NCBI GenBank assembly: GCA_031423015.1
Contig: JANPER010000150.1
Coordinates: 3,330-67,329 of the forward strand
Length of the DNA stretch: 64,000 bases
Origin: Planctomycetota bacterium
Lineage (GTDB): Bacteria; Planctomycetota; UBA1135; UBA2386
Direction: 5' to 3'
Below the pieces are notes generated by a model that saw only the letters and a list, made by a program, of their open reading frames with translations, was not told the origin of the DNA and searched no databases. Below, one piece after another: positions 1 to 64,000 of this stretch (positions within the stretch are counted from its first letter, which is position 1; each line of letters begins with the position of its first letter). The translations under genes were made by a program, and so were the position numbers.

Positions 1-2193
1 GCAGAGTTCCTTGTCGGCGACGACTCGCCATCGTTTAGGCAGTGCGAAGGCGAGCGCGTCGTCGTTCTTGCGCGCGACCAGAAGGCGGAGGCAGCGGCGG
101 TCGAACGGCTGCACGCCTCGGGATTCCGATCGTTGCTCGACACGATTACCCCGAAGGATCAGCACGCGATCCGCCCCCAGCTGGATGCGCACTATTCGCG
201 GCACGACTTGACCCTCAACAAGCTGGTCGCGAAGCCAGACGCCGCTGCCTGGCAAGCGTTCTTGCAGGGCGAACGCGGCGCGCTGGTGGCGGCGGGTTGG
301 CGTGTCGAGATCGATCCGTCGTTCCGGCACGGCACGCTGCAAGCCTCGGCGTGGTTCGTGCGCGCCAAGCCGGTCACGGGAAACGAGTGGTTCGAACTCG
401 AGATCGGCATCGACGTGGGCGAAGAGCGCGTCGACCTCATGCCGATCTTGCTGCACATGATGCGCGCCCCCGACCAGGCCGTGTTCGAGGCGACCTTGGC
501 GCCGGATGACCAGCGGCAGGTCGCGGTCAACCTGGGCGACGGTCGCCGCGTGATGGTGTCGGCGCGGCGCTTACAGAGCATGTTCACCGCGCTGATCGAG
601 ATGCAGGCCGGCGGCAAGGTCGACGGTCAGCGCATGCAGCTGCGACGGTTGCTGGCGCCGCAGGTCCTCGCGCTCGAAGGACAAGTCGACCGCGTCGAGT
701 GGAAAGACGACGGCGCTCTGCGCGAGCTGGCCCAGAAGCTGCGTTCGTTCGACAAGGTGGCCAAGGTCGCCGTGCCGAAGGCGTTGCGCGCCGACCTACG
801 CGCCTACCAGCGCGAGGGTCTGGCGTGGTTGCAGTTCCTGCGCGAGCACGCGCTGGGTGGCATCCTGGCCGACGACATGGGGCTCGGCAAGACGGTGCAG
901 GCGTTGGCGCACATCGCCGTCGAGAAGGCGTCGGGGCGCATGGACCGCCCGTGCCTCGTGGTGTCACCGACCAGCGTCGTGGCCAACTGGGCAGCGGAGG
1001 CGGAGCGCTTCACGCCCGACCTGTCTGTGCTGGTGTTGCACGGCGCGGCGCGCGCGGCGAACTTCAGCAAGCTCGCCGAGGTCGACCTGGTGCTCACGAC
1101 CTACCCGCTGGTGCTGCGCGATCTCGACGTGTTACGCGCGCAGCCGTTTCATCTGCTGATCGCCGACGAGGCGCAGGTGATCAAGAACGCGCGCGCCAAG
1201 GTGGCGCAGGCGCTGCGCGGCCTGGACGCGCGCCATCGCCTGTGCCTCACCGGCACGCCCTTGGAGAACAACCTCGCCGAGCTGTGGGCGCAGTTCGACT
1301 TCCTGATGCCCGGCGTGCTCGGCGACGCGCGGTCGTTCGGTCAGGTGTTCCGCGGGCCGATCGAGCGGGGCGGCGACGACGCGCGTCGCCAGGCGCTGGT
1401 AGCGCGCATTCGGCCGTTCATCCTGCGCCGCACCAAGGCGACCGTGGCGAGTGAGTTGCCCCCGAAGACCGAAGTAGTGCACGCGGTCGAGATCGAGGGC
1501 GCACAGCGCGATCTCTACGAGACGATCCGCTTGTCGGTGCACGAGCGCGTGCGGCAGACGATCGCCGAGAAGGGCCTCGCCCAGGCGCAGATCGTGATCC
1601 TCGACGCGCTGCTCAAGCTGCGGCAGGTGTGCTGCGACCCGCGGCTGGTCAAGCTCGACGCCGCCAAGGAAGTGACCGAGTCGGCCAAGCTCGACGCGCT
1701 GTTCGACCTGCTGCAGCCGCTGGTTGCCGAAGGCCGTCGCATCCTGCTGTTCTCGCAGTTCACCAGCATGCTCGCGCTGATCGAAGCCGAGCTGAGCCAG
1801 CGTGCGATCGGCTTCGTGAAGCTGACCGGCGACACCAAGGATCGCAAGACGCCCGTCGCGCGCTTCCAAGCCGGCAAGGTGCCGGTGTTCCTCATCAGCC
1901 TCAAGGCGGGCGGCACCGGCTTGAACCTCACCGCCGCGGACACCGTGATTCACTACGACCCGTGGTGGAACCCCGCCGCCGAGCAGCAGGCGACCGACCG
2001 CGCGCACCGCATCGGCCAAGACAAGCCGGTGTTCGTGTTCAAGCTCATCGCGTCCGGCACGGTGGAGGAGCGGATCGGACGGTTGCAGGAACGCAAGCGC
2101 GCGCTGGCGGCGGGCATCCTCGATGGCGGCGACCGTCAGGGCGCCGCGCTCACCAAAGCCGACGTCGAGGCGTTGTTCGCGGCGATGGAGTGA
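1..2193 (+). CDS. SNF2-family DEAD/DEAH-box helicase (RapA/HepA-like), 5' end outside the window
   Basis: Frame 1 is open from nt 1, with no stop before the listed ORF start at 133, so the gene is 5'-truncated. Helicase motif I is DDMGLGKTVQ, motif II is DEAQVIKN and motif VI is QATDRAHRIGQ. Stop at 2191-2193. Confidence 0.9.
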   Translation, partial: AEFLVGDDSPSFRQCEGERVVVLARDQKAEAAAVERLHASGFRSLLDTITPKDQHAIRPQLDAHYSRHDLTLNKLVAKPDAAAWQAFLQGERGALVAAGWRVEIDPSFRHGTLQASAWFVRAKPVTGNEWFELEIGIDVGEERVDLMPILLHMMRAPDQAVFEATLAPDDQRQVAVNLGDGRRVMVSARRLQSMFTALIEMQAGGKVDGQRMQLRRLLAPQVLALEGQVDRVEWKDDGALRELAQKLRSFDKVAKVAVPKALRADLRAYQREGLAWLQFLREHALGGILADDMGLGKTVQALAHIAVEKASGRMDRPCLVVSPTSVVANWAAEAERFTPDLSVLVLHGAARAANFSKLAEVDLVLTTYPLVLRDLDVLRAQPFHLLIADEAQVIKNARAKVAQALRGLDARHRLCLTGTPLENNLAELWAQFDFLMPGVLGDARSFGQVFRGPIERGGDDARRQALVARIRPFILRRTKATVASELPPKTEVVHAVEIEGAQRDLYETIRLSVHERVRQTIAEKGLAQAQIVILDALLKLRQVCCDPRLVKLDAAKEVTESAKLDALFDLLQPLVAEGRRILLFSQFTSMLALIEAELSQRAIGFVKLTGDTKDRKTPVARFQAGKVPVFLISLKAGGTGLNLTAADTVIHYDPWWNPAAEQQATDRAHRIGQDKPVFVFKLIASGTVEERIGRLQERKRALAAGILDGGDRQGAALTKADVEALFAAME

Positions 2194-2208
2194 GGCGTGC
2201 GCGTGCGC

Positions 2209-2949
2209 TCACACGGCGGGCACTGGCAACTTCCCCTTCACCAGGAACTGCGTGCGCGCGAATTCCACCATTTCGTGGCGCAGCACATCGCGGCGCACGA
2301 ACACCACGCGCTGGCGCGACGTCGTGCAGTGCCAGGTCTGCGGCGCGCGAGGCTGCCGGTTGGCGAACGCGCGCGGCGTGAACACGCCGATGTTGACGCC
2401 GCCTTGTGCGCGCGCCGAGGGTGTGCGGAACGCTTCGACCCCGAGGTCGCGCATGGCGGTGCCGAGCGTCTGTGTCGCGTCATAGCCGACAGGTGAAGCG
2501 AGGGTGTCGCGGTGTGCGGTGAAGCGACCGCGGGTGAGGTCGACACCGTGCGCCGAGGTCACACCGACCGCGAACACCGTGTGTTCTGACACCGCGTGCT
2601 CGATCTTTGCGGCGGTGCCGTCGAGGAACGCCAGCCGGTAGTACGCGGCTTCGGCCAAGGTGGTGCGCACTTCCTCGGCGCCATACCAGATGCCACGCTG
2701 ATCACGCCGGCCAAAGCGCGACCCGTGCCGCAGCGGCGGGTAGCGAAACGGCGTCGCCAGCAGGTAGTGCAGGTCGCGCACGTCGTCGGCTTCCTTCTGC
2801 GGCTTGCTGCGCTCGATCAGGTCTTCGAGCACGTCGTGCTCGGCGGCGGTGTCCACGAGCTTCAGAGTGGCGATGCGATGCTGCGCCTCGACGATGCGAT
2901 GCGCCGTGGTCGTCAATCGGCCGACATCGCGCGCGCTGACCGTCGGCAC
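2209..2949 (-). CDS. RES-domain toxin of a RES-Xre toxin-antitoxin pair
   Basis: ORF 2209..3147 is trimmed to the GTG at 2949, which lies 5 nt downstream of the antitoxin stop (2954-2956). The core LATPFRYPPLRHGSRFGRRDQRGIWYGAEEVRTTLAEAAYY has the Arg/Glu/Ser-type pattern of RES domains. The position directly after an Xre/DUF2384 gene is the canonical arrangement. Confidence 0.8.
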   Translation of the reverse strand: MPTVSARDVGRLTTTAHRIVEAQHRIATLKLVDTAAEHDVLEDLIERSKPQKEADDVRDLHYLLATPFRYPPLRHGSRFGRRDQRGIWYGAEEVRTTLAEAAYYRLAFLDGTAAKIEHAVSEHTVFAVGVTSAHGVDLTRGRFTAHRDTLASPVGYDATQTLGTAMRDLGVEAFRTPSARAQGGVNIGVFTPRAFANRQPRAPQTWHCTTSRQRVVFVRRDVLRHEMVEFARTQFLVKGKLPVPAV

Positions 2950-2953
2950 AAGA

Positions 2954-3334
2954 TCACGCTCGGCCGCGCATTGCGTCGAGGTAGTCGACCACGGCGACCA
3001 GGCCGGCGGCCGACTCGATGAGCTGAGCCGGAACTCCACCGAGGTGCGTGTTGTTCGCCTCGAGCCACTGGCGACTGTTGTCGCCGCCGCCGCCGAACAG
3101 GGCATCGAGGCTGCGGAACACGCGTACGAACAGCACCGCCAGCTCACCGGCCTTCGACTCGGGATCGAGCGGTCGGCCGCCGCCCAGGCGCGAGACCGTC
3201 GCCTCGCTGATCCCGAGGATGCGAGCGATACGGTTCTGGCGGACGCCGAGGTGCTCGGCGGTGCGCAAGACGGCGCGGGACAAGACGACGCCGGGGTCGG
3301 CTTCTGGTCGCGAACGGGGTCGGGCGGTGAGCAT
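2954..3334 (-). CDS. Xre-type antitoxin with DUF2384-like C-terminal domain (MbcA/ParS-like)
   Basis: The N-terminal HTH-like segment is LGVRQNRIARILGISEATVSRL. The C-terminal segment WLEANNTHLGGVPAQLIESAAGLVAVVDYLDAMRG is typical of DUF2384 antitoxins that neutralise RES toxins. It is the upstream gene of the pair. Confidence 0.8.
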   Translation of the reverse strand: MLTARPRSRPEADPGVVLSRAVLRTAEHLGVRQNRIARILGISEATVSRLGGGRPLDPESKAGELAVLFVRVFRSLDALFGGGGDNSRQWLEANNTHLGGVPAQLIESAAGLVAVVDYLDAMRGRA

Positions 3335-3462
3335 TGCTAGGGAAAGATATCGTCTGTTGGTTGCCCGGGCAAGAGGCCGACTCTACGCCCCAACCACTCC
3401 AGTTGCCGCCGAAAACCCCCGCCCACGGGGGTCTACCGGGCCGCGCCGCTAAGATCGGCTCG

Positions 3463-4449
3463 ATGCGAGCTGGCGCAGACCCTCGTCCCGCTGTGAAACC
3501 CCTCGGCGCCACGCCGCAGCGGCACAGCCTCACCCTGCGGGTGTCGGCGCCCTTCGAGCTGCGCCTGGTGGCGTTCGGGCACGGCTGGATCGACCTGCCG
3601 CCCTTTCGTTGGGACGCCGCACGCAACGCGCTCGCGACCGTGCTCGATCTCGGTACGTCGGTTGGCGCTGTGCCGGTCGACATCGAGATCAGCACCCGTC
3701 GCGACGACCTGTTGCACGTCGACCTCGTCGCGGCGACCACACTGTCGCCCGCGCAGCGCAAACGGGCCGAGCGCGCGTTGCACACCATGCTGCGCCTCGA
3801 TCAGGACCTGGCGCCGTTCTACGCGCTGTGCGCCGAGCACCCGCGTTTGCGTTGGGCGATGGTGCGCGGCGGCGGTCGCCTGCTGCGCGGCGCCAGCGTG
3901 TTCGAGGACCTGCTGAAGCTCTTGTTCACCACCAACTGCTCGTGGTCGGCGACCAAGAAGATGACCGAGCGCACCGTCGAGGCGCTCGGTGAGCGCGCGC
4001 CATCGGGTCGGCCCGCGTTCCCGTCGCCGGCGAAGTGCGCCGACGCGGCCACGTCGTTCTGGCGCCAAGAGGTTCGCGTCGGTTACCGCGACACGGCGTG
4101 CGCGGCGTTGGCCGAGGCGTTCGCCAGCGGCACGCTCACCGAGGCCTGGTTCACCGACCCGGAGGTGCCGACCGATGAGTTGCGCCGACGGCTGCTCACG
4201 CTGCGCGGCGTCGGACCGTACGCCGCCGGCCAAGCGCTTCGCCTGCTCGGTCACTACCAAGACCTGGCGCTCGACTCATGGTGTCGCGCCCGCCTCGCCG
4301 AGCTGCGGGGCAAGAAGAAGCCGCCGAGCGACAAGGCGGTGGCGCGCGAGTACCGCGCGTTCGGCACGTTCGCCGGGCTGGCGCTGTGGCTCGACCTCAC
4401 GCGCGCGTGGCACGACAAAGACGGAGATCGAGCGCCGTTGCAGGCGTGA
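3463..4449 (+). CDS. HhH-GPD superfamily DNA glycosylase (AlkA/OGG-like)
   Basis: ATG at 3463 is chosen inside ORF 3334..4449. The helix-hairpin-helix/GPD-like element is LLTLRGVGPYAAGQALRLLGHYQDLALDSW, with an Asp after the hairpin. It is divergent from the TA pair. Confidence 0.6.
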   Translation: MRAGADPRPAVKPLGATPQRHSLTLRVSAPFELRLVAFGHGWIDLPPFRWDAARNALATVLDLGTSVGAVPVDIEISTRRDDLLHVDLVAATTLSPAQRKRAERALHTMLRLDQDLAPFYALCAEHPRLRWAMVRGGGRLLRGASVFEDLLKLLFTTNCSWSATKKMTERTVEALGERAPSGRPAFPSPAKCADAATSFWRQEVRVGYRDTACAALAEAFASGTLTEAWFTDPEVPTDELRRRLLTLRGVGPYAAGQALRLLGHYQDLALDSWCRARLAELRGKKKPPSDKAVAREYRAFGTFAGLALWLDLTRAWHDKDGDRAPLQA

Positions 4450-6731
4450 AGCGCGCGGTCGCGGTGCGCTATGGTTCGGCGATGGTGTTGCCGTTGCTGT
4501 CGCGCGTGCTGTGTTGCCTGTCGCTGCTCGTTGGCGTGTCGGCGCAGAGCGAGCCAGCCGCTGCGCCGCGGCTACGCACGGCGTTTTGCGCCGACGTCGA
4601 TCCGCGGGCGCCGCATCCGGAGTATCCGCGGCCGCAGTTGGTGCGCGAGCGCTGGGCGAATCTGAACGGCGAGTGGCAGCTCGCGGTTCAGGCGCACGAC
4701 GCGCCGGCGCCGGCTACCTACCCGCGGCGCGTGCTCGTGCCGTTCCCGCTGGAGTCGACGCTGTCGGGCGTCACCAAAGGCCTGCTACCGAGCGAGCGCG
4801 CGTGGTACCGACGCACCTTCAGCGTGCCCGCGACGTGGCGCAGCGAGCGCACCTGGCTGCGCTTTGGCGCGGTCGATTGGGAGGCGCGCGTGCTGGTGAA
4901 CGGCCAAGAGATCGGTACGCATCGCGGCGGCTACGACCCGTTCAACCTGGACATCACCGACGCGTTGCGGCCGCAGGGTGAGCAGGAGCTGATCGTCGTC
5001 GTGCACGATCCGACCGACCAAGGCACGCAACCGCGCGGCAAGCAGGTGCTGTCGCCGAGCGGCATCTGGTACACGCCGACGTCGGGGATCTGGCAGACGG
5101 TGTGGCTCGAACCGGTGCCGGCGCTCGGAATCGAGCGCTTGCACCTGGTGCCCAAGCTCGGGCCGCCACGCATCGAGGTGCGCGCGTACGGCCATCTCGA
5201 CGAGTTGGATCTGGAGGTCGAGATCGGCGCGCCGGCGAGTGCGAAGGTCCGCGCGCGCGGCGATGCCACACGCACGCTCACGATCGCCATCCCCGACGCG
5301 CAGCTGTGGTCGCCCGACCAGCCGAACTTGTACGCGATGCAGGTGCGGGTGCGCAGCGGCGACGACGTGGTCGATGTCGTGGCGAGCTACTTCGGCCTGC
5401 GCGAGATCGCCTTGGGCAAGGACGCGGCGGGCACGCCGCGCTTGCTGCTGAACGGCACGCCGCTGTTTCAGCTCGGCACGCTCGATCAAGGCTTCTGGCC
5501 AGACGGGCTCTACACCGCGCCCACCGACGCGGCGCTGCGCTTCGACCTCGAAGTCACCAAGCGCCTCGGCTTCAACATGGTGCGCAAGCACGTCAAGGTC
5601 GAACCCGCGACGTGGTACGCGCACTGCGATCGCCTCGGCTTGCTGGTGTGGCAGGACATGCCGAGCGGCGACCAGTACATCGGCAGCAACGACGCGGATG
5701 CCAAGCGCAGCGCGGACTCGGCGGCGCAGTTCGAGTTCGAACTCGGCGCCATGATGGACGCCGTCGGCAACAGCCCGGCGGTCGTGATGTGGGTGCCCTT
5801 CAACGAAGGGTGGGGCCAGTTCGACACCGCGCGCATCGCGCAGTGGGTGAAGGCGCGCGACCCGACGCGTCTGGTGAACTCGGCCAGCGGGTGGACCGAC
5901 CGCGGTGTGGGCGACGTGCATGATGTGCACGTGTACCCAGGACCCGGCATGCCGAAGGTGGAGTCCACGCGCGCCGCAGTGCTCGGCGAGTTCGGCGGCC
6001 TCGGCTTGCCAGTCGCCGGGCATACCTGGCAGCAGAAAGAGAACTGGGGCTACCGTAGCTTCACCGACTCCGACGCGCTGCAACTCGCGTACGCCGAGCT
6101 GCTCACTGATCTGCGCCTGCTCATCCCGCAGGGACTGTGCGCCGCGGTGTACACGCAGACGACCGACGTCGAGATCGAGGTCAACGGCTTGCTGACCTAC
6201 GATCGCGCGTTGGTGAAGGTGGACGAGGGCGTGGTGCGCGCGGCGAACTTGGCGCTGCACCTGCCGCCGCCGCGCATCGACGTGCTGGTGCCGTGCGCGC
6301 AGGAGAGTGCGCAGCGCTGGCGTTTCACGACCGATGCGCCGGCCGACGGGTGGGAGCGCGAGGCGTTCGACGACGCGGCGTGGCAGGAAAGTGTGAGCGG
6401 CTTCGGCACGGCGGGCACCCCGGGTGCGATCGTCGGCACCGAGTGGAAGACGCGCGACCTCTGGCTGCGTCGCACCATCGAGCTGCCGGTCGACTTCGAC
6501 GCGGCGACGCTGCACTTGCGCATGCACCACGACGAAGACGTGGCGGTGCACGTGAACGGCGTGGAGATCGCGCGCGTGCCCGGCTACAGCACTGCGTATC
6601 GGCTGCATCGCCTGCCGGCGAGCGCCGCGGCCGCGTTCCGCAAGGGCGCCAACGTGCTGGCGGTGCACTGCCGGCAGACCACCGGGGGGCAGTACATCGA
6701 CGTGGGCGTCGTCGCGGTGCGCGAACGATGA
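4446..6731 (+). CDS. Secreted glycoside hydrolase family 2 (beta-galactosidase/mannosidase-like)
   Basis: The GTG at 4446 overlaps the upstream stop (GTGA); the alternative start is the ATG at 4482, directly before the signal-like MVLPLLSRVLCCLSLLVGVSAQ. The GH2 sugar-binding region is WLRFGAVDWEARVLVNGQEIGTHRGGYDPFNLDITD. The TIM-barrel region has VPFNEGWGQ (acid/base NE) and LGEFGG. Confidence 0.8.
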   Translation: MKRAVAVRYGSAMVLPLLSRVLCCLSLLVGVSAQSEPAAAPRLRTAFCADVDPRAPHPEYPRPQLVRERWANLNGEWQLAVQAHDAPAPATYPRRVLVPFPLESTLSGVTKGLLPSERAWYRRTFSVPATWRSERTWLRFGAVDWEARVLVNGQEIGTHRGGYDPFNLDITDALRPQGEQELIVVVHDPTDQGTQPRGKQVLSPSGIWYTPTSGIWQTVWLEPVPALGIERLHLVPKLGPPRIEVRAYGHLDELDLEVEIGAPASAKVRARGDATRTLTIAIPDAQLWSPDQPNLYAMQVRVRSGDDVVDVVASYFGLREIALGKDAAGTPRLLLNGTPLFQLGTLDQGFWPDGLYTAPTDAALRFDLEVTKRLGFNMVRKHVKVEPATWYAHCDRLGLLVWQDMPSGDQYIGSNDADAKRSADSAAQFEFELGAMMDAVGNSPAVVMWVPFNEGWGQFDTARIAQWVKARDPTRLVNSASGWTDRGVGDVHDVHVYPGPGMPKVESTRAAVLGEFGGLGLPVAGHTWQQKENWGYRSFTDSDALQLAYAELLTDLRLLIPQGLCAAVYTQTTDVEIEVNGLLTYDRALVKVDEGVVRAANLALHLPPPRIDVLVPCAQESAQRWRFTTDAPADGWEREAFDDAAWQESVSGFGTAGTPGAIVGTEWKTRDLWLRRTIELPVDFDAATLHLRMHHDEDVAVHVNGVEIARVPGYSTAYRLHRLPASAAAAFRKGANVLAVHCRQTTGGQYIDVGVVAVRER

Positions 6732-7750
6732 GCGCGTTCGTCCTGCTGCTAGCGTTGCTGCAGACACCCGTCGAACCCGCGGCTCCGCGCGCGCACACGG
6801 TGCTCGCCTGCGGGTCGTGCGCCAGCGACGACAAGTTCAAGGTGCAGCCGATCTGGAACGTCATGCGCGCGGCGCGGCCCGACGCGGTGGTGTTGCTCGG
6901 CGACACGCCGTACATCGACTCCACCGAACTCGAGATCCAGCGCGCGCGCTATCGCCGCTTCTTTGCGCGGGACGAGATCGTGGCGCTGCGCGCGGAAGCG
7001 CCGTTCTACTGCACGTGGGACGACCACGACTTCGGCACCAACGACTGCGACGGGCGCGTCGACGGCAAGGAAGACTCGCGGCGCGCGTTCGTGGAGGCGC
7101 ACCCCGAGCGCGAGTGCGGCCTCGACGGCGAGGGCGTCTTCATCCGCTTTCGGCACGGTCCGGTCGAGGTGTTCTTGTTGGACACGCGCTACTTCATGCG
7201 CACCGAGCCGTCGCCGTGCGGCGAGGGCCTGACCGTGCTCGGCCGCAAGCAATGGAAGTGGCTGCAAGACGGGCTGCGCGCATCGACGGCACCGTTCAAG
7301 ATCCTGGCGTGCGGCATGGTGTGGAACGACGCGGTGCGCCCGCTCAAGACCGACTACTGGGGCGCGTTCCCGGCCGAGCGCGCGGCGTTGTTCGCGTTCC
7401 TCGGCGCGGCGAAGATCGCCGGCGTCGTGCTGTTGAGTGGCGACATCCACCGGTCGCGTGTGATCCGCCACGCCACGCGCGAGGTCGTCGGCTACGAGCT
7501 CACCGAGCTGATCACGTCGCCGTTGGCGCAGAGCGTGATCGCCTTGGCCGACGCGCCGCACCCGGGCCTGGTGTGGGATGTTGGCGTGGAGCAGACGTGT
7601 CTGCTGATCGAGGCCACCGAGCTGGTGTTGACCGCGCGCTTCATGCAGGCCGGCGACCCGGCGCGGCCTGCCGAGATGTTCAGCACGCGTGTGTTTGCCG
7701 AACACCTCGTGCCACCGCGGCTGCGCGCCGGTGGGTCGGTTCGCAAGTAG
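6728..7750 (+). CDS. PhoD-like metallophosphatase (alkaline phosphatase D family)
   Basis: The ATG at 6728 overlaps the GH2 stop (ATGA). The N-terminus MSAFVLLLALLQ is signal-like. Metallophosphatase motifs are VVLLGDTPY, WDDHDFGTND and LLSGDIHRS. Confidence 0.75.
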   Translation: MSAFVLLLALLQTPVEPAAPRAHTVLACGSCASDDKFKVQPIWNVMRAARPDAVVLLGDTPYIDSTELEIQRARYRRFFARDEIVALRAEAPFYCTWDDHDFGTNDCDGRVDGKEDSRRAFVEAHPERECGLDGEGVFIRFRHGPVEVFLLDTRYFMRTEPSPCGEGLTVLGRKQWKWLQDGLRASTAPFKILACGMVWNDAVRPLKTDYWGAFPAERAALFAFLGAAKIAGVVLLSGDIHRSRVIRHATREVVGYELTELITSPLAQSVIALADAPHPGLVWDVGVEQTCLLIEATELVLTARFMQAGDPARPAEMFSTRVFAEHLVPPRLRAGGSVRK

Positions 7751-7791
7751 GAGGTGTGGAGCTGCGCGCGGCGCGAACGCTAGTTTGCGCC

Positions 7792-8208
7792 ATGCCGGCG
7801 CGCGGCTATAACCCCGGCGTGGTCTCCCTTCGCAAGCTCTACACCCCGCACGAAGCGAATCGCACGCTGCCTCTGGTGCGCGCGATCACCAAGGACATCC
7901 GCGACATCGCGCTGCGCATGCGCGCGACTTGGGATCGCCTGCAGCACCTGGGCGCCGGCCGACCGACCGAGCGCGCGCAGATCGAAGACACCTTCGAAGA
8001 CGACCGCCAGCGCTTGTTGGCGATGAACGAGGAACTGGAGCAGTTGGGTGTCGAGCTGAAGGACCCGGTCACCGGGCTGCTCGACTTCCGCGCGCAACGC
8101 GGCGGCGAAGAGGTGTACCTGTGCTGGCGCCTGGGCGAGGATTGCATCGACCACTGGCACGAGTTGGAGACTGGATTTGCCGGTCGGCAACCGTTGACGA
8201 CGTTCTAG
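7792..8208 (+). CDS. DUF2203-family protein
   Basis: ATG at 7792 lies inside the long ORF 6817..8208. The pattern KLYTPHEANRTLPLVRAI ... GLLDFRAQRGGEEVYLCWRLGEDCIDHWHELETGFAGRQP matches my recollection of DUF2203. Confidence 0.55.
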   Translation: MPARGYNPGVVSLRKLYTPHEANRTLPLVRAITKDIRDIALRMRATWDRLQHLGAGRPTERAQIEDTFEDDRQRLLAMNEELEQLGVELKDPVTGLLDFRAQRGGEEVYLCWRLGEDCIDHWHELETGFAGRQPLTTF

Positions 8209-8334
8209 GCTCGTGGGTGACTTCCCCCCGGAACACACGCGCGCTTCCCGACCGGAATCGGCCTACCATGTGACCCCTCGGCGTCCTCGTGGCGCCGCGC
8301 GTAAGCCCCGTTCACCAAGTTCTCCTCTAGTCGT

Positions 8335-9519
8335 ATGCCGCGTCCCGTCATCGTCTCTGCCGTCCGCACGCCGATCGGCAAGTTCCAGGGTGGACTCGCC
8401 TCGTTCACCGCGCCGCAGCTCGGTTCTCACGTCATCCGCGAGGCGATCAAGCGCGCCGGCTTGAGCGCCGACGCCATCGAAGACGTGTTGATGGGCTGCG
8501 TTTTGCAAGCTGGTCTTGGTCAGAACCCGGCGCGTCAAGCGCTGCGCGGCGCGGGCATTCCCGACGCGATCGGCGCGGTCACCATCAACAAGGTGTGCGG
8601 CAGCGGGCTCAAGGCGGTGATGCTGGCGGCGCAGGCGATCAAGGCGGGCGACGTCAAGGTCGCGGTCGCGGGCGGCATGGAGTCGATGAGCAACGTGCCG
8701 TACCTGTTGCCGACCGCGCGCAACGGCGCGCGCCTGGGGCACACGCAGCTCCTCGACGGCATCATCCAGGACGGCTTGTGGGACGTGTACAAGGACTTCC
8801 ACATGGGCAACACCGCCGAGCTGGTGGTGGAGAAGTATGGAATCACGCGCGAGCAACAGGACGCGTACGCGGTCGACAGCCATCGCAAGGCGGTGGCGGC
8901 GCAGGCCGCGGGGAAGTTCAAGCGCGAGATCCTCGCCCTGGAGCTGAAGGGCAAGAAGGGCGAGGTCACGCTGATCGACAAGGACGAGGGGCCGCGCGGC
9001 GACAGCACGGTGGAAGCGCTCGCCAAGCTGCGGCCGGCGTTCAAGCCGCAAGGTGGTTCGGTCACCGCCGGCAACGCCAGCTCGATCAACGACGGCGCCG
9101 CGGCGTGCGTCGTGGTCGACGAGGACTTTGCCAAGGCCAACGGCCTGAAGCCCATCGCGCGCATCCTCGGTTACACCACCGGCGGCATGGCGCCGGAGTG
9201 GGTGATGATGGCGCCGATGGTGGCGGTGCAGAAGCTGTGTGCGCTGCTCGCGTGCAAAGCGCAAGACTTCGACGTGGTCGAGTTGAACGAGGCCTTCGCC
9301 GCCCAGTGCGTGGCGCTGCAACGCGAACTCGCGATCGACCCGAACAAGCTCAACGTGCACGGTGGCGCCGTGGCGCTAGGGCACCCGATCGGCGCGTCCG
9401 GCGCACGCGTGCTGACCACGCTGCTGCACGCCATGCAGGATCGCGGCGCGACGCGTGGCCTCGCCGCGCTGTGTCTGGGCGGCGGCAACGCAGTGGCCAT
9501 GGGTGTCGAGCGGATGTGA
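8335..9519 (+). CDS. Acetyl-CoA C-acetyltransferase (thiolase II)
   Basis: N-terminus PVIVSAVRTPIGKFQG. The active-site Cys context is INKVCGSGLKAV, and the C-terminal motifs are NVHGGAVALGHPIGASGAR and CLGGGNAVAM. Confidence 0.95.
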   Translation: MPRPVIVSAVRTPIGKFQGGLASFTAPQLGSHVIREAIKRAGLSADAIEDVLMGCVLQAGLGQNPARQALRGAGIPDAIGAVTINKVCGSGLKAVMLAAQAIKAGDVKVAVAGGMESMSNVPYLLPTARNGARLGHTQLLDGIIQDGLWDVYKDFHMGNTAELVVEKYGITREQQDAYAVDSHRKAVAAQAAGKFKREILALELKGKKGEVTLIDKDEGPRGDSTVEALAKLRPAFKPQGGSVTAGNASSINDGAAACVVVDEDFAKANGLKPIARILGYTTGGMAPEWVMMAPMVAVQKLCALLACKAQDFDVVELNEAFAAQCVALQRELAIDPNKLNVHGGAVALGHPIGASGARVLTTLLHAMQDRGATRGLAALCLGGGNAVAMGVERM

Positions 9520-9713
9520 GTCGAACGAAGATCCGGCGCGCGTACGCAAGGTTGTTGTTGGCGAGGTGTGGCGGCCACGTCGTTCCGTTCCCTTGAAGTT
9601 CTAGACGCGTAATCGACGGCAGGCTCAAGCATCGGGGTGCGGAAGCCGAAGGGTGCTCCGCGAGGGCGAACTTCGCAGGCAAACCCGAAAACCTCCACAC
9701 AGGAGAGGCGCGT

Positions 9714-12509
9714 ATGGACGATCGCATGCTGCTGCAACCATCTCGGCGCGAAGTTTCTCGACGCGCATTTCGGCCATTGATCGGTCACTTCCTGTTGACC
9801 CTGTTGGCGGTGGAGGCCGGCGCTCAGCAAGTGGGGGGCACGGGCTTCAGCAGCGGCCGTGGCTTCTACAACCAGCCACTCGACGTGGTCGTGAGCACCA
9901 GCACCGCCGGCGCAACCGTGCGCTACACGTTGGATGGCAGCGATCCGACGTCTTCGTCGAACTACGCCGAGGGGCTGGCGCCGGCGACGGTGCGTATCGA
10001 TCCTGCCAGCACGAACGGCGTGCTGCGCCGGGTGACACCGGCGGTGACGTTGCGGGCCTACGCCTACAAACAAGGCCTGACACCGAGCGCCGTCGATACG
10101 CAGACTTACGTCTTCGTCGACCGTGTGCTGACCCAGACGCGCCCGTCGGGCTACCCCACCGGTTTCGAGTATGACATGGACGCTGTCGTCGTGAACGACC
10201 CCCGCTACCAGAGTCGTATCCGGAACGACCTGCTGTCGGTGCCCAGCATCTCCGTCGTGACCTCGGTGAACGACATGTTCGGGACGAACAGCTTGATGAC
10301 CGCGTCCGCCAGCTCGATCGAGAAGCCGGGTTCGATCGAAGTCATCCATCCCGACGGCCGCAGCGGCGTGCAGGCGAACTGCGGTTTCAAGCCGCACTCG
10401 CACATCCTGCGCAAGCGCAGTCTGCGAGTGTACTTTCGCGGCGCGGTCTACGGCGTCGGCGCACTCCATCACGACTTGTTCCCAGACGCCGTCGAGGGCG
10501 TGGATGCGCGCGTTCGGCGCTTCGACGTCTTGGTCCTGCGTGCCGGCGTGAACGACAACCTGCAAAGCGCCTTTGACGGGCGCAACGGCCGCGCCACCTA
10601 CGTGGTCGATCAGTTGGCGCGTTCGTCGCAGGCAGCGATGAGCGGTTACGGCCAGCGCGGCTTGTTTGCGCACCTGTACATCAACGGCCTGTATTGGGGC
10701 CTCTACAACTTGGTCGAGCGACCCGACGACGCGTTCTCTGCTGGTCAGTTCGGCGGCGACGAGCGCGACTGGTTCGCGATCAACCACGCTGGCGAGCTCA
10801 GCGGCGACCCCTCCTGGTTCCGCGGGCTGGTCAGCAACTCGTGGGATTGGAACGTGGTGCGGCAGCGCCTCGACTTGCCGTCATTCGCTGATTACATCCT
10901 GTACTACTTCCTGAGTGGCGGCGGCGACTGGCCCGAGAACAACTGGTACGCAGGCAACCGTGTGTTGCCGACGCCCGGATTCGTGCGCTACCACATCTGG
11001 GACATCGAGGACTCGTGGATCCGCATGCCGGGACGCGCCAACGACGGTGCCTGGGTTCACCCGAACTTGATCGCTGGCGCCGGGGACCTGGGCCGCATCT
11101 GGACGAATGTCGACAACCACGTCGACTTCCTCATGGTTTTGGCTGACCGCGTCTACAAGCACTGCTTCAACGACGGCGCGATCAGCGAAGATCAGCTGCA
11201 GGCACGCTACGACCAGTTATGCGCGCAAATCGACGGCGCGGTCGTTCCCGAGTCGGCGCGCTGGGGTCGCTTCAAGGGCGGTGGCGGACGTTGGACCCGC
11301 GACGACGACTGGGTGCCGTACAAGAACTCGGTGCGCAGTCTGATGACGGGCAACGTGCAGAGGTTGCTCGCAGCGCTACGCAACGTGAACGTTCCCTCGC
11401 CCCACCCGAAGTACTACCCCGACGTCGAGCCGCCGCTGTTCCGTAGCGGGGGGATCACCCTGAACCTCACCAAGCTCACGGTGGCGCCGGGCTTCCCGCT
11501 GAGCATCGACCGCGCGTCCAGCAGCGGCACCGTCTACTACACGCTGGACGGCAGCGATCCGCGTGCCCCGGGTGGTGCGGCGCGCGGGACCAATGCCGGC
11601 GCCGGCACCAGTCTCAACGTGAACACGTCGATGATCGTGCACGCGCGCACGCTGCATAACGGTGAGTGGAGCGCGCTGCACGAGCTGGTGTTCCTCGTCA
11701 TGCCGACGCTGCCGCTCGAGATCCACGAGTTCATGGCGGAGAACGACACCGGAATCCGTGACGAGACCGGCCAGTCCGAGGATTGGATCGAGATCTGGAA
11801 CAAGTCGCCGCAGCCGTTCAACATCGGCGGCTACCGCCTGACCGACGACATCCGCGTGCCGACGAAGTGGACGTTCCCGGCAGGGACGACAATCCCGCCG
11901 GGCTCTACGATCCTGGTCTGGGCCGACAGTGAGACGACGCAGGGGCCGCTCCATGCCAACTTCGGGCTGAGCGCCAATGGCGAGTTGGTGGCGCTGTTCG
12001 ACCCGTCTGGTACCGTTCTCGTAGACGGCTTCCCCTTCGGGCCTCAGCTTGGCGACGTCTCAGTCGGTCGCTTGGCGGATGGCGACAACACCTGGGTTGC
12101 GCTGTCTAGCCCGACGCCGCGACGACCCAATCGCGCGAGCCCCTGCGGCCACATCTCCTACCGCAGCGCGGCGCTCTTGCCCGTGGCGGCGTCGCTGCGT
12201 GGCGAGGGCACGGTGATGCCGACCGAGCGGATGAAGATACGCCTCAACGGAGCCGCACCATCCAGTCCGGCGGCGTTGGCGGTCGGCCTGCTCCCGGCGC
12301 ATGCCGAACTCAACGGTTTGGGCACCCTCCTGGTGACGCCGCTCATCGTGGTGCCAGCCACGACCGACGTCGAGGGCAAGGTCACATTCACGGTGTGGCT
12401 GCCCCCAGACCCAAACCTGCGCCATGCCACGATCTTCACTCAAGCAGTGTTCGTCAGCGGCGGGATCGCCGGGCTGTCAGACGCGGTGGCCTCTCGCGTC
12501 TGCCCGTAG
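9714..12509 (+). CDS. Secreted CotH-domain protein with Fn3-associated and lamin-tail (LTD) domains
   Basis: An SD-like aggagagg precedes the ATG. The signal-like segment is LLTLLAVEAGAQQ. The CotH core is HLYINGLYWGLYNLVERPDDAF. Two TVRYTLDGSDP/TVYYTLDGSDP modules are present. The LTD is IHEFMAENDTG...EDWIEIWNKSPQPFNIGGYRLTDD...PPGSTILVWAD. The C-terminal ~90 aa belong to the shared module described in findings. Confidence 0.8.
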   Translation: MDDRMLLQPSRREVSRRAFRPLIGHFLLTLLAVEAGAQQVGGTGFSSGRGFYNQPLDVVVSTSTAGATVRYTLDGSDPTSSSNYAEGLAPATVRIDPASTNGVLRRVTPAVTLRAYAYKQGLTPSAVDTQTYVFVDRVLTQTRPSGYPTGFEYDMDAVVVNDPRYQSRIRNDLLSVPSISVVTSVNDMFGTNSLMTASASSIEKPGSIEVIHPDGRSGVQANCGFKPHSHILRKRSLRVYFRGAVYGVGALHHDLFPDAVEGVDARVRRFDVLVLRAGVNDNLQSAFDGRNGRATYVVDQLARSSQAAMSGYGQRGLFAHLYINGLYWGLYNLVERPDDAFSAGQFGGDERDWFAINHAGELSGDPSWFRGLVSNSWDWNVVRQRLDLPSFADYILYYFLSGGGDWPENNWYAGNRVLPTPGFVRYHIWDIEDSWIRMPGRANDGAWVHPNLIAGAGDLGRIWTNVDNHVDFLMVLADRVYKHCFNDGAISEDQLQARYDQLCAQIDGAVVPESARWGRFKGGGGRWTRDDDWVPYKNSVRSLMTGNVQRLLAALRNVNVPSPHPKYYPDVEPPLFRSGGITLNLTKLTVAPGFPLSIDRASSSGTVYYTLDGSDPRAPGGAARGTNAGAGTSLNVNTSMIVHARTLHNGEWSALHELVFLVMPTLPLEIHEFMAENDTGIRDETGQSEDWIEIWNKSPQPFNIGGYRLTDDIRVPTKWTFPAGTTIPPGSTILVWADSETTQGPLHANFGLSANGELVALFDPSGTVLVDGFPFGPQLGDVSVGRLADGDNTWVALSSPTPRRPNRASPCGHISYRSAALLPVAASLRGEGTVMPTERMKIRLNGAAPSSPAALAVGLLPAHAELNGLGTLLVTPLIVVPATTDVEGKVTFTVWLPPDPNLRHATIFTQAVFVSGGIAGLSDAVASRVCP

Positions 12510-12541
12510 GCAGCATCCGCGGCCGTAACGCTCGGACTCTG

Positions 12542-12997
12542 ACGGGCAGCACCTGCCATTGGCAACACCAGGGGCGGCGCAGAAGCCCCTTGCTGCCCGT
12601 TGCCGAATCCCCTCGCCTGAGAGCGTGAGCGAGAATCGACGCGCCGCAGGCGCGCGGCGCCCATCAGGCGCCCAGGAGGAGAGGCCGCGTGTCGCGGCCG
12701 GCGTGGGGGAGGGTCCGCCTCCCCCACCAGCAAGGAACTCAGCGCGGCAGAGCCGCAACCAACGAGAGGCGAAGCGAGCCGCTCGGCGGCTCTGCCGCGA
12801 GTCATGAGCCGTAAGACGTAAGCCCTAAGGCCCAGACCGCTGTCTGACCGCCTCACCGCCGCCGCCTGTCCGCGTTCTGGACTTACGGCTAACGACTTGC
12901 GGCTCATGACTTTCCACAGCCGAAACATCTTCGCGCTTCGCGAAGATGTTTCGGCTGTGGAACTCAGAGCATGAGCAATTGTTGCTCATGCTCTGAG
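12542..12997. repeat. Chain of eight consecutive inverted repeats (hairpin array) filling the CotH-hbd intergenic region
   Basis: Stems read directly from the DNA are: 12542-12551/12591-12600; 12641-12647/12654-12660; 12683-12689/12693-12699; 12703-12712/12718-12727; 12743-12756/12786-12799; 12800-12815/12896-12911 (1 mismatch); 12912-12935/12939-12962 (24 bp, loop ctt); and 12963-12978/12982-12997 (16 bp, loop ttg). Confidence 0.65.
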
Positions 12998-13034
12998 CTA
13001 GCATGCGCGGCCCGCGCTGCCGTCCGCCAGCCCC

Positions 13035-13898
13035 ATGACCGAGACCCTCCCCAAGAAGATCGCCGTGATCGGCGCCGGCACGATGGGCAATGGCATCGCG
13101 CAGGCCTTTGCGGCGGTCGGCGTGCAGGTCGCGCTCATCGACATCAAGGATGAGTTCGTGCAGCGCGGCCTGAGCGCGGTGCATGGCAGCCTCGCGCGCT
13201 TCGTCAAGAAGGGCACGCTGCCGCAAGCCGACGCCGACGCGACCTTGAAGCGCATCCAGGGCACCACCGCAATGGACGCCGCTGCCGACGCGCAGCTCGT
13301 GATCGAGGCAGTGAGCGAGAACGAGTCGATCAAGCGCGACGTGTTCGCGCGGCTCGACGGCCTGTGCAACAAGGCCGCGATCCTCGCCAGCAACACGTCG
13401 TCGATCTCGATCACCAGGATCGCTGCCGCGACCAAGCGTTCGAGCCAGGTCATCGGCATGCACTTCATGAACCCAGTGCCGCTGATGAAGCTGGTCGAGG
13501 TGATCCGCGGCCAAGACACCAGCGTCGACACCACGGCCAGGGTCGTGGCGTGGTCCAGGTCCATGGGCAAGACTCCGGTCGAGGCGCAGGACTACCCCGG
13601 CTTCATCAGCAACCGCGTGTTGATGCCCATGATCAATGAGGCGGTGTTCTGCTTGATGGAGAACGTGGCCACGCGCGAGGGCATCGACGAGATCATGAAG
13701 CTCGGTATGAACCACCCGATGGGGCCGTTGCAGCTTGCCGACTTCATCGGCCTCGACGTGTGCGTCAACATCCTCGACGTGCTGAAGGACGGGTTGGGCG
13801 ACGACAAGTACCGGGCGTGCCCACTCCTGCGACGCATGGTTGCGGCCGGTCATCTCGGCAAGAAGACTGGCAAGGGCTTCTACGACTACACGACATGA
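13035..13898 (+). CDS. hbd: 3-hydroxybutyryl-CoA dehydrogenase (NAD-binding 3-hydroxyacyl-CoA dehydrogenase)
   Basis: The Rossmann motif is IAVIGAGTMGNGIAQ. Also present are ASNTSSISIT, the HFMNPVPLMKLVEV signature and the C-terminal GKKTGKGFYDY. Confidence 0.9.
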   Translation: MTETLPKKIAVIGAGTMGNGIAQAFAAVGVQVALIDIKDEFVQRGLSAVHGSLARFVKKGTLPQADADATLKRIQGTTAMDAAADAQLVIEAVSENESIKRDVFARLDGLCNKAAILASNTSSISITRIAAATKRSSQVIGMHFMNPVPLMKLVEVIRGQDTSVDTTARVVAWSRSMGKTPVEAQDYPGFISNRVLMPMINEAVFCLMENVATREGIDEIMKLGMNHPMGPLQLADFIGLDVCVNILDVLKDGLGDDKYRACPLLRRMVAAGHLGKKTGKGFYDYTT

Positions 13899-15073
13899 CG
13901 CAGATCACCGACCACGCGACCTCGGCGCAGGTTATCGACTTCGAGTTGTCGCCCGAGCTGCAAGTGTTTCGTGCCGAGGTCGAGGCCTTCGTGCGCGACA
14001 CCGACCTGCAGCGCAAGGCGCGCGACTTCGACGCCCAACAGGTCTTCCCTGAAGGGCCCGTGCGCGAGGCCGCCAAGCGTGGCTTGCTCGCGGTGACCTG
14101 TCCCAAGAAGTACGGCGGCCGCGAACTCGGCAACGTGGCGAGCTGCGTGATGCTCGAAGAGCTGAACGCGGCCTGCGCGTCGACTGGCGTCACGGTCTCG
14201 GTGCACAATTCGCTGGTGTGCTCGCCGCTCGGCAAGTGGGGCAACGACGACCAGAAGCGCCGCTACTTTCCCAAACTGGTCACCGGTGAGTGGCTCGGCG
14301 CCTACTGCCTGTCCGAGGCATTCTCCGGCTCCGATGCCGCGGCGCTGCGCTGCGAGGCCAAGCCCGACGGCGACAGCTTCGTGCTCAATGGCGCGAAGCT
14401 GTGGATCACCACCGGCACCGAGGCTGAGTTCTTCATCGTGTTTGCCCGCACCGGCCCCGACCGGGTGAAGGGCATCTCGGCGTTCCTGGTCGAGGCCAGC
14501 TACGAAGGGGTGACCGTCGGCAAGAAGGAGCGCAAGCTCGGCATCCGCGGGTCGCCCACGACCGAGATCTTGCTGGAGTCCGTGCGTGTGCCGGCTACCA
14601 ACATGCTCGGCGAGGAGGGCAAGGGCTTCAGCATTGCGCTCGATACCCTCGATGGCGGTCGGCTCGGCATCGCGTCGCAGTCGCTCGGCATCACGCGCGC
14701 ATGCCGTGACCTGCTGCTCGATCACCTGCGCGCGCAGGTCGACGGCAGTGGCCGGCCGACGGTGACGCAGGCGGCGCAGTACCAACTCGCGGACCTGGCC
14801 GCCGACCTCGACGCCTACCGCATGCTCACGTGGCGCGCGGCGGTGCTGCGCGACCGCGGCGTCCGCTGTAGCACCGAGGCGGCGATGGCCAAGCTAGGCG
14901 CCAGCCGCCTCGCCAATCGATCGGCGCGCGCGACCGTTTCGATCCTTGGCGCCGCGGGCGTGAGCGGCGCCTCCGACGCCGAGCGTCTGCTGCGCGACGC
15001 GCGCATCACCGAGATCTATGAGGGCGCCACCGACATTCAGCGCCTGGTGATCGCGCGAGGTCTGACGGGATGA
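13895..15073 (+). CDS. Acyl-CoA dehydrogenase (short-chain/butyryl-CoA type)
   Basis: The ATG at 13895 overlaps the hbd stop (ATGA). Motifs are GAYCLSEAFSGSDAAAL, KLWITTG and the C-terminal RITEIYEGATDIQRLVIAR containing the catalytic Glu. Confidence 0.9.
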   Translation: MTQITDHATSAQVIDFELSPELQVFRAEVEAFVRDTDLQRKARDFDAQQVFPEGPVREAAKRGLLAVTCPKKYGGRELGNVASCVMLEELNAACASTGVTVSVHNSLVCSPLGKWGNDDQKRRYFPKLVTGEWLGAYCLSEAFSGSDAAALRCEAKPDGDSFVLNGAKLWITTGTEAEFFIVFARTGPDRVKGISAFLVEASYEGVTVGKKERKLGIRGSPTTEILLESVRVPATNMLGEEGKGFSIALDTLDGGRLGIASQSLGITRACRDLLLDHLRAQVDGSGRPTVTQAAQYQLADLAADLDAYRMLTWRAAVLRDRGVRCSTEAAMAKLGASRLANRSARATVSILGAAGVSGASDAERLLRDARITEIYEGATDIQRLVIARGLTG

Positions 15074-16176
15074 GCGAGTCCACGCCGCCTGCATCCGCCG
15101 CGCCGCCCGCCGGCTATCCGGTGTATCCGACCAACCCTCCGAGCGAGGGGCGGCCGGTGTCGTTCTACCTCGCGATCTTCCTGGCGATGCTGCTCGTGCT
15201 GTCGGTCGGCCTCAACCTGGTGTTGCTCGTCGTCGGCGTGGTGCGATCGGCGGCGGGCGGTCTTGGCATCAGCGACGTCAGCGACAGCAACTTCGAGATC
15301 GTCGGCGTCAGCGGCGACAGCGACGCGCGCGAGCGCATTCTGCGCGTGCCGATCGAGGGTGCCATCGCCGAGTCATCGAGTCCGTTGATCGGTGCGCCGG
15401 GCGGCACGGTGACGCAGGTGGAGCGCGCGCTGCGCCTCGCCAAGGGCGACGACTCGATCAAGGGCGTGCTGTTGTTCGTCAACTCGCCGGGCGGCGGGGT
15501 GACCGACTCCGACCTCATCTACCGCAAGATCCGCGCGTTCCGCACGGAGACCGACAAGCCCGTGGTCGCGCTGTTTGGCGACATGGCGGCGAGCGGCGGC
15601 TACTACGTCGCCTGCGCCTGCGAGCACATCATGGCGCAGGGCACGACCATCACCGGCTCGATCGGCGTGATCCTCAGCCAGTGGAACTTCGCCGAAGCGG
15701 CGCAGAAGCTCGGCATCAAGTCGGTCGACATCGTGAGCGCGCGCACGCCCTACAAGGCGATGCTGTCGAGCACGAAGCCGGTCGACGAGAAGGAGGTCGC
15801 CATGGCGCGCGCCCTCGTCGACGAGATGTACGACCGCTTCGTCGACGTGGTGGCCGAGGGTCGTCCGGGGTTCGACCGCGACCGCGCGCGTATCGAAAAG
15901 CTGGCCGACGGCCGCATCTACTCGGCGCAGCAAGCGCGCGAAGTCGGCTTGATCGACGGCGTCGGCACCGAGCACGACGCGATCGAGCTGCTGAAGGCGC
16001 GCTGCAAGATCGGCGCCGCCAAGGTCGTCGAGCAACGGCGTCGCATCGGATTCTTCGATGTGCTCACCGGGGCGCACAAACCGCTGCCGGCGCCGAGCCT
16101 CGAACAAGCACTCGGCCAGTTCGTCGGCAAGACCACTGGGCCGCGCTTGCTCTACTTCTGGCCGGGCGGCCGCTAG
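15070..16176 (+). CDS. sppA: Signal peptide peptidase SppA (36K type)
   Basis: The ATG overlaps the upstream stop (ATGA). There is one N-terminal TM helix (FYLAIFLAMLLVLSVGLNLVLLVVGVV). The S49 core is VNSPGGGVTDSD ... MAASGGYYVA ... TGSIGV. Confidence 0.85.
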   Translation: MSESTPPASAAPPAGYPVYPTNPPSEGRPVSFYLAIFLAMLLVLSVGLNLVLLVVGVVRSAAGGLGISDVSDSNFEIVGVSGDSDARERILRVPIEGAIAESSSPLIGAPGGTVTQVERALRLAKGDDSIKGVLLFVNSPGGGVTDSDLIYRKIRAFRTETDKPVVALFGDMAASGGYYVACACEHIMAQGTTITGSIGVILSQWNFAEAAQKLGIKSVDIVSARTPYKAMLSSTKPVDEKEVAMARALVDEMYDRFVDVVAEGRPGFDRDRARIEKLADGRIYSAQQAREVGLIDGVGTEHDAIELLKARCKIGAAKVVEQRRRIGFFDVLTGAHKPLPAPSLEQALGQFVGKTTGPRLLYFWPGGR

Positions 16177-16189
16177 CCAAACGTCAACG

Positions 16190-17260
16190 ATGCACAACTT
16201 CGCACTTTCCGAAGAGCAACAGATGGTCAAGGAGACCATCGCCAAGTTCGTCGAGGACGTCGCGGCGCAGAAGGCGCTCGACTGCGACGAGCACGCGCGC
16301 TTTGTGCGGCCACAGATCGAGCAGCTCGCCGAGTTGGGCATGCTTGGGCTGCCGATCGCCGAGGCTGACGGCGGCGCCGGTATGGGCTGTGTAGCCACGG
16401 TGGTGGCGCTCGAAGAGATCGCCGGCGCGTGTGGTTCGACGGCGCGCTTGCTGGCTTGTCACGCCGGTGTCTGTGGCGCGGCGCTGGCGGGGTTGCCTGC
16501 TGGCAAGGCGCTGCTCGGTGAGCTGGCGAGCGGCAGCAAGTTGGCGACGTGGATTGGCCCGGAGCACGGCGTGCGCGCCAAGGGCGAAGGTGACGCCGTG
16601 AGTCTAGAGGGGCGCGCCGAGTTGGTGACGGCGTCGACCGAGGCCGATGTGTTCATCGTCGCGGCGAAGGCGGCGACGGGCCATGTGCTCTGTGTGGTGC
16701 AGCGCGCGGCAGTGAAGGCGTCGCCTTCGCGGTCGCTCGGCTTCCGCGCCGCGGCGCCGGGTCGCATCGAGCTGCTCGGTGCGAGCGCCAGCGTGGTGGC
16801 GCGGGGTGCCGACGCGGAACGCGCTGCCGCTGCCGCGCATCTTGGAGCATGCATCACGGCAGCCGCGCTTGCCTGTGGCATGGCGCAGGCGTCGCTCCGC
16901 CTCACCGCGCGCTACGCTGGCGAGCGCATAGCCTTCGGCAAGCCGCTGACGGCGCAGCAGGCGGTCGCGCACAAGCTGGTGGAAGTGCAGCGCAAGATCG
17001 AGTGTGCCCGCCACCTGACCTACCATGCCGCGCGCCTGCAAGACGCCGGCGACGACGCGCGCGCCGCGTCTTTCCGCGCCAAGATGGAAGCGGTCGAAGC
17101 AGCAGTGCTGGCCGCCGACGAGGGCGTCCAGATTCACGGCGGCTACGGCTACGTGGTGGAGTACCACGTCGAGCGTCACTACCGCGACGCCAAGACGCTG
17201 GAAGTGCTGGAGGGCGGTTGCGAGGCGTTGCGCGACCAGTTGGCGTCCCTCGGCGCGTGA
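16190..17260 (+). CDS. Acyl-CoA dehydrogenase family protein (divergent)
   Basis: ATG at 16190 lies inside ORF 16058..17260. The N-terminus FALSEEQQMVKETIAKFVED is typical of ACADs. The C-terminus is IHGGYGYVVEYHVERHYRDAKTLEVLEGG. The middle domain is Ala-rich and less conserved. Confidence 0.75.
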   Translation: MHNFALSEEQQMVKETIAKFVEDVAAQKALDCDEHARFVRPQIEQLAELGMLGLPIAEADGGAGMGCVATVVALEEIAGACGSTARLLACHAGVCGAALAGLPAGKALLGELASGSKLATWIGPEHGVRAKGEGDAVSLEGRAELVTASTEADVFIVAAKAATGHVLCVVQRAAVKASPSRSLGFRAAAPGRIELLGASASVVARGADAERAAAAAHLGACITAAALACGMAQASLRLTARYAGERIAFGKPLTAQQAVAHKLVEVQRKIECARHLTYHAARLQDAGDDARAASFRAKMEAVEAAVLAADEGVQIHGGYGYVVEYHVERHYRDAKTLEVLEGGCEALRDQLASLGA

Positions 17261-17438
17261 GCGTGGCCGAGCGGGCCTCGCGCGTGATCATCACGCTCGC
17301 CAGCTCCACAGCTCTGGTCCGAGGCGACCTCGCCACCCGTTGCGCGGTTTTTCCAGCAAGCCATCCCACCGACCTTGCCGATACACCGAGCGACCGCGTC
17401 GACGCGGCACTTCGTAGTTCGGATCGAGGTTGGCCTGA

Positions 17439-18734
17439 ATGGAACAGATGCTGCTTGGCGAGATCCTCCTCAACTTCCGCTTGGTCTCCAAGGCGGACCT
17501 GGAGCGCTGTCTCGATTTGCAACAGCGGCTCGACCCGCAGCCGATGCTGGGCAGCGTCCTGTTGCAGCAGGGCCTGATCGACGAGAAGGTGCTGGCCACC
17601 GTCCTGTCGGTGCAGAAAGACGAACTCGGGACCAGCTTGTTCGACGACACCAAGTCGAAGCACGACGTGGCGCGCACGCTGGAGAAGGCCACCATCGACG
17701 ACTTCCTGAACGCGTCGCGCCGTCTGCATGCGTCCGACTTGTTCTTGTCGTCTGGCCGGCGTCCGGCCGTGCGTCGCAACGGGCTCGTGTCCGACCTACC
17801 GTCGGGCGTGCTGTCGCTCGAACGCTGCCGCGACCTGTTGTTCGCGCTGCTGACGCCGGAGCAGATCGAGGTCTATCAGCGCGACCGGCAGATTGACGTG
17901 CGAGTGAAGACCGTGCGCGGTCGCTTCCGCCTCAACGTGTTCCGGCACTATGACGGGATCGCTGGCGTGTTCCGCGTGTTGTCCGATGACGTGCCGACGT
18001 TCGAGGGGCTCGGGCTGCCCGAGGCGGTACGCGAGATTGCCGACCTCAAGAACGGTCTGGTGCTGGTTACCGGTCCCACGGGCTCGGGCAAGAGCACGAC
18101 GTTGTCGGCGATCGTCGACCTCATCAACAAGAACCGCAAGCTGCACATCATCACGCTCGAAGATCCGATCGAGCACATCTTCAAGAGCGAGCTGTCGTTC
18201 GTATCGCAGCGCGAACTCAACACCAGCACGACGTCATACGCCGACGCGCTGCGTGCGGCGCTGCGCGAGGATCCCGACGTGATCGTGGTGGGTGAGCTGC
18301 GCGATCCGCAGACCTTCGCGGTGGCGCTCACTGCTGCTGAGACTGGCCATCTGGTGCTCGGCACGCTGCACACCAACAGCGCGTGCAGCACGGTGGTGCG
18401 TGTGATCGACCAGTTCCCCGCCGCGCGACGCGCCCACGTGCGCACCATGATGTCGAGCGTGCTGCGCGCGGTGATCTGCCAAGAGCTGATCCCGAGCGTC
18501 GACGGCGAGAACATGTATCAGGCGGCCGAGGTGATGATGGTCACCCCCGCGGTGTCGAATCTGATCCGCGAAAACCGCGAGTGGCAGATCCCCAACGTGA
18601 TGCAGATGAACCGCACCCGCGGCATGCGCCTGATGGACGAGAGTCTGATGGAGCTGGTGCGCGCCAAGAAGATCTCGGTCGACCAGGCGCTCATGCGCGC
18701 CACCGACCGCTCGCGATTCACCGTCCCCGCCTGA
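17439..18734 (+). CDS. PilT/PilU-type hexameric ATPase with N-terminal MshEN/T2SSE_N-like extension
   Basis: Walker A is GPTGSGKSTT, Walker B DPDVIVVGELRD and the His box GHLVLGTLHT. A PilT-like AVSNLIRE motif is present. An extra ~90 aa at the N-terminus carries two 24-aa repeats (see findings). Confidence 0.85.
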   Translation: MEQMLLGEILLNFRLVSKADLERCLDLQQRLDPQPMLGSVLLQQGLIDEKVLATVLSVQKDELGTSLFDDTKSKHDVARTLEKATIDDFLNASRRLHASDLFLSSGRRPAVRRNGLVSDLPSGVLSLERCRDLLFALLTPEQIEVYQRDRQIDVRVKTVRGRFRLNVFRHYDGIAGVFRVLSDDVPTFEGLGLPEAVREIADLKNGLVLVTGPTGSGKSTTLSAIVDLINKNRKLHIITLEDPIEHIFKSELSFVSQRELNTSTTSYADALRAALREDPDVIVVGELRDPQTFAVALTAAETGHLVLGTLHTNSACSTVVRVIDQFPAARRAHVRTMMSSVLRAVICQELIPSVDGENMYQAAEVMMVTPAVSNLIRENREWQIPNVMQMNRTRGMRLMDESLMELVRAKKISVDQALMRATDRSRFTVPA

Positions 18735-18756
18735 GGCAAGAAAGAGCAACCCTGCG

Positions 18757-19863
18757 ATGGCACAGATCGATGCCCTTCTCGAGCGCATGGAAGCGCTCCA
18801 GTCTTCCGACTTGCACCTCAAGGTCGACATGCGGCCGCGCTACCGCATCCATGGCTCGCTCGAGGAAGCGACCGACCTGCCGATGCTCGGCAAGGAGATG
18901 TTGGAGCGACTCACCAACGAGATCCTGAGCGACGAGCAGAAACGCCAACTGCAGGTCGGGCATGGGCTCGACTTCGCCTACGGCGGCCCGCGGATCGGTC
19001 GCTTCCGCTGCAACTACTTCGAGGATCACTGGGGCCGCGCCGCCGTGTTCCGCCGCATCCCGAGCAAGGTGCCCTCGCTGCTCGAACTCGGCATGCCGCG
19101 GATCGTCGAACGCCTCGCGCACCTCAAGCGGGGGTTGGTGTTGATCACTGGTGCCACCGGCGCCGGCAAGTCGTCGACGCTGGCGGCGTTGGTCGATCTC
19201 ATCAACAGCAACTACCGCAAGCACATCATCACGCTGGAAGACCCGATCGAGTTCTTGCACCCGATGAAGCGCTCGATCATCCACCAGCGCGGCGTGCACT
19301 ACGACATCAAGGACTTCGGGTCCGGCATCATCGCCGCGCTGCGCGAGTCGCCCGACGTGCTCGTGATCGGCGAGATGCGCGACCTCGACAGCATCCGGCA
19401 GGCGCTCACCGCCGCCGAGGTCGGCGTGCTGGTGTTCGCCACACTGCACACCAACAACGCGGCCGGGTCGATCGACCGCATCATCGACGTGTTCCCGCCC
19501 GAGGAGCAACCACAGGTCCGCGTGCAGTTGGCGCAGAGCCTGGCCGGTGTGGTGTCGCAAGCCCTGTTGCGCCGCCGCCTAGGCACGGGTCGCGTGCCAG
19601 CCGCGGAGATCTTGGTGTGCAACACCGCGGTGAGCAACATCGTGCGCGAGGGGCGCACGCAGGATCTCGTCACCGTGCTGCAGGGCGGCAAGAGCCAAGG
19701 CATGCAGACCATGGACGACTCGTTGGAGCAGCTGGTGCAGCACGGCGTGGTAGACGCCGACGAAGCCTGCCTCCACGCGCAGAACAAGCCGCGCTTCGAG
19801 CGCTTGGTCGGCAAGAGCGATGTCGCCGGCAGTGGGCGGCGCCCGGCAGTCGCGCCGCGTTAG
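18757..19863 (+). CDS. pilT: Type IV pilus retraction ATPase PilT family
   Basis: The N-terminus has SDLHLKV. Walker A is GATGAGKSST, followed by ITLEDPIEF, Walker B SPDVLVIGEMRD, the His box LVFATLHTNNA and AVSNIVREGR. It lies 22 nt after the preceding ATPase gene. Confidence 0.88.
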   Translation: MAQIDALLERMEALQSSDLHLKVDMRPRYRIHGSLEEATDLPMLGKEMLERLTNEILSDEQKRQLQVGHGLDFAYGGPRIGRFRCNYFEDHWGRAAVFRRIPSKVPSLLELGMPRIVERLAHLKRGLVLITGATGAGKSSTLAALVDLINSNYRKHIITLEDPIEFLHPMKRSIIHQRGVHYDIKDFGSGIIAALRESPDVLVIGEMRDLDSIRQALTAAEVGVLVFATLHTNNAAGSIDRIIDVFPPEEQPQVRVQLAQSLAGVVSQALLRRRLGTGRVPAAEILVCNTAVSNIVREGRTQDLVTVLQGGKSQGMQTMDDSLEQLVQHGVVDADEACLHAQNKPRFERLVGKSDVAGSGRRPAVAPR

Positions 19864-19865
19864 GG

Positions 19866-20432
19866 CTACTGCTTGGCGACGAAGTCCCAGTTCACCAGGC
19901 TCCACCAGCTCTCGACGTACTTCTTGCGGTCGTTGCGATGGTCCACGTAGTAGGCGTGTTCCCAGACGTCGCAGGTCAGCAAGCACTTGTCACCCGTGCG
20001 CAGCGGCGTGTCGGCGTTGGTCGTGGTGACGATCTCCAGGCCGGCCGGCTTGCGCACGAGCCAGGCCCAGCCGGACCCGAACTGCGCTAGAGCGGCGCTC
20101 GTGAACTTCGCCTGGAACGCGGCGAACGAGCCGAAGGCTCTGTCGATCGCTTGGGCGAGCGGGCCGCGCAGCGTCGTCTTGTCGGGCGACATGCAGTTCC
20201 AATAGAGCGAGTGGTTCCAGACTTGCGCGGCGTTGTTGAACACCGGCCCGGTGGCCGTCTTGATCAACTCCTCGAGGGACTTGCCAGTCAGCCCCTGCAC
20301 TTCGGCCAGCTCGTTGAGCTTGTCGACGTAGGCGCGATGGTGCTTGCCGTAGTGGAAGGCGATCGTCTCGGCCGAAATCACGGGGGCGAGCGCCTTGTCG
20401 GAATAGGGGAGGGCTGGGAGTTCGAATGTCAC
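19866..20432 (-). CDS. sodB: Fe-type superoxide dismutase
   Basis: The ORF is trimmed to the GTG at 20432 (VTFELPALPY...). Motifs are HYGKHH, FNNAAQVWNHSLYW (the Gln position is typical of the Fe type) and DVWEHAYY. Confidence 0.88.
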   Translation of the reverse strand: MTFELPALPYSDKALAPVISAETIAFHYGKHHRAYVDKLNELAEVQGLTGKSLEELIKTATGPVFNNAAQVWNHSLYWNCMSPDKTTLRGPLAQAIDRAFGSFAAFQAKFTSAALAQFGSGWAWLVRKPAGLEIVTTTNADTPLRTGDKCLLTCDVWEHAYYVDHRNDRKKYVESWWSLVNWDFVAKQ

Positions 20433-20738
20433 GTCGGCATGTGCGTCGCGAGCGCGGTAGGGGCAAGTGCAAACCTGACTCCTCTCAGCGTGGCCGGCGG
20501 CCAGCCAACGTGGCTGATGTCGGCGCAGCGCCACCAGCATCGACCCAGCTTGCTGGGTCGCCAGAGCCATGCCGCGCTCTGGCGCGGCATGGCTCGAGAG
20601 GCCGCCGACGCTGTTGTTTCTGGGTCGCTTCTCTTGCCGCTGCCGCCTACCGAATCTTCGCGCCACGCGAAGAACCGCGGCAAGAGAAGCTCAGCAACAG
20701 AGCTGGCACGCAGCGGACGACGTGCTCCAATCGTGGCG

Positions 20739-21110
20739 ATGACCGTCGTCACAAGGGCCAGACTTGGCCTGGCCCTGGCCGCGCTCCCGTTGCTGCTCGT
20801 CTCGGTGCGCTGCACCAAGGCGCCGCCCGCCGTGCCGCTGTCAGCTGCGGGTGAACGCGGCCGCATCGCCTTCGCGACGTTCTGCTTCCCCTGCCACAGT
20901 CCGATCAACCCGCATCGCAACGGGCAGCTCGGGCCGGCGGTGGCGCGTTCCAGCAAGGAGCTGCTGGAAGCCAAAGTGCTGAGCGGCACATACCCGCCTG
21001 GCTATCAACCGAAGCAGGCCGGCGCCCAGATGGTGCCGTTGCCGCACGTCAAGGCGCAGCTCGGCGACATCGAGGCCTTCTTGGCCGAAGTGCCCGAACC
21101 TGTGGACTAA
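20739..21110 (+). CDS. Small secreted class I c-type cytochrome
   Basis: ATG at 20739 lies inside ORF 20151..21110. The signal-like segment is LGLALAALPLLLVSVRC. There is a single CXXCH heme motif (CFPCH) and a distal Met candidate (AQMVPLP). Confidence 0.6.
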   Translation: MTVVTRARLGLALAALPLLLVSVRCTKAPPAVPLSAAGERGRIAFATFCFPCHSPINPHRNGQLGPAVARSSKELLEAKVLSGTYPPGYQPKQAGAQMVPLPHVKAQLGDIEAFLAEVPEPVD

Positions 21111-21120
21111 CCGCGGCGCG

Positions 21121-21852
21121 TCAGCTCGCGCTGAGGGTGAGCCGAATCACCGCGAAGAGCAGCGCCGTCAACACGAAGCCGGCGGTGATGAAGCCGCGCA
21201 CCGACTTGAGCGGCTTCTGCGTCACGTCGGTGCCCGCGAGGCCGTTCCACTCGCACGCCAGTACGATTGCCAACGCGATGCCCCAGTACACGCCCACGCT
21301 TTGGCTCTGCACGAGCCCCGACAGGTGGCTCGCGGAACCCATGAAGAACAACATCGGGATCGACAGCATCGCGTTGGTACGCGACACCATGCCGGCCTTC
21401 TTGCCGCGCGCCGCCGCCTCGGCGATTGGCTGACCGCCGGCTGCGACTTGTTCGGCTGAGGCGATCACCACCTTCTGCGCCGGCCAGATGACGAACCAAA
21501 CGTTGAACCACATCAGCGTGCCCATCAAGCTGCCGGTGAGGATCAGGGTCATGTACGGGCCGCTCATCGGCGCGCCCTGGCGCCGCATCAGCTCGATCAT
21601 TCCGAGCCCGCTGATGAGGGTGAACATCGCGCCCCAGCGGAACCACCACAGCGCCGACGGCACGACGTTGCGCACCATGCCGCCCTTGACCGCCTTCAGC
21701 GGGTCGTTCGCCGGCGCCGCGTCGGCCTTGCCGAAGAACGGCGTCTGCACCAGGTTGAAGTAATAGAGCATGCCGATCCAGGCGATGCCGGCCAGGAAGT
21801 GCAACCAGCGGAGCAGGAAGAGAAGGCCGTTCTGATCGAGCAGGATGTCCAT
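21121..21852 (-). CDS. Polytopic membrane protein resembling the N-terminal membrane domain of urate hydroxylase PuuD
   Basis: The N-terminus LLFLLRWLHFLAGIAWIGMLYYFNLVQ resembles my recollection of the PuuD/DUF989-type start (LLRW.H...AIAWIG.S.YF). About 6 hydrophobic helices are visible. No heme motif is present in this ORF. Confidence 0.45.
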   Translation of the reverse strand: MDILLDQNGLLFLLRWLHFLAGIAWIGMLYYFNLVQTPFFGKADAAPANDPLKAVKGGMVRNVVPSALWWFRWGAMFTLISGLGMIELMRRQGAPMSGPYMTLILTGSLMGTLMWFNVWFVIWPAQKVVIASAEQVAAGGQPIAEAAARGKKAGMVSRTNAMLSIPMLFFMGSASHLSGLVQSQSVGVYWGIALAIVLACEWNGLAGTDVTQKPLKSVRGFITAGFVLTALLFAVIRLTLSAS

Positions 21853-22020
21853 CGTTCTTTCGTTTCGACGCAGCGACGACGCGGCAGGTGGTGCCGCGGA
21901 GGGGGCGGGATCTTAGCCCGATCGCCGGCGGTGCCCGCAAGCGAAACGGTGACCGGCACCGCGACCTCTTGGGGAGTGGGTTCAGGGCCTTGTTCTCACA
22001 TCACAGCCCGGTGGGGCGCG

Positions 22021-23262
22021 TCACCGCACTTGCAGGCGGATCCCCGGCGTCGCGGACAGTCCCTGCGCCGACCCCAGATCCAGGTAGACCGACTGGAAGA
22101 AGAAGTCGGTGTTGAGGAGGTGCGTGTTGTCCGGGATCGTGAGCGGCACGGCAAACGTGCCACTTGGCGTCAGCGAATGTGGGATCGAAACCGTCGGGGT
22201 CACCAAGATGGTCGCGCCGAGGAAGGTGAACGAGGCCTGCTGTACGCCGACCAGCATGATGCCCGAGGTCGAAGCCAGTCCGGCGCTGACCGCAATCGCC
22301 ACCGATTGGTTGCGCGCGAAGCAGCCCTCGCTGGTGATCTGTGGAATCACCAATCCTGTACCCGGCGTACCGGCGCCGTAGCTGACCACAGGGCCGCACG
22401 GCAAGCCGAAGCCGCGCACGCCGAGCACACGGTTGGCGCCGCCAAATGTGCTGAATACGAAGTCGCCCGAGATTGGGTCGATTGCCGCGCCCTCGGCACC
22501 GGTGAGGCCGTCCATGAACACGCGACGCGTCGAGAGCCTGGGATCACCGTTGGCGTCGATGTCGTAGACCGTCACCGCGCCGCTGCCGTACTCGCACACC
22601 ACCATGCTTTGGAAGTTCACGAACTGCGGCGAGTCCGGCGGCACGTAGAAGAAGCCCTCGACACCGCCGGCGATCGTGGCCCCTTGAGGCACGTTGGCCA
22701 GGGCGAGGTCGTAGGTTCCGTTGCCGTCGGGTGTCACCGTCAACGTGTAGAAAGAACTGCAGCTGTACGAGGCGACCTTCAGACGTCCGGAGTTGGGGAA
22801 ACCCGCGGGGACGAACGACAGAGCACCCACCGACCCGCACACCGAGAACGGCGCGAGTGGGATGACCCGGTCGGTCACGGTACTGCCGGGACGAATCTGT
22901 CCCACTTCGTTGGCGCTGTACCGCGTGTAGAACATGACGCCGCCCGGGCCGAACTGTGCGCCACCATCGTTGCTTGCCGCCGCCGCGACGAGGGTGGCTG
23001 CGCCGTTGAAACCCGTGATGTGGTTGTTGGCGTCTCGTGTGATCGCGATGCGAAACAGCTGCCCCAGGGAGCCGTTCGCACCACCCATCACGTAGAGGTT
23101 GTTCGGCTCACCAATCTTGAAGGCCACCCCGCCGAGATTGGCCGGCACGCCGCTCGGAGACCCGAAGTCGACATAGGAGTAACTGGCCGCGAACGGCGCG
23201 CGGATGGTCTGCGCTGCGAGTTGGGCGCACGCGAGAACGAGAACGATGGAATGGCGTTGCAT
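22021..23262 (-). CDS. Secreted hypothetical protein (beta-rich) with shared C-terminal module
   Basis: ATG at 23262 lies inside ORF 22021..23376. The signal peptide is MQRHSIVLVLACAQLAAQ. The body is Gly/Asn-rich and beta-strand-like. The last ~90 aa align with the CotH protein tail. Confidence 0.6.
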   Translation of the reverse strand: MQRHSIVLVLACAQLAAQTIRAPFAASYSYVDFGSPSGVPANLGGVAFKIGEPNNLYVMGGANGSLGQLFRIAITRDANNHITGFNGAATLVAAAASNDGGAQFGPGGVMFYTRYSANEVGQIRPGSTVTDRVIPLAPFSVCGSVGALSFVPAGFPNSGRLKVASYSCSSFYTLTVTPDGNGTYDLALANVPQGATIAGGVEGFFYVPPDSPQFVNFQSMVVCEYGSGAVTVYDIDANGDPRLSTRRVFMDGLTGAEGAAIDPISGDFVFSTFGGANRVLGVRGFGLPCGPVVSYGAGTPGTGLVIPQITSEGCFARNQSVAIAVSAGLASTSGIMLVGVQQASFTFLGATILVTPTVSIPHSLTPSGTFAVPLTIPDNTHLLNTDFFFQSVYLDLGSAQGLSATPGIRLQVR

Positions 23263-23409
23263 GCGCGAGGAGCATACATCGCCTCGTCGACGGCAACCGA
23301 CTGCTTGCGTCAGTGCGAGCGCCTGGCTGGATGACCACGCTGGCATCGGCGTTGTGAGTGTCCATCCCTCGGACATCGTTCGGTGCGTCGCGGGTGAACC
23401 AATGCGTGG

Positions 23410-24237
23410 CTACGGCGGAGTGAGGCGCACGATGAACTCGCGGATCTGCGTTAGCGCCGCCTCATCCTCCAACCAGTCGACGTGGCCGCGGCCGGGCAAC
23501 TCGATCAAGCGGGCGCGTGGGCCGAGCGCGGCGGCGAGGGTCCGCGCGGCCGCCACCGGCACGGCGTCGTCGAGCGTGCCGTGCACGAGCAACGTGTCCA
23601 CCCGGCTGTCGCGCGTTTGCTCCACCGCGTCGTACACGTCGGCGAACGACCACGGCGCCCACCATGCGTCCTGCGTCACTTGGATCTGGTCGTAGGCTGA
23701 CAGCAATACCAGCGACGCGGGCGGCGTGCCGCGCGCGGTCGCGAGGCCAGCGAGGCGAAGGTTGAGCGCGGTGCCGAGCGAGAACGAGACCAAGTGAATG
23801 CGCTGGGGCTCGGCGCCGTGCTTGGTTTGCAGGCGCGCGTAGACCTTCTCGCTATCGGCCGCGAACGCGGCGGCGCTCGGCGTGCCCAGAGACCCGTCGA
23901 AGCCGCGATACGCCCACACTGCGAGGCCGAGCCCCGATCCGGCGGCGAGTCGCTCCAGCAGGCTTTGCGCTCCCCGCAGCACGTCGCCGCCGTTGCCAGG
24001 CAGAAAGAGGAGCCACGCGCCCGGCTTGCCGGTCGGCTGGCGCACCAGGCCGCGCAGCGTCACGCCGGGCTCGACCTCGAACTCGTCGGCCACGAAACCG
24101 GGCCGCGCGGCGAGCTGGGCAAAATCCGCTGCCGCGAGCTGGGTCGGCTGGTAGCGGAACCGATGGCGATTCTTGGCAGCAATCACGGCGAGCGCGATCG
24201 CCGCTCCGAGCAGCACGGCGACGAGGATCTTGAGCAT
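23410..24237 (-). CDS. Membrane-anchored alpha/beta hydrolase
   Basis: ATG at 24237 (MLKILVAVLLGAAIALAVIAA, an N-terminal TM helix). The nucleophile elbow is HLVSFSLGT (SxSxG variant). Acid and His candidates are HGTLDDAVP and GRGHVDW. It is divergent from the NRPS gene. Confidence 0.7.
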   Translation of the reverse strand: MLKILVAVLLGAAIALAVIAAKNRHRFRYQPTQLAAADFAQLAARPGFVADEFEVEPGVTLRGLVRQPTGKPGAWLLFLPGNGGDVLRGAQSLLERLAAGSGLGLAVWAYRGFDGSLGTPSAAAFAADSEKVYARLQTKHGAEPQRIHLVSFSLGTALNLRLAGLATARGTPPASLVLLSAYDQIQVTQDAWWAPWSFADVYDAVEQTRDSRVDTLLVHGTLDDAVPVAAARTLAAALGPRARLIELPGRGHVDWLEDEAALTQIREFIVRLTPP

Positions 24238-24310
24238 CCGAGCCGACTCTACGTCGCCGGTCAGCCGGTGAAACAACCGCGGTCGCGTTCTCGTTTGCCT
24301 CGCCCGGGTG

Positions 24311-24331
24311 GCTGTCGCGAATTGCGACAGC
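24311..24331. promoter_or_regulatory. Candidate operator: 8-bp inverted repeat GCTGTCGC-gaatt-GCGACAGC in the divergent hydrolase/NRPS intergenic region
   Basis: Read directly from the DNA. It lies within the 223-bp divergent region 24238-24460. A TAGAAT -10-like hexamer sits at 24457-24462. Confidence 0.3.
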
Positions 24332-24460
24332 ACCAACCCCCGGCGGATCGCCAGCGGATCGCACCCGCGGTCAAGGTCTGCGGCTCCGCGCACCGAACTA
24401 CGATGCGGGAGGCCAGAGTTCGGCCACGTCTCGTGTGGTCGCCGGATTTCTCTGCCTAGA

Positions 24461-29269
<4,809 letters not shown>

Positions 29270-29275
29270 GAATGC

Positions 29276-32200
29276 ATGGCTGAACATCACGCAGGTGACG
29301 GCAGCGCCGCCGCTGATGCGGCCGCGACCGACATCGCCATCGTCGGCATGGCCTGCCGCGTGCCCGGCGCCAACAACGCGCGCGAGTTGTGGGCCAACGT
29401 GCGCGGCAAGGTGGAGTCGATTCGGCGTTACACCGACGACGAACTGCGCGCCGCCGGCGTCGAGGAGGCGCTGCTCGCCAACCCCAACTACGTGCGCGCC
29501 GGTGGCTCGCTCGATGCGATGGAGATGTTCGACGCCGGCTACTTCGGCTTCGGACCGCGCGACGCCGCGATCATGGATCCGCAGCACCGGCACTTCTTGG
29601 AGTGCTGCGTTGAAGCGCTGGAAGACGCTGGCTTGCCGCCGGCGCGCTTCAAGGGCGCGATCGGTCTGTTCGCCGGCTGCGGCATGGGCGCCTACTTCGC
29701 CTACAACATTCTGACGCAGCCCGACCTGCTCGAGAACGTGGGCTTGTTCTTGCTGCGGCACACCGGCAACGACAAGGACTTCTTGGCCACGCGCGCCTCG
29801 TACTGCCTGAACCTGCGCGGCCCGTCGGTGTCGGTGCAGACCGCGTGCTCTACGTCGTTGGTCGCGGTGCACCTCGCCTGCCAGAGTCTGCTGGCGATGG
29901 AGTGCGACATGGCGCTCGCCGGCGGCGTCACCATCGAGCAGCCGCACCGGCACGGCTACTTGTTCAAGGAGAACGAGGTGCTGTCGCCCGACGGACACTG
30001 CCGCGCGTTCGCGGCCGAGTCCAAGGGCACCGTGCTCACCAGCGGTCTCGGTGTCGTGGCCGTGCGCCGCCTGGCCGACGCGCTGCGCGACGGCGATCCG
30101 ATCCACGCGGTGATCAAGGCTACCGCGGTCAACAACGATGGCTCCGGCAAGGTGGGCTACCTGGCGCCGAGCGTCGATGGCCACTCGGCGGTGGTCGCCG
30201 AGGCGTTGGCGCTGTCGGGGATCGACCCGGAGACGATCACGCTGTTCGAAGCGCACGGCACCGGCACGCAGGTGGGCGATCCGATCGAGATCGCGGCCCT
30301 CACCCAGGCCTATCAGGCGCAATCCAAGAAGACGAGCTACTGCGCGATCAGCTCGCTCAAGACCAACATCGGTCACCTCGACACGGCGGCTGGCGTTGCC
30401 GGCTTGATCAAGGTCGCCAGCGCGCTGACCCACAAGGAGCTGCCGCCGAGTCTGCACTTCGACCAGCCGAACCCGATCATCGACTTTGCGACGAGCCCGT
30501 TCTACGTCAACACCGAGTGCACGGCGTGGCCGCGGGGTGCGACGCCGCGGCGGGCGGGGCTGAGTTCGCTCGGCGTCGGCGGCACCAACGCGCACGCGAT
30601 TGTGGAAGAGGCTCCAGCCGCCAAGACGACGGCGTTGGCTGAGCCATGGCAGCTCCTGCTGTTCTCGGGCAAGAGCCAGCGGTCGGCGGAGGGCAACGTC
30701 GAGCGTCTGCGCCAGCACCTGCAAGCGCAGCCGACGCTGAACCTCGCCGACGTCGCGTTCACGTTGGAAAGCGGCCGCGAGGCGCACGTTCAGCGCCGCG
30801 CGTACGCGGTGCGCGATGCAGCGCACGCCGTCGAGGTGTTGCAGAGCAAGGACGCCAAGGTGCTCGCGTCCGGCGCCGCGCAAGAGCGCGAGCCGAGCGT
30901 AGTGTTCATGTTCCCCGGCGGCGGCGCCCAGTACGTGGGCATGGGGCGCGACCTCTACGCGCGCTACCCGGTGTACCGGCAAGCGATCGACCAGTGCCTC
31001 GACGTGCTGCGACCGCTGCTGCCCGAGGATCTGCGCCCGCTGCTTTTCGCGGCGCCGGGCGAGGGCGACGCCGCCGAGCGCATTCAGGGCCCGCTGGCGT
31101 TGCCGGTGTTGTTCGCCACCGAGTACGCCCTGGCTCAGCTGTGGATGTCGTGGGGCATCGAACCCGCAGCGATGACGGGCCACAGCCTCGGCGAGTACAC
31201 CGCGGCGTGTTTGGCCGGCGTCATGTCGCTGCCCGACGCACTCGCGCTGGTACTGCTGCGTTCGCGCCTGCTGACCACGGTGCCGACCGGCGCGGTGCTC
31301 AGCGTGCCGCTGCCGGAGAGCGAAGTGCGACCGCTGCTGGGCGTGGAGTTGTCGCTGGCGGCGGTCAACGGCCCGGAGCTGTGCGCGGTGTCAGGCCCCG
31401 AACACGCAGTGGCGGCGCTCGAAGCCGTGCTCGCCGCGCGCGACGTCGAGGGCCGACGGCTGAAGATCTCGGTGGCCGCGCACTCGGCGATGCTCGACCC
31501 GATCCTCGACGAGTTCCGCGCCGGGGTGCGCAAGATGAAGTTGCAGGCGCCGAAACGTCGCTTCATCAGCAACCTCACTGGAACCTGGGCCGAGGCCAGC
31601 GAGGTGACTTCGCCGGAGTATTGGGTGCGCCACCTGCGCCACACGGTGCGCTTCGCCGACGGCATGGCGACGCTGATGGCCGACAAGCACCGCGTGTTCC
31701 TCGAAGTCGGGCCGGGCACGACGATGTGCACGCTGGCGCGCATGCAGCGCGCCAAGGCCGCCACGCACGAGGTGATCGCCTGCTTGCGGCATCCGCAGGA
31801 GCCGGCCGACGACGTGCAGTTCCTGTTGACGGCGCTCGGGCGCGTGTGGTGCGCCGGCAAGAACCCAGACTGGAGCATGCTGCGCGGCAAAGCGCCGCGG
31901 CGCCGCCTGTCGCTGCCGACCTACGCGTTCGATCACCAGCGTTACTTCATCGAGCCGGGCAAGCGCGCGTTGGCGGGACTCAACACCGACCTCAGTCTGA
32001 CGCGCATCGGCGACGTACGCGATTGGTTCCACCGGCCGAGCTGGCATCCGTCCGCGTTGCCGCCGGGTGGCGTGGCGGCAAGCACGCGCTTCGTGTTGTT
32101 CCTCGACGAGGACGGTCCGGGCGAAGCGCTCGCCGAGAAGCTCGGCACGCGTGGCCACCAGGTCGTGCGCGTGATGCGGGGACCGTCGTTTCAGAGCGTC

Positions 32201-40953: not shown

Positions 40954-42404
40954 TGCGCGCGCCCAGCGGCACGGGTGCCGCTGCCTTGCCGTTGGGTCAG
41001 GCGATCGCCGAGATCGCCGCGCATGCGATCGGCCCGTGCCGTGAGCGCGAGCACGACGTGTGGCAGGGTCGCCGCGAGGTTGAAGCGTTCACCCGGGTCG
41101 GCCTCCAGGTCATAGAGCGCGAGGCCGGTGGGCACGCCGTGCGCGTACGCCCCGGGTCGACCGTTGTCGCCGGGGGCACGGTCCTGCATCGAGCGATAGC
41201 GATGCTGGAAGTGCAGCTTCCACTTGCCGGTCCGCATCGCCTCCAGGTCGTTGTCGTGGTACCAGAAGAACAGGGCGTCCGGCGCGGTCCGTCCGTCGCG
41301 TTCCCCCGCGAGCAACGGCCAGATGTCCGTGCCGTCGATCGGATGCGGCGGCAGCTCGGCGCCCAGCAGCCGCGCGAGCGTGGGCAGCACGTCGATGGTC
41401 ATCGCCGGCGCGCGGCAGACGTGGCCCGCGGGCAGATGACCTGGCCAGCGCAGCAAGCATGGCACGCGCACGCCGCCCTCGAACGTGGTGCCCTTGCCCT
41501 CGCGCAGCGGCCCCGCCGAGCCGGCGTGGTTGCCGTAGCTGAGCCAAGGGCCGTTGTCGGAGATGAACAGCACGAGGGTGTCGCGCGCGAGTTCGAGGCG
41601 ATCCAGCGTCTCCAAGATGCGGCCGACCTCACGGTCGATCTCCTCGACCACGTCGCCGTACAGGCCAGCTGCCGAGCGACCGCGCGCATCCTGGGCGGCG
41701 TGCAGCGGCACGTGCGGCATCGGCTGCGCCAGGTACACGAAGAACGGCTGGCGGCGCGCGGCGCTTCTGGTGATGAAGTCGATGGCGCGCGAGGTGAAGT
41801 CGTGCGTGAAGCGATCCTGATCGGGGTCACGCGCGACGATCGCGTCGCCCTCGATCAGCGGCAGGGGCGGGTAGGACTTGGGCGCTTCCGGATGCGCCGG
41901 GTGCATGTCGTTGCTGTACGGGATCCCATAGAACTCGTCGAAGCCGTGGCGGCGCGGCAGGAACGGGGCCAGGTGCCCGAGGTGCCATTTGCCAAAGGCG
42001 GCGGTGGCGTGCCCTTGCTGTTTGCAGATCTCGGCCAGGGTGACCTCGTCTTGGTGGAGGCCGTGCTTGGCGTTGGGGCCGAGCGCGCCATGAATCCCGA
42101 TGCGGTTGGCGTAGCAGCCGGTGAGCAGCGAAGCGCGCGACGCGGAGCACACCGGCTGGCTGACGTAGAAGTCGGTGCAACGGACCCCGTCGCGCGCCAG
42201 GCTGTCGAGGTGCGGCGTGCGGATGGTCGGGTGGCCAAAGCAACCGAGATCGCCGTAGCCCAGGTCGTCGACCAACACGAGCACGATGTTGGGCAGCGAC
42301 GCGCGGGAGGGCGAGTCGAGCTTGACCGGTGGTGTCGATTGAGGCGGGGCCGCGGGGCTCGCCGACAGCAGCGCACAACCGAGAAAGAGCCGAGTGGCCA
42401 GCAT
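40950..42404 (-). CDS. Arylsulfatase (type I sulfatase family)
   Basis: The signal-like segment is MLATRLFLGCALLSASPA. The sulfatase signature is NIVLVLVDDLGYGDLGCFG and VCSASRASLLTG (a C-x-A-x-R variant of the formylglycine motif). Also present are GKWHLG and FISDNGP. Confidence 0.9.
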   Translation of the reverse strand: MLATRLFLGCALLSASPAAPPQSTPPVKLDSPSRASLPNIVLVLVDDLGYGDLGCFGHPTIRTPHLDSLARDGVRCTDFYVSQPVCSASRASLLTGCYANRIGIHGALGPNAKHGLHQDEVTLAEICKQQGHATAAFGKWHLGHLAPFLPRRHGFDEFYGIPYSNDMHPAHPEAPKSYPPLPLIEGDAIVARDPDQDRFTHDFTSRAIDFITRSAARRQPFFVYLAQPMPHVPLHAAQDARGRSAAGLYGDVVEEIDREVGRILETLDRLELARDTLVLFISDNGPWLSYGNHAGSAGPLREGKGTTFEGGVRVPCLLRWPGHLPAGHVCRAPAMTIDVLPTLARLLGAELPPHPIDGTDIWPLLAGERDGRTAPDALFFWYHDNDLEAMRTGKWKLHFQHRYRSMQDRAPGDNGRPGAYAHGVPTGLALYDLEADPGERFNLAATLPHVVLALTARADRMRGDLGDRLTQRQGSGTRAAGRAQ

Positions 42405-42692
42405 GGCTTGCAGGATAGGGCGAGTGGCCGACTGATCGAGCGCCTGTTAGGGAGGGTCGAGGTGCCACCGTCCATTTCGTGGTGCCCTGCGCCGCAAGTG
42501 ACCCAGCCCAACCAGGGGTTTCAGCGGCCGACGGCATCGGCAACTTCTCTCGGACGCATCAGAAACGGAGCGATGGAGTTGTGCTGGACCACGAAACAGT
42601 GGGCGGCACCGGCCCCGGAGTTTGGTTATCGTCTCCTCTCTGCCTGTCCCGTTTCCGTGGCCGCGCCCACTGGCGCCAACTCACACAACCTC

Positions 42693-45092
42693 ATGCCTCG
42701 ATCTTCTCGCTTCTCGCTTCTCTCTACCTTGGCGTTGAGCGTCACGCTCTGCGCCCAAGACGATGTGGGTGCTGTCCAACCCGGCAGCCGCCCGCTGATC
42801 CAGCTGCACTACACCGCGTTCGACCCGCTGGTGGGGGAACCCCCCGTCGCCGGCGCGCTGAGCGCGGACGCCGACAGCCGGCTCTGCCTGGTGCAGTTCA
42901 ACACCGAGCCGACCGACGCGCACCGCGACGCGCTGCGCCGCGCGGGCGCCGAGGTGCACTGGTATGCACCCCACCAGGCCTACGTCGTGCGGCACGACGC
43001 GACCAAGCACCACGAACTCGCGGCGCTGTCTGGTGTGCGCTGGGTAGGTGCCATGCATCCGGCCTACAAGCTGCAACCGTCCTTGCTGGCCGAGCTGACG
43101 AGCGGAGCAACCCTCGAACGCCGTACCTACATTCTGGTGTTGGTCGATCCTCGCGCCGATGAGCCGGCGATCGTCGCCGCCGTCACCCGCGTCGGCGGCG
43201 AGATGTGGCGCTACTCCGGTGGCAACATCCTGATCGAGGCCAAGCTGACCGCAGCCCAGACCGTCGCCATGGCGCACGAGGACTCCGTGCTGTGGATGCA
43301 GGTGGCTACGGCACCGGAGACCGACATGGACAACGCCCGCGTCCAGGGTGGTGGCAACTACGTGCAGGCCGCTGGTGGTCACACCGGCAAGGGCGTGCGC
43401 GGCCACATCATGGAAGGCATCTACAACACGCATCCGGAGTTCGCGGCGAACGCGTATCGCACCGCGCCGGTCGCGGTGTTCAGCGGCGTGGCGACCACGC
43501 ACGGCAACTCGACGTTCGGCGAGATCTTTTCGTCCGGCGTGCTGCCAGCGGCGCGCGGCATGTGTCCAGACGGCCAGGGCTACTTCACCGACTACAACTA
43601 CATCTTCGCCACCGCGGCGGGGAGCAACGCACAGAACAGCCGCTACGGCGTGGTGCGTGAGATCACCGATCCCACCAAGCAGTGGAAGGTGATGTTCCAG
43701 ACCGCTTCCTGGGGCTTCCCGCAGATCACGACCTACGACGCGCGCTCGGCCGAGATGGACTGGGTCATTCACCAGTTCGACATCCCGATCTGCCAGAGCC
43801 AGTCGAACACCAGCAACCAGACCTCGCGCCCGCAGGCGTGGGCCAAGAACATCATCAGCGTCGGCGCGCTGAACCACCTCAACACCGCGAGCCCCAACGA
43901 TGACACGCAGAGTGGCACCAGCATGGGGCCGGCGACCGACCTGCGCATCAAGCCTGACCTTTGCGCCTACTACGACGGCATCCACACCACCAACGGCGCC
44001 ACCACCTACACCACGGGCTTCGGCGGCACGTCGGGCGCCACGCCGATGGTCGCGGGCCATCTCGGCCTGATGTTGGAGCTGTACACCGACGGCCTGTTCG
44101 GCCACCCGGCCGCGCCGACCTGGCAGGATCGCTTCGCCTACAAGCCGCACTTCTCGACGGCCAAGGCGCTGCTGATCAACACCGCGCGGCAGTACGACCC
44201 AGCCATCAACGGCGCCGGCGCGACGTCGCGCTTCCGCCAGGGCTGGGGCTTCCCGGCGCTCAACGACCTGTACGACCTACGCAACAACATCCTCGTGCTC
44301 AATGAGCTGGACGTGTTGAGGCAAGGCCAGACGCGCACCTACTTCGTGCACGTCAAGCCGGGCACGCCGCAGTTCCGTGCCACGATGGTGTACGCGGACC
44401 TGCCGACGGCGCCGAATTTCTTGTCGCCGCACCGCGTGAACGACCTCAACCTGCGCGTGCGCGACCCCAACGGCGTCGTCTACCACGGCAACAACGGCAT
44501 GGCGCCGACCACCATGACGTCGGCTAACCTGTACACGACGCCCGGTGGCTCGCCCAACGGCCTCGATACCGTCGAGAACGTGTACGTGCGGACGCCGCAG
44601 CACGGTGTGTGGCAGCTCGACGTGAGTGCGCCGCTAGTGGCGCTCGACCAGCATGTCGAGACGCCGGCCGTCGACGCCGACTTCGCCCTGGTCGCGAGTG
44701 GCATCGCCGCGGGTCGCGATCGTTCCGGCCCTGTGTTGGACCTGGTGACCGGGCCGGGCACCCTGACCCTCAGCATCACCAACAACCCCGCGACCTACAC
44801 GGATGGCTACGTGATGTTCTCGCTGGCGACCACGTTGCCCTACGCGATGGGCAACTTCCTGGGCCTCGAGGCCGATGCGCTGGCGCTGTCGAGCCTGACC
44901 TCCCCGGCTGCCGTCGGCAACGTGTTTCACTTTCTGCCTGCCGGCGCCGGCGTGTTCCCGAACGCGCCGTTCGTGTTCCCCGGCTTCATCGTCACGATCC
45001 TCCAGGGTCGCACGCTCGACGCGGTGGGGTTCTACTTCAACGCCGGCCAGATCCACGCTTCGACCAACGTCGATCGCGTGACCGTGCAATGA
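42693..45092 (+). CDS. Secreted S8 (subtilisin/kexin-like) serine peptidase with P-domain-like region and shared C-terminal module
   Basis: ATG at 42693 lies inside the long ORF 40809..45092. The signal is MPRSSRFSLLSTLALSVTLCAQ. The His motif is TTHGNSTFGEIF and the Ser motif is GFGGTSGATPMVAGHLGL. The P-domain-like stretch is VNDLNLRVRDPNG...VENVYV. Confidence 0.85.
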   Translation: MPRSSRFSLLSTLALSVTLCAQDDVGAVQPGSRPLIQLHYTAFDPLVGEPPVAGALSADADSRLCLVQFNTEPTDAHRDALRRAGAEVHWYAPHQAYVVRHDATKHHELAALSGVRWVGAMHPAYKLQPSLLAELTSGATLERRTYILVLVDPRADEPAIVAAVTRVGGEMWRYSGGNILIEAKLTAAQTVAMAHEDSVLWMQVATAPETDMDNARVQGGGNYVQAAGGHTGKGVRGHIMEGIYNTHPEFAANAYRTAPVAVFSGVATTHGNSTFGEIFSSGVLPAARGMCPDGQGYFTDYNYIFATAAGSNAQNSRYGVVREITDPTKQWKVMFQTASWGFPQITTYDARSAEMDWVIHQFDIPICQSQSNTSNQTSRPQAWAKNIISVGALNHLNTASPNDDTQSGTSMGPATDLRIKPDLCAYYDGIHTTNGATTYTTGFGGTSGATPMVAGHLGLMLELYTDGLFGHPAAPTWQDRFAYKPHFSTAKALLINTARQYDPAINGAGATSRFRQGWGFPALNDLYDLRNNILVLNELDVLRQGQTRTYFVHVKPGTPQFRATMVYADLPTAPNFLSPHRVNDLNLRVRDPNGVVYHGNNGMAPTTMTSANLYTTPGGSPNGLDTVENVYVRTPQHGVWQLDVSAPLVALDQHVETPAVDADFALVASGIAAGRDRSGPVLDLVTGPGTLTLSITNNPATYTDGYVMFSLATTLPYAMGNFLGLEADALALSSLTSPAAVGNVFHFLPAGAGVFPNAPFVFPGFIVTILQGRTLDAVGFYFNAGQIHASTNVDRVTVQ

Positions 45093-45120
45093 TCGAGTAT
45101 CAGGCCCTAAGACCTAAGTC

Positions 45121-45864
45121 CTAAGGCTTCTGCCACACGCCGTCGAAGCGATACGTCAGCAGATCTTCGTCGTCGTACGTGCGCAGGTAGCCGTGCTTGC
45201 GGTTCTGTTCGAGCAGCGCCCGATCCTGGTGTCGCACCAGTTCGATCGACCGAAGGCCGGCTCCAGCCAAGACGTTGAGCCAACCTGACAGTCTGAGGCG
45301 ATTGACGTAGCTGCTGCGGTTCCAGGCCATCAGGCGCCACACCGCGGCGGTGTACTTCAGGCAGTCGTACTGCTTGCCGGCGTCGAACATGTGGTAGTGG
45401 TCGCGGAGGTCGACACGGCACACGAGTCGGCCACCCGGCCGCAGCACGCGAAGGATCTCGCGCGCCGATTCCTCCGGCCAGCGGAAGTGTTGCATGCAGT
45501 AGCACGCCCAGATCAGATCCTTGCTGGCGTTGGCGAACGGCAGCTGGTGGCCGTCGTAGATGCGGTACTGGATGCCGTCGCGCGCGGCCGCCGAGTCGGC
45601 GTGGTAGCGCGTGACGTCTGCGGCCGCGACTGACTTGGCACCGCCCTCGTGCCGCGCGATGCGCAACACGTCGAGAGTCTTGCCAACCCCGAGTTCGAGG
45701 ATGTCCTGGTCCTTGCAGTCACCGTGCTTGCGATAGAACTCGAACAACTCGCGCGCGCGGCGCGGGTCGCCGTCGATCCCGGTAACGTGTTTGCCGGTGG
45801 CGTAGCGCCGGACAGGCGCAAGGCCCAGGAGGGCGTTCTGGGCGATCGACTTCAGGACGTGCAT
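45121..45864 (-). CDS. Class I SAM-dependent methyltransferase
   Basis: ATG at 45864. The motif I-like segment is ILELGVGKTLDVL. The post-I/II region is ASKDLIWACYCMQHF and LRVLRPGGRLV. Confidence 0.7.
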   Translation of the reverse strand: MHVLKSIAQNALLGLAPVRRYATGKHVTGIDGDPRRARELFEFYRKHGDCKDQDILELGVGKTLDVLRIARHEGGAKSVAAADVTRYHADSAAARDGIQYRIYDGHQLPFANASKDLIWACYCMQHFRWPEESAREILRVLRPGGRLVCRVDLRDHYHMFDAGKQYDCLKYTAAVWRLMAWNRSSYVNRLRLSGWLNVLAGAGLRSIELVRHQDRALLEQNRKHGYLRTYDDEDLLTYRFDGVWQKP

Positions 45865-45883
45865 CGATGTGAGGGGGCGTGGC

Positions 45884-46651
45884 TCAAGCCAGACGGTCCA
45901 GACTGGCCGTGAGGTTGCAAAACTCAGAGGGGGGACAGGCATAGTAGGCTTCGGCGAAGGGGACTTGGTGCCGAAGGCCGCGATACTTGTTCAGGCCCAT
46001 GATGGCGCTGACGTAGTCGCGGTCTTCGAGCTGGGAGGCGTAGCAGGCGATCGCGCGCTCTTTCTCGGCCGCGACGCTGGTGATGTCGATGCAGACATTG
46101 GGCCACAATGGGGTCCAGACTTCGTAGGCCCAGACCTCGCCGCGGAACGACGCGGCCGTGGCGGCTTGGCCGGTGGCGAGCGCAGTGGCTTGATGATCGG
46201 CGTGCGAGTCGGCCGGGAACGGGCACAGGATCTGGGTTGGGCCAAACGTGCCGACGGCCGCGGTCAAGCGCTCGCGCATCGCGCGCTCGTGCTGCACCAG
46301 CTGGCCATCCGGGAAGCCGAGGACTTCTTGGCTGGCGTAGCCAAGCACCTTCTGGGCTGCGGCCACCTCGTTCAGGCGCGCGGTGCGCACACGCTCGCGC
46401 GCGTCGGCATTTTGGCTGCCGCCGCTGCTGTCGCTGGTGAAGACCACATGCACCGTGCTGCCCACGCGTGCGTGCAGCAGCAGGGTGCCCCCGCACGGGA
46501 TCGCCTCGTCGTCCATGTGTGGCGCGATCACCAGTACGCGCTCCTTCTGCACCGTGCGTAGGCGCGACGGCATGCGGTGGGTCGCGCGGCGCAAGGCCAC
46601 GAGGAAGCGGCGCGCGACGGCGCGACGCAAGCGATCAACGAAGGAAGTCAC
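45884..46651 (-). CDS. PIG-L/LmbE-family N-acetylglucosaminyl deacetylase
   Basis: The signature is VLVIAPHMDDEAIPCGG, with a later HADHQA. It lies 19 nt upstream of the methyltransferase start, so it is probably in the same operon. Confidence 0.8.
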   Translation of the reverse strand: MTSFVDRLRRAVARRFLVALRRATHRMPSRLRTVQKERVLVIAPHMDDEAIPCGGTLLLHARVGSTVHVVFTSDSSGGSQNADARERVRTARLNEVAAAQKVLGYASQEVLGFPDGQLVQHERAMRERLTAAVGTFGPTQILCPFPADSHADHQATALATGQAATAASFRGEVWAYEVWTPLWPNVCIDITSVAAEKERAIACYASQLEDRDYVSAIMGLNKYRGLRHQVPFAEAYYACPPSEFCNLTASLDRLA

Positions 46652-46796
46652 GAGAGCGGGTGGGTTCGAGGAAGCCTACGTCGGCGCCAGAATGGCTCGT
46701 GCCGAGTCCGCAACCTCATAGCCGCTGCGCCCCGTTGCCAGCGCAGTTTCGTGCGCCGGCCGAGCCACGTTTGTCCCGTAGCGGGACGGATCGCGT

Positions 46797-48425
46797 TCAC
46801 GCACCCATGAACGGATAGCGATAGTCGGTCGCGGGCAAGAAGGTCTCCTTGATCGTGCGCACCGTCGTCCAGCGCGTGAGGTTCAGCTTGCTGCCGGCCT
46901 TGTCGTTGGTGCCCGAGGCGCGCCCGCCACCGAACGGCTGCTGGCCAACCACTGCGCCGGTGGGCTTGTCGTTGATGTAGAAGTTGCCCGCCGCGTGCCG
47001 CAATGCGTCGGAGATCTTGCGGATGACGGTGCGATCGCGCGCGAACACAGCGCCGGTGAGCGCGTAAGGCGACGCGCTATCGCAGGTTGCCAGCGCCTCG
47101 TCGAGGCGGGCGTCGTCGTACACGAACACGCTCAGCACCGGGCCGAAGATCTCCTCACACATCGTGCGCGCCTTGGGGTCGGTGCACACGATCACGGTGG
47201 GTCGGATGAACCAACCGGTGCGACTGTCGCACTCGCCGCCGACCAGGATCTGGCTGTTCGGGCTCTTCTTGGCTTCGTCGATGTAGCCCTTGATCGTGGC
47301 GTAGGCCTTGTCGTCGATCACCGCGTTGAAGAAGTTGTCGAAGTTCTCGGGGCCGCCCATGGTGATGCCGCGCACCGTCTCGACCAAGCGTTCCTTGACG
47401 CGCGGCCACAGGGAGGCCGGGACGTAGGCGCGGCTCGCGGCGGAACACTTCTGGCCCTGATACTCGAAGGCGCCGCGCACCAACGCCGTCACCAGCTCGT
47501 CGACGTCGCATGAGGCATGCGCGAACACGAAGTCCTTGCCACCGGTCTCGCCGACGATGCGCGGGTAGTTGCGGTAACGATCCATGCCGTTGGCGATGGT
47601 CTTCCACATGCCGTTGAACACGCTGGTGGAGCCGGTGAAGTGGATGCCGGCGAGGTCGGGCGAGGCGAGCGCGGGGTTGCCGATGGTGGCGCCGGAGCCC
47701 GGTACGAAGTTGATGACGCCTGGCGGCAGACCCGCGGCTGCCAGCAGCTGCATGATGAAGTGTCCTGAGTAGATCGCGCTCGACGCCGGCTTCCACAGGA
47801 CGACGTTGCCCATCAAGGCTGGAGCGGTCGGCAAGTTGCCGGCGATCGACGTGAAGTTGAACGGCGTCACCGCGAACACGAAGCCCTCGAGCGGTCGCTG
47901 CTCGACGCGATTCCAGCAACCCTTGCTGCTGATCGGTTGTTCCGCGTACAGCTGGGTCATGTAGTCGACGTTGAAGCGGAAAAAATCGATCAGTTCGCAA
48001 GCTGCGTCGATCTCCGCTTGGAAGGCCGACTTGCTCTGGCCCAGCATGGTGGCGCCGTTGAGCACGTTGCGCCACGCGCCCGCGAGCAGGTCGGCGGCGC
48101 GCAAGAAGATCGCGGCGCGGTCTTCCCACGCCATGCGCGACCACTCTGGCCATGCCAGCTTTCCGGCTTCGATGGCGCGCTCCACGTGGGCGGCGTCACC
48201 TTGGTGGAACGTCGCCAGCACGTGCGCATGCTCGTGTGGGCAAGTCGCTTTGCCGGTCTTGCCAGTGCGGACCTCTTGCCCACCGATGATCAGGGGGACC
48301 TCGACGGCTTCGGCGCGCATCCGTTGCAACTGTGCCTGCAGCGCCTGCCGTTCGGGCGCGCCCTTGGCGTACGACAAGATGGGTTCGTTGATCGGGGTAG
48401 GGACCCGGGAAATGGCATGCGACAT
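46797..48425 (-). CDS. pruA: L-glutamate gamma-semialdehyde (1-pyrroline-5-carboxylate) dehydrogenase
   Basis: ATG at 48425 (MSHAISRVPTPINEPILSYAKG...). ALDH motifs are FTGSTSVF, ETGGKDF and the Cys in YQGQKCSAASR. The overall N-terminal pattern is typical of PruA/RocA-type enzymes. Confidence 0.88.
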   Translation of the reverse strand: MSHAISRVPTPINEPILSYAKGAPERQALQAQLQRMRAEAVEVPLIIGGQEVRTGKTGKATCPHEHAHVLATFHQGDAAHVERAIEAGKLAWPEWSRMAWEDRAAIFLRAADLLAGAWRNVLNGATMLGQSKSAFQAEIDAACELIDFFRFNVDYMTQLYAEQPISSKGCWNRVEQRPLEGFVFAVTPFNFTSIAGNLPTAPALMGNVVLWKPASSAIYSGHFIMQLLAAAGLPPGVINFVPGSGATIGNPALASPDLAGIHFTGSTSVFNGMWKTIANGMDRYRNYPRIVGETGGKDFVFAHASCDVDELVTALVRGAFEYQGQKCSAASRAYVPASLWPRVKERLVETVRGITMGGPENFDNFFNAVIDDKAYATIKGYIDEAKKSPNSQILVGGECDSRTGWFIRPTVIVCTDPKARTMCEEIFGPVLSVFVYDDARLDEALATCDSASPYALTGAVFARDRTVIRKISDALRHAAGNFYINDKPTGAVVGQQPFGGGRASGTNDKAGSKLNLTRWTTVRTIKETFLPATDYRYPFMGA

Positions 48426-48483
48426 GGGCGCGATGCTACCAAGCTGGTTGGCCAGTCTCGAAGCTCGAAGGCTGCGCTGCTGA

Positions 48484-49431
48484 TCAGACTGACTCGGCCA
48501 GCCACTCCGCGAGCAGGCCATCGCGCAGCGACACGCGCGGCACGAGCACGGCCCCGACGGCAAGCTGCTGCAAGAGCCAGGCGTAGACCGAAAGCGCCAC
48601 GACCACCAGATCGGCGCGGTCCTGGCTGAGCCCGAACTGCCGCGTGCGCTCGCTCGCCGACAGCTCCGCGAGTTGTACGCGCCAGCGCGCCAGTACGGCG
48701 GCGGGCACCGCGTCGACGCCCTCGAAGCTGACGCCGCGGCCAGCACCCGCCTCGAGGTCCGCGACGATGTCGATGCTGCTGCCGATCCCCAGCAAGCGCT
48801 CGACGCGCGCGTCGGCGAGTTGGTCATGGGCGATGGCGCCGCGTTGTGCGATCAGTGCGTCGAGGGTCGCGAGCAAGGGCGCGCCGAGCCGATTCCTGTC
48901 GCTCGGTGGCAGCGCGTCGTGCAGGCGCAGCGAACCGAGCGGGTAGGACGCGCTGCTCACGCGCGCGCCAGCGTCGATCACGACGATCTCGAGGCTGCCG
49001 GCGCCCAGGTCCACGAGCGCGCTGCGTCCCCGACTTAGGTCGAAGCGCCGCCCGACCGCCGCGTGTAGCAGAGCGGCTTCGCGATCGCCGTCGATGATCT
49101 GCAGATCGACCCCTGCCGCGTTCACCGCGCGTAGTAGCTCGGCACCGTTCCGCGCCGTTCGCGCCGCCGACGTGGCGACGGCGCGAACGTCAGTCACGCC
49201 GAGGCGATCGCAGACGCTGCGGAACAGCCCCAGCGCATGCGCGACGCCGGCGATCGTGGTCGAAGTGAGAGCGCCCGACACGAACACGTCGTGGCCAACG
49301 CGGATCGGCGTGCGCTCGTCGTGCAGCGTGCTGGTGCGGTCGTCAGCGACTTCGATGACCCGTGTGCGCACGGCGTTGGAGCCGACATCGACCAGGCCGA
49401 TACGGCGGGGGCGTGCAGCCGAGCCGCTCAC
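48484..49431 (-). CDS. Ppx/GppA-family phosphatase (N-terminal ASKHA domains only)
   Basis: The GTG at 49431 overlaps the upstream stop (GTGA). Motifs are RIGLVDVGSNAVRTRVIEV, AVATSAAR and DLGAGSLEIV. At ~315 aa it lacks an HD-type C-terminal domain. Confidence 0.78.
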   Translation of the reverse strand: MSGSAARPRRIGLVDVGSNAVRTRVIEVADDRTSTLHDERTPIRVGHDVFVSGALTSTTIAGVAHALGLFRSVCDRLGVTDVRAVATSAARTARNGAELLRAVNAAGVDLQIIDGDREAALLHAAVGRRFDLSRGRSALVDLGAGSLEIVVIDAGARVSSASYPLGSLRLHDALPPSDRNRLGAPLLATLDALIAQRGAIAHDQLADARVERLLGIGSSIDIVADLEAGAGRGVSFEGVDAVPAAVLARWRVQLAELSASERTRQFGLSQDRADLVVVALSVYAWLLQQLAVGAVLVPRVSLRDGLLAEWLAESV

Positions 49432-50468
49432 TCGTCGATCCGTCGCTGCCTGTCGGGAGAGGCCTCGATTGCACCCTTGGCCTCGACGCGCGTCGCGCGC
49501 GCCGGAATCTGCAAGATGATGTTGCCGGAGCCGTGGTGGTGGATCTGCACTGGGGTGGCGTCCTCGCGCGTCGGCGCAACGCGGGCCGCGTCGACCTGCG
49601 CGCGCAGGTGTTCGGCCTCGTCGGCGGCAGCCTCGGCGCGCATGCGGGCTTGTTCGCACGCCGCGTCGCTGGCCTTGCCCGCGCCCACGGCTCGGTCCAG
49701 TTCGGCGGTCAACTTGTCGCGGGCGCTGACCGTGGTCGCGAGTTCCTCGGCGAGTGTTTGCGCCTGCGCGGTGAGCGACGCGTGGTCGCGAGCAGCCGCG
49801 TCGGCGCGCTGGATCTGCGCCGCGACCTGGGCTTGCAGTTGGCCGACGGTGGTCTCGGTGGTGGCCAGACGGGCGCGCAGGTCGTGGGCCTTCGCTGTCT
49901 GCTCACTCTGCGCCAGCTCAGCGCCTTGTGCGGCGGCGCGGCTCGCGGCCAATTCGGTGCGCAGCGTCGTGAGCGCGGCGGCGTGCGCGTGCTCGCGCCG
50001 CGCCGCGTCTGCCCCGCGCTTTTCTTGGGCTGCCGCGTCCGCTGCTGCGCGCTGTTCGAGGCGCGCTACCGTTGTTTCGAGTTCGCGTTCGTGTTGCGCG
50101 CGCTGCTCAACGTGTTGGCGCATGCCGTCGACCTCGCGCTTACTCGTCACCAGGTCAGCGCGGGCGGCGGCGAGTTCCTGTTGTGCGGACTCGAGGTCGC
50201 GTTCCCGCTGGCGCAGTTGCGTCATCGCTACCGTGAGCTGCTGGCGTAGCGTCTCGTTGACGGCTTGCAGCTGGTCGGTCTCGGTCTGTGCCGTCATCAC
50301 GTTGACCAGGCTGGCGTCGACTTTCGACAACGCGGCCTCGAGACGCTTGACGGTGTCCCGCACTTTGTCGGTATCCTGCGCCCTCGCCGGGCAGCAGAGC
50401 CCCGACAGCGAAGAAACCGCCGTGAGTACCAGAGACAAACAAGTGCGCGCGAAAGCCGTGTCGATCAT
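49428..50468 (-). CDS. Secreted coiled-coil protein (hypothetical)
   Basis: ATG at 50468. The signal is MIDTAFARTCLSLVLTAVSSLSGLCCPARA/QD. About 280 aa follow of Ala/Glu/Arg/Gln-rich sequence that looks heptad-compatible by eye. The C-terminus contains HHHGSG. Confidence 0.55.
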   Translation of the reverse strand: MIDTAFARTCLSLVLTAVSSLSGLCCPARAQDTDKVRDTVKRLEAALSKVDASLVNVMTAQTETDQLQAVNETLRQQLTVAMTQLRQRERDLESAQQELAAARADLVTSKREVDGMRQHVEQRAQHERELETTVARLEQRAAADAAAQEKRGADAARREHAHAAALTTLRTELAASRAAAQGAELAQSEQTAKAHDLRARLATTETTVGQLQAQVAAQIQRADAAARDHASLTAQAQTLAEELATTVSARDKLTAELDRAVGAGKASDAACEQARMRAEAAADEAEHLRAQVDAARVAPTREDATPVQIHHHGSGNIILQIPARATRVEAKGAIEASPDRQRRIDE

Positions 50469-50594
50469 GGTCGTTCCTTGCTCGATCTGCCCGCGGGCAG
50501 CCGAGTCGCCCACCATCGGCAACCGCCGTGTCAGCGTCAACCGACAGCCGCGCGTTCCCGGCGGCGAAGCTAGCCATAACCGGAGGGATGGCTC

Positions 50595-51494
50595 TTGAGC
50601 GTGCTGCGCGCGGTGGGGGGTGGTTGGCTTTCTGTGCACGCCCCCAGTCAGCCCAAGGCGATGTGGCTGTGGCTGCTGGAGCGCGGGTTTCGCGGCGTGC
50701 TTCCGAGCCCGGGCCCTCGGTCGGTCGATTGGCGCGCGTTGGCCGCGGCGCGCGACAGCCTGCCCGCGAGCATCGTGGCGGTTTCCGTGGGCGGCACCAC
50801 CACGCCGTTACGCGATCGGCCCGAGGGCGGGCTCGCTTCTGCGAACGAGAGCGACCGCAACTTGGCGTTTGCCGGCCTGCGCAACGCCGTCGACCTGGCG
50901 GTGGCGGTCGGAGTCACGCAGGTGATCTTCGAGCCAGGCTTGGTCCGCGTGCCCGGCGAGCCAGGGCCAACCGATCTCGCCGATTCAACCGTGGGCTGGA
51001 CGCGCGAGAAGGCCGCGGCCTGGGTGGCACGTCGCAATGCGGTGCGTGATCGCTCGCTGGACACCGCCTGTCGCTTCTTGCACAAGTTGTGCAAGTCGTT
51101 CCCTGACATGCAGTTTTGCCTCGTTGGCGGCGCGGACCTGCTGGCCTTGGGCGATCCCGCGGCGCTGGCTGCGATCTTCGCCGACCTGCGTGGCCTGCGT
51201 CTGGGCTACTGGCACGACGCCCCCGTGGCGGCGCGCCGCGAGGAGCTGCTCGGCGTGGCGCAAGGGGAGTGGCTGCACGCGTTCGCCGACCGCCTCGTGG
51301 GGATGACGGTCTCCGACAGCTGTGAGGGCAGCCTTTACGCTCTGCCCGGTTCTGGCAGGGTGGACTACCCCCTCCTGGGGTCCTACAAACTACGCCGTGC
51401 GCGGGCGCTGCCCGTCGTGCTCGAACTCGACGCCGGGATCGAGCCGACGGAGCTGCCAGGTGCGCTCGCTTTTCTCGACAAGTTCGGCCTCTAG
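50595..51494 (+). CDS. Hypothetical protein, possibly xylose-isomerase-like TIM barrel
   Basis: It is the only long ORF on this strand here. The resemblance is weak (AVDLAVAVGVTQVIFEPG; C-terminal LELDAGIEPTELPGALAFL). The start is uncertain: TTG at 50595 or ATG at 50661. Confidence 0.35.
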   Translation: MSVLRAVGGGWLSVHAPSQPKAMWLWLLERGFRGVLPSPGPRSVDWRALAAARDSLPASIVAVSVGGTTTPLRDRPEGGLASANESDRNLAFAGLRNAVDLAVAVGVTQVIFEPGLVRVPGEPGPTDLADSTVGWTREKAAAWVARRNAVRDRSLDTACRFLHKLCKSFPDMQFCLVGGADLLALGDPAALAAIFADLRGLRLGYWHDAPVAARREELLGVAQGEWLHAFADRLVGMTVSDSCEGSLYALPGSGRVDYPLLGSYKLRRARALPVVLELDAGIEPTELPGALAFLDKFGL

Positions 51495-51565
51495 ACGCGG
51501 CCTCCGCGTAGCCGATTTACTCCTGGTCCGACTAGGGCCCACGCCCACGAAGGGCTTTTCACCCG

Positions 51566-52633
51566 ATGGACGCCGCCGAAGGCGACATTCGCACTCAGTC
51601 ACCGATCCGGACGCAGTCTCTCGTTCGCACGCAAGCGCTGCTTGACCGGCTGCGCCCGTGCAAGCGCCTCTTGGTGTTGACGCACACCAACCCGGATCCC
51701 GACTCGATGGCCAGCGCCATGGGGCTGCGCCTGCTCGTCGATCGCAAGCTCGGCCTGCCGACGGACATCGCGTTGAGCGGCCGCGTGATGCGCGCCGAGA
51801 ATCGCGAACTCGTGCGCTCCGTCGACCTGCGCATGCTGCCGCAAGACAGCGTCGATTTGTCGCGCTACGACGCGTTTGCCGTGGTGGACACCCAGCCGGG
51901 GTTTGGGCATACGCGCATCCCCAAGGGAGTCGAGATCGACGTCGTCATCGATCATCACAAGCCGCCGCCGAACAACGGCCACAACGTGCCGCACTTCGAC
52001 GTGCGTACCGACGTCGGTGCCACCAGCACGATGGTGACGGACTACCTGATGAGCGCAGGCGTCGAGGTGACGCCAGATGTAGCGACGGCCTTGTTCTACG
52101 GCGTCAAGACCGATACCGCCGACCTGTCGCGCAACGCCAGCCCGCTCGACTTCGCCGCCTACGACTTCCTGCAGACGCGCGTCGACCGCGTGAAGCTCGC
52201 GCGCATCACCACGCCGGACGTGCCGATCGACTACTTTCGCGCGTTGCGGGCGGCGCTCAACAACGTCCGCTTCTACGACAGCGTGATCCTTTGCTCGCTT
52301 GGCCGAGTGGATGCCCCCGAGATGGTGGCCGAAGTGGCCGACCTGCTGCTGCGCATGGAGGGCAAGCGGTCGGTGTTCTGCGGCGGGCTGTCGGGCAAGA
52401 CCTACTACGTGTCCGTGCGCACCGACCTCGAGGATCGGGACGCCTATGACCTGATCCGTGGCGCCCTCGACGGCGTAGGTTCCTTCGGCGGACATGGCTC
52501 GGTGGCGGGGGGCTCGGTCGAGCTACCCGACGGCGACGCCCGCACGCTGAAGCGCCTCGAGCGTCGGTTGGAGAAGAACATCCAGCGCACCATGGGTGTC
52601 GACGACGTGACCGTGGGCACGCTGGGGGGCTAG
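51566..52633 (+). CDS. DHH/DHHA1-family phosphoesterase (NrnA-like)
   Basis: Motifs are LVLTHTNPDPDSMASA, AVVDTQP, VIDHHKPP and DHHA1 GGHGSVAGG. Confidence 0.8.
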   Translation: MDAAEGDIRTQSPIRTQSLVRTQALLDRLRPCKRLLVLTHTNPDPDSMASAMGLRLLVDRKLGLPTDIALSGRVMRAENRELVRSVDLRMLPQDSVDLSRYDAFAVVDTQPGFGHTRIPKGVEIDVVIDHHKPPPNNGHNVPHFDVRTDVGATSTMVTDYLMSAGVEVTPDVATALFYGVKTDTADLSRNASPLDFAAYDFLQTRVDRVKLARITTPDVPIDYFRALRAALNNVRFYDSVILCSLGRVDAPEMVAEVADLLLRMEGKRSVFCGGLSGKTYYVSVRTDLEDRDAYDLIRGALDGVGSFGGHGSVAGGSVELPDGDARTLKRLERRLEKNIQRTMGVDDVTVGTLGG

Positions 52634-52740
52634 GCGCGGTCCGTCGCTTGGCTGCGCTTGGCCCTGACGCGCGGAATTGGCGCTGCCGTCAGGCCCTGGC
52701 ACCGGATCGCCGAGAAACCGGTTTCCGCACCAGCAGCGTC

Positions 52741-52769
52741 TTGACTCGTCCAGAACACGCCTCTACTAG
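52741..52769 (+). promoter_or_regulatory. Sigma70-like promoter candidate for tRNA-Gly
   Basis: TTGACT (52741-52746), a 17-nt spacer, then TACTAG (52764-52769). It lies ~18 nt upstream of the tRNA 5' end. Confidence 0.4.
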
Positions 52770-52786
52770 TGTCCGTCCTCAACGGC

Positions 52787-52861
52787 GCGGGTGTAGCTCA
52801 GTGGTAGAGCATCACGTTGCCAACGTGAGGGTCGTGAGTTCGAGCCACATCACCCGCTCCA
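52787..52861 (+). tRNA. tRNA-Gly (anticodon GCC), CCA encoded
   Basis: Hand-folded. The acceptor stem is GCGGGTG/CACCCGC, the D arm GCTC-AGTGGTA-GAGC and the anticodon arm TCACG-TTGCCAA-CGTGA. The variable region is GGGTC. The T arm GTGAG-TTCGAGC-CACAT has one A-A mismatch and one G-T pair. The discriminator is T, followed by CCA. Confidence 0.85.
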
Positions 52862-52870
52862 AAATGTGAC

Positions 52871-52892
52871 GCGAGCCCCGGAAGGGGCTCGC
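52871..52892. terminator. GC-rich hairpin between the convergent tRNA-Gly and LOG genes (possible bidirectional terminator)
   Basis: GCGAGCCCC-ggaa-GGGGCTCGC forms a 9-bp stem with a GGAA loop. Only a weak T tract follows (gtcgtttc). Confidence 0.45.
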
Positions 52893-52933
52893 GTCGTTTC
52901 AGGGGCTGCGGCGCTCGCCGCGGAGTGTCTGGC

Positions 52934-53815
52934 TCAGTGGCCGCGCGGCAAGACGGGCGGCGGCTTGTCGCGGTAGTAGTCGCGGATCAGGTCCCAGGTT
53001 TCCTGCGCTGACTCGGCGTACGAGATCAACTCGAGGTCCTCGGGCGAGATCGTGCCTTCGTCGACGAACACGTGCCAATGCACGAGCTGGTCCCAGTAGG
53101 CCTTCCCGAACAGGATGATCGGGATGCGGTCCATGCGCTTGGTTTGGATGAGCGTCAGGGTCTCGAACAGCTCGTCCATGGTGCCGTAGCCGCCGGGGAA
53201 CGCGACCATGGCCTTCGCCCGCATCAAGAAGTGCATCTTGCGGATGGCGAAGTACTTGAACTCGAAACACAGCTCGGGGCTGATGTACGAGTTGGGCTCC
53301 TGCTCGAACGGCAGCGTGATGTTGAGCCCGATGCTCTTGGCGTCGACGTCGTAGGCGCCGCGGTTGGCAGCCTCCATGATGCCCGGGCCGCCGCCGGTGC
53401 AGACGACGTACTCGTGGCGTCCGCCCTGCGTGCTCACCAACTGGGCGAAGTGGCGCGCCTCGTCGTAGTAGTGGCACTTGGCCAGCAGCCGCTCGGCGAT
53501 GCGGAGGTCGCGCTGCCGGATCGGGTCTCCTGGCGCCTCGGCAAGGGCGTGGCGCGCTGCGGCAACCTTGGCGTCGGCGTCCTTACGTTCGATGATGCGC
53601 GTGCCGCCAAACACGACGATGGTCGAGTGGATGTCGTGCTCTTTCAGCGTCAACTCGGGCTTCAGGAGTTCGAGCTGCAGGCGTACGGGGCGAAGTTCGA
53701 CGCGGCCCATGAAGTCCGGGTCGACGTGTGCCTGTCGGTACGACTGTGACTCCTTCATGGCCTTGACCCGCGCGGCGCGGTCCCCGTTGGTGTCACGTTT
53801 GTGAGGTCGAGTCAT
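52934..53815 (-). CDS. LOG/TIGR00730-family Rossmann protein (nucleotide 5'-monophosphate nucleosidase, PpnN-like)
   Basis: ATG at 53815. Motifs are VVFGGTRI, TGGGPGIMEAANRGA and FPGGYGTMDELFE. Confidence 0.75.
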   Translation of the reverse strand: MTRPHKRDTNGDRAARVKAMKESQSYRQAHVDPDFMGRVELRPVRLQLELLKPELTLKEHDIHSTIVVFGGTRIIERKDADAKVAAARHALAEAPGDPIRQRDLRIAERLLAKCHYYDEARHFAQLVSTQGGRHEYVVCTGGGPGIMEAANRGAYDVDAKSIGLNITLPFEQEPNSYISPELCFEFKYFAIRKMHFLMRAKAMVAFPGGYGTMDELFETLTLIQTKRMDRIPIILFGKAYWDQLVHWHVFVDEGTISPEDLELISYAESAQETWDLIRDYYRDKPPPVLPRGH

Positions 53816-54045
53816 TGCGTGTGCGTGAGCGCTGCCGAGCGACGAGGGTCGCGGATAGGTGCTATCGACCGATTCTCGAGCCGGCGTTGAACTGCCAGCG
53901 CGAGCGGGCGGTCGAAGCCGCACTCGCATGGTGCCGACTGGTAGGCCGCGATTCACCTGCGTCCCGGGAAGATGTTGATGCCTAGCGCCGCGGTTCCGGC
54001 GCCGCCGAGTTGCAGGGGCGAGCGTGCGGGTGGACCATCCGCGGC

Positions 54046-55221
54046 ATGCCGATGTCCACGTCAGCCGAGTTGCGCCCCGCGTGGCGTTCCGTGCCACGGC
54101 TGACGTATTGCGGCAACGTGCACGCGGCGGGGACGCTCGCGGAGTGGATCGACACCCTGCCGCGCTACGCGGCCCGCGTGGCCGAGCGAGTCGGCGCCGC
54201 ATCTGACTTCGAACTCGGCGTGTGGTGGCCAGTCGAGGTGGCACGTCAGTTGGCGCACGACGTCAGCGCCCAGATGCGCGCGCGGCAAGTGCTCGAGCGC
54301 CATCGCCTCCGCATTGGCACCGTGAACGCGTTCCCCTACGCAGGCTTCCACGATGCCGTGGTGAAGACTGCGGTGTACCGACCGGACTGGGCAGATCCGG
54401 CGCGCGTCGCGTTCACGCTCGACGTCGGGCGCGCCGCCTGCGCGCTGGCGGCGCCGGACACCGAGGTTGCCATCTCGACTCTGCCGCTCGGCTTCGGCGG
54501 CGGCGACCTCGTGGCGATGCGCCGGAACTTGGCGCATGTGGCGCGGACCTTCGCGGCGCTGGCCGAGCAGACCGGCGTGCGCTGTGTGTTGGCGTTGGAG
54601 CCCGAGCCTGTCTGTCTGGTGGAGACCGTCGCCGAGACGATCACGTGCATACGCGCCGTGCGAGCGGAGCATGGCGAGGACAGCGCGATCGTGGGTCACC
54701 TCGGCGCTTGCATCGACCTCTGTCATCTGGCGGTCGTTGGCGAGGATCCGCTCAGTGCCCTGCAAGCGCTGCGGACGGCTGGCATCGCCGTGCCGAAGGT
54801 GCAAGTCTCGGCGTGTTTGGAAGTGCGCGCGCCACAGGGCCTCGACCGCCTGTTGGCATACGACGAAGCGCGCTACTTGCATCAGACGGTAGCCGAGCTG
54901 TCGAGCGGAGTGCGCCTGCGCGCGCTCGACCTCGGCGAACTGCCGGCGCGTCGGGGCGAGTTCGAAAAAGCGCAGCGGGTGCGCACGCACTTTCACGTGC
55001 CGCTGTTTTGGGATGAGACCGGCAGCTTTGGCTCGACCCGCGCTGAGGTGGAGCGTTTTCTTGCTGGGCTGACCCCGCCGTTTCCGCTGCTGGAGGCCGA
55101 GACATACACCTGGAGCGTGTTGCCGGGGTTCGCGGGCGGCGACGACGCGGTCGTGACGGGCCTCGCGCAGGAGCTGACTTTCGTGCGAGAGTGTCTCGCT
55201 CGCGCCGGCTCTTGGTCGTAG
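54046..55221 (+). CDS. Xylose-isomerase-like TIM-barrel protein (sugar phosphate isomerase/epimerase family; possibly EboE-like)
   Basis: ATG at 54046. The pattern YCGNVHAG ... NAFPYAGFHDAVVKTAVYRPDW ... LEPEP ... HFHVP resembles my recollection of EboE-type proteins. No other ebo genes are nearby. Confidence 0.5.
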   Translation: MPMSTSAELRPAWRSVPRLTYCGNVHAAGTLAEWIDTLPRYAARVAERVGAASDFELGVWWPVEVARQLAHDVSAQMRARQVLERHRLRIGTVNAFPYAGFHDAVVKTAVYRPDWADPARVAFTLDVGRAACALAAPDTEVAISTLPLGFGGGDLVAMRRNLAHVARTFAALAEQTGVRCVLALEPEPVCLVETVAETITCIRAVRAEHGEDSAIVGHLGACIDLCHLAVVGEDPLSALQALRTAGIAVPKVQVSACLEVRAPQGLDRLLAYDEARYLHQTVAELSSGVRLRALDLGELPARRGEFEKAQRVRTHFHVPLFWDETGSFGSTRAEVERFLAGLTPPFPLLEAETYTWSVLPGFAGGDDAVVTGLAQELTFVRECLARAGSWS

Positions 55222-55243
55222 ACAGGGGACCTTGGCTCCTCCC

Positions 55244-55909
55244 ATGATCTCGGTGCGCAACCTCGTCAAGACCTATCGCCGCGGTCCGGAACGGGTCGTC
55301 GCTTGTCAGGTCGATGCACTCGATGTCGCCGTCGGCGAGCAAGTCGCGCTCGTCGGCCGCTCCGGCTCTGGCAAGTCGACGTTGCTCAACATCATTGCCG
55401 GAGTGCTGTTGCCTGATGCCGGCGATGTCGACGTCGATGGCGTCAAGGTGTGCACTCTCGGTGAGAGCGCGCGCGACCGCTTCCGCGGTCAGCGCATTGG
55501 CCTGGTGTTTCAGACGTTCAATCTGCTCCAGCCGTTCAGCGCCCTGGAGAACGTGCTGCTCGGTGCCGTGTTTGCGCGTGGCACGAATGCTGCCACCCAG
55601 GCGCGCGCGCAGAGCCTCTTGGAACGCGTCGGTCTGCGCGACCGGCTGCACCATCGGCCGTCCGAGCTGTCGGTGGGGCAAGCGCAGCGGGTGGCGCTGT
55701 GTCGGGCGTTGGTGAACGAGCCGAAGCTGATCCTGGCCGACGAGCCGCTCGGCAATCAGGACAAGGCCACGGGCCTCGAGGCGTTGGGGTTGCTCTTGGA
55801 GTTGGCCCGCGAACGCGGCAGCACGGTGGTGATGGTGACCCACGATCAAGACAGCGCGCGACTCATGCAACGCACCGTCGACTTGCACCAGCTGAGGCCC
55901 GCGTCATGA
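55244..55909 (+). CDS. ABC transporter ATP-binding protein (MacB/LolD-type)
   Basis: Walker A is GRSGSGKSTL, the Q-loop FQTFNL, the signature LSVGQAQRVALCRAL and Walker B LILADEP. Confidence 0.9.
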   Translation: MISVRNLVKTYRRGPERVVACQVDALDVAVGEQVALVGRSGSGKSTLLNIIAGVLLPDAGDVDVDGVKVCTLGESARDRFRGQRIGLVFQTFNLLQPFSALENVLLGAVFARGTNAATQARAQSLLERVGLRDRLHHRPSELSVGQAQRVALCRALVNEPKLILADEPLGNQDKATGLEALGLLLELARERGSTVVMVTHDQDSARLMQRTVDLHQLRPAS

Positions 55910-57258
55910 AGCTGTTCGCCATCAGCCTGCGCAACCTGCGCGTGCGGCGCGTCTCGACCGCGCTGACGACGCTGTCGATTTTGCTGGGCACCGCGTTGCT
56001 CGCGGCGCTGTGGTTGCTGATCGATCAAACCAACCGGCGCTACAACGCGAGCGCCGCGGGGTTCAAGGCGATCGTCGGCCCCAAGGAGGGGGCGCCGCTC
56101 GCGCTCGTGCTCAACACGGTCTACAACCTCGGCATCTCGCCGGGGATCGTGCCGGTCTCGGTCTACAAGGAGTTGCACGACCGGCGCGAACTGCGCTACG
56201 CGATCCCGCAGGCGCGCGGCGACACGTATCTGGGCTTCCCGGTCATCGGCACCACCGATGAGATGTTCAGCAAGTTCCGCCGCGGCGAGTACGGCGAGCT
56301 GAAGTTCGCGGCGGGCCGACCGTTCAAGTTGGGGCACGAGGAGTTCATGCAGGTCGCTGCCGACCTGGCCTCCGGCAAGATCAAGCCAGGGCACGCGCAC
56401 GACCATGCGCACGACCACGAGCACGATCACTCGGTTCCTGGGCACACGCACGACGACCCGTGGCACGAGGCCGTGATCGGGGCTGAAGTTGCACGCCGCG
56501 GCAAGCTGGGGATCGACGATTGGATCACGCCGGTGCATGGCGCCGAGAACGACCCCGACCCACACGTGCACGAAGAGAGCAAGTGCAAGATCGTGGGAGT
56601 GTTGGCGCCCACGCGCACGCCGCTCGATGCCTCGATCTTCATCCCGCTGTCGACGTTCTTGACGATGGACAGACACGACGACGCGGTGCGCCAAGCCAAT
56701 GGTGAGGCGCAGGTAGCGTTGTCGGCGATCATCGTCGACTCGATCGCGCATCTCGGCGCCAACTGGCTGCGCCGCGAGTTCCAGACGCGCGCCGATGCGC
56801 AGGTAGCGTGGACGACCTTCGAAGTGAGTGAGCTTCTGCGTCTGGTGGGTAACGCGACCGACGTGTTGCGCGTGGTGTCGTGGCTCGTGCTGTTGGTGGC
56901 GGCGGTCTCCATCGCCGTGGCCCTCTACAACACGATGAACGAACGGCGGCGTGAGATCGCGATCATGCGCGCGCTGGGTGCCCGTCGCGGTCAGATCCTT
57001 GCCATCATCCTCCTGGAGGCGGTGGTGATCGCGCTGATTGGCGGCGTCCTTGGTGTGCTTGCCTGCCACGTCGCGGCTTGGGGCCTTGCCGACGTGGTGC
57101 TGGACCGAACGGGGGTCTTCATCGACTGGGCAGCCTTCACGCGGCAGGAGCTGGGGCTTATCCTGGCGGTGGGTGTCCTCGGCGGACTGGCGGGCGCTTT
57201 GCCGGCGCTCAAAGGTTCGCGCACGCAGGTCGCCGACAACTTGGCACCGACTTCGTGA
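55906..57258 (+). CDS. FtsX/MacB-type ABC permease with His-rich periplasmic insert
   Basis: The ATG overlaps the ATPase stop (ATGA). There is an N-terminal TM helix, a large extracytoplasmic domain and a C-terminal FtsX 3-TM bundle (EIAIMRALGARRGQI). The His-rich stretch GHAHDHAHDHEHDHSVPGHTHDDPWHE lies at nt 56389-56469. Confidence 0.85.
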   Translation: MKLFAISLRNLRVRRVSTALTTLSILLGTALLAALWLLIDQTNRRYNASAAGFKAIVGPKEGAPLALVLNTVYNLGISPGIVPVSVYKELHDRRELRYAIPQARGDTYLGFPVIGTTDEMFSKFRRGEYGELKFAAGRPFKLGHEEFMQVAADLASGKIKPGHAHDHAHDHEHDHSVPGHTHDDPWHEAVIGAEVARRGKLGIDDWITPVHGAENDPDPHVHEESKCKIVGVLAPTRTPLDASIFIPLSTFLTMDRHDDAVRQANGEAQVALSAIIVDSIAHLGANWLRREFQTRADAQVAWTTFEVSELLRLVGNATDVLRVVSWLVLLVAAVSIAVALYNTMNERRREIAIMRALGARRGQILAIILLEAVVIALIGGVLGVLACHVAAWGLADVVLDRTGVFIDWAAFTRQELGLILAVGVLGGLAGALPALKGSRTQVADNLAPTS

Positions 57259-57266
57259 GACTACGT

Positions 57267-58043
57267 ATGCGATTCTCCAGTGTGACCGTCCTTCTCCTCT
57301 TCGCGGGCCTGCTGCCGAGTCAGGCGCCAGTGAACGGCGGCCAGACCGGACCGATCGTGCCGGTGCCCAAGAAGCCGGCGACCGGGGAGACCAAGCCTGG
57401 GGACGCGGCGACGCCGGCGAAGCCCCCGACCGCCAACCCCGCTGACCCGAACTCGAGGGACGACAAGGCCAAGCCCGTCGCGCCCGCCAAGGTGGAGGCC
57501 GGCAAGCCGAAGCCGGCCAACGAGGTAGAGGAAGACGACGAAGCGCTGCCGGCTCCTGCTCAGTTGCCGAAGTCTGCCGACCCCGCCGACATCGCGGCGA
57601 TGCAGAGTGCGCAGAACATGATCCGAGCGGAGGCGCGGCTGAAGCGTTTGCTCGAGAAGGGCGCCATCCCCGGCATCGAGAAGATCCTGACCTTCGAGGA
57701 GATCTCGAGCTGGCCGTATCAGGATGGGCTCAAGGGGATGCCCGAGCCGGTCAAGAAAATGGACGGCAAGACGGTCTTGATGACCGGCTTCATGCTGCCG
57801 ATCGACGAGGTCGAGAACATCAAGGAGTTCCTGCTCGTGCAGTCGATGTGGTCGTGCTGCTTTGGCCAGCCACCGGACATCAACGGCATCGTCCGTGTCG
57901 TGATGAAGGGCGACAAGCGCATCAACTTCAAGTACGACCCGATCAAGGTCACCGGCCAGTTCAAGGTCGTGGCGGCCTACGAAGACGGCTACTGCATCGA
58001 CATCTACCAGTTGCACGCCGACGAGGTCGACGTCATCAAGTAG
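57267..58043 (+). CDS. DUF3299-domain periplasmic protein with Pro/Lys/Ala-rich N-terminal linker
   Basis: ATG at 57267. The signal is MRFSSVTVLLLFAGLLPSQA. The DUF3299 core is KMDGKTVLMTGFMLPIDEVENIKEFLLVQSMWSCCFGQPPDINGIVRV. Confidence 0.7.
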   Translation: MRFSSVTVLLLFAGLLPSQAPVNGGQTGPIVPVPKKPATGETKPGDAATPAKPPTANPADPNSRDDKAKPVAPAKVEAGKPKPANEVEEDDEALPAPAQLPKSADPADIAAMQSAQNMIRAEARLKRLLEKGAIPGIEKILTFEEISSWPYQDGLKGMPEPVKKMDGKTVLMTGFMLPIDEVENIKEFLLVQSMWSCCFGQPPDINGIVRVVMKGDKRINFKYDPIKVTGQFKVVAAYEDGYCIDIYQLHADEVDVIK

Positions 58044-58233
58044 GTCTGGTCAAGTAGGTCTGGGTTGTGCCGTTGGCCCGCGGCTCGTGCGGGCTCCGTC
58101 GGTCCACCCGACTTGCAGCCCAAGGCGGGATCCGCATCGTCGCCTTGCCACCAGCCTGTCGGGTTTTCCGACGGTCCGTCGCAGAAGCGACTGAAGCTCG
58201 GGGGGGGCTTCGCGCCGATAACAAGGATGTCGC

Positions 58234-59676
58234 ATGGACATCCCCGTACCGAGACTCCGTCTGCGCCAGTTTCCGCTGGGCTATCGCTTGCTGGCCGTGA
58301 TGCTTGGCGCCGCTGTGGTGGTGGCGCTCCTGGTCACGCTGGAGGTCGCGGACCGCAACGCGCGCGAGCACCGTGGGGCCGCACAGCTCGACGCGGAGCG
58401 TTGCGCGCTACAGCTCGCCGAGCGTGCCGCGCAGCACCTTTCGGTGGAAGACGATCTCCGCCTTGCGCTCATCGCGACCGCCGCCAAGGACGTGCTTGGT
58501 GCGGCAGCGCGTGTCCGCGTCGTCGATGCACGCGGCCACTTGCGTTTCGATAGCTCCGTGCTTGACGGTCACGACACAGTCGCGTCGCGCGATGGCGAGG
58601 TAGCGCTGAGTTCCACGGTGACGCGTCCCTGCGTCGTCGAAGGCCGCACGGTGGGCGAGGTCCGCATTTCGCGCGCCGTGGCACCGACACTCGCGAGCTT
58701 CGCGTGGGGCCTGTTCGGGCTAGTGTTCCTCACCAGTCTGAGTCTCGTATGTTTGGCGGTCGCCGCGTGTCACCATTGGTTGGCGCGGGTTGCCGAAGTC
58801 ACCGAAACCGCGCGCCGATTGGCGAAGGGCGACCTCACCGGTCAATCCGGATCTGCCGCGCCAGGCGTGCTTGGCGAGTTGCAGAATGCGCTCGCAGAGG
58901 TTGCCGAAGCCATGCAGAACGGGGTCGATGGTGTGCGCGAGAGCGTCATCGAACTCGGCCTGGCGCTGGTCGATCAAGTCGAGCGCCGCGACCAGACTGC
59001 ACCGGGTCACTGTGAGCGCACGGCGAAGTACTCCGCGTTGCTCGCGGGACGGCTGTCGATGTGTGACGAGGACTGTCGCGATCTCGAGCTCGCGGCGCGC
59101 TTGCACGACGTGGGCAAGGTCGCGATTCGTCCCGCCCTGCTCGACAAGAGGGGGCCGCTGTCCGAGGAGGAGCGCGCCACGCTGCGGCAGCACCCAGACC
59201 GTGGCGCGAGCTTCTTTGCCGGCGTGCCGCGCTTGCAGCTCGTTGCCCAGATCATCCGACACCATCACGAGAAGTACGATGGCACCGGCTACCCCGAGGG
59301 CCTCCGCGGCGACCGCATCCCGTTGGGCGCCCGCATCCTCGCCATCACCGACGCGTACGACGTGCTGACCAGTCGGGGCATCAATGGCAACCCGCTGGCT
59401 TGGTCGCAGGCGATCGAGCGTATGCGGGCCGACCGCGGCGAGCATTTCGATCCTTGGTTGTTCGACCTGTTCGTGGCGGCAATCGAGGCGACGCCAATGC
59501 CCGATCAGCCGGTTCGGATGTTGGTGATCTCGCCGCAGGGCGTGGTGCCCTACAAGGTGACCGAGCCGACGCCCTTCGAGCGTGAACTCGACGCGTGCCT
59601 CGACGAGGAAGAGGTCTTGGAAGCCGCGTCGCAGGATCTGGAGGTGATGCACGACGATCGGGAGGCGCGCGAGTGA
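58234..59676 (+). CDS. Membrane sensor HD-GYP phosphodiesterase (TM-sensor-TM-HAMP-HD-GYP)
   Basis: There are two TM segments and a HAMP-like region (ETARRLAKGDLTGQ). The HD-GYP motifs are intact: HCERTAKY, LHDVGKVAI and HHEKYDGTGYPEGL. Confidence 0.85.
   Translation: MDIPVPRLRLRQFPLGYRLLAVMLGAAVVVALLVTLEVADRNAREHRGAAQLDAERCALQLAERAAQHLSVEDDLRLALIATAAKDVLGAAARVRVVDARGHLRFDSSVLDGHDTVASRDGEVALSSTVTRPCVVEGRTVGEVRISRAVAPTLASFAWGLFGLVFLTSLSLVCLAVAACHHWLARVAEVTETARRLAKGDLTGQSGSAAPGVLGELQNALAEVAEAMQNGVDGVRESVIELGLALVDQVERRDQTAPGHCERTAKYSALLAGRLSMCDEDCRDLELAARLHDVGKVAIRPALLDKRGPLSEEERATLRQHPDRGASFFAGVPRLQLVAQIIRHHHEKYDGTGYPEGLRGDRIPLGARILAITDAYDVLTSRGINGNPLAWSQAIERMRADRGEHFDPWLFDLFVAAIEATPMPDQPVRMLVISPQGVVPYKVTEPTPFERELDACLDEEEVLEAASQDLEVMHDDREARE

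Positions 59677-64000: not shown

Follow-up and report, generated by a model that had tools for sequence, protein, structure and literature searches.

A C-terminal beta-sandwich domain shared by exported proteins of Planctomycetota-like bacteria and its possible role as a portable sorting or anchoring module

Introduction

C-terminal sorting signals make surface proteomes predictable from sequence, and dedicated machinery has come to light through each of LPXTG, PEP-CTERM and the T9SS C-terminal domain. In the window analysed here, a stretch of 64,000 nucleotides (64 kb), two genes on opposite strands encode a CotH/LTD protein and a second protein, called protein B, which is the product of the ORF 22021..23262/23376 on the minus strand. 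The original prediction held that these proteins end in two copies of the same C-terminal module. The locus raises the question whether both tails are indeed homologous and, if so, which function a domain might have that is carried at the very end of such unlike proteins. We refer to this C-terminal domain as the CTD.

Results

Both tails exist as they had been quoted, since the CotH/LTD protein ends in ...SDAVASRVCP and protein B in ...GIRLQVR. A pairwise BLASTP alignment revealed 26% identity between them (24/93 identities, 30.8 bits, E 8e-7). The original prediction had named Smith-Waterman alignment with shuffled-sequence statistics as its check, and a score resembling that of composition-matched shuffles as its refutation. 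We thus compared the tails against a null of 5000 composition-preserving shuffles, in which both sequences were shuffled. Short versions of the tails scored 69 versus 24.8 +/- 4.9 for the shuffles (z 9.1; shuffle maximum 55) and long versions 86 versus 30.5 +/- 5.4 (z 10.2; shuffle maximum 74), so that the observed score lay above all 5000 shuffles (0/5000) for short and long tails alike. In a phmmer comparison of 581 six-frame window segments, the CotH and B tails were reciprocal best non-self matches (E 3.6e-5 and 4.8e-5). An additional phmmer match of the CotH tail to the segment at 56955-58040 on the plus strand (E 0.011) did not recur with any profile and is regarded as a chance match. 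We further employed an independent profile made of 28 database domains, each at most 33% identical to either tail and hence free of their close relatives, and it still scored both (B tail E 2.4e-36, CotH tail E 2.5e-16), while the remaining window segments stayed at E>0.3 apart from the tail of the gene at 38333 (E 7e-6). At the sequence level, the CotH and B tails are thus confirmed as homologous (paralogous) copies of one C-terminal module. A derivation of the CTD by duplication of the adjacent LTD was ruled out (hhalign probability 0.25%).

With approximately 120-125 rather than 65 amino acids, the homologous unit has about double the length suggested by the anchors. It begins at a cysteine, C811 of the CotH/LTD protein (nt 12144) and C289 of protein B (nt 22398). 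The interval 12231-12506 put forward before lies inside the module and is therefore incomplete, as it covers only about its last three quarters. The features of the locus are listed in Table 1.

Table 1. Coordinates of the carrier genes, putative signal peptides and candidate CTDs in the 64-kb window
Feature	Position	Strand	Remarks
CotH/LTD protein gene	9714..12509	+	ORF, 931 aa, secreted; CTD at end
Putative Sec signal peptide, CotH/LTD protein	9714..9824	+	MDDRMLLQPSRREVSRRAFRPLIGHFLLTLLAVEAGA followed by QQ; basic n-region, hydrophobic core, A-x-A
CotH tail CTD	12144..12506	+	residues 811-931 of CotH/LTD protein
Protein B gene	22021..23262	-	413 aa from ATG 23262; signal peptide, beta-propeller, CTD
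Protein B tail CTD	22024..22398	-	residues 289-413 of protein B
Putative signal peptide, protein B	23212..23262	-	MQRHSIVLVLACAQLAA followed by QT; read from sequence
NHL-repeat propeller gene	38333..39616	+	427 aa, signal peptide, divergent CTD; Pfam NHL, SSL_N, Vgb_lyase
Third CTD copy (38333 tail)	39230..39613	+	only C-terminal half (~39458-39613) significant
Possible fourth, highly divergent CTD	39676..39951	-	tail of 39634..40953 protein; borderline
S8 protease gene	42693..45092	+	Peptidase_S8 Pfam match
S8 protease tail	44703..45089	+	129 residues; CTD membership not supported

The passengers of the two carriers are unrelated. The CotH/LTD protein, whose putative signal peptide was read by eye from the translation, matches the Pfam models CHB_HEX_C_1/Fn3_assoc at residues 50-132 (CHB_HEX_C_1 with 62 bits, cut-off 22), CotH (PF08757) at residues 300-521 (40.1 bits, cut-off 23.8) and LTD (Lamin Tail Domain, PF00932) at residues 667-771 (61.3 bits, cut-off 34.3). 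Its CTD (CGHISY...SRVCP) belongs to a divergent subfamily lacking the Gly-rich loop and the second cysteine and closing with RVCP, and it has orthologues in P0001 (90%) and P0002 (65%). Protein B, for which a start at the upstream ATG 23376 is less likely, is recorded as the exact 413-aa product in a public assembly and has orthologues at 38-60% identity. Its passenger has no sequence match in Pfam or NCBIfam, and its assignment to the six-bladed beta-propellers of the NHL/SGL type is hence a structural one: in Foldseek searches, the AF2 model (pLDDT 89.2 overall, below 50 for residues 1-15) matched the TRIM2/3 NHL domain, the PknD sensor domain, lactonases and paraoxonase with E 1e-5 to 1e-4, which identifies the passenger, as modelled, as an NHL/lactonase-like beta-propeller. 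The B CTD is of the canonical type and has both N-terminal cysteines (CGPVVSYGAGTPGTG...EGCF...ILVTP...FFFQSVYLDLGSAQGLSATPGIRLQVR).

The CTD of the CotH/LTD protein was predicted by AF2 as an all-beta domain with 10 strands over 123 residues (pLDDT 93.6, pTM 0.87), and the same strand pattern recurs in the model of full-length protein B, offset by 288 residues. The models thus describe with high confidence an Ig-like beta-sandwich of 10 strands and about 125 residues. Foldseek returned only generic Ig, FN3 and MG-like (macroglobulin-type) sandwiches with TM <= 0.57, including the beta-1,3-glucan-binding N-domain of beta-GRP (TMq 0.51-0.52), and these matches leave room for a plain binding or spacer role. 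Judged from the alignment, the two cysteine columns co-vary, with both residues present in 56 sequences, neither in 49 and one only in 33, while a second cysteine pair is complete in 12 sequences and represented by one residue in a single sequence. This co-variation fits a folded extracytoplasmic domain, and our best explanation includes that the CTD is braced by disulfides.

The extent of the family emerged from an exhaustive HMMER scan of 1.84e9 proteins, with clustering at 50% identity. At least 3333 cluster representatives were obtained at E<=1e-3, and with a limit of E<=1e-10 the number was 283. Such an exhaustive scan was needed, as word-indexed searches with either tail or with a 57-sequence profile retrieved just 2, 3 and 5 proteins. 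Against the family HMM, a profile of 138 database domains, the B CTD scores E 2.4e-42 over positions 3-127 and the CotH CTD E 2.4e-20. Placement of the CTD is nearly invariant: in 149/152 top matches, no more than 0-5 residues follow it, two of the three exceptions resemble frameshift read-through, and one matched stretch is found per protein, never in tandem. A protein with eight matched stretches (P0027) was a low-complexity tandem-repeat false positive. A signal-peptide-like N-terminus was read from the sequences of 82/88 full-length members, and the CTDs of the CotH/LTD protein, of protein B and of the 38333 protein each end at the last residue of a protein with such an N-terminus. The passengers include FG-GAP, BNR, NHL, S8, M14, LamG, CotH+LTD and cadherin-like domains, non-enzymatic propellers (FG-GAP, BNR, NHL) being the most frequent. 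A few apparently complete proteins consist of a signal peptide and a CTD alone (P0139, P0064), suggesting that the domain can function on its own. Several paralogues may share a locus, with four CTD proteins found within 22 kb of locus L088 and two within locus L087.

When 57 isolated domains were compared to Pfam-A (2025 copy) and NCBIfam 20.0 at E<=10, no family model matched; a sequence profile search of the PDB yielded nothing at E<=1, and the literature held nothing relevant on a described Planctomycetota C-terminal domain of this sort. By these sequence searches, the CTD is a previously uncatalogued domain, absent from Pfam, NCBIfam and PDB sequences. It is widespread in mostly uncultured Planctomycetota-like bacteria, a taxonomic assignment that goes back to the four named members, all of which derive from 'Planctomycetota bacterium' MAGs. 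A thiolase, used to place the lineage of the window, reached just 63% identity, to Krumholzibacteriia and Acidobacteriota MAGs. The neighbourhoods of seven member loci contained no recurrent partner gene around the CTD, and neither a sorting machinery nor a ligand partner was found.

The pair had also been taken to validate weaker similarities between 38 and 45 kb of the window, which turned out to be of unequal quality. The 38333 tail matches the family HMM with E 1.5e-7 over positions 77-127, ending at its last residue, and hhalign (probability 92%, E 5.5e-7) as well as an end-to-end alignment with the B-family profile (E 1.4e-5) agree. While the N-terminal half of this CTD has diverged, the sequence evidence identifies it as a real third copy. 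A borderline candidate is the tail encoded by 39634..40953, in a 439-aa protein that has a signal peptide and matches no Pfam model: it aligns in register (HMM 29-113) at a family HMM domain i-E of 0.09 and in hhalign at E 7e-4 with a probability of 26%, and it is missing from the match list of the independent HMM. For the S8 protease tail, no similarity was detectable, as hhalign to the CTD family gave a probability of 0.8% and neither the family nor the independent HMM matched. This tail occupies the position at which the homologue P0069 carries a canonical CTD, and BLASTP between both proteases covers residues 26-670 only (E 4e-38). The window thus encodes three to four CTD proteins. The further claim that the module is appended to very different passengers is borne out for CotH/LTD by Pfam and for the propeller by AF2 and Foldseek; for proteases, it applies to S8 enzymes elsewhere (P0069, P0033), while in the one of the window the module is not recognisable.

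A hint at function came from homologues of the B propeller, which share the passenger up to the motif '...GDFLFSTFGG..V..V.GF' and differ thereafter. Past this junction, L089 (~1e-44) and L090 (6e-40) carry a CTD, L092, L100 and L101 a PEP-CTERM signal (TIGR02595, 24-26 bits, cut-off 16) and L094 a GC-type dockerin (NF041540, 30 bits, cut-off 29), which is weaker in L099, while L098 has an N-terminal lipobox (LLTGC) and no C-terminal extension. Since PEP-CTERM, dockerin and lipobox alternate at the same junction, the CTD appears to take the place of a signal for sorting or anchoring. In L091, L093 and L095, the same propeller is followed by ordinary extra domains, showing that the junction is a general fusion point and not exclusively an anchor slot. 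With L092, L100 and L101 as positive controls for TIGR02595 and the L094 tail for NF041540, neither the window proteins nor the 57 CTDs matched PEP-CTERM in NCBIfam, a regex scan of the window detected no PEP-CTERM-like ORF ends, and the CTDs did not match the dockerin model.

Discussion

Taken together, we propose with a probability of roughly 0.6 that the paralogous tails represent an uncatalogued CTD on Sec-exported carriers which serves as a portable module for surface sorting or anchoring. The functional part of this joint claim is inferred from the exchange of anchors on the homologues of the B propeller. The signal peptide would be cleaved after Sec export, and the CTD might then either tether its passenger (a propeller, a protease or CotH/LTD) to a component of the cell envelope by non-covalent docking or be recognised by a machinery for export or attachment at the outer membrane. 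As such a tag, it would indicate which proteins a poorly cultured lineage of Planctomycetota-like bacteria exports to its surface, and the search for partner machinery would become tractable by phylogenetic profiling. Should the CTD prove to do no more than bind a ligand, thousands of 'hypothetical' proteins would still gain an annotation from a curated model.

Unlikely, although still to be reckoned with, is a reading of the CTD as an ordinary accessory domain of Ig-like type that serves in ligand or carbohydrate binding, as a stalk or in oligomerisation, with no sorting or envelope role. The generic Ig, FN3 and macroglobulin-type sandwiches and the glucan-binding beta-GRP domain among the Foldseek matches would agree with this, as would the stand-alone proteins, the lack of partner genes nearby and the ordinary domains at the junction of some B homologues. 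However, a strictly terminal, single-copy domain that is never found in tandem would be unusual for a spacer or binding module, PEP-CTERM, GC-type dockerin or an N-terminal lipobox replace it at the identical junction, and passengers ranging from proteases and kinase-like CotH to several propeller types seem too diverse for one substrate. In an improbable alternative, the CTD would serve as a pro-domain or intramolecular chaperone at the C-terminus and be removed once the protein has been exported, like the PPC of secreted proteases. While the CTD does terminate secreted S8 and M14 peptidases, among others, most carriers are non-enzymatic propellers, neither PPC (PF04151) nor any other Pfam model matched even at E<=10, and the junction displays no visible conserved cleavage motif.

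We consider it highly improbable that the CTD is a divergent T9SS C-terminal domain and its carriers T9SS cargo. The logic is the same, namely a Sec signal, a diverse passenger, a strictly C-terminal beta-sandwich and many paralogues, and the T9SS domain is likewise an Ig-like sandwich (PMC4804311). Nevertheless, the T9SS CTD models of Pfam and NCBIfam did not match any of the 57 members at E<=10, the 50 Foldseek PDB matches listed contain no T9SS CTD structure, and the 10 strands and ~125 aa of the CTD stand against seven strands in RgpB. Moreover, the labelled members belong to the Planctomycetota, a phylum in which T9SS is not known. Practically no credence can be given to the idea that composition accounts for the similarity in a 68% G+C genome (67.9% in the window), with Ala/Gly/Leu/Val/Thr/Pro-rich tails that are just 26% identical, as the shuffles already refute it and the independent profile, the confident model and thousands of relatives contradict it.

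A more far-reaching version of the sorting or anchoring proposal is that the CTD is the recognition or attachment signal of an undescribed Planctomycetota-like surface-sorting pathway with its own outer-membrane or processing machinery, which we put forward as a tentative and rather doubtful possibility. If this holds true, the pathway would correspond in function to T9SS-CTD/PorU or PEP-CTERM/exosortase and would define the surface proteome, i.e. propellers, proteases and CotH-like proteins, of CTD-bearing organisms.

When compared to known systems, the CTD resembles the type A CTD of T9SS in Bacteroidota (Por_Secre_tail PF18962 / TIGR04183) in being a folded, Ig-like beta-sandwich that terminates Sec-exported carriers with very diverse passengers, and in its many paralogues, which in T9SS occur per genome. 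The T9SS domain is an outer-membrane export and attachment signal, and that of RgpB is a seven-strand Ig-like beta-sandwich (PMC4804311). In contrast to it, the CTD has no sequence match to PF18962 / TIGR04183, resides in hosts labelled Planctomycetota and not Bacteroidota, and possesses an N-terminal Gly-rich loop that is probably bracketed by a disulfide; among the ORFs scanned in the 64-kb window, no PorU/PorV/Sov/GldKLMN was present. With PPC (PF04151) and other Ig-like protease tails, the CTD shares the C-terminal beta-sandwich on secreted S8-type peptidases, but it has no sequence match to them and is mostly attached to non-protease passengers. The PEP-CTERM/exosortase signal (TIGR02595) occupies the same position on B-type propellers and is likewise multi-paralogue, Sec-dependent and passenger-independent. 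A membrane transpeptidase processes PEP-CTERM, whose ~25 residues hold the motif, a transmembrane helix and an Arg cluster, whereas the CTD is soluble, spans 125 residues and has neither transmembrane helix nor basic tail. The B propeller itself recalls the 'Choice-of-anchor' passengers, the NCBIfam name for domains upstream of alternative sorting signals, as it is combined with mutually exclusive anchors (CTD, PEP-CTERM, dockerin, lipobox), although this concept covers the passenger and not the CTD. The GC-type dockerin (NF041540, 'GC-type dockerin domain-anchored protein') differs from the CTD in its size of ~67 aa, its acidic EF-hand-like repeat pattern (DxDxFD) and its unrelated sequence; as a folded, Cys-containing C-terminal domain that serves in anchoring, it would offer the closest parallel to a CTD that docks non-covalently.

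Homology of the two tails and further copies in the window

Both tails quoted in the original prediction are found, at the ends of the CotH/LTD protein and of protein B (ORF 22021..23262), and BLASTP of their last 115 and 125 residues aligns them with 24/93 identities (E 8e-7). Smith-Waterman alignment of the short tails as first delimited scored 69 against a shuffle mean of 24.8 ± 4.9 (z 9.1), and longer tails scored 86 against 30.5 ± 5.4 (z 10.2). The two are also reciprocal best non-self matches among 581 six-frame segments of the window (G+C 67.9%). In the shuffle comparison proposed with the prediction, the score of the pair was reached by 0 of 5000 shuffles, which confirms the homology; that the similarity is compositional chance is exceedingly improbable.

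The interpretation given to this pair is likewise supported, with corrections to the module length and to two further tails. While the module had been put at ~65 residues, the conserved unit, here termed CTD, spans ~120–125 residues in the orthologues of each tail (database proteins P0001-P0005) and in a six-sequence alignment. Among the weaker copies proposed for the 38-45 kb block, the tail of the NHL protein held up as real though divergent (independent profile E 7e-6, hhalign 92%), and that of ORF 39634..40953 is borderline (domain i-E 0.09, hhalign E 7e-4, probability 26%), so that the window contains three significant copies and one borderline copy. The 129-residue tail of the S8 protease, also claimed as a copy, is unrecognisable by profile comparison; either a CTD diverged past detection or it was replaced. 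P0069, the homologue of this protease, is likewise an S8 peptidase and bears a canonical CTD. An S8 peptidase adjoins a sulfatase both in the window (40950-45092, divergent, sulfatase motif CSASRASLLTG) and at the P0069 locus (L081 10001-14174, convergent), which may reflect a loose functional association.

Coordinates of the CTD-related and other genes in the window
Feature	Position	Strand	Remark
RES-domain protein (toxin-like)	2209-3147	-	
Thiolase	8335-9519		
CotH/LTD protein	9714..12509	+	ORF, 931 aa
3-hydroxyacyl-CoA dehydrogenase-like	13035-13898		
Acyl-CoA dehydrogenases	13760-15073 and 16058-17260		
Two adjoining T2SSE-family (PilB/PilT-like) secretion/pilus ATPases	17439-19863	+	
Protein B	22021..23262	-	ORF, 413 aa from ATG also used by public assembly
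Hybrid NRPS-PKS pair	24308-35743	+	
Uma2-family putative endonuclease	36278-37147	+	
NHL protein with divergent CTD	38333..39616		HMM E 1.5e-7 (C-terminal half)
S8 protease	42693..45092		residues 26-670 homologous to P0069

The CotH/LTD gene is inserted between thiolase and dehydrogenase in a stretch of beta-oxidation-type genes (8335-17260), whose thiolase shares ≤63% identity with any GTDB representative found. The first NRPS-PKS protein (1653 aa) comprises formyltransferase, adenylation and PCP domains, the adenylation domain being split by a luciferase-like monooxygenase; the second (2155 aa) is KS-AT-KR-DH-ACP-TE. Immediately after the PKS, the + strand at ~35800-36450, read in frame with ORF 34711..36450, gives ...WPAGFVGSIAHCEGIAIAAVA...GLGVDVEVA..., which looks like an Sfp/EntD-type phosphopantetheinyl transferase.

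Anatomy and predicted fold of the CTD

The CTD starts at a cysteine (CotH C811, nt 12144; B C289, nt 22398) and has the family consensus ..c.g....YG.GlaGsGG.vP.L.g.Gcp..G....l.v..GlggA.G.Ll.G...as.P.lGGTLLV.P....p..Ldg.G..slpl.iPndp.L.G..lyfQa..lDaGAp.GvS.T.GL...ig. The tail of protein B is a canonical member, and that of CotH belongs to a divergent subfamily in which the Gly-rich loop and the second Cys are replaced and the terminus reads ...SRVCP. Modelled with AlphaFold2 from 57 aligned sequences, the CotH tail is predicted to be all-beta with 10 strands (pLDDT 93.6, pTM 0.87), and residues 289-413 of the full-length B model (pLDDT 89.2) repeat this strand pattern after a beta-propeller matching NHL, PknD, lactonase and paraoxonase propellers. 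Cys residues co-vary in two pairs of columns, the first with both Cys in 56 sequences, neither in 49 and one only in 33, the second with both in 12 and one only in 1. This is the pattern expected of disulfides in an exported domain, and the predicted beta-sandwich is probably disulfide-bonded. In CotH-type CTDs (window 12144-12506; P0001, P0002, P0008, P0018) the second N-terminal Cys is absent and the first (CGH...) is always accompanied by that of the terminal ...SRVCP, which suggests, as read from the sequences, an alternative disulfide joining the domain start to its last residues.

The CTD is matched by no Pfam-A or NCBIfam model, whether in the window proteins, in 10 full-length members or in 57 isolated domains (E≤10), and its profile has zero matches among all PDB sequences. 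The matches listed by Foldseek from PDB and BFVD were all sandwiches of generic Ig, FN3 or macroglobulin type (best TM about 0.5-0.57, E>1e-3). Comparison of both domains ruled out the CTD as a repeat of the adjoining LTD. A curated CTD model would be useful.

A widespread C-terminal domain of exported proteins

In an exhaustive HMMER scan of 1.84e9 representatives, the CTD was detected in 3333 proteins (E≤1e-3), 283 of them with E≤1e-10, and in one copy per protein. The domain ends 0-5 residues before the C-terminus in 149/152 top hits, and two of the three exceptions resemble frameshifted read-through. The N-terminus is signal-peptide-like in 82/88 full-length members, often ending AQ, and in all carriers in the window. 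The CTD is a real, widespread, strictly C-terminal, single-copy domain on Sec-exported proteins. Its passengers are heterogeneous: FG-GAP and BNR/sialidase-like propellers, NHL, S8 and M14 peptidases, LamG, cadherin-like domains and CotH+LTD. Paralogues cluster, with four CTD proteins inside 22 kb of locus L088 and two within L087; PSCyt2/PSD1/DUF1501 genes neighbour one member, and an organism label exists for four members, in each case that of a 'Planctomycetota bacterium' MAG. Signal-peptide ends of the type A-Q or A-x-A-Q (...AGAQQ, ...LAAQT, ...PAQAY, ...LCAQDD) are very frequent, occurring in window proteins 9714, 23262, 38333, 40953 and 42693 and many family members, a conserved cleavage-site flavour.

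Alternative anchors and the proposed role

A metagenome scan with protein B as query yielded 13 loci, and all of them keep the propeller (43-58% identity) as far as the motif ...GDFLFSTFGG..V..V.GF, after which the continuation differs. It is a CTD in L089 and L090 (HMM about 1e-44 and 6e-40), a PEP-CTERM signal in L092, L100 and L101 (TIGR02595, 24-26 bits, cut-off 16), a PEP-CTERM-like tail in L096 and L097 (15.5 bits, below that cut-off), a GC-type dockerin in L094 (NF041540, 30 bits, cut-off 29) and a weaker dockerin-like tail in L099; L091, L093 and L095 run on into Pro/Thr linkers and additional domains. The flanks of the PEP-CTERM and dockerin loci yielded no CTD, and none of the ORF ends in the window is PEP-CTERM-like. 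L098 (metagenome contig Ga0075160_10003398) lacks a C-terminal extension or anchor and carries a lipobox (LLTGC) at its N-terminus as well as a linker of ~130 residues rich in Ser and Thr, a B-type propeller tethered by its N-terminus. The B propeller thus shows a 'choice-of-anchor' pattern of mutually exclusive anchoring devices on one passenger, and this swap at the junction puts the CTD where a sorting or anchoring signal would stand.

We therefore favour, at a probability of roughly 60%, the CTD as a portable module that would keep or sort its passenger at the cell surface. By analogy, it might dock onto an envelope component, dockerin-like, or be read as a signal by an export or attachment machinery, like the T9SS CTD. 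Against such a role count its generic fold, the failure to find a partner gene near seven member loci, and apparent signal-peptide-plus-CTD-only proteins. P0139 (161 aa) and P0064 (147 aa) appear complete with nothing else; if real, they would give the CTD a function independent of any passenger. The main rival, that the CTD is an ordinary Ig-like domain serving for binding or as a spacer, is possible though rather unlikely, and a cleaved pro-domain is clearly less likely still. The sorting role is an unproven but testable hypothesis.

Comparison with known systems

In its working the CTD most resembles the T9SS CTD, with which it shares logic, fold class and terminal position, or the GC-type dockerin, a folded C-terminal anchor that takes the place of the CTD on the same passenger. 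Nevertheless, the CTD lies outside the T9SS CTD, PEP-CTERM and GC-dockerin families, because neither their sequence models nor their defining anatomy fit it; that it is a true T9SS CTD is very improbable. Within the searchable libraries and papers, we rate it as a new variant among the C-terminal sorting and anchoring modules.

Follow-up and report, generated by a model that had tools for sequence, protein, structure and literature searches.

A hairpin array between a CotH-domain gene and hbd in a Planctomycetota genome, interpreted as a mosaic of small palindromic repeats

The CotH-hbd junction

The intergenic region discussed here occupies positions 12510-13034 of the window, i.e., the whole stretch of 64,000 nucleotides that was analyzed, and lies between a CotH/LTD-domain gene and hbd. 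From the sequence alone, it had been described as an array of eight abutting hairpins of mutually different sequence. The coordinates and sequences given in that description are right, including the perfect stems at 12912-12962 (24 bp, 3-nt loop) and 12963-12997 (16 bp, 3-nt loop), and so is the local drop in GC content (0.52 at 12900-12999 vs 0.68 for the window). The genes and the landmarks revealed by comparison with the closest relative (locus L001) are as follows.

9714-12509, + strand: upstream gene encoding a secreted-type protein with CHB_HEX_C, CotH, and lamin-tail (LTD) domains (open reading frame list, Pfam)
12600-12605, + strand: TTGCCG, -35-like half of an upstream motif conserved in relatives (CGCGTTGCnG-N18-GCTAGCATGC), parted from the other half by the insertion (contiguous motif of relatives)
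12617-12621, + strand: CTGAG, left-hand unit of the 5-bp direct repeat flanking the insertion, single in L001 (window/L001 alignment)
12622-12997, + strand: 376-bp block holding hairpins 2-8 and missing from L001 (pairwise alignment, outgroup arrangement)
12997-13006, + strand: GCTAGCATGC, -10-like counterpart of TTGCCG in the same motif, immediately 3' of the block (alignment of relatives)
13035-13898, + strand: hbd (3-hydroxybutyryl-CoA dehydrogenase), which opens the acyl-CoA operon downstream (Pfam, homologues)

The hbd genes of the window and L001 are 97% identical. The spacer of L001 comprises 150 bp and reads ...CCTGAG/CTAGCATGCG, whereas in the window CTGAG stands on either side of 376 extra bases; due to this repeat, the block boundaries can slide by up to 5 bp. 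Comparison of the junction in relatives had been proposed as a check, and L001 indeed keeps the CotH-hbd junction, without the block. The motif TTGCnG-N18-GCTAGCAT is contiguous in five related loci, upstream of hbd (L001, L002, and L003) or of a thiolase gene (L004 and L006), and the uninterrupted form common to all of them is therefore the ancestral state. Judging from these alignments, the block is an insertion polymorphism with respect to the nearest relative, with the likely consequence that it parts the -35-like from the -10-like half of the old hbd upstream motif. Since the insertion falls between two halves of a motif conserved across related genomes, expression of the hbd operon may be rewired in this lineage. 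A 24-mer of the motif had no matches in JGI metagenomes.

The CotH gene is not found at this place in related genomes, with thiolase directly adjoining hbd in L004 and L006; it is an acquired gene inserted into an old thiolase-hbd operon. A 73-nt stretch within 12510-12585 is simply non-homologous to L001, and its reading as an inversion of L001 sequence was dismissed, as 53 of 300 shuffles scored equally well. Two open reading frames that cross the block (minus strand, 162 aa; plus strand, 82 aa) were likewise discarded: they overlap the end of the CotH gene and are made of hairpin arms.

Folding strength of the array

Folded as RNA and compared with dinucleotide shuffles, the whole region reaches z = -14.0 on the plus strand and z = -11.3 on the minus strand. 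The predicted structure is thus real on both strands, but its strength is distributed unevenly among the segments.

12510-12621: hairpin 1, z = -0.9
12622-12742: hairpins 2-4, z = -2.0
12633-12733, + strand: GC-rich filler within the preceding segment, with the weak hairpins 2-4 and a sole perfect stem of 10 bp (12703-12727)
12743-12799: hairpin 5, z = -6.3
12800-12911: hairpin 6, z = -7.6
12912-12997: hairpins 7 and 8, z = -15.6

Segment by segment, only the last four hairpins (12743-12997) go beyond chance, and hairpins 1-3 are what a sequence of 70% GC yields. The eight hairpins of the original prediction thus come down to four strong ones (5-8) and one perfect 10-bp stem, while the remainder belongs to a GC-rich background; the filler bears no similarity to any locus compared. 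In the minimum-energy fold, hairpins 5-8 abut with zero unpaired bases between them. The stems of the array are very stable (-44 and -28 kcal/mol). Elsewhere in the 64-kb window, two other short-loop hairpins fall below -25 kcal/mol (20564-20595 and 52868-52895), and about 73 kb of relatives' DNA contain no perfect stems of 14 bp or longer. As originally noted, the stems all differ from each other and do not form a tandem repeat. Even so, their sequences are not unique, as relatives of three out of the four strong hairpins occur elsewhere.

Repeat families within the block

The block contains representatives of a REP-doublet family, marked by a 12-nt core, and of a dispersed composite element, whose conserved modules are termed M1 and M3.

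12621-12632, + strand: GAGCGTGAGCGA, the invariant core of the REP family, present as a solo copy on the left block edge (exact-copy search, family alignment)
12734-12769, + strand: M1 (CAGCGCGGCnnAGCCGCAACCAA), conserved 5' module of the composite element and left arm of hairpin 5 (sequence model)
12743-12799, unstranded: hairpin 5, an inverted doublet of the M1 core with 14-bp perfect arms CGCGGCAGAGCCGC / GCGGCTCTGCCGCG (folding)
12800-12911, unstranded: hairpin 6, whose 33-nt arms are 85% complementary and make up an imperfect palindrome, located in the variable middle of the M1...M3 element (folding)
12912-12962, unstranded: hairpin 7, a 24-bp perfect palindrome whose inner 16-19 bp (CCGAAACATCTTCGCG-N3-CGCGAAGATGTTTCGG) represent the dispersed M3 hairpin family (pattern search)
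12963-12997, unstranded: hairpin 8, a degenerate loop-less inverted REP-core doublet, both arms GAGCATGAGCAA (covariance model R1)
20648-20671, unstranded: second M3 hairpin of the hairpin 7 family (CCGAATCTTCGCGCCACGCGAAGA, the same sequence as in L130, L149, and L173), enclosed by a 14-bp palindrome (20627-20690)

Both ends of the block are inverted copies of the 12-nt core. Its exact form occurs once in 64 kb (0.08 expected), at the block edge. The pattern GAGCRTGAGCRA-N0-30-TYGCTCAYGCTC is present at no fewer than 120 loci in species-representative genomes, where about 2 would be expected by chance according to a back-of-envelope estimate. These doublets occur in Planctomycetota, Verrucomicrobiota, and other phyla, the core spanning at least six; they are multi-copy in single genomes (e.g., Fimbriiglobus, Gemmataceae, Isosphaera, and Opitutaceae) and may form tandem "+ + (+ -)" arrays (L064, L077, L105, and L114). 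Throughout an alignment of 64 members, the core is invariant or nearly so, and the flanking stems differ by lineage and are mutually complementary. With a core invariant across several phyla and covarying stems, the family seems to be undescribed: a search for the core string in the literature, including the supplements of PMC3733652, returned nothing relevant, and no published consensus matched. In one genome (L105), a RAYT-like open reading frame (3192-3917) is located between repeat arrays of the family; it is similar to NCBIfam REP_Tyr_transpos (E = 2.8e-13), PDB 4er8 TnpArep (E = 0.0018), and Pfam Y1_Tnp (22.9 bits). The RAYT link comes from this one locus, with scores below curated cut-offs. 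No RAYT gene was detected by tblastn in the 64-kb window. Solo cores with one mismatch, 400-800 bp from doublets in L030, L047, and L054, had been considered as parts of composite elements; as the surrounding sequence consists of long ORF-like stretches devoid of other repeat units, they were judged to be chance matches.

The affiliation of hairpin 8 is based on the covariance model R1, which was built from 64 family doublets. The model assigns 31.5 bits (E = 4.4e-8) to positions 12955-13005, on a scale where clear family members reach 42-72 bits and degenerate ones 21-38 bits; the next match scores 17.5 bits, and 73 kb of relatives contain none. Hairpin 8 is by this match an inverted doublet of the REP type, and the block has the extragenic location of REPs, between the stop codon at 12509 and the start codon at 13035. 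Both arms are two CpG transitions away from the consensus, and the outer 4-5 bp pair with the CTGAG junction repeat. The window copies depart from the family in several respects. Members carry complementary 4-6 nt on each side of the core (CCGG-core-CCGG, CCAC-core-GTGG, CCCG-core-CGGG, and so on), whereas the window has CTGA-core-GAAT and CTCA-core-TTGT. The GTAG/CGTC tag is absent: CTAG (minus strand) and, on the left, CGCC stand where most members have GTAG, GTGG, or GCGAG. Finally, family members of other genomes are flanked by no target duplication, while the window block has its 5-bp direct repeat.

The M1 model (R2), derived from 11 metagenome or viral-collection contigs with the window excluded, recovers the window copy with 26.6 bits (E = 2.3e-7; next match 12.5 bits). 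The inner-stem pattern of hairpin 7 was encountered at 59 metagenome loci in 44 distinct contexts, among them L170, which is identical to window 12926-12954 at 27 of 29 positions. M1 is also present in 14 of these 59 loci, either 121-149 nt upstream of M3 or inverted about 53 nt downstream, and at least eight unrelated metagenome contigs share both modules in the same order and orientation. An M1...M3 element is defined here as M1 upstream of an M3 hairpin, in the same strand order and 50-230 nt apart; the spacing is 176 nt in the window (12740 and 12920), 121-149 nt at other loci, and about 230 nt in L166. In the alignment, the ends are conserved and the middle is without homology. Neither the outer 8 bp of hairpin 7 nor the right arm of hairpin 5 falls within the conserved modules. 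M1 is absent from 837 kb of REP-core loci, and scans of viral contigs gave one match each for M1 and M3. The composite element seems to match no description in papers or Rfam. Among complete genomes, the families occur, e.g., in OY970367.1, LR594585.1, and GCA_041398565.1.

Hairpin 6 had been characterized as a 16-bp imperfect inverted repeat delimiting a 112-bp element; the coordinates stand, the arm length does not, and the element status is unconfirmed, since neither copies nor relatives of this hairpin were found in the window or any locus searched. Its outer 12 nt bear a weak resemblance to the REP core (GAGTCATGAGCC; REP model 9.1 bits only). An integron attC site at 12800-12911 was discarded by eye, as the RYYYAAC / GTTRRRY cores are absent. 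Searched with up to 3 mismatches, the arms of hairpins 6, 7, and 8 have no copies in the 64-kb window save the left-edge core. The other 63.6 kb contain no further copy besides the second M3 hairpin, which sits in another hairpin cluster. A BLAST search of the block against plasmids and phages gave GC-rich noise only.

Origin of the array and its relation to known systems

The array is best explained, with a probability of roughly 0.7, as a BIME-like mosaic of small non-coding palindromic repeats (of the REP/REPIN/BIME kind) that accumulated at one intergenic spot. As in BIMEs, several kinds of units are combined over a short distance: a solo core (+), an M1 doublet, an M3 hairpin, and a core doublet (+ -) within 376 bp. 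The suggestion of stacked REP/MITE-like elements is borne out in that hairpin 8 and the left edge belong to the REP-doublet family, hairpins 5 and 7 to a second dispersed element, and the block is polymorphic with respect to L001. Its sources are at least three families that occur in many other bacteria, so that it represents an ordinary kind of genomic parasite.

In this reading, the block was inserted between the two halves of the conserved hbd upstream motif, and its boundaries are the inverted REP cores, i.e., the solo copy at 12621 and the degenerate doublet of hairpin 8. Inside it, a second composite element contributed hairpin 5 (from M1), hairpin 7 (M3), and hairpin 6 (the variable middle). 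In the proposed mechanism, hairpins that such elements form in single-stranded DNA would be substrates for RAYTs, HUH tyrosine transposases with genes elsewhere in the genome, which would cut and join them. Existing hairpins might draw in further insertions, and the spacer-free succession of units from different families would be accounted for in this way. Arm-to-arm copying probably created or maintained the symmetry of the two perfect palindromes: the arms of hairpin 8 share two substitutions, and its stem reaches into the target sequence. At the 3' end of the CotH transcript, stable stems are likely able to protect from 3' exonucleases and to hinder read-through. Like the parting of the upstream motif, such transcript effects would be side effects and not the reason for the existence of the array.

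A single MITE moved by a DDE transposase, with the internal hairpins as cargo, is an unlikely identity for the block (373-376 bp in this reading). Its terminal inverted repeats would be GAGCGTGAGCGAGAAT / GAGCATGAGCAACAAT and its target duplication 5 bp (CTGAG) or 3 bp (TGA). The block ends are inverted with 13 of 16 positions matching, a direct repeat flanks the block, and an empty site exists in L001, relative to which CTGAG (or TGA) is duplicated, so that both terminal inverted repeats and a target-site duplication are present. The 3-bp version fits the IS1031 group of the IS5 family, members of which prefer TNA and make a 3-bp duplication (PMC12016507). An IS5/IS1031-type MITE was nevertheless rejected: although the TNA rule fits, the ends proved to be the REP-family core. 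Typical members of that family carry additional, outer stems flanking the core, lack a target duplication, and in one genome flank a RAYT-like gene, not a DDE gene. Moreover, the block interior is itself built from another dispersed element and has no second copy in 185,579 representative genomes (0 matches of a hairpin-7 20-mer), the window, or the compared loci; neither several whole copies nor a parent IS with the ends of the block were found there. The notion that the perfect palindromes arose in place and not from inserted elements, when template switching or fold-back priming accompanied replication or break repair, is the least credible. Hairpins 7 and 8 are indeed perfect and abutting, with 3-nt loops, and the shared substitutions of the hairpin 8 arms, together with a stem that takes in 4-5 bp of the target, point to arm-to-arm copying after insertion. 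Yet local sequence did not give rise to the arms, which are homologous to dispersed families and for which the window has no local source; such a process can explain only why the stems are perfect, not where the array came from.

It is quite improbable that 12734-12962 (M1 to M3) constitutes a small RNA gene or a cis-regulatory RNA with a 5' hairpin, a variable middle, and a terminator-like 3' hairpin. Conserved ends with a variable middle across unrelated contigs, very stable stems, and the A run before and T run after the stem in many M3 copies (GAAAATCTTCGCG...CGCGAAGATTTTC), resembling a bidirectional terminator, are in line with it. On the other hand, no T run follows the M3 stem of the window copy, the middle shows lack of homology instead of covariation, the element stands in either orientation to neighboring genes with M1 on either side of M3, and it is absent from L001, the flanks of which are 97% identical. 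The Rfam scan that had been suggested (Rfam 15) gave no match at the gathering score in the complete window and none with E of 1 or less in 12400-13100; generic microRNA-precursor hairpins were the only matches, far below threshold. Nothing was found in 24 loci carrying related elements, including 12 with the M1...M3 element, and the structured RNA is thus not upheld. Very improbable, too, is an array kept by selection as a transcriptional insulator or mRNA-stabilizing 3' structure between the CotH gene and the hbd operon. The array sits exactly between the gene inserted into the old thiolase-hbd operon and the remainder of that operon, its stems are extremely stable, and transcription termination and mRNA stabilization are among the roles hypothesized for REPs (PMC3733652). 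However, L001 has the same junction without the block, so that the gene order does not depend on it; the conserved upstream motif is broken up by the block, not maintained, and the parts of the block are members of selfish repeat families. It also has no U tracts: intrinsic terminator sites are absent from 12510-13034 (the single match is a minus-strand site within hbd), scans of the spacer for promoter and terminator consensus sequences returned nothing, and the proposed terminator array is not supported, as no stem is followed by a T run.

The mosaic of palindromic repeats is compatible with what is known of REPs. They are present in Planctomycetes and Opitutus, GTAG-tagged families have been described in Opitutus terrae and Rhodopirellula baltica, several families can share one genome, and the units of a dimer can be only 1-2 bp apart (PMC3733652). 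Like the REP/REPIN-RAYT system, the family consists of short extragenic palindromic units, mostly inverted doublets that form one long hairpin, with many copies per genome, tandem clusters, an outer GTAG (or GGCGAG) tag in most members, and a RAYT-like gene flanked by family repeats in one genome. Unlike that system, its core remains invariant over at least six phyla while the stems vary; furthermore, the window copies are degenerate, without unit stems or an inner stem and with CTAG for GTAG, and the 376-bp block that they delimit is accompanied by a 5-bp direct repeat, a feature not normally produced by REPs. Enterobacterial BIMEs are similar in that palindromic units of alternating orientation and other short conserved motifs fill an intergenic region, but the present mosaic mixes at least three unrelated families with unassigned sequence, in a Planctomycetota genome. 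With MITEs of the IS1031 group, the block shares its size of a few hundred bp, imperfect terminal inverted repeats starting with GAG, and a possible TNA (TGA) duplication, and differs by the lack of a parent IS or a second whole copy in the searches and by its REP-core ends.

If the mosaic reading holds, no special RNA or regulatory device is needed for the locus any longer: the hairpins would be recent repeat-element debris. Both families could mark RAYT activity and intergenic turnover in Planctomycetota, Verrucomicrobiota, and soil bacteria. A further conjecture, which we consider doubtful, is that M1 and M3 are not chance neighbors but form an undescribed mobile intergenic module, and that the core GAGCGTGAGCGA is the recognition loop of one spreading RAYT lineage. 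The 5' end of such a module may consist of a small hairpin and AACCAA, and its 3' end of the A-run/stem/T-run hairpin with a GTAGTACAGAG-like arm, the middle being hairpin-rich and freely replaceable; it may bring a terminator at one end and, at the opposite end, a promoter that reads outward. The core, invariant from Planctomycetota to Acidobacteriota, may then belong to a RAYT lineage that spreads horizontally.

Putative mobile promoters are repeated promoter-bearing intergenic modules. The window copy of M1 is unlike them in that it points away from any gene, whereas in L127 and L159 the reverse complement of M1 is promoter-like (TTGCGG-16-TATGCT, followed by a ribosome-binding site and ATG, as a pattern match only).

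An inserted block in the CotH-hbd spacer

A spacer of 525 bp separates the CotH/LTD-domain gene (9714-12509) from hbd (13035-13898). It folds far more stably than its dinucleotide shuffles (+ strand, z = -14.0; - strand, z = -11.3). The original prediction filled it with eight hairpins; the segment-wise test upholds hairpins 5-8, where the folding excess lies, while hairpins 1 and 2-4 stay at chance level for DNA of 70% GC. The coordinates proposed for the two perfect palindromes (12912-12962, 24 bp; 12963-12997, 16 bp; both with a 3-nt loop) are exact, and the local fall in GC is real (0.52 over the two). Strong short-loop hairpins are rare in the rest of the window and in ~73 kb of related DNA.

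Spacer segments and their z-scores in the segment-wise shuffle test
12510-12621, hairpin 1, z = -0.9
12622-12742, hairpins 2-4, z = -2.0
12743-12799, hairpin 5, z = -6.3
12800-12911, hairpin 6, z = -7.6
12912-12997, hairpins 7 and 8, z = -15.6

Judged by the hbd protein, the window comes from a Planctomycetota lineage that is uncultured. The closest relative found, locus L001 (GCA_031419195.1, hbd 97% identical), has the same CotH-hbd junction with a spacer of merely 150 bp. In a clean alignment, window positions 12622-12997 (376 bp, hairpins 2-8) have no counterpart there: the block is an insertion polymorphism. The L001 junction reads ...CCTGAG|CTAGCATGCG..., and the window carries CTGAG on each side of the extra DNA. 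This repeat is compatible with a staggered-cut duplication at block entry, with microhomology or, by analogy with IS200/IS605-type transposition, with insertion 3' of a pentanucleotide that would also end the element. The junction surroundings constitute a conserved upstream motif, CGCGTTGCnG-N18-GCTAGCATGC, which is unbroken upstream of hbd in L001 and the related loci L002 and L003, and upstream of the thiolase gene in the related loci L004 and L006, where thiolase directly precedes hbd. The unbroken motif therefore represents the ancestral state; in the window, the insertion drives its halves apart. A 9-bp repeat, GGAACTCAG, at 12734-12742 and 12959-12967 brackets hairpins 5-7 and may mark a nested event; it is not relied on, because its left copy shares sequence with the conserved 5' flank of the M1 motif described below. 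Separately, the 73 nt right after the CotH stop (window 12513-12585, L001 1061-1133) are non-homologous between nearly identical flanks; an inversion as their origin was tested and ruled out.

A REP-core family and its degenerate copies in the window

The left end of the block, GAGCGTGAGCGAGAAT, matches the reverse complement of its right end, GAGCATGAGCAACAAT, at 13 of 16 positions. A pattern derived from the termini of hairpin 8, with transitions allowed (GAGCRTGAGCRA-N0-30-TYGCTCAYGCTC), finds at least 120 loci in 185,579 representative genomes, against ~2 by chance according to our own rough estimate. The matches listed are long hairpins of 60-80 nt, many per genome, in hosts including Gemmataceae, Fimbriiglobus, Isosphaera, Phycisphaerae, Opitutaceae, Akkermansia, Abditibacteriaceae, Blastocatellia, and others. 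Across 64 aligned members, little or no variation is seen in a 12-nt core (GAGCGTGAGCGA) and its complement, while the 4-6 nt flanking each core and the outer stems vary by lineage yet stay complementary; GTAG, GTGG or GGCGAG stands at the outer end of most members. Single units also form tandem arrays closed by an inverted unit, '+ + (+ -)', and no target duplication is seen in the flanks of members elsewhere. In the loci L099 (1813-2034), L087 (2188-2395) and L105 (2957-3917), core units are arrayed head to tail, with eight units at a 30-bp period in an Opitutia MAG and three doublets at a 78-bp period in an Akkermansia MAG.

In L105, from a Verrucomicrobiales MAG, two arrays enclose an ORF that bears HUH and Y motifs. 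The ORF scores best against the model of REP-associated tyrosine transposases (RAYTs), below the curated cut-off (E = 2.8e-13), against E. coli TnpArep in the solved structure 4er8 (E = 0.0018) and against Pfam Y1_Tnp (22.9 bits, cut-off 23). The family is thus linked to a putative RAYT-like gene at one locus in one genome, with sub-threshold scores. Its anatomy of doublet hairpins, arrays and a RAYT-like ORF is that of REP/REPIN elements with RAYTs. GTAG-tagged REPs are known from Opitutus terrae and Rhodopirellula baltica (PMC3733652); the GAGCGTGAGCGA core matched no published consensus in the literature searched, and the family has no match in Rfam.

In the window, the block's left edge holds the single exact copy of the core (12621-12632; expected 0.08 per 64 kb). 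A covariance model built from 64 doublets matches hairpin 8 (12955-13005) with 31.5 bits and E ~4e-8, a rough value as the models are home-made; the next match in the window scores 17.5 bits, and ~73 kb of relatives give none. For comparison, scores range from 42 to 72 bits among clear family members and from 21 to 38 bits among degenerate ones. With a solo core on the left and a doublet on the right, the block shares its layout, '+ ... (+ -)', with clusters elsewhere; however, 334 nt separate solo unit and doublet here, compared with 29-79 nt there, and the window units are degenerate, lacking unit stems and the inner stem and carrying CTAG instead of GTAG. In hairpin 8, both arms contain the same two CpG transitions and the stem takes in 4-5 bp of the CTGAG junction repeat, which suggests that, once inserted, one arm served as the template for making or correcting the other.

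The M1...M3 composite element

The apex of hairpin 7 resembles a hairpin apex at 20648-20671, in the second hairpin cluster of the window, which lies within an 880-bp intergenic region.

Second hairpin cluster (window 20541-20690)
20541-20560, 9-bp hairpin
20564-20595, 14-bp perfect hairpin
20627-20690, 14-bp perfect outer stem around the M3-family hairpin at 20648-20671

A metagenome scan with a pattern from hairpin 7, CCGAA-N0-3-TCTTCGCG-NNN-CGCGAAGA, finds this hairpin family (M3) at 59 loci in 44 distinct contexts, where ~1 is expected by chance (again our own rough estimate). Many extend to GAAAATCTTCGCG...CGCGAAGATTTTC, with outer arms similar to GTACTACTA and GTAGTACAGAG; one locus (L170) is identical to window 12926-12954 at 27 of 29 positions. 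The co-occurrence of a second motif is stronger evidence than this count: M1, the left arm of hairpin 5 (CAGCGCGGCnnAGCCGCAACCAA), is present at 14 of the 59 loci, 121-149 nt upstream of the M3 hairpin or, inverted, ~53 nt downstream, and does not occur in 837 kb of REP-core loci. Eight aligned copies, including the window, share conserved 5' and 3' modules around a non-homologous, hairpin-rich middle; a ninth copy is found in one IMG/VR contig. An M1 model built with the window left out matches 12734-12769 (26.6 bits, E = 2.3e-7; next 12.5 bits), which together with the M3 match makes window 12734-12962 a further copy of the composite. Hairpin 5 is M1 doubled, the inner part of hairpin 7 is M3, and the variable middle is taken up by hairpin 6. 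No relatives in any sequence searched are found for hairpin 6, for 12633-12733, for the right arm of hairpin 5 or for the outermost 8 bp of hairpin 7.

In the loci L127 (~1700-1765, minus strand of the hairpin) and L159, the reverse complement of M1 has the placement of a promoter (TTGCGG-16 nt-TATGCT or TATATG), with a ribosome-binding site and an ATG ~40 nt downstream; the M1 repeat may carry an outward promoter. Short-repeat runs (CACAGAG, CACGGAT) surround the element in L134, L140, L162 and L179.

Origin of the array and its neighborhood

The array is a striking and real structure, and probably (probability roughly 0.7) a mosaic of palindromic repeat elements resembling a BIME. The earlier suggestion of stacked REP-like elements is supported: of the four strong hairpins, three show homology to families dispersed in other genomes. 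That the block is one DDE-type MITE is unlikely: the block agrees with the TNA duplication rule known for the IS1031 group, but its ends are the core of a REP family, other members of which show no duplications, and neither a second copy nor a parent IS is found in the sequences searched. A functional RNA, also proposed originally, is similarly unlikely, given that neither the window nor 12 loci carrying the composite have an Rfam match, the orientation of the composite varies, and the nearest relative lacks the block. Since L001 keeps the same gene order without it, selection of the array as an insulator is unlikely too, and the terminator array once envisaged is not supported, as a terminator scan finds no spacer stem followed by a T run. 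Least probable are palindromes generated on the spot, which would account for the perfection of the stems but leave the origin of the arms unexplained.

Under the mosaic reading, the units would be non-autonomous, folding while the DNA is single-stranded and depending on HUH tyrosine transposases for their movement. Hairpins already in place would draw further insertions, yielding abutting units of different families; dimers in published REP families are separated by as little as 1-2 bp (PMC3733652). Arm-to-arm copying would then make the stems perfect. As likely side effects, the block keeps the halves of the hbd upstream motif apart and gives the CotH message a 3' end with very stable stems. 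The window repeats are further members of an already known kind of element; the core, invariant across phyla, and the M1...M3 composite merit separate study.

The thiolase-hbd junction is a hot spot of gene insertion (window 8335-13898; L002 3712-7784; L003 1637-5290; L004 8817-10867; L006 8764-10867). The two genes adjoin in L004 and L006; in the window a CotH-like gene stands between the two, as it probably does in L001 (a short contig with the gene's 3' end only), and a Kelch-repeat gene on the opposite strand does so in L002 and L003. The GCTAGCATGC motif lies upstream of thiolase in L004 and L006, and of hbd in the window, L001, L002 and L003. L002 and L003, two metagenome contigs, are 97-99% identical in coding DNA, while their intergenic DNA is wholly non-homologous and of very different length at two places (L002 3308-3658 vs. 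L003 1505-1584; L002 6261-6856 vs. L003 4182-4362); wholesale intergenic turnover thus seems common in the clade. Elsewhere in the window, two very long ORFs (1653 and 2155 aa; 24308-35743) occupy the place of multi-domain AMP-binding/PKS genes in related loci and probably represent an NRPS/PKS cluster, and a tRNA gene (52787-52858) is directly followed by a 12-bp G+C-rich hairpin (52868-52895). In L004, two identical 13-bp hairpins (GCTGGCGATCGCGttCGCGATCGCGAGC; 16912-17016), 77 bp apart, stand beside an IS110-family transposase gene (17328-18416).

What the first reader, a model, noticed from the sequence alone, without database searches (positions are those of the whole stretch)
17439..19863. 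Orphan tandem PilT-type ATPases; the first carries an MshEN-like (c-di-GMP receptor-type) N-terminal double repeat
Two PilT/PilU-like ATPase genes lie 22 nt apart. No pilin, PilB, PilC, PilMNOPQ or secretin gene is in the window; the neighbours are an acyl-CoA operon and sodB. The first protein has ~90 extra N-terminal residues containing two 24-aa repeats: LLGEILLNFRLVSKADLERCLDLQ (nt 17451-17522) and MLGSVLLQQGLIDEKVLATVLSVQ (nt 17544-17615), separated by 7 residues. These fit the MshEN/T2SSE_N consensus RLGxx(L/V/I)(L/V/I)xxG(L/V/I)(L/V/I)xxxx(L/V/I)xxx(L/V/I)xxQ, which binds c-di-GMP in MshE-type extension ATPases. Retraction-type (PilT) ATPases normally lack this domain. One caveat: both repeats lack the leading Arg (L/M instead), and repeat 1 has Arg where the central Gly is expected, so ligand binding is not assured.
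Basis: partly seen in the sequence, partly recalled or inferred. Interest (0 to 1): 0.55.

Follow-up and report, generated by a model that had tools for sequence, protein, structure and literature searches.

The report
PilT retraction motor with c-di-GMP sensor
A planctomycete carries a conserved pair of pilus-retraction (PilT) motor genes, and the first has a small built-in module of the kind that binds the signalling molecule c-di-GMP, which until now was described only on pilus-extension motors, so retraction may be controlled directly by this signal.

Summary
ORF A (17439-18734, 431 aa) and ORF B (18757-19863, 368 aa) lie 22 nt apart. Both score above the curated PilT/PilU cutoff and far below the PilB/GspE/MshE cutoffs.

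Residues 1-62 of A form an MshEN_N module, the minimal c-di-GMP-binding part of MshE-type extension ATPases:
- It reaches the NCBIfam c-di-GMP-motif model at about its cutoff.
- A family profile hits only MshEN/GSPII modules in the PDB.
- An AF2 model (pLDDT 90) superposes on c-di-GMP-bound MshE and PilF GSPII-B (TM 0.77-0.83, RMSD about 1 Å).
- The nearly invariant family columns are the ligand-contact positions.

Arg14 at the motif-I Gly position remains a real deviation.

A and B form a conserved two-gene module (6 of 6 loci) in uncultured Planctomycetota, always away from pilus structural genes. B consistently lacks two His-box residues. A Myxococcales MAG has an independent (MshEN_N)x3-PilT fusion.

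I found no published description. A 2024 review uses this N-domain to tell extension ATPases from retraction ATPases. Ligand binding and its effect on retraction are inferred, not shown. Verdict: a new variant of known kinds, of moderate interest.

The parts
17426..17429 (+). GAGG, a ribosome-binding-site-like element 9 nt upstream of the ATG of ORF A. An in-frame TGA at 17436-17438 rules out any longer N-terminus.
   Evidence: Read directly from the sequence.
17439..18734 (+). ORF A, 431 aa: an MshEN_N module, a linker and a PilT-family ATPase core.
   Evidence: ORF list. TIGR01420 scores 403.7 bits against a cutoff of 319.1. Best PDB relatives are PilT, at 1e-83. About 90 full-coverage homologs of 428-463 aa.
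17439..17624 (+). MshEN_N module (residues 1-62): a four-helix unit (helices 6-12, 18-30, 37-43 and 49-64) and the predicted c-di-GMP receptor.
   Evidence: NF053729 at E 1.5e-10. Family profile against the PDB: PilF 2.4e-18, Geobacter PilB 3e-12, MshE 9e-7. AF2 pLDDT 89.9. Foldseek TMq 0.77-0.83 to c-di-GMP-bound 5htl, 8pdk and 8pfa. Purifying selection.
17451..17522 (+). Motif I, LLGEILLNFRLVSKADLERCLDLQ (residues 5-28). It has Leu instead of Arg at position 1 and Arg14 instead of Gly at position 10. Every other key position is kept.
   Evidence: Coordinates. L5, G7, L10, L21 and Q28 are invariant or at least 90% conserved in the family. Leu at position 1 is permitted by the extended consensus. 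Gly to Leu/Ile at position 10 lowers binding in MshE. Asn is at this position in M. xanthus PilB, which is reported to bind c-di-GMP.
17544..17615 (+). Motif II, MLGSVLLQQGLIDEKVLATVLSVQ (residues 36-59). It fits the consensus at every position except Met in place of Arg/Lys/Leu at position 1. A 7-residue spacer (QRLDPQP, residues 29-35) precedes it.
   Evidence: Coordinates. L37, G38, L41, G45, L56 and Q59 are invariant or at least 90% conserved. Geobacter PilB also has a 7-residue spacer.
17625..17693 (+). Linker (residues 63-85) between the module and the PilT N-domain. It is variable in sequence and length and partly low-confidence in the model.
   Evidence: pLDDT is below 50 for residues 64-72 in the 1-125 model. 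Alignment gaps and variability in these columns.
17694..18731 (+). PilT core of A (residues 86-431) with canonical motifs: Walker A GPTGSGKST (18072-18098), Asp box LEDPIE (18156-18173), Walker B DPDVIVVGELRD (18270-18305), His box AAETGHLVLGTLHT (18333-18374) and AVSNLIRE (18549-18572).
   Evidence: Motif coordinates. Alignment to P. aeruginosa PilT and to orthologs. The TIGR01420 match covers residues 86-424.
18735..18756 (+). The 22-nt intergenic spacer. It holds no terminator-like site on the + strand, consistent with co-transcription of A and B.
   Evidence: The spacer is 1-45 nt in the orthologous pairs.
18757..19863 (+). ORF B, 368 aa: a plain PilT-family ATPase with no N-terminal module and a short C-terminal tail. 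It is the conserved partner of A.
   Evidence: TIGR01420 scores 407.8 bits. Best PDB relative is P. aeruginosa PilT, at 1.8e-89. 41% identical to the core of A. Directly downstream of the A ortholog in 6 of 6 loci.
19411..19452 (+). Variant His box of B, AAEVGVLVFATLHT. Val replaces both the Thr (T221 in G. metallireducens PilT) and the first His (H223). The gamma-phosphate His (H230 equivalent) is kept. Walker A is GATGAGKSS (19150-19176) and Walker B is SPDVLVIGEMRD (19348-19383).
   Evidence: The variant is family-wide in B homologs. Roles of T221 and H230 are from PMC6858323.

Best explanation
ORF A encodes a PilT-class type IV pilus ATPase, the retraction-motor class. Its N-terminus carries an MshEN_N module. 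This is the 53-60-residue four-helix unit that binds one c-di-GMP between two 24-residue motifs in MshE, PilB and PilF extension ATPases. A flexible linker of about 23 residues tethers it to the PilT N-domain.

A is co-transcribed with ORF B. B is a second PilT paralog that lacks the module and has a variant His box. The two genes are inherited together as one module in a lineage of uncultured Planctomycetota, and they sit apart from the pilus structural genes, as pilT and pilU commonly do.

Most likely mechanism (inferred): c-di-GMP binds the N-terminal module of A and changes the module's conformation or position relative to the hexameric motor. That changes the motor's ability to engage the pilus platform or to hydrolyse ATP, so that pilus retraction responds directly to c-di-GMP level. 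My guess at the direction is that high c-di-GMP restrains retraction, favouring pilus-mediated attachment. This would mirror the way c-di-GMP promotes extension through MshE. B would act as an unregulated or A-dependent accessory motor, in a PilU-like role.

Shown here: gene structure, family membership of both cores, homology and predicted fold of the module, conservation of the ligand-contact positions, and conservation of the gene pair.

Inferred: ligand binding, its direction of effect, any A-B interaction, and which pilus system is served.
For: Core identity:
- TIGR01420 is above its cutoff for both proteins, while PilB/GspE models are far below theirs.
- PDB best hits are PilT.
- A has canonical Walker A, Walker B, Asp and His boxes.

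Module identity:
- NF053729 hits A at E 1.5e-10 and hits 40 of 40 family members, best 4e-16.
- The single sequence hits the N-terminus of Geobacter PilB at 1.8e-5.
- The family profile hits only MshEN/GSPII modules, including MshE 5htl at 9e-7.
- The AF2 model has pLDDT 89.9 and pTM 0.76.
- Its nine best PDB matches are all c-di-GMP-bound MshE or PilF GSPII-B (TMq 0.77-0.83, RMSD 0.9-1.8 A). The non-binders GSPII-A and X. citri PilB score lower.

Ligand competence:
- The invariant or at least 90%-conserved columns (L5, G7, L10, L21, Q28, L37, G38, L41, G45, L56, Q59) fall on key motif positions, although overall N-terminal identity drops to 30-45%. Several of these are ligand-contacting residues in MshE.
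- Leu at position 1 gives a KD of 2 nM in PilF K167L, and L196 is native there. The published consensus was extended to (R/K/L)LG.
- A non-Gly residue (Asn) at motif-I position 10 occurs in M. xanthus PilB, which is reported to bind c-di-GMP.
- Isolated MshEN_N (residues 1-62) binds at 0.35 uM without MshEN_C.

Other support:
- The module is under the same purifying selection as the core.
- The window encodes an HD-GYP protein with the HHExxDGxGYP signature, so c-di-GMP turnover exists in this organism.
- The A+B module is kept in 6 of 6 loci with unrelated flanks, and the A and B trees are congruent.
- An independent (MshEN_N)x3-PilT fusion in a Myxococcales MAG shows the combination has been selected more than once.
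Against: - No binding data exist for any member of this family.
- In this protein, motif I has Arg14 where MshE has Gly18. Gly to Leu/Ile substitutions there markedly lower binding. In the family this position is N, H, R, G, K or S.
- Met36 at position 1 of motif II is outside both the extended (R/K/L) consensus and Galperin's relaxed [RKPN] set.
- The spacer is 7 residues rather than 5.
- The MshEN_C subdomain, which contributes one contact (D108) in MshE, is absent.
- The full-length NF053729 score (37.2) is just under the cutoff of 38.
- Degenerate MshEN domains that do not bind ligand are common, for example XpsE, P. aeruginosa PilB and PilF GSPII-A.
- AlphaFold's resemblance to the bound state may only reflect its training data.
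- The direction of regulation is a guess.
- No pilus genes or diguanylate cyclase are linked to the pair in any locus examined.
Confidence: 0.6

Rival explanations
1. The N-terminal module is a degenerate MshEN_N that no longer binds any nucleotide. It would serve instead as a protein-protein interaction or localisation domain, for example docking the PilT motor to a platform, a partner (B) or a polar landmark. This would resemble the non-binding N-domains of XpsE/GspE and P. aeruginosa PilB.
For: - Arg14 sits at the conserved Gly position of motif I, and Met36 at position 1 of motif II.
- The full-length HMM score is just below the cutoff.
- Non-binding MshEN domains are documented.
- MshEN_C is absent.
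Against: - The strongest conservation across the family falls on key motif positions, including ligand-contact residues, rather than on a different surface.
- Documented non-binders have multiple substitutions at key positions (8 in XpsE). Here 9 of 11 key positions are kept in motif I and 10 of 11 in motif II. Of the three that differ from the original RLG motif, one (Leu5) is experimentally tolerated.
- The model is closer to binders than to non-binders.
Confidence: 0.25
2. A is not a retraction motor in vivo. It would be a PilT-like ATPase that, with its PilB-style sensor, drives or licenses pilus extension, or acts bifunctionally. The pair might also serve a non-pilus machine.
For: - PilT is required for MSHA pilus extension in V. 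cholerae, and some systems use one motor for both directions.
- Classical Planctomycetes were said to lack an obvious retraction ATPase.
- No pilus genes are linked to the pair.
Against: - The core is unambiguously in the PilT/PilU family by curated HMM and by closest structures.
- It lacks the PilB Zn-finger.
- It retains an AIRNLIRE-like motif, AVSNLIRE.
- pilT genes are typically unlinked from pil operons (general knowledge).
Confidence: 0.08
3. The module binds a different cyclic dinucleotide (for example 3'3'-cGAMP) rather than c-di-GMP.
For: MshEN binds cGAMP weakly (Figure 1h legend; section heading). The deviations at position 1 of both motifs and position 10 of motif I could shift specificity.
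Against: Guanine recognition in MshEN comes from backbone amides at the LG-x positions and from Leu clusters, all of which are conserved here. An HD-GYP enzyme is encoded in the window.
Confidence: 0.05
4. The extension is an annotation artefact, or the motif resemblance is due to chance. The real start would be an internal Met, and the upstream residues would not be translated.
For: Some database gene calls for relatives start at the motif-II Met (P0086, P0096). NCBI's call for the Myxococcales protein starts inside a module.
Against: - Synonymous differences exceed non-synonymous ones in codons 1-62, at the same ratio as in the core. GC3 is 0.89 in frame, against 0.73 and 0.24 in the other two frames.
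- About 90 homologs conserve the full N-terminus from Met1.
- HMM E-values are 1e-10 to 4e-16.
- A GAGG lies 9 nt upstream of the ATG.
Confidence: 0.02

Closest known systems
PilT retraction ATPases of type IVa pili (P. aeruginosa PilT 3JVV, Geobacter PilT4 5ZFQ/6OJX, Aquifex PilT 2EWV)
   Same: The cores of A and B are 44-47% identical to these proteins. They score above the TIGR01420 cutoff. They share the two-domain N2D plus CTD layout, the Walker A, Walker B and Asp boxes, and the gamma-phosphate histidine.
   Different: A has about 85 extra N-terminal residues forming an MshEN_N module, which classical PilTs lack. The review PMC11656802 uses the presence of this N-domain to tell extension motors from retraction motors. 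B lacks the T221 and H223 equivalents of the His box.
MshEN / GSPII c-di-GMP receptor domains of extension ATPases (V. cholerae MshE 5HTL; Thermus PilF GSPII-B 8PDK; Geobacter and M. xanthus PilB N-termini)
   Same: Two tandem 24-residue motifs form a four-helix unit. The same Leu, Gly and Gln key positions are kept. The predicted fold superposes at about 1 A. The spacer is 7 residues, as in Geobacter PilB. Motif I has a non-Gly residue at position 10, as in M. xanthus and Geobacter PilB.
   Different: The module is attached to a PilT-type core rather than a PilB/GspE-type core. Only the MshEN_N subdomain is present (no MshEN_C/T2SSE_N1). Position 1 is Leu in motif I and Met in motif II. Position 10 of motif I is Arg.
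MshEN_N-only fusion proteins catalogued by Wang et al. 2016 (EpsG MshEN_N-AAA_31, Bd2402 REC-MshEN_N, CheA and CheX fusions)
   Same: The stand-alone MshEN_N subdomain is used as a portable input module fused to an unrelated output domain.
   Different: A PilT-type ATPase output is not among the architectures listed in their Table S4.
pilT-pilU tandem retraction-ATPase pairs (P. aeruginosa, V. cholerae, Neisseria)
   Same: Two adjacent PilT-family paralogs lie away from the pilus structural operons. PilU works as a PilT-dependent accessory motor, which is a plausible model for B (the gene arrangement is general knowledge).
   Different: Both A and B are closer to PilT than to the solved PilU (285-303 bits against 217-220 bits). 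The first gene carries a sensor module. The order and identity of 'primary' and 'accessory' motor are unknown.
Indirect c-di-GMP control of pili (FimX-PilZ-PilB; MshE-c-di-GMP against PilT competition)
   Same: The physiological logic is the same: c-di-GMP level sets the balance between extension and retraction.
   Different: In those systems the receptor sits on, or acts through, the extension motor. Here the receptor module is part of the retraction-type motor itself.

Membership tests
PilT/PilU family type IVa pilus ATPase (TIGR01420) | Score above the curated HMM cutoff over the full core | tested here: met
   A scores 403.7 bits (residues 86-424) and B 407.8 bits (residues 4-344), against a cutoff of 319.1.
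PilT/PilU family type IVa pilus ATPase (TIGR01420) | Walker A, Asp box, Walker B (catalytic Glu) and His box with the gamma-phosphate His | tested here: met
   A has GPTGSGKST, LEDPIE, DPDVIVVGELRD and AAETGHLVLGTLHT. B has GATGAGKSS, LEDPIE, SPDVLVIGEMRD and AAEVGVLVFATLHT. B keeps the H230 equivalent but lacks the T221 and H223 equivalents.
PilT/PilU family type IVa pilus ATPase (TIGR01420) | PilT-type AIRNLIRE motif near the C-terminus | tested here: inconclusive
   A has AVSNLIRE (6 of 8 identical) and B has AVSNIVRE (4 of 8). The functional tolerance of these changes is unknown.
PilT/PilU family type IVa pilus ATPase (TIGR01420) | No N-terminal GSPII/MshEN domain (the feature reviews use to separate retraction from extension ATPases) | tested here: not met
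   A carries MshEN_N at residues 1-62. B meets the criterion. This is what makes A a variant. It is a descriptive feature of the family rather than a catalytic one.
PilT/PilU family type IVa pilus ATPase (TIGR01420) | Hexameric ATPase that powers pilus retraction | not testable with these tools
   This needs biochemistry or genetics.
MshEN_N c-di-GMP-binding module | Match to the curated 53-position c-di-GMP motif model (NCBIfam NF053729, cutoff 38 bits) | tested here: inconclusive
   37.2 bits on the full protein, 40.7 bits on residues 1-100 and 38.7 bits on residues 1-125. E-values are 1.5e-10 to 1.9e-9. All 40 of 40 family members match, best 4e-16. The score sits at the cutoff.
MshEN_N c-di-GMP-binding module | Two 24-residue motifs (R/K/L)LGxx(L/V/I)(L/V/I)xxG(L/V/I)(L/V/I)xxxxLxxxLxxQ | tested here: inconclusive
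   Motif I meets every position under the extended consensus except Gly10, which is Arg14. Motif II meets every position except position 1, which is Met36.
MshEN_N c-di-GMP-binding module | 5-residue spacer between the motifs | tested here: not met
   The spacer is 7 residues (QRLDPQP). The MshEN of Geobacter PilB also has 7 residues, and CheA of Aeromonas has a longer spacer in Wang's alignment. The length is therefore variable within the family.
MshEN_N c-di-GMP-binding module | Four-helix fold superposable on ligand-bound MshEN | tested here: met
   AF2 pLDDT 89.9. Foldseek gives 5htl TMq 0.81-0.83 with RMSD 0.9-1.5 A, and PilF GSPII-B TMq 0.77-0.80, all with probability 0.99-1.00. This rests on a predicted model, not an experimental one.
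MshEN_N c-di-GMP-binding module | Specific binding of c-di-GMP | not testable with these tools
   ITC, DRaCALA or MST is required.
Full MshEN domain (Pfam PF05157, MshEN_N plus MshEN_C/T2SSE_N1) | Presence of the C-terminal subdomain / Pfam PF05157 match | tested here: not met
   No Pfam hit on residues 1-100 even at E up to 1. Only about 23 linker residues separate the module from the PilT core. Wang et al. noted that the PF05157 model of 2016 omitted the first three helices of MshEN_N.
PilB / MshE / GspE extension or secretion ATPases | Score above the curated cutoffs of TIGR02538, TIGR02533, NF007755 and NF053534 | tested here: not met
   A scores 125.5 against 675.65, 138.3 against 630.25, 135.3 against 617 and 117.8 against 850. 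It has no CxxC tetracysteine motif.
PilU accessory retraction ATPase | Closer to PilU than to PilT | tested here: not met
   Against the solved PilU (9n32), A scores 217.4 bits and B 219.9 bits. Against PilT, they score 285-303 bits. Only one PilU sequence was available for comparison.

The most novel reading that the evidence does not exclude
This is the first recognised family of pilus retraction motors with a built-in second-messenger receptor. c-di-GMP would bind the MshEN_N module of A and directly gate retraction. A would work together with its obligate partner B, possibly as a mixed or sequential motor in which A supplies the His-box Thr that B lacks. The same solution evolved independently in Myxococcota as a triple-module PilT. 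It would also mean that a Planctomycetota lineage, a phylum once thought to lack retraction ATPases, has a regulated retraction system.
Probability: 0.35. Interest if true: 0.72.

Novelty: new variant of a known kind. Interest (0 to 1): 0.56.

Why it matters
How bacteria switch type IV pili between extension and retraction is a central open question. So far, every direct c-di-GMP input known in pilus systems acts on or through the extension ATPase (MshE, PilB, PilF, FimX-PilZ-PilB). Floyd et al. 2020 list as unresolved whether c-di-GMP affects PilT-mediated retraction independently of the extension motor.

A PilT with its own MshEN_N module would be a natural system for testing direct second-messenger control of retraction. 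It is small, soluble and suited to ITC, ATPase assays and cryo-EM.

It also qualifies a rule of thumb used in annotation and in reviews, that an N-terminal GSPII/MshEN domain marks an extension ATPase. It further shows that automated gene calls and the Pfam scan run here miss the module: all database names are plain 'PilT', and some gene calls start inside the module.

The strictly conserved A+B pairing, together with B's variant His box, adds a testable case of division of labour between PilT paralogs.

Tried and rejected
- **Pfam scan of residues 1-100:** no hit at E up to 1. I do not count this as evidence against the module, because Wang et al. noted that the PF05157 model of 2016 omitted helices 1-3 of MshEN_N.
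- **Genome scan with the broad 40-sequence N-terminal alignment:** The narrower alignment found only 3 loci, all Planctomycetota MAGs, so the taxonomic survey is thin.
- **Cluster-name look-ups for organism identity:** no names were returned for the window's own proteins.
- **Rosetta-stone idea:** I asked whether the 718-752-aa single-chain PilT-PilT proteins (Chondromyces, Lentisphaeria) are A+B fusions. Rejected, because both halves resemble the A core and B about equally (35-47% identity) and none carries MshEN_N.
- **Promoter and terminator scan:** no sigma-70-like promoter and no + strand terminator. This is uninformative for a planctomycete.
- **Recent duplication of the two motifs:** rejected. 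There is no DNA-level repeat, and the two repeats share 8 of 24 residues by my own count.
- **Saltatorellus-like origin** (GC 67% against 67.9% in the window; PilB and PilT reported there): could not be confirmed. No named Saltatorellus protein appeared among the top hits of either search.
- **B's His-box change as proof of inactivity:** not adopted. PilTs of other phyla also lack the first His.
- **Literature searches** for MshEN with PilT, MshEN with Planctomycetes, MshEN_N, and PilT with c-di-GMP and Planctomycetes: none found a description of this architecture. The library omits most subscription-journal papers.

Full report
**1. What is in the sequence**

Two same-strand ORFs occupy the region: ORF A (17439..18734, 431 aa) and ORF B (18757..19863, 368 aa). 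They are 22 nt apart. A cannot start further upstream, because an in-frame TGA directly precedes its ATG. A GAGG lies 9 nt before the start. The window has 67.9% GC, and both ORFs show the GC3 of real genes (0.89-0.90).

They are similar only at protein level, with no DNA repeat, as expected for an old internal duplication.

**2. Both cores are PilT-class, not PilB/GspE/MshE-class**

Against NCBIfam, A scores 403.7 bits and B 407.8 bits on the PilT/PilU subfamily model TIGR01420 (cutoff 319.1). On the PilB, GspE and TfpB models they reach only 88-138 bits against cutoffs of 617-850.

Against all PDB sequences the best relatives are PilT proteins: Geobacter PilT4, Aquifex PilT and P. aeruginosa PilT, at 285-303 bits. 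These rank ahead of the solved PilU (217-220 bits), DotB, and PilB/GspE (115 bits or less). Neither protein has the CxxC Zn-binding motif of PilB/GspE.

A has fully canonical Walker A, Asp-box, Walker B and His-box motifs. B keeps Walker A, Walker B and the gamma-phosphate histidine, but has Val at the positions equivalent to T221 and H223 of G. metallireducens PilT. According to McCallum et al. [quoted passage not shown]

**3. The N-terminal 62 residues of A are an MshEN_N module**

*HMM evidence.* NCBIfam's 53-position 'c-di-GMP_motif, MshE-related' model NF053729 matches residues 6-59. The E-values are 1.5e-10 to 1.9e-9 and the scores 37.2-40.7 bits, straddling the 38-bit cutoff. The other N-terminal hits are the MshEN region of the c-di-GMP-activated glycosyltransferase NfrB and its relatives, and EpsG.

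*Why Pfam finds nothing.* Pfam gives no hit on residues 1-100. Wang et al. 2016 noted that the PF05157 model of that time omitted the first three helices of MshEN_N. A has only that subdomain, followed by a linker of about 23 residues and then the PilT N-domain.

*Sequence and profile evidence.* The single sequence hits the N-terminus of Geobacter PilB at 1.8e-5. A profile of 40 family N-termini hits only MshEN/GSPII modules in the PDB:
- Thermus PilF, 2.4e-18
- Geobacter PilB, 3e-12
- V. cholerae MshE (5HTL), 9e-7
- PilF GSPII-B, 3.7e-5
- M. xanthus PilB, 5e-5

*Structural evidence.* An AlphaFold2 model of residues 1-66 is confident (pLDDT 89.9, pTM 0.76; helices 6-12, 18-30, 37-43 and 49-64). 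Its nine best PDB matches are all c-di-GMP-bound MshE or PilF GSPII-B structures (TM-score normalised to the query 0.77-0.83, RMSD 0.9-1.8 A over 58-61 columns). The known non-binders rank lower: PilF GSPII-A at TM 0.67, and the X. citri PilB N-domain at RMSD 4.1 A. The earlier 1-125 model gave the same answer and showed a low-confidence linker at residues 64-72.

**4. Is the module likely to bind c-di-GMP?**

*Evidence for.* The homolog search returned about 90 proteins of 428-463 aa covering 99-100% of A. In an alignment of 40 diverse N-termini, the invariant or at least 90%-conserved columns are M1, L5, G7, L10, L21, Q28, L37, G38, L41, G45, L56 and Q59. Apart from the initiator Met, these fall on key motif positions of the MshEN motif: positions 1, 3, 6, 17 and 24 of motif I, and 2, 3, 6, 10, 21 and 24 of motif II. 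Several of them are Leu, Gly and Gln residues that contact c-di-GMP in MshE.

The codons of the module show the same excess of synonymous over non-synonymous change as the ATPase core. Against an 82% relative the counts are 18:12 for the module and 99:60 for the core.

This is largely answered by Neissner et al. 2024 (PMC11731258). Thermus PilF GSPII-B has Lys and Leu at these positions and binds c-di-GMP at 6 nM. Its K167L mutant binds at 2 nM, while reverting to Arg weakens binding. The authors extended the consensus to (R/K/L)LG. Leu5 in motif I is therefore acceptable, and it is conserved across the whole family.

*Remaining deviations.*
- Met36 at motif-II position 1. It is hydrophobic but untested. 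Close relatives have Pro, Gln or Leu, and more distant ones have Arg, Lys or Leu.
- Arg14 at motif-I position 10. In MshE this is Gly18, and Gly to Leu/Ile lowers binding. The family has N, H, R, G, K or S here. Asn at this position occurs in M. xanthus PilB, which is reported to bind c-di-GMP.
- The 7-residue spacer, which Geobacter PilB shares.

*Other points.* MshEN_C is not required, because isolated MshEN_N(1-62) binds at 0.35 uM. The organism has c-di-GMP turnover: the window encodes a membrane-anchored HD-GYP protein (58234..59676) with LHDVGK and HHHEKYDGTGYPEGL.

I put the probability of c-di-GMP binding at roughly 0.6-0.7. The main alternative is a degenerate module reused for protein-protein contacts, as in XpsE or P. 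aeruginosa PilB.

**5. The gene pair is the conserved unit**

| Locus | Relation to the window | What is conserved |
|---|---|---|
| L002 (1.6-Mb contig, Planctomycetota MAG) | A about 82% identical | thiolase, 3HCDH, ACAD, S49 peptidase, ACAD, A, B, then SOD |
| L003 | about 83% identical | A followed by the start of B; the contig ends within B |
| L004 | A 55%, B 61% identical | only A+B; flanks unrelated |
| L005 (8.07-Mb genome) | A 55%, B 62% identical | only A+B; flanks unrelated |
| L006 | A 46% identical | only A+B; flanks unrelated |

L001 is a 2-kb contig identical to the window over A, followed by the start of the second gene.

The intergenic gap is 1-45 nt in the orthologous pairs. 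In every locus with downstream sequence (6 of 6), the A ortholog is immediately followed by a plain PilT of 356-368 aa. No pilus structural gene lies within 10 kb in the two loci with precomputed gene annotation (L005, L006), nor among the window ORFs scanned.

A orthologs and B orthologs form two separate clades with congruent branching. A and B are about 40% identical to each other, and each is 44-47% identical to reference PilTs. The loss of the first His-box histidine marks nearly all single-domain B homologs down to about 53% identity, and most also lack the T221 equivalent. Some PilTs of other phyla also lack that His, so I do not read it as inactivation.

All named members of both families are 'Planctomycetota bacterium' MAG proteins, annotated simply as PilT or PilT/PilU. 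At 50% clustering, the A-type family comprises only about 9 full-length and about 8 fragmentary clusters among the top 150 hits. It is a modest, lineage-restricted family.

**6. An independent second case**

The profile search turned up P0155, a 590-aa protein from a Myxococcales MAG. It scores 464.8 bits on TIGR01420. Three MshEN_N units precede its core, and alone they score 31.9, 40.1 and 40.8 bits on NF053729. Its core groups with classical PilT (54% to P. aeruginosa PilT), not with A, so the fusion arose separately. NCBI's gene call for the same protein is 397 aa and starts inside the third unit. Two planctomycete relatives are likewise called from the motif-II Met. These truncated calls help explain why the architecture has gone unnoticed.

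**7. Comparison with what is known**

Wang et al. 2016 catalogued MshEN and MshEN_N architectures, and none has a PilT-type output. [quoted passage not shown]

Full-text searches found no description of this architecture. The library lacks most subscription-journal papers. Floyd et al. 2020 name as an open issue whether c-di-GMP affects PilT retraction independently of MshE. A 2019 preprint remarked that classical Planctomycetes seem to lack a retraction ATPase.

**8. Mechanism and verdict**

*Shown here:* a PilT-class core; a conserved, translated MshEN_N module with the ligand-contact residues preserved; a flexible tether; an obligate PilT partner gene; and c-di-GMP turnover genes in the organism.

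*Inferred:* c-di-GMP binds the module and thereby gates the activity of motor A or its engagement with the platform. I favour restraint of retraction at high c-di-GMP, by analogy with the promotion of extension through MshE, but the sign is a guess. B would act as an accessory or A-dependent motor.

The thing is best filed as a new variant that combines two known kinds, a PilT motor and a portable MshEN_N sensor. It is not a new kind of system. Interest is moderate: a specialist would find it noteworthy rather than astonishing, and it offers a clean experimental handle on direct second-messenger control of pilus retraction.

Noticed in passing
window 58234-59676 (+): A 480-aa protein with hydrophobic, probably membrane-spanning N-terminal segments by eye, and a C-terminal HD-GYP domain. 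Pfam HD_5 hits at 2.4e-38, and the signatures LHDVGK and HHHEKYDGTGYPEGL are present. It is a probable c-di-GMP phosphodiesterase about 38 kb from the PilT pair, and it shows that the organism uses c-di-GMP.
   Followed up: partly
window 19411-19452 (ORF B) and the B homologs: The partner PilT (B) has AAEVGVLVFATLHT where PilT has AAETGHLVFGTLHT. The first His is lost in nearly all B-family members, and the T221-equivalent Thr is lost in most, while all A orthologs keep both. T221 is an inter-subunit contact to the catalytic His in PilT structures. This raises the untested possibility that B depends on A subunits.
   Followed up: partly
P0155 / P0273 (Myxococcales MAG proteins; not in the window): A 590-aa PilT with three tandem MshEN_N units in front of a classical PilT core. 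This is an independent fusion. NCBI's gene call for the same protein (MDD9968287, 397 aa) starts inside the third unit and so hides the architecture.
   Followed up: partly
P0013-P0018, P0035, P0044 and others (one search hits; Chondromyces crocatus and C. apiculatus, Lentisphaeria MAG): Single-chain tandem PilT-PilT proteins of 718-752 aa, nearly all with two Walker A motifs. A canonical AAETGH His box was found at most once per protein, and in the C-terminal half in the one case checked (P0014). They are not A+B fusions and lack MshEN_N.
   Followed up: partly
P0086 and P0096: Database gene calls for two planctomycete family members begin at the Met of motif II (MLGEILV...). This probably truncates the MshEN_N module through start-codon choice.
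   Followed up: no
one search hits such as P0127, P0128, P0130 and P0139 (1150-1185 aa): Large proteins with 6-9 separate matches to the MshEN_N profile. Arrays of this module seem common in metagenomic proteins, and their domain contexts were not examined.
   Followed up: no
window 24308-29269 and 29276-35743 (+): Two very large adjacent ORFs (1653 and 2155 aa). In the translation of the first, adenylation (FTSGSTGKPKGV) and carrier-protein (LGGHSLLAV) signatures are visible by eye, together with a formyltransferase-like N-terminus and what looks like a luciferase-like monooxygenase insert. The second ORF was not read. Probably an NRPS-type cluster; not scanned with HMMs.
   Followed up: no
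window 51566-52633 (+): A DHH-family phosphoesterase (Pfam DHH at 9.6e-12), with only weak matches to Mn-dependent pyrophosphatase models. It could be an NrnA-like pGpG or oligoribonuclease, but this was not tested.
   Followed up: no
window 2209-3147 (-) and 2954-3334 (-): A RES-domain protein (Pfam RES at 4.7e-26) with a small, overlapping upstream ORF on the same strand. Possibly a RES-Xre toxin-antitoxin pair, next to an SNF2-family helicase (133-2193).
   Followed up: no
window 9714-12509 (+): A 931-aa ORF with a hydrophobic N-terminal stretch (possibly a signal peptide) that combines CHB_HEX_C/Fn3-associated, CotH-kinase and lamin-tail domains. It interrupts what is a contiguous thiolase and beta-oxidation operon in the 82% relative L002, where thiolase is directly followed by 3HCDH.
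   Followed up: no
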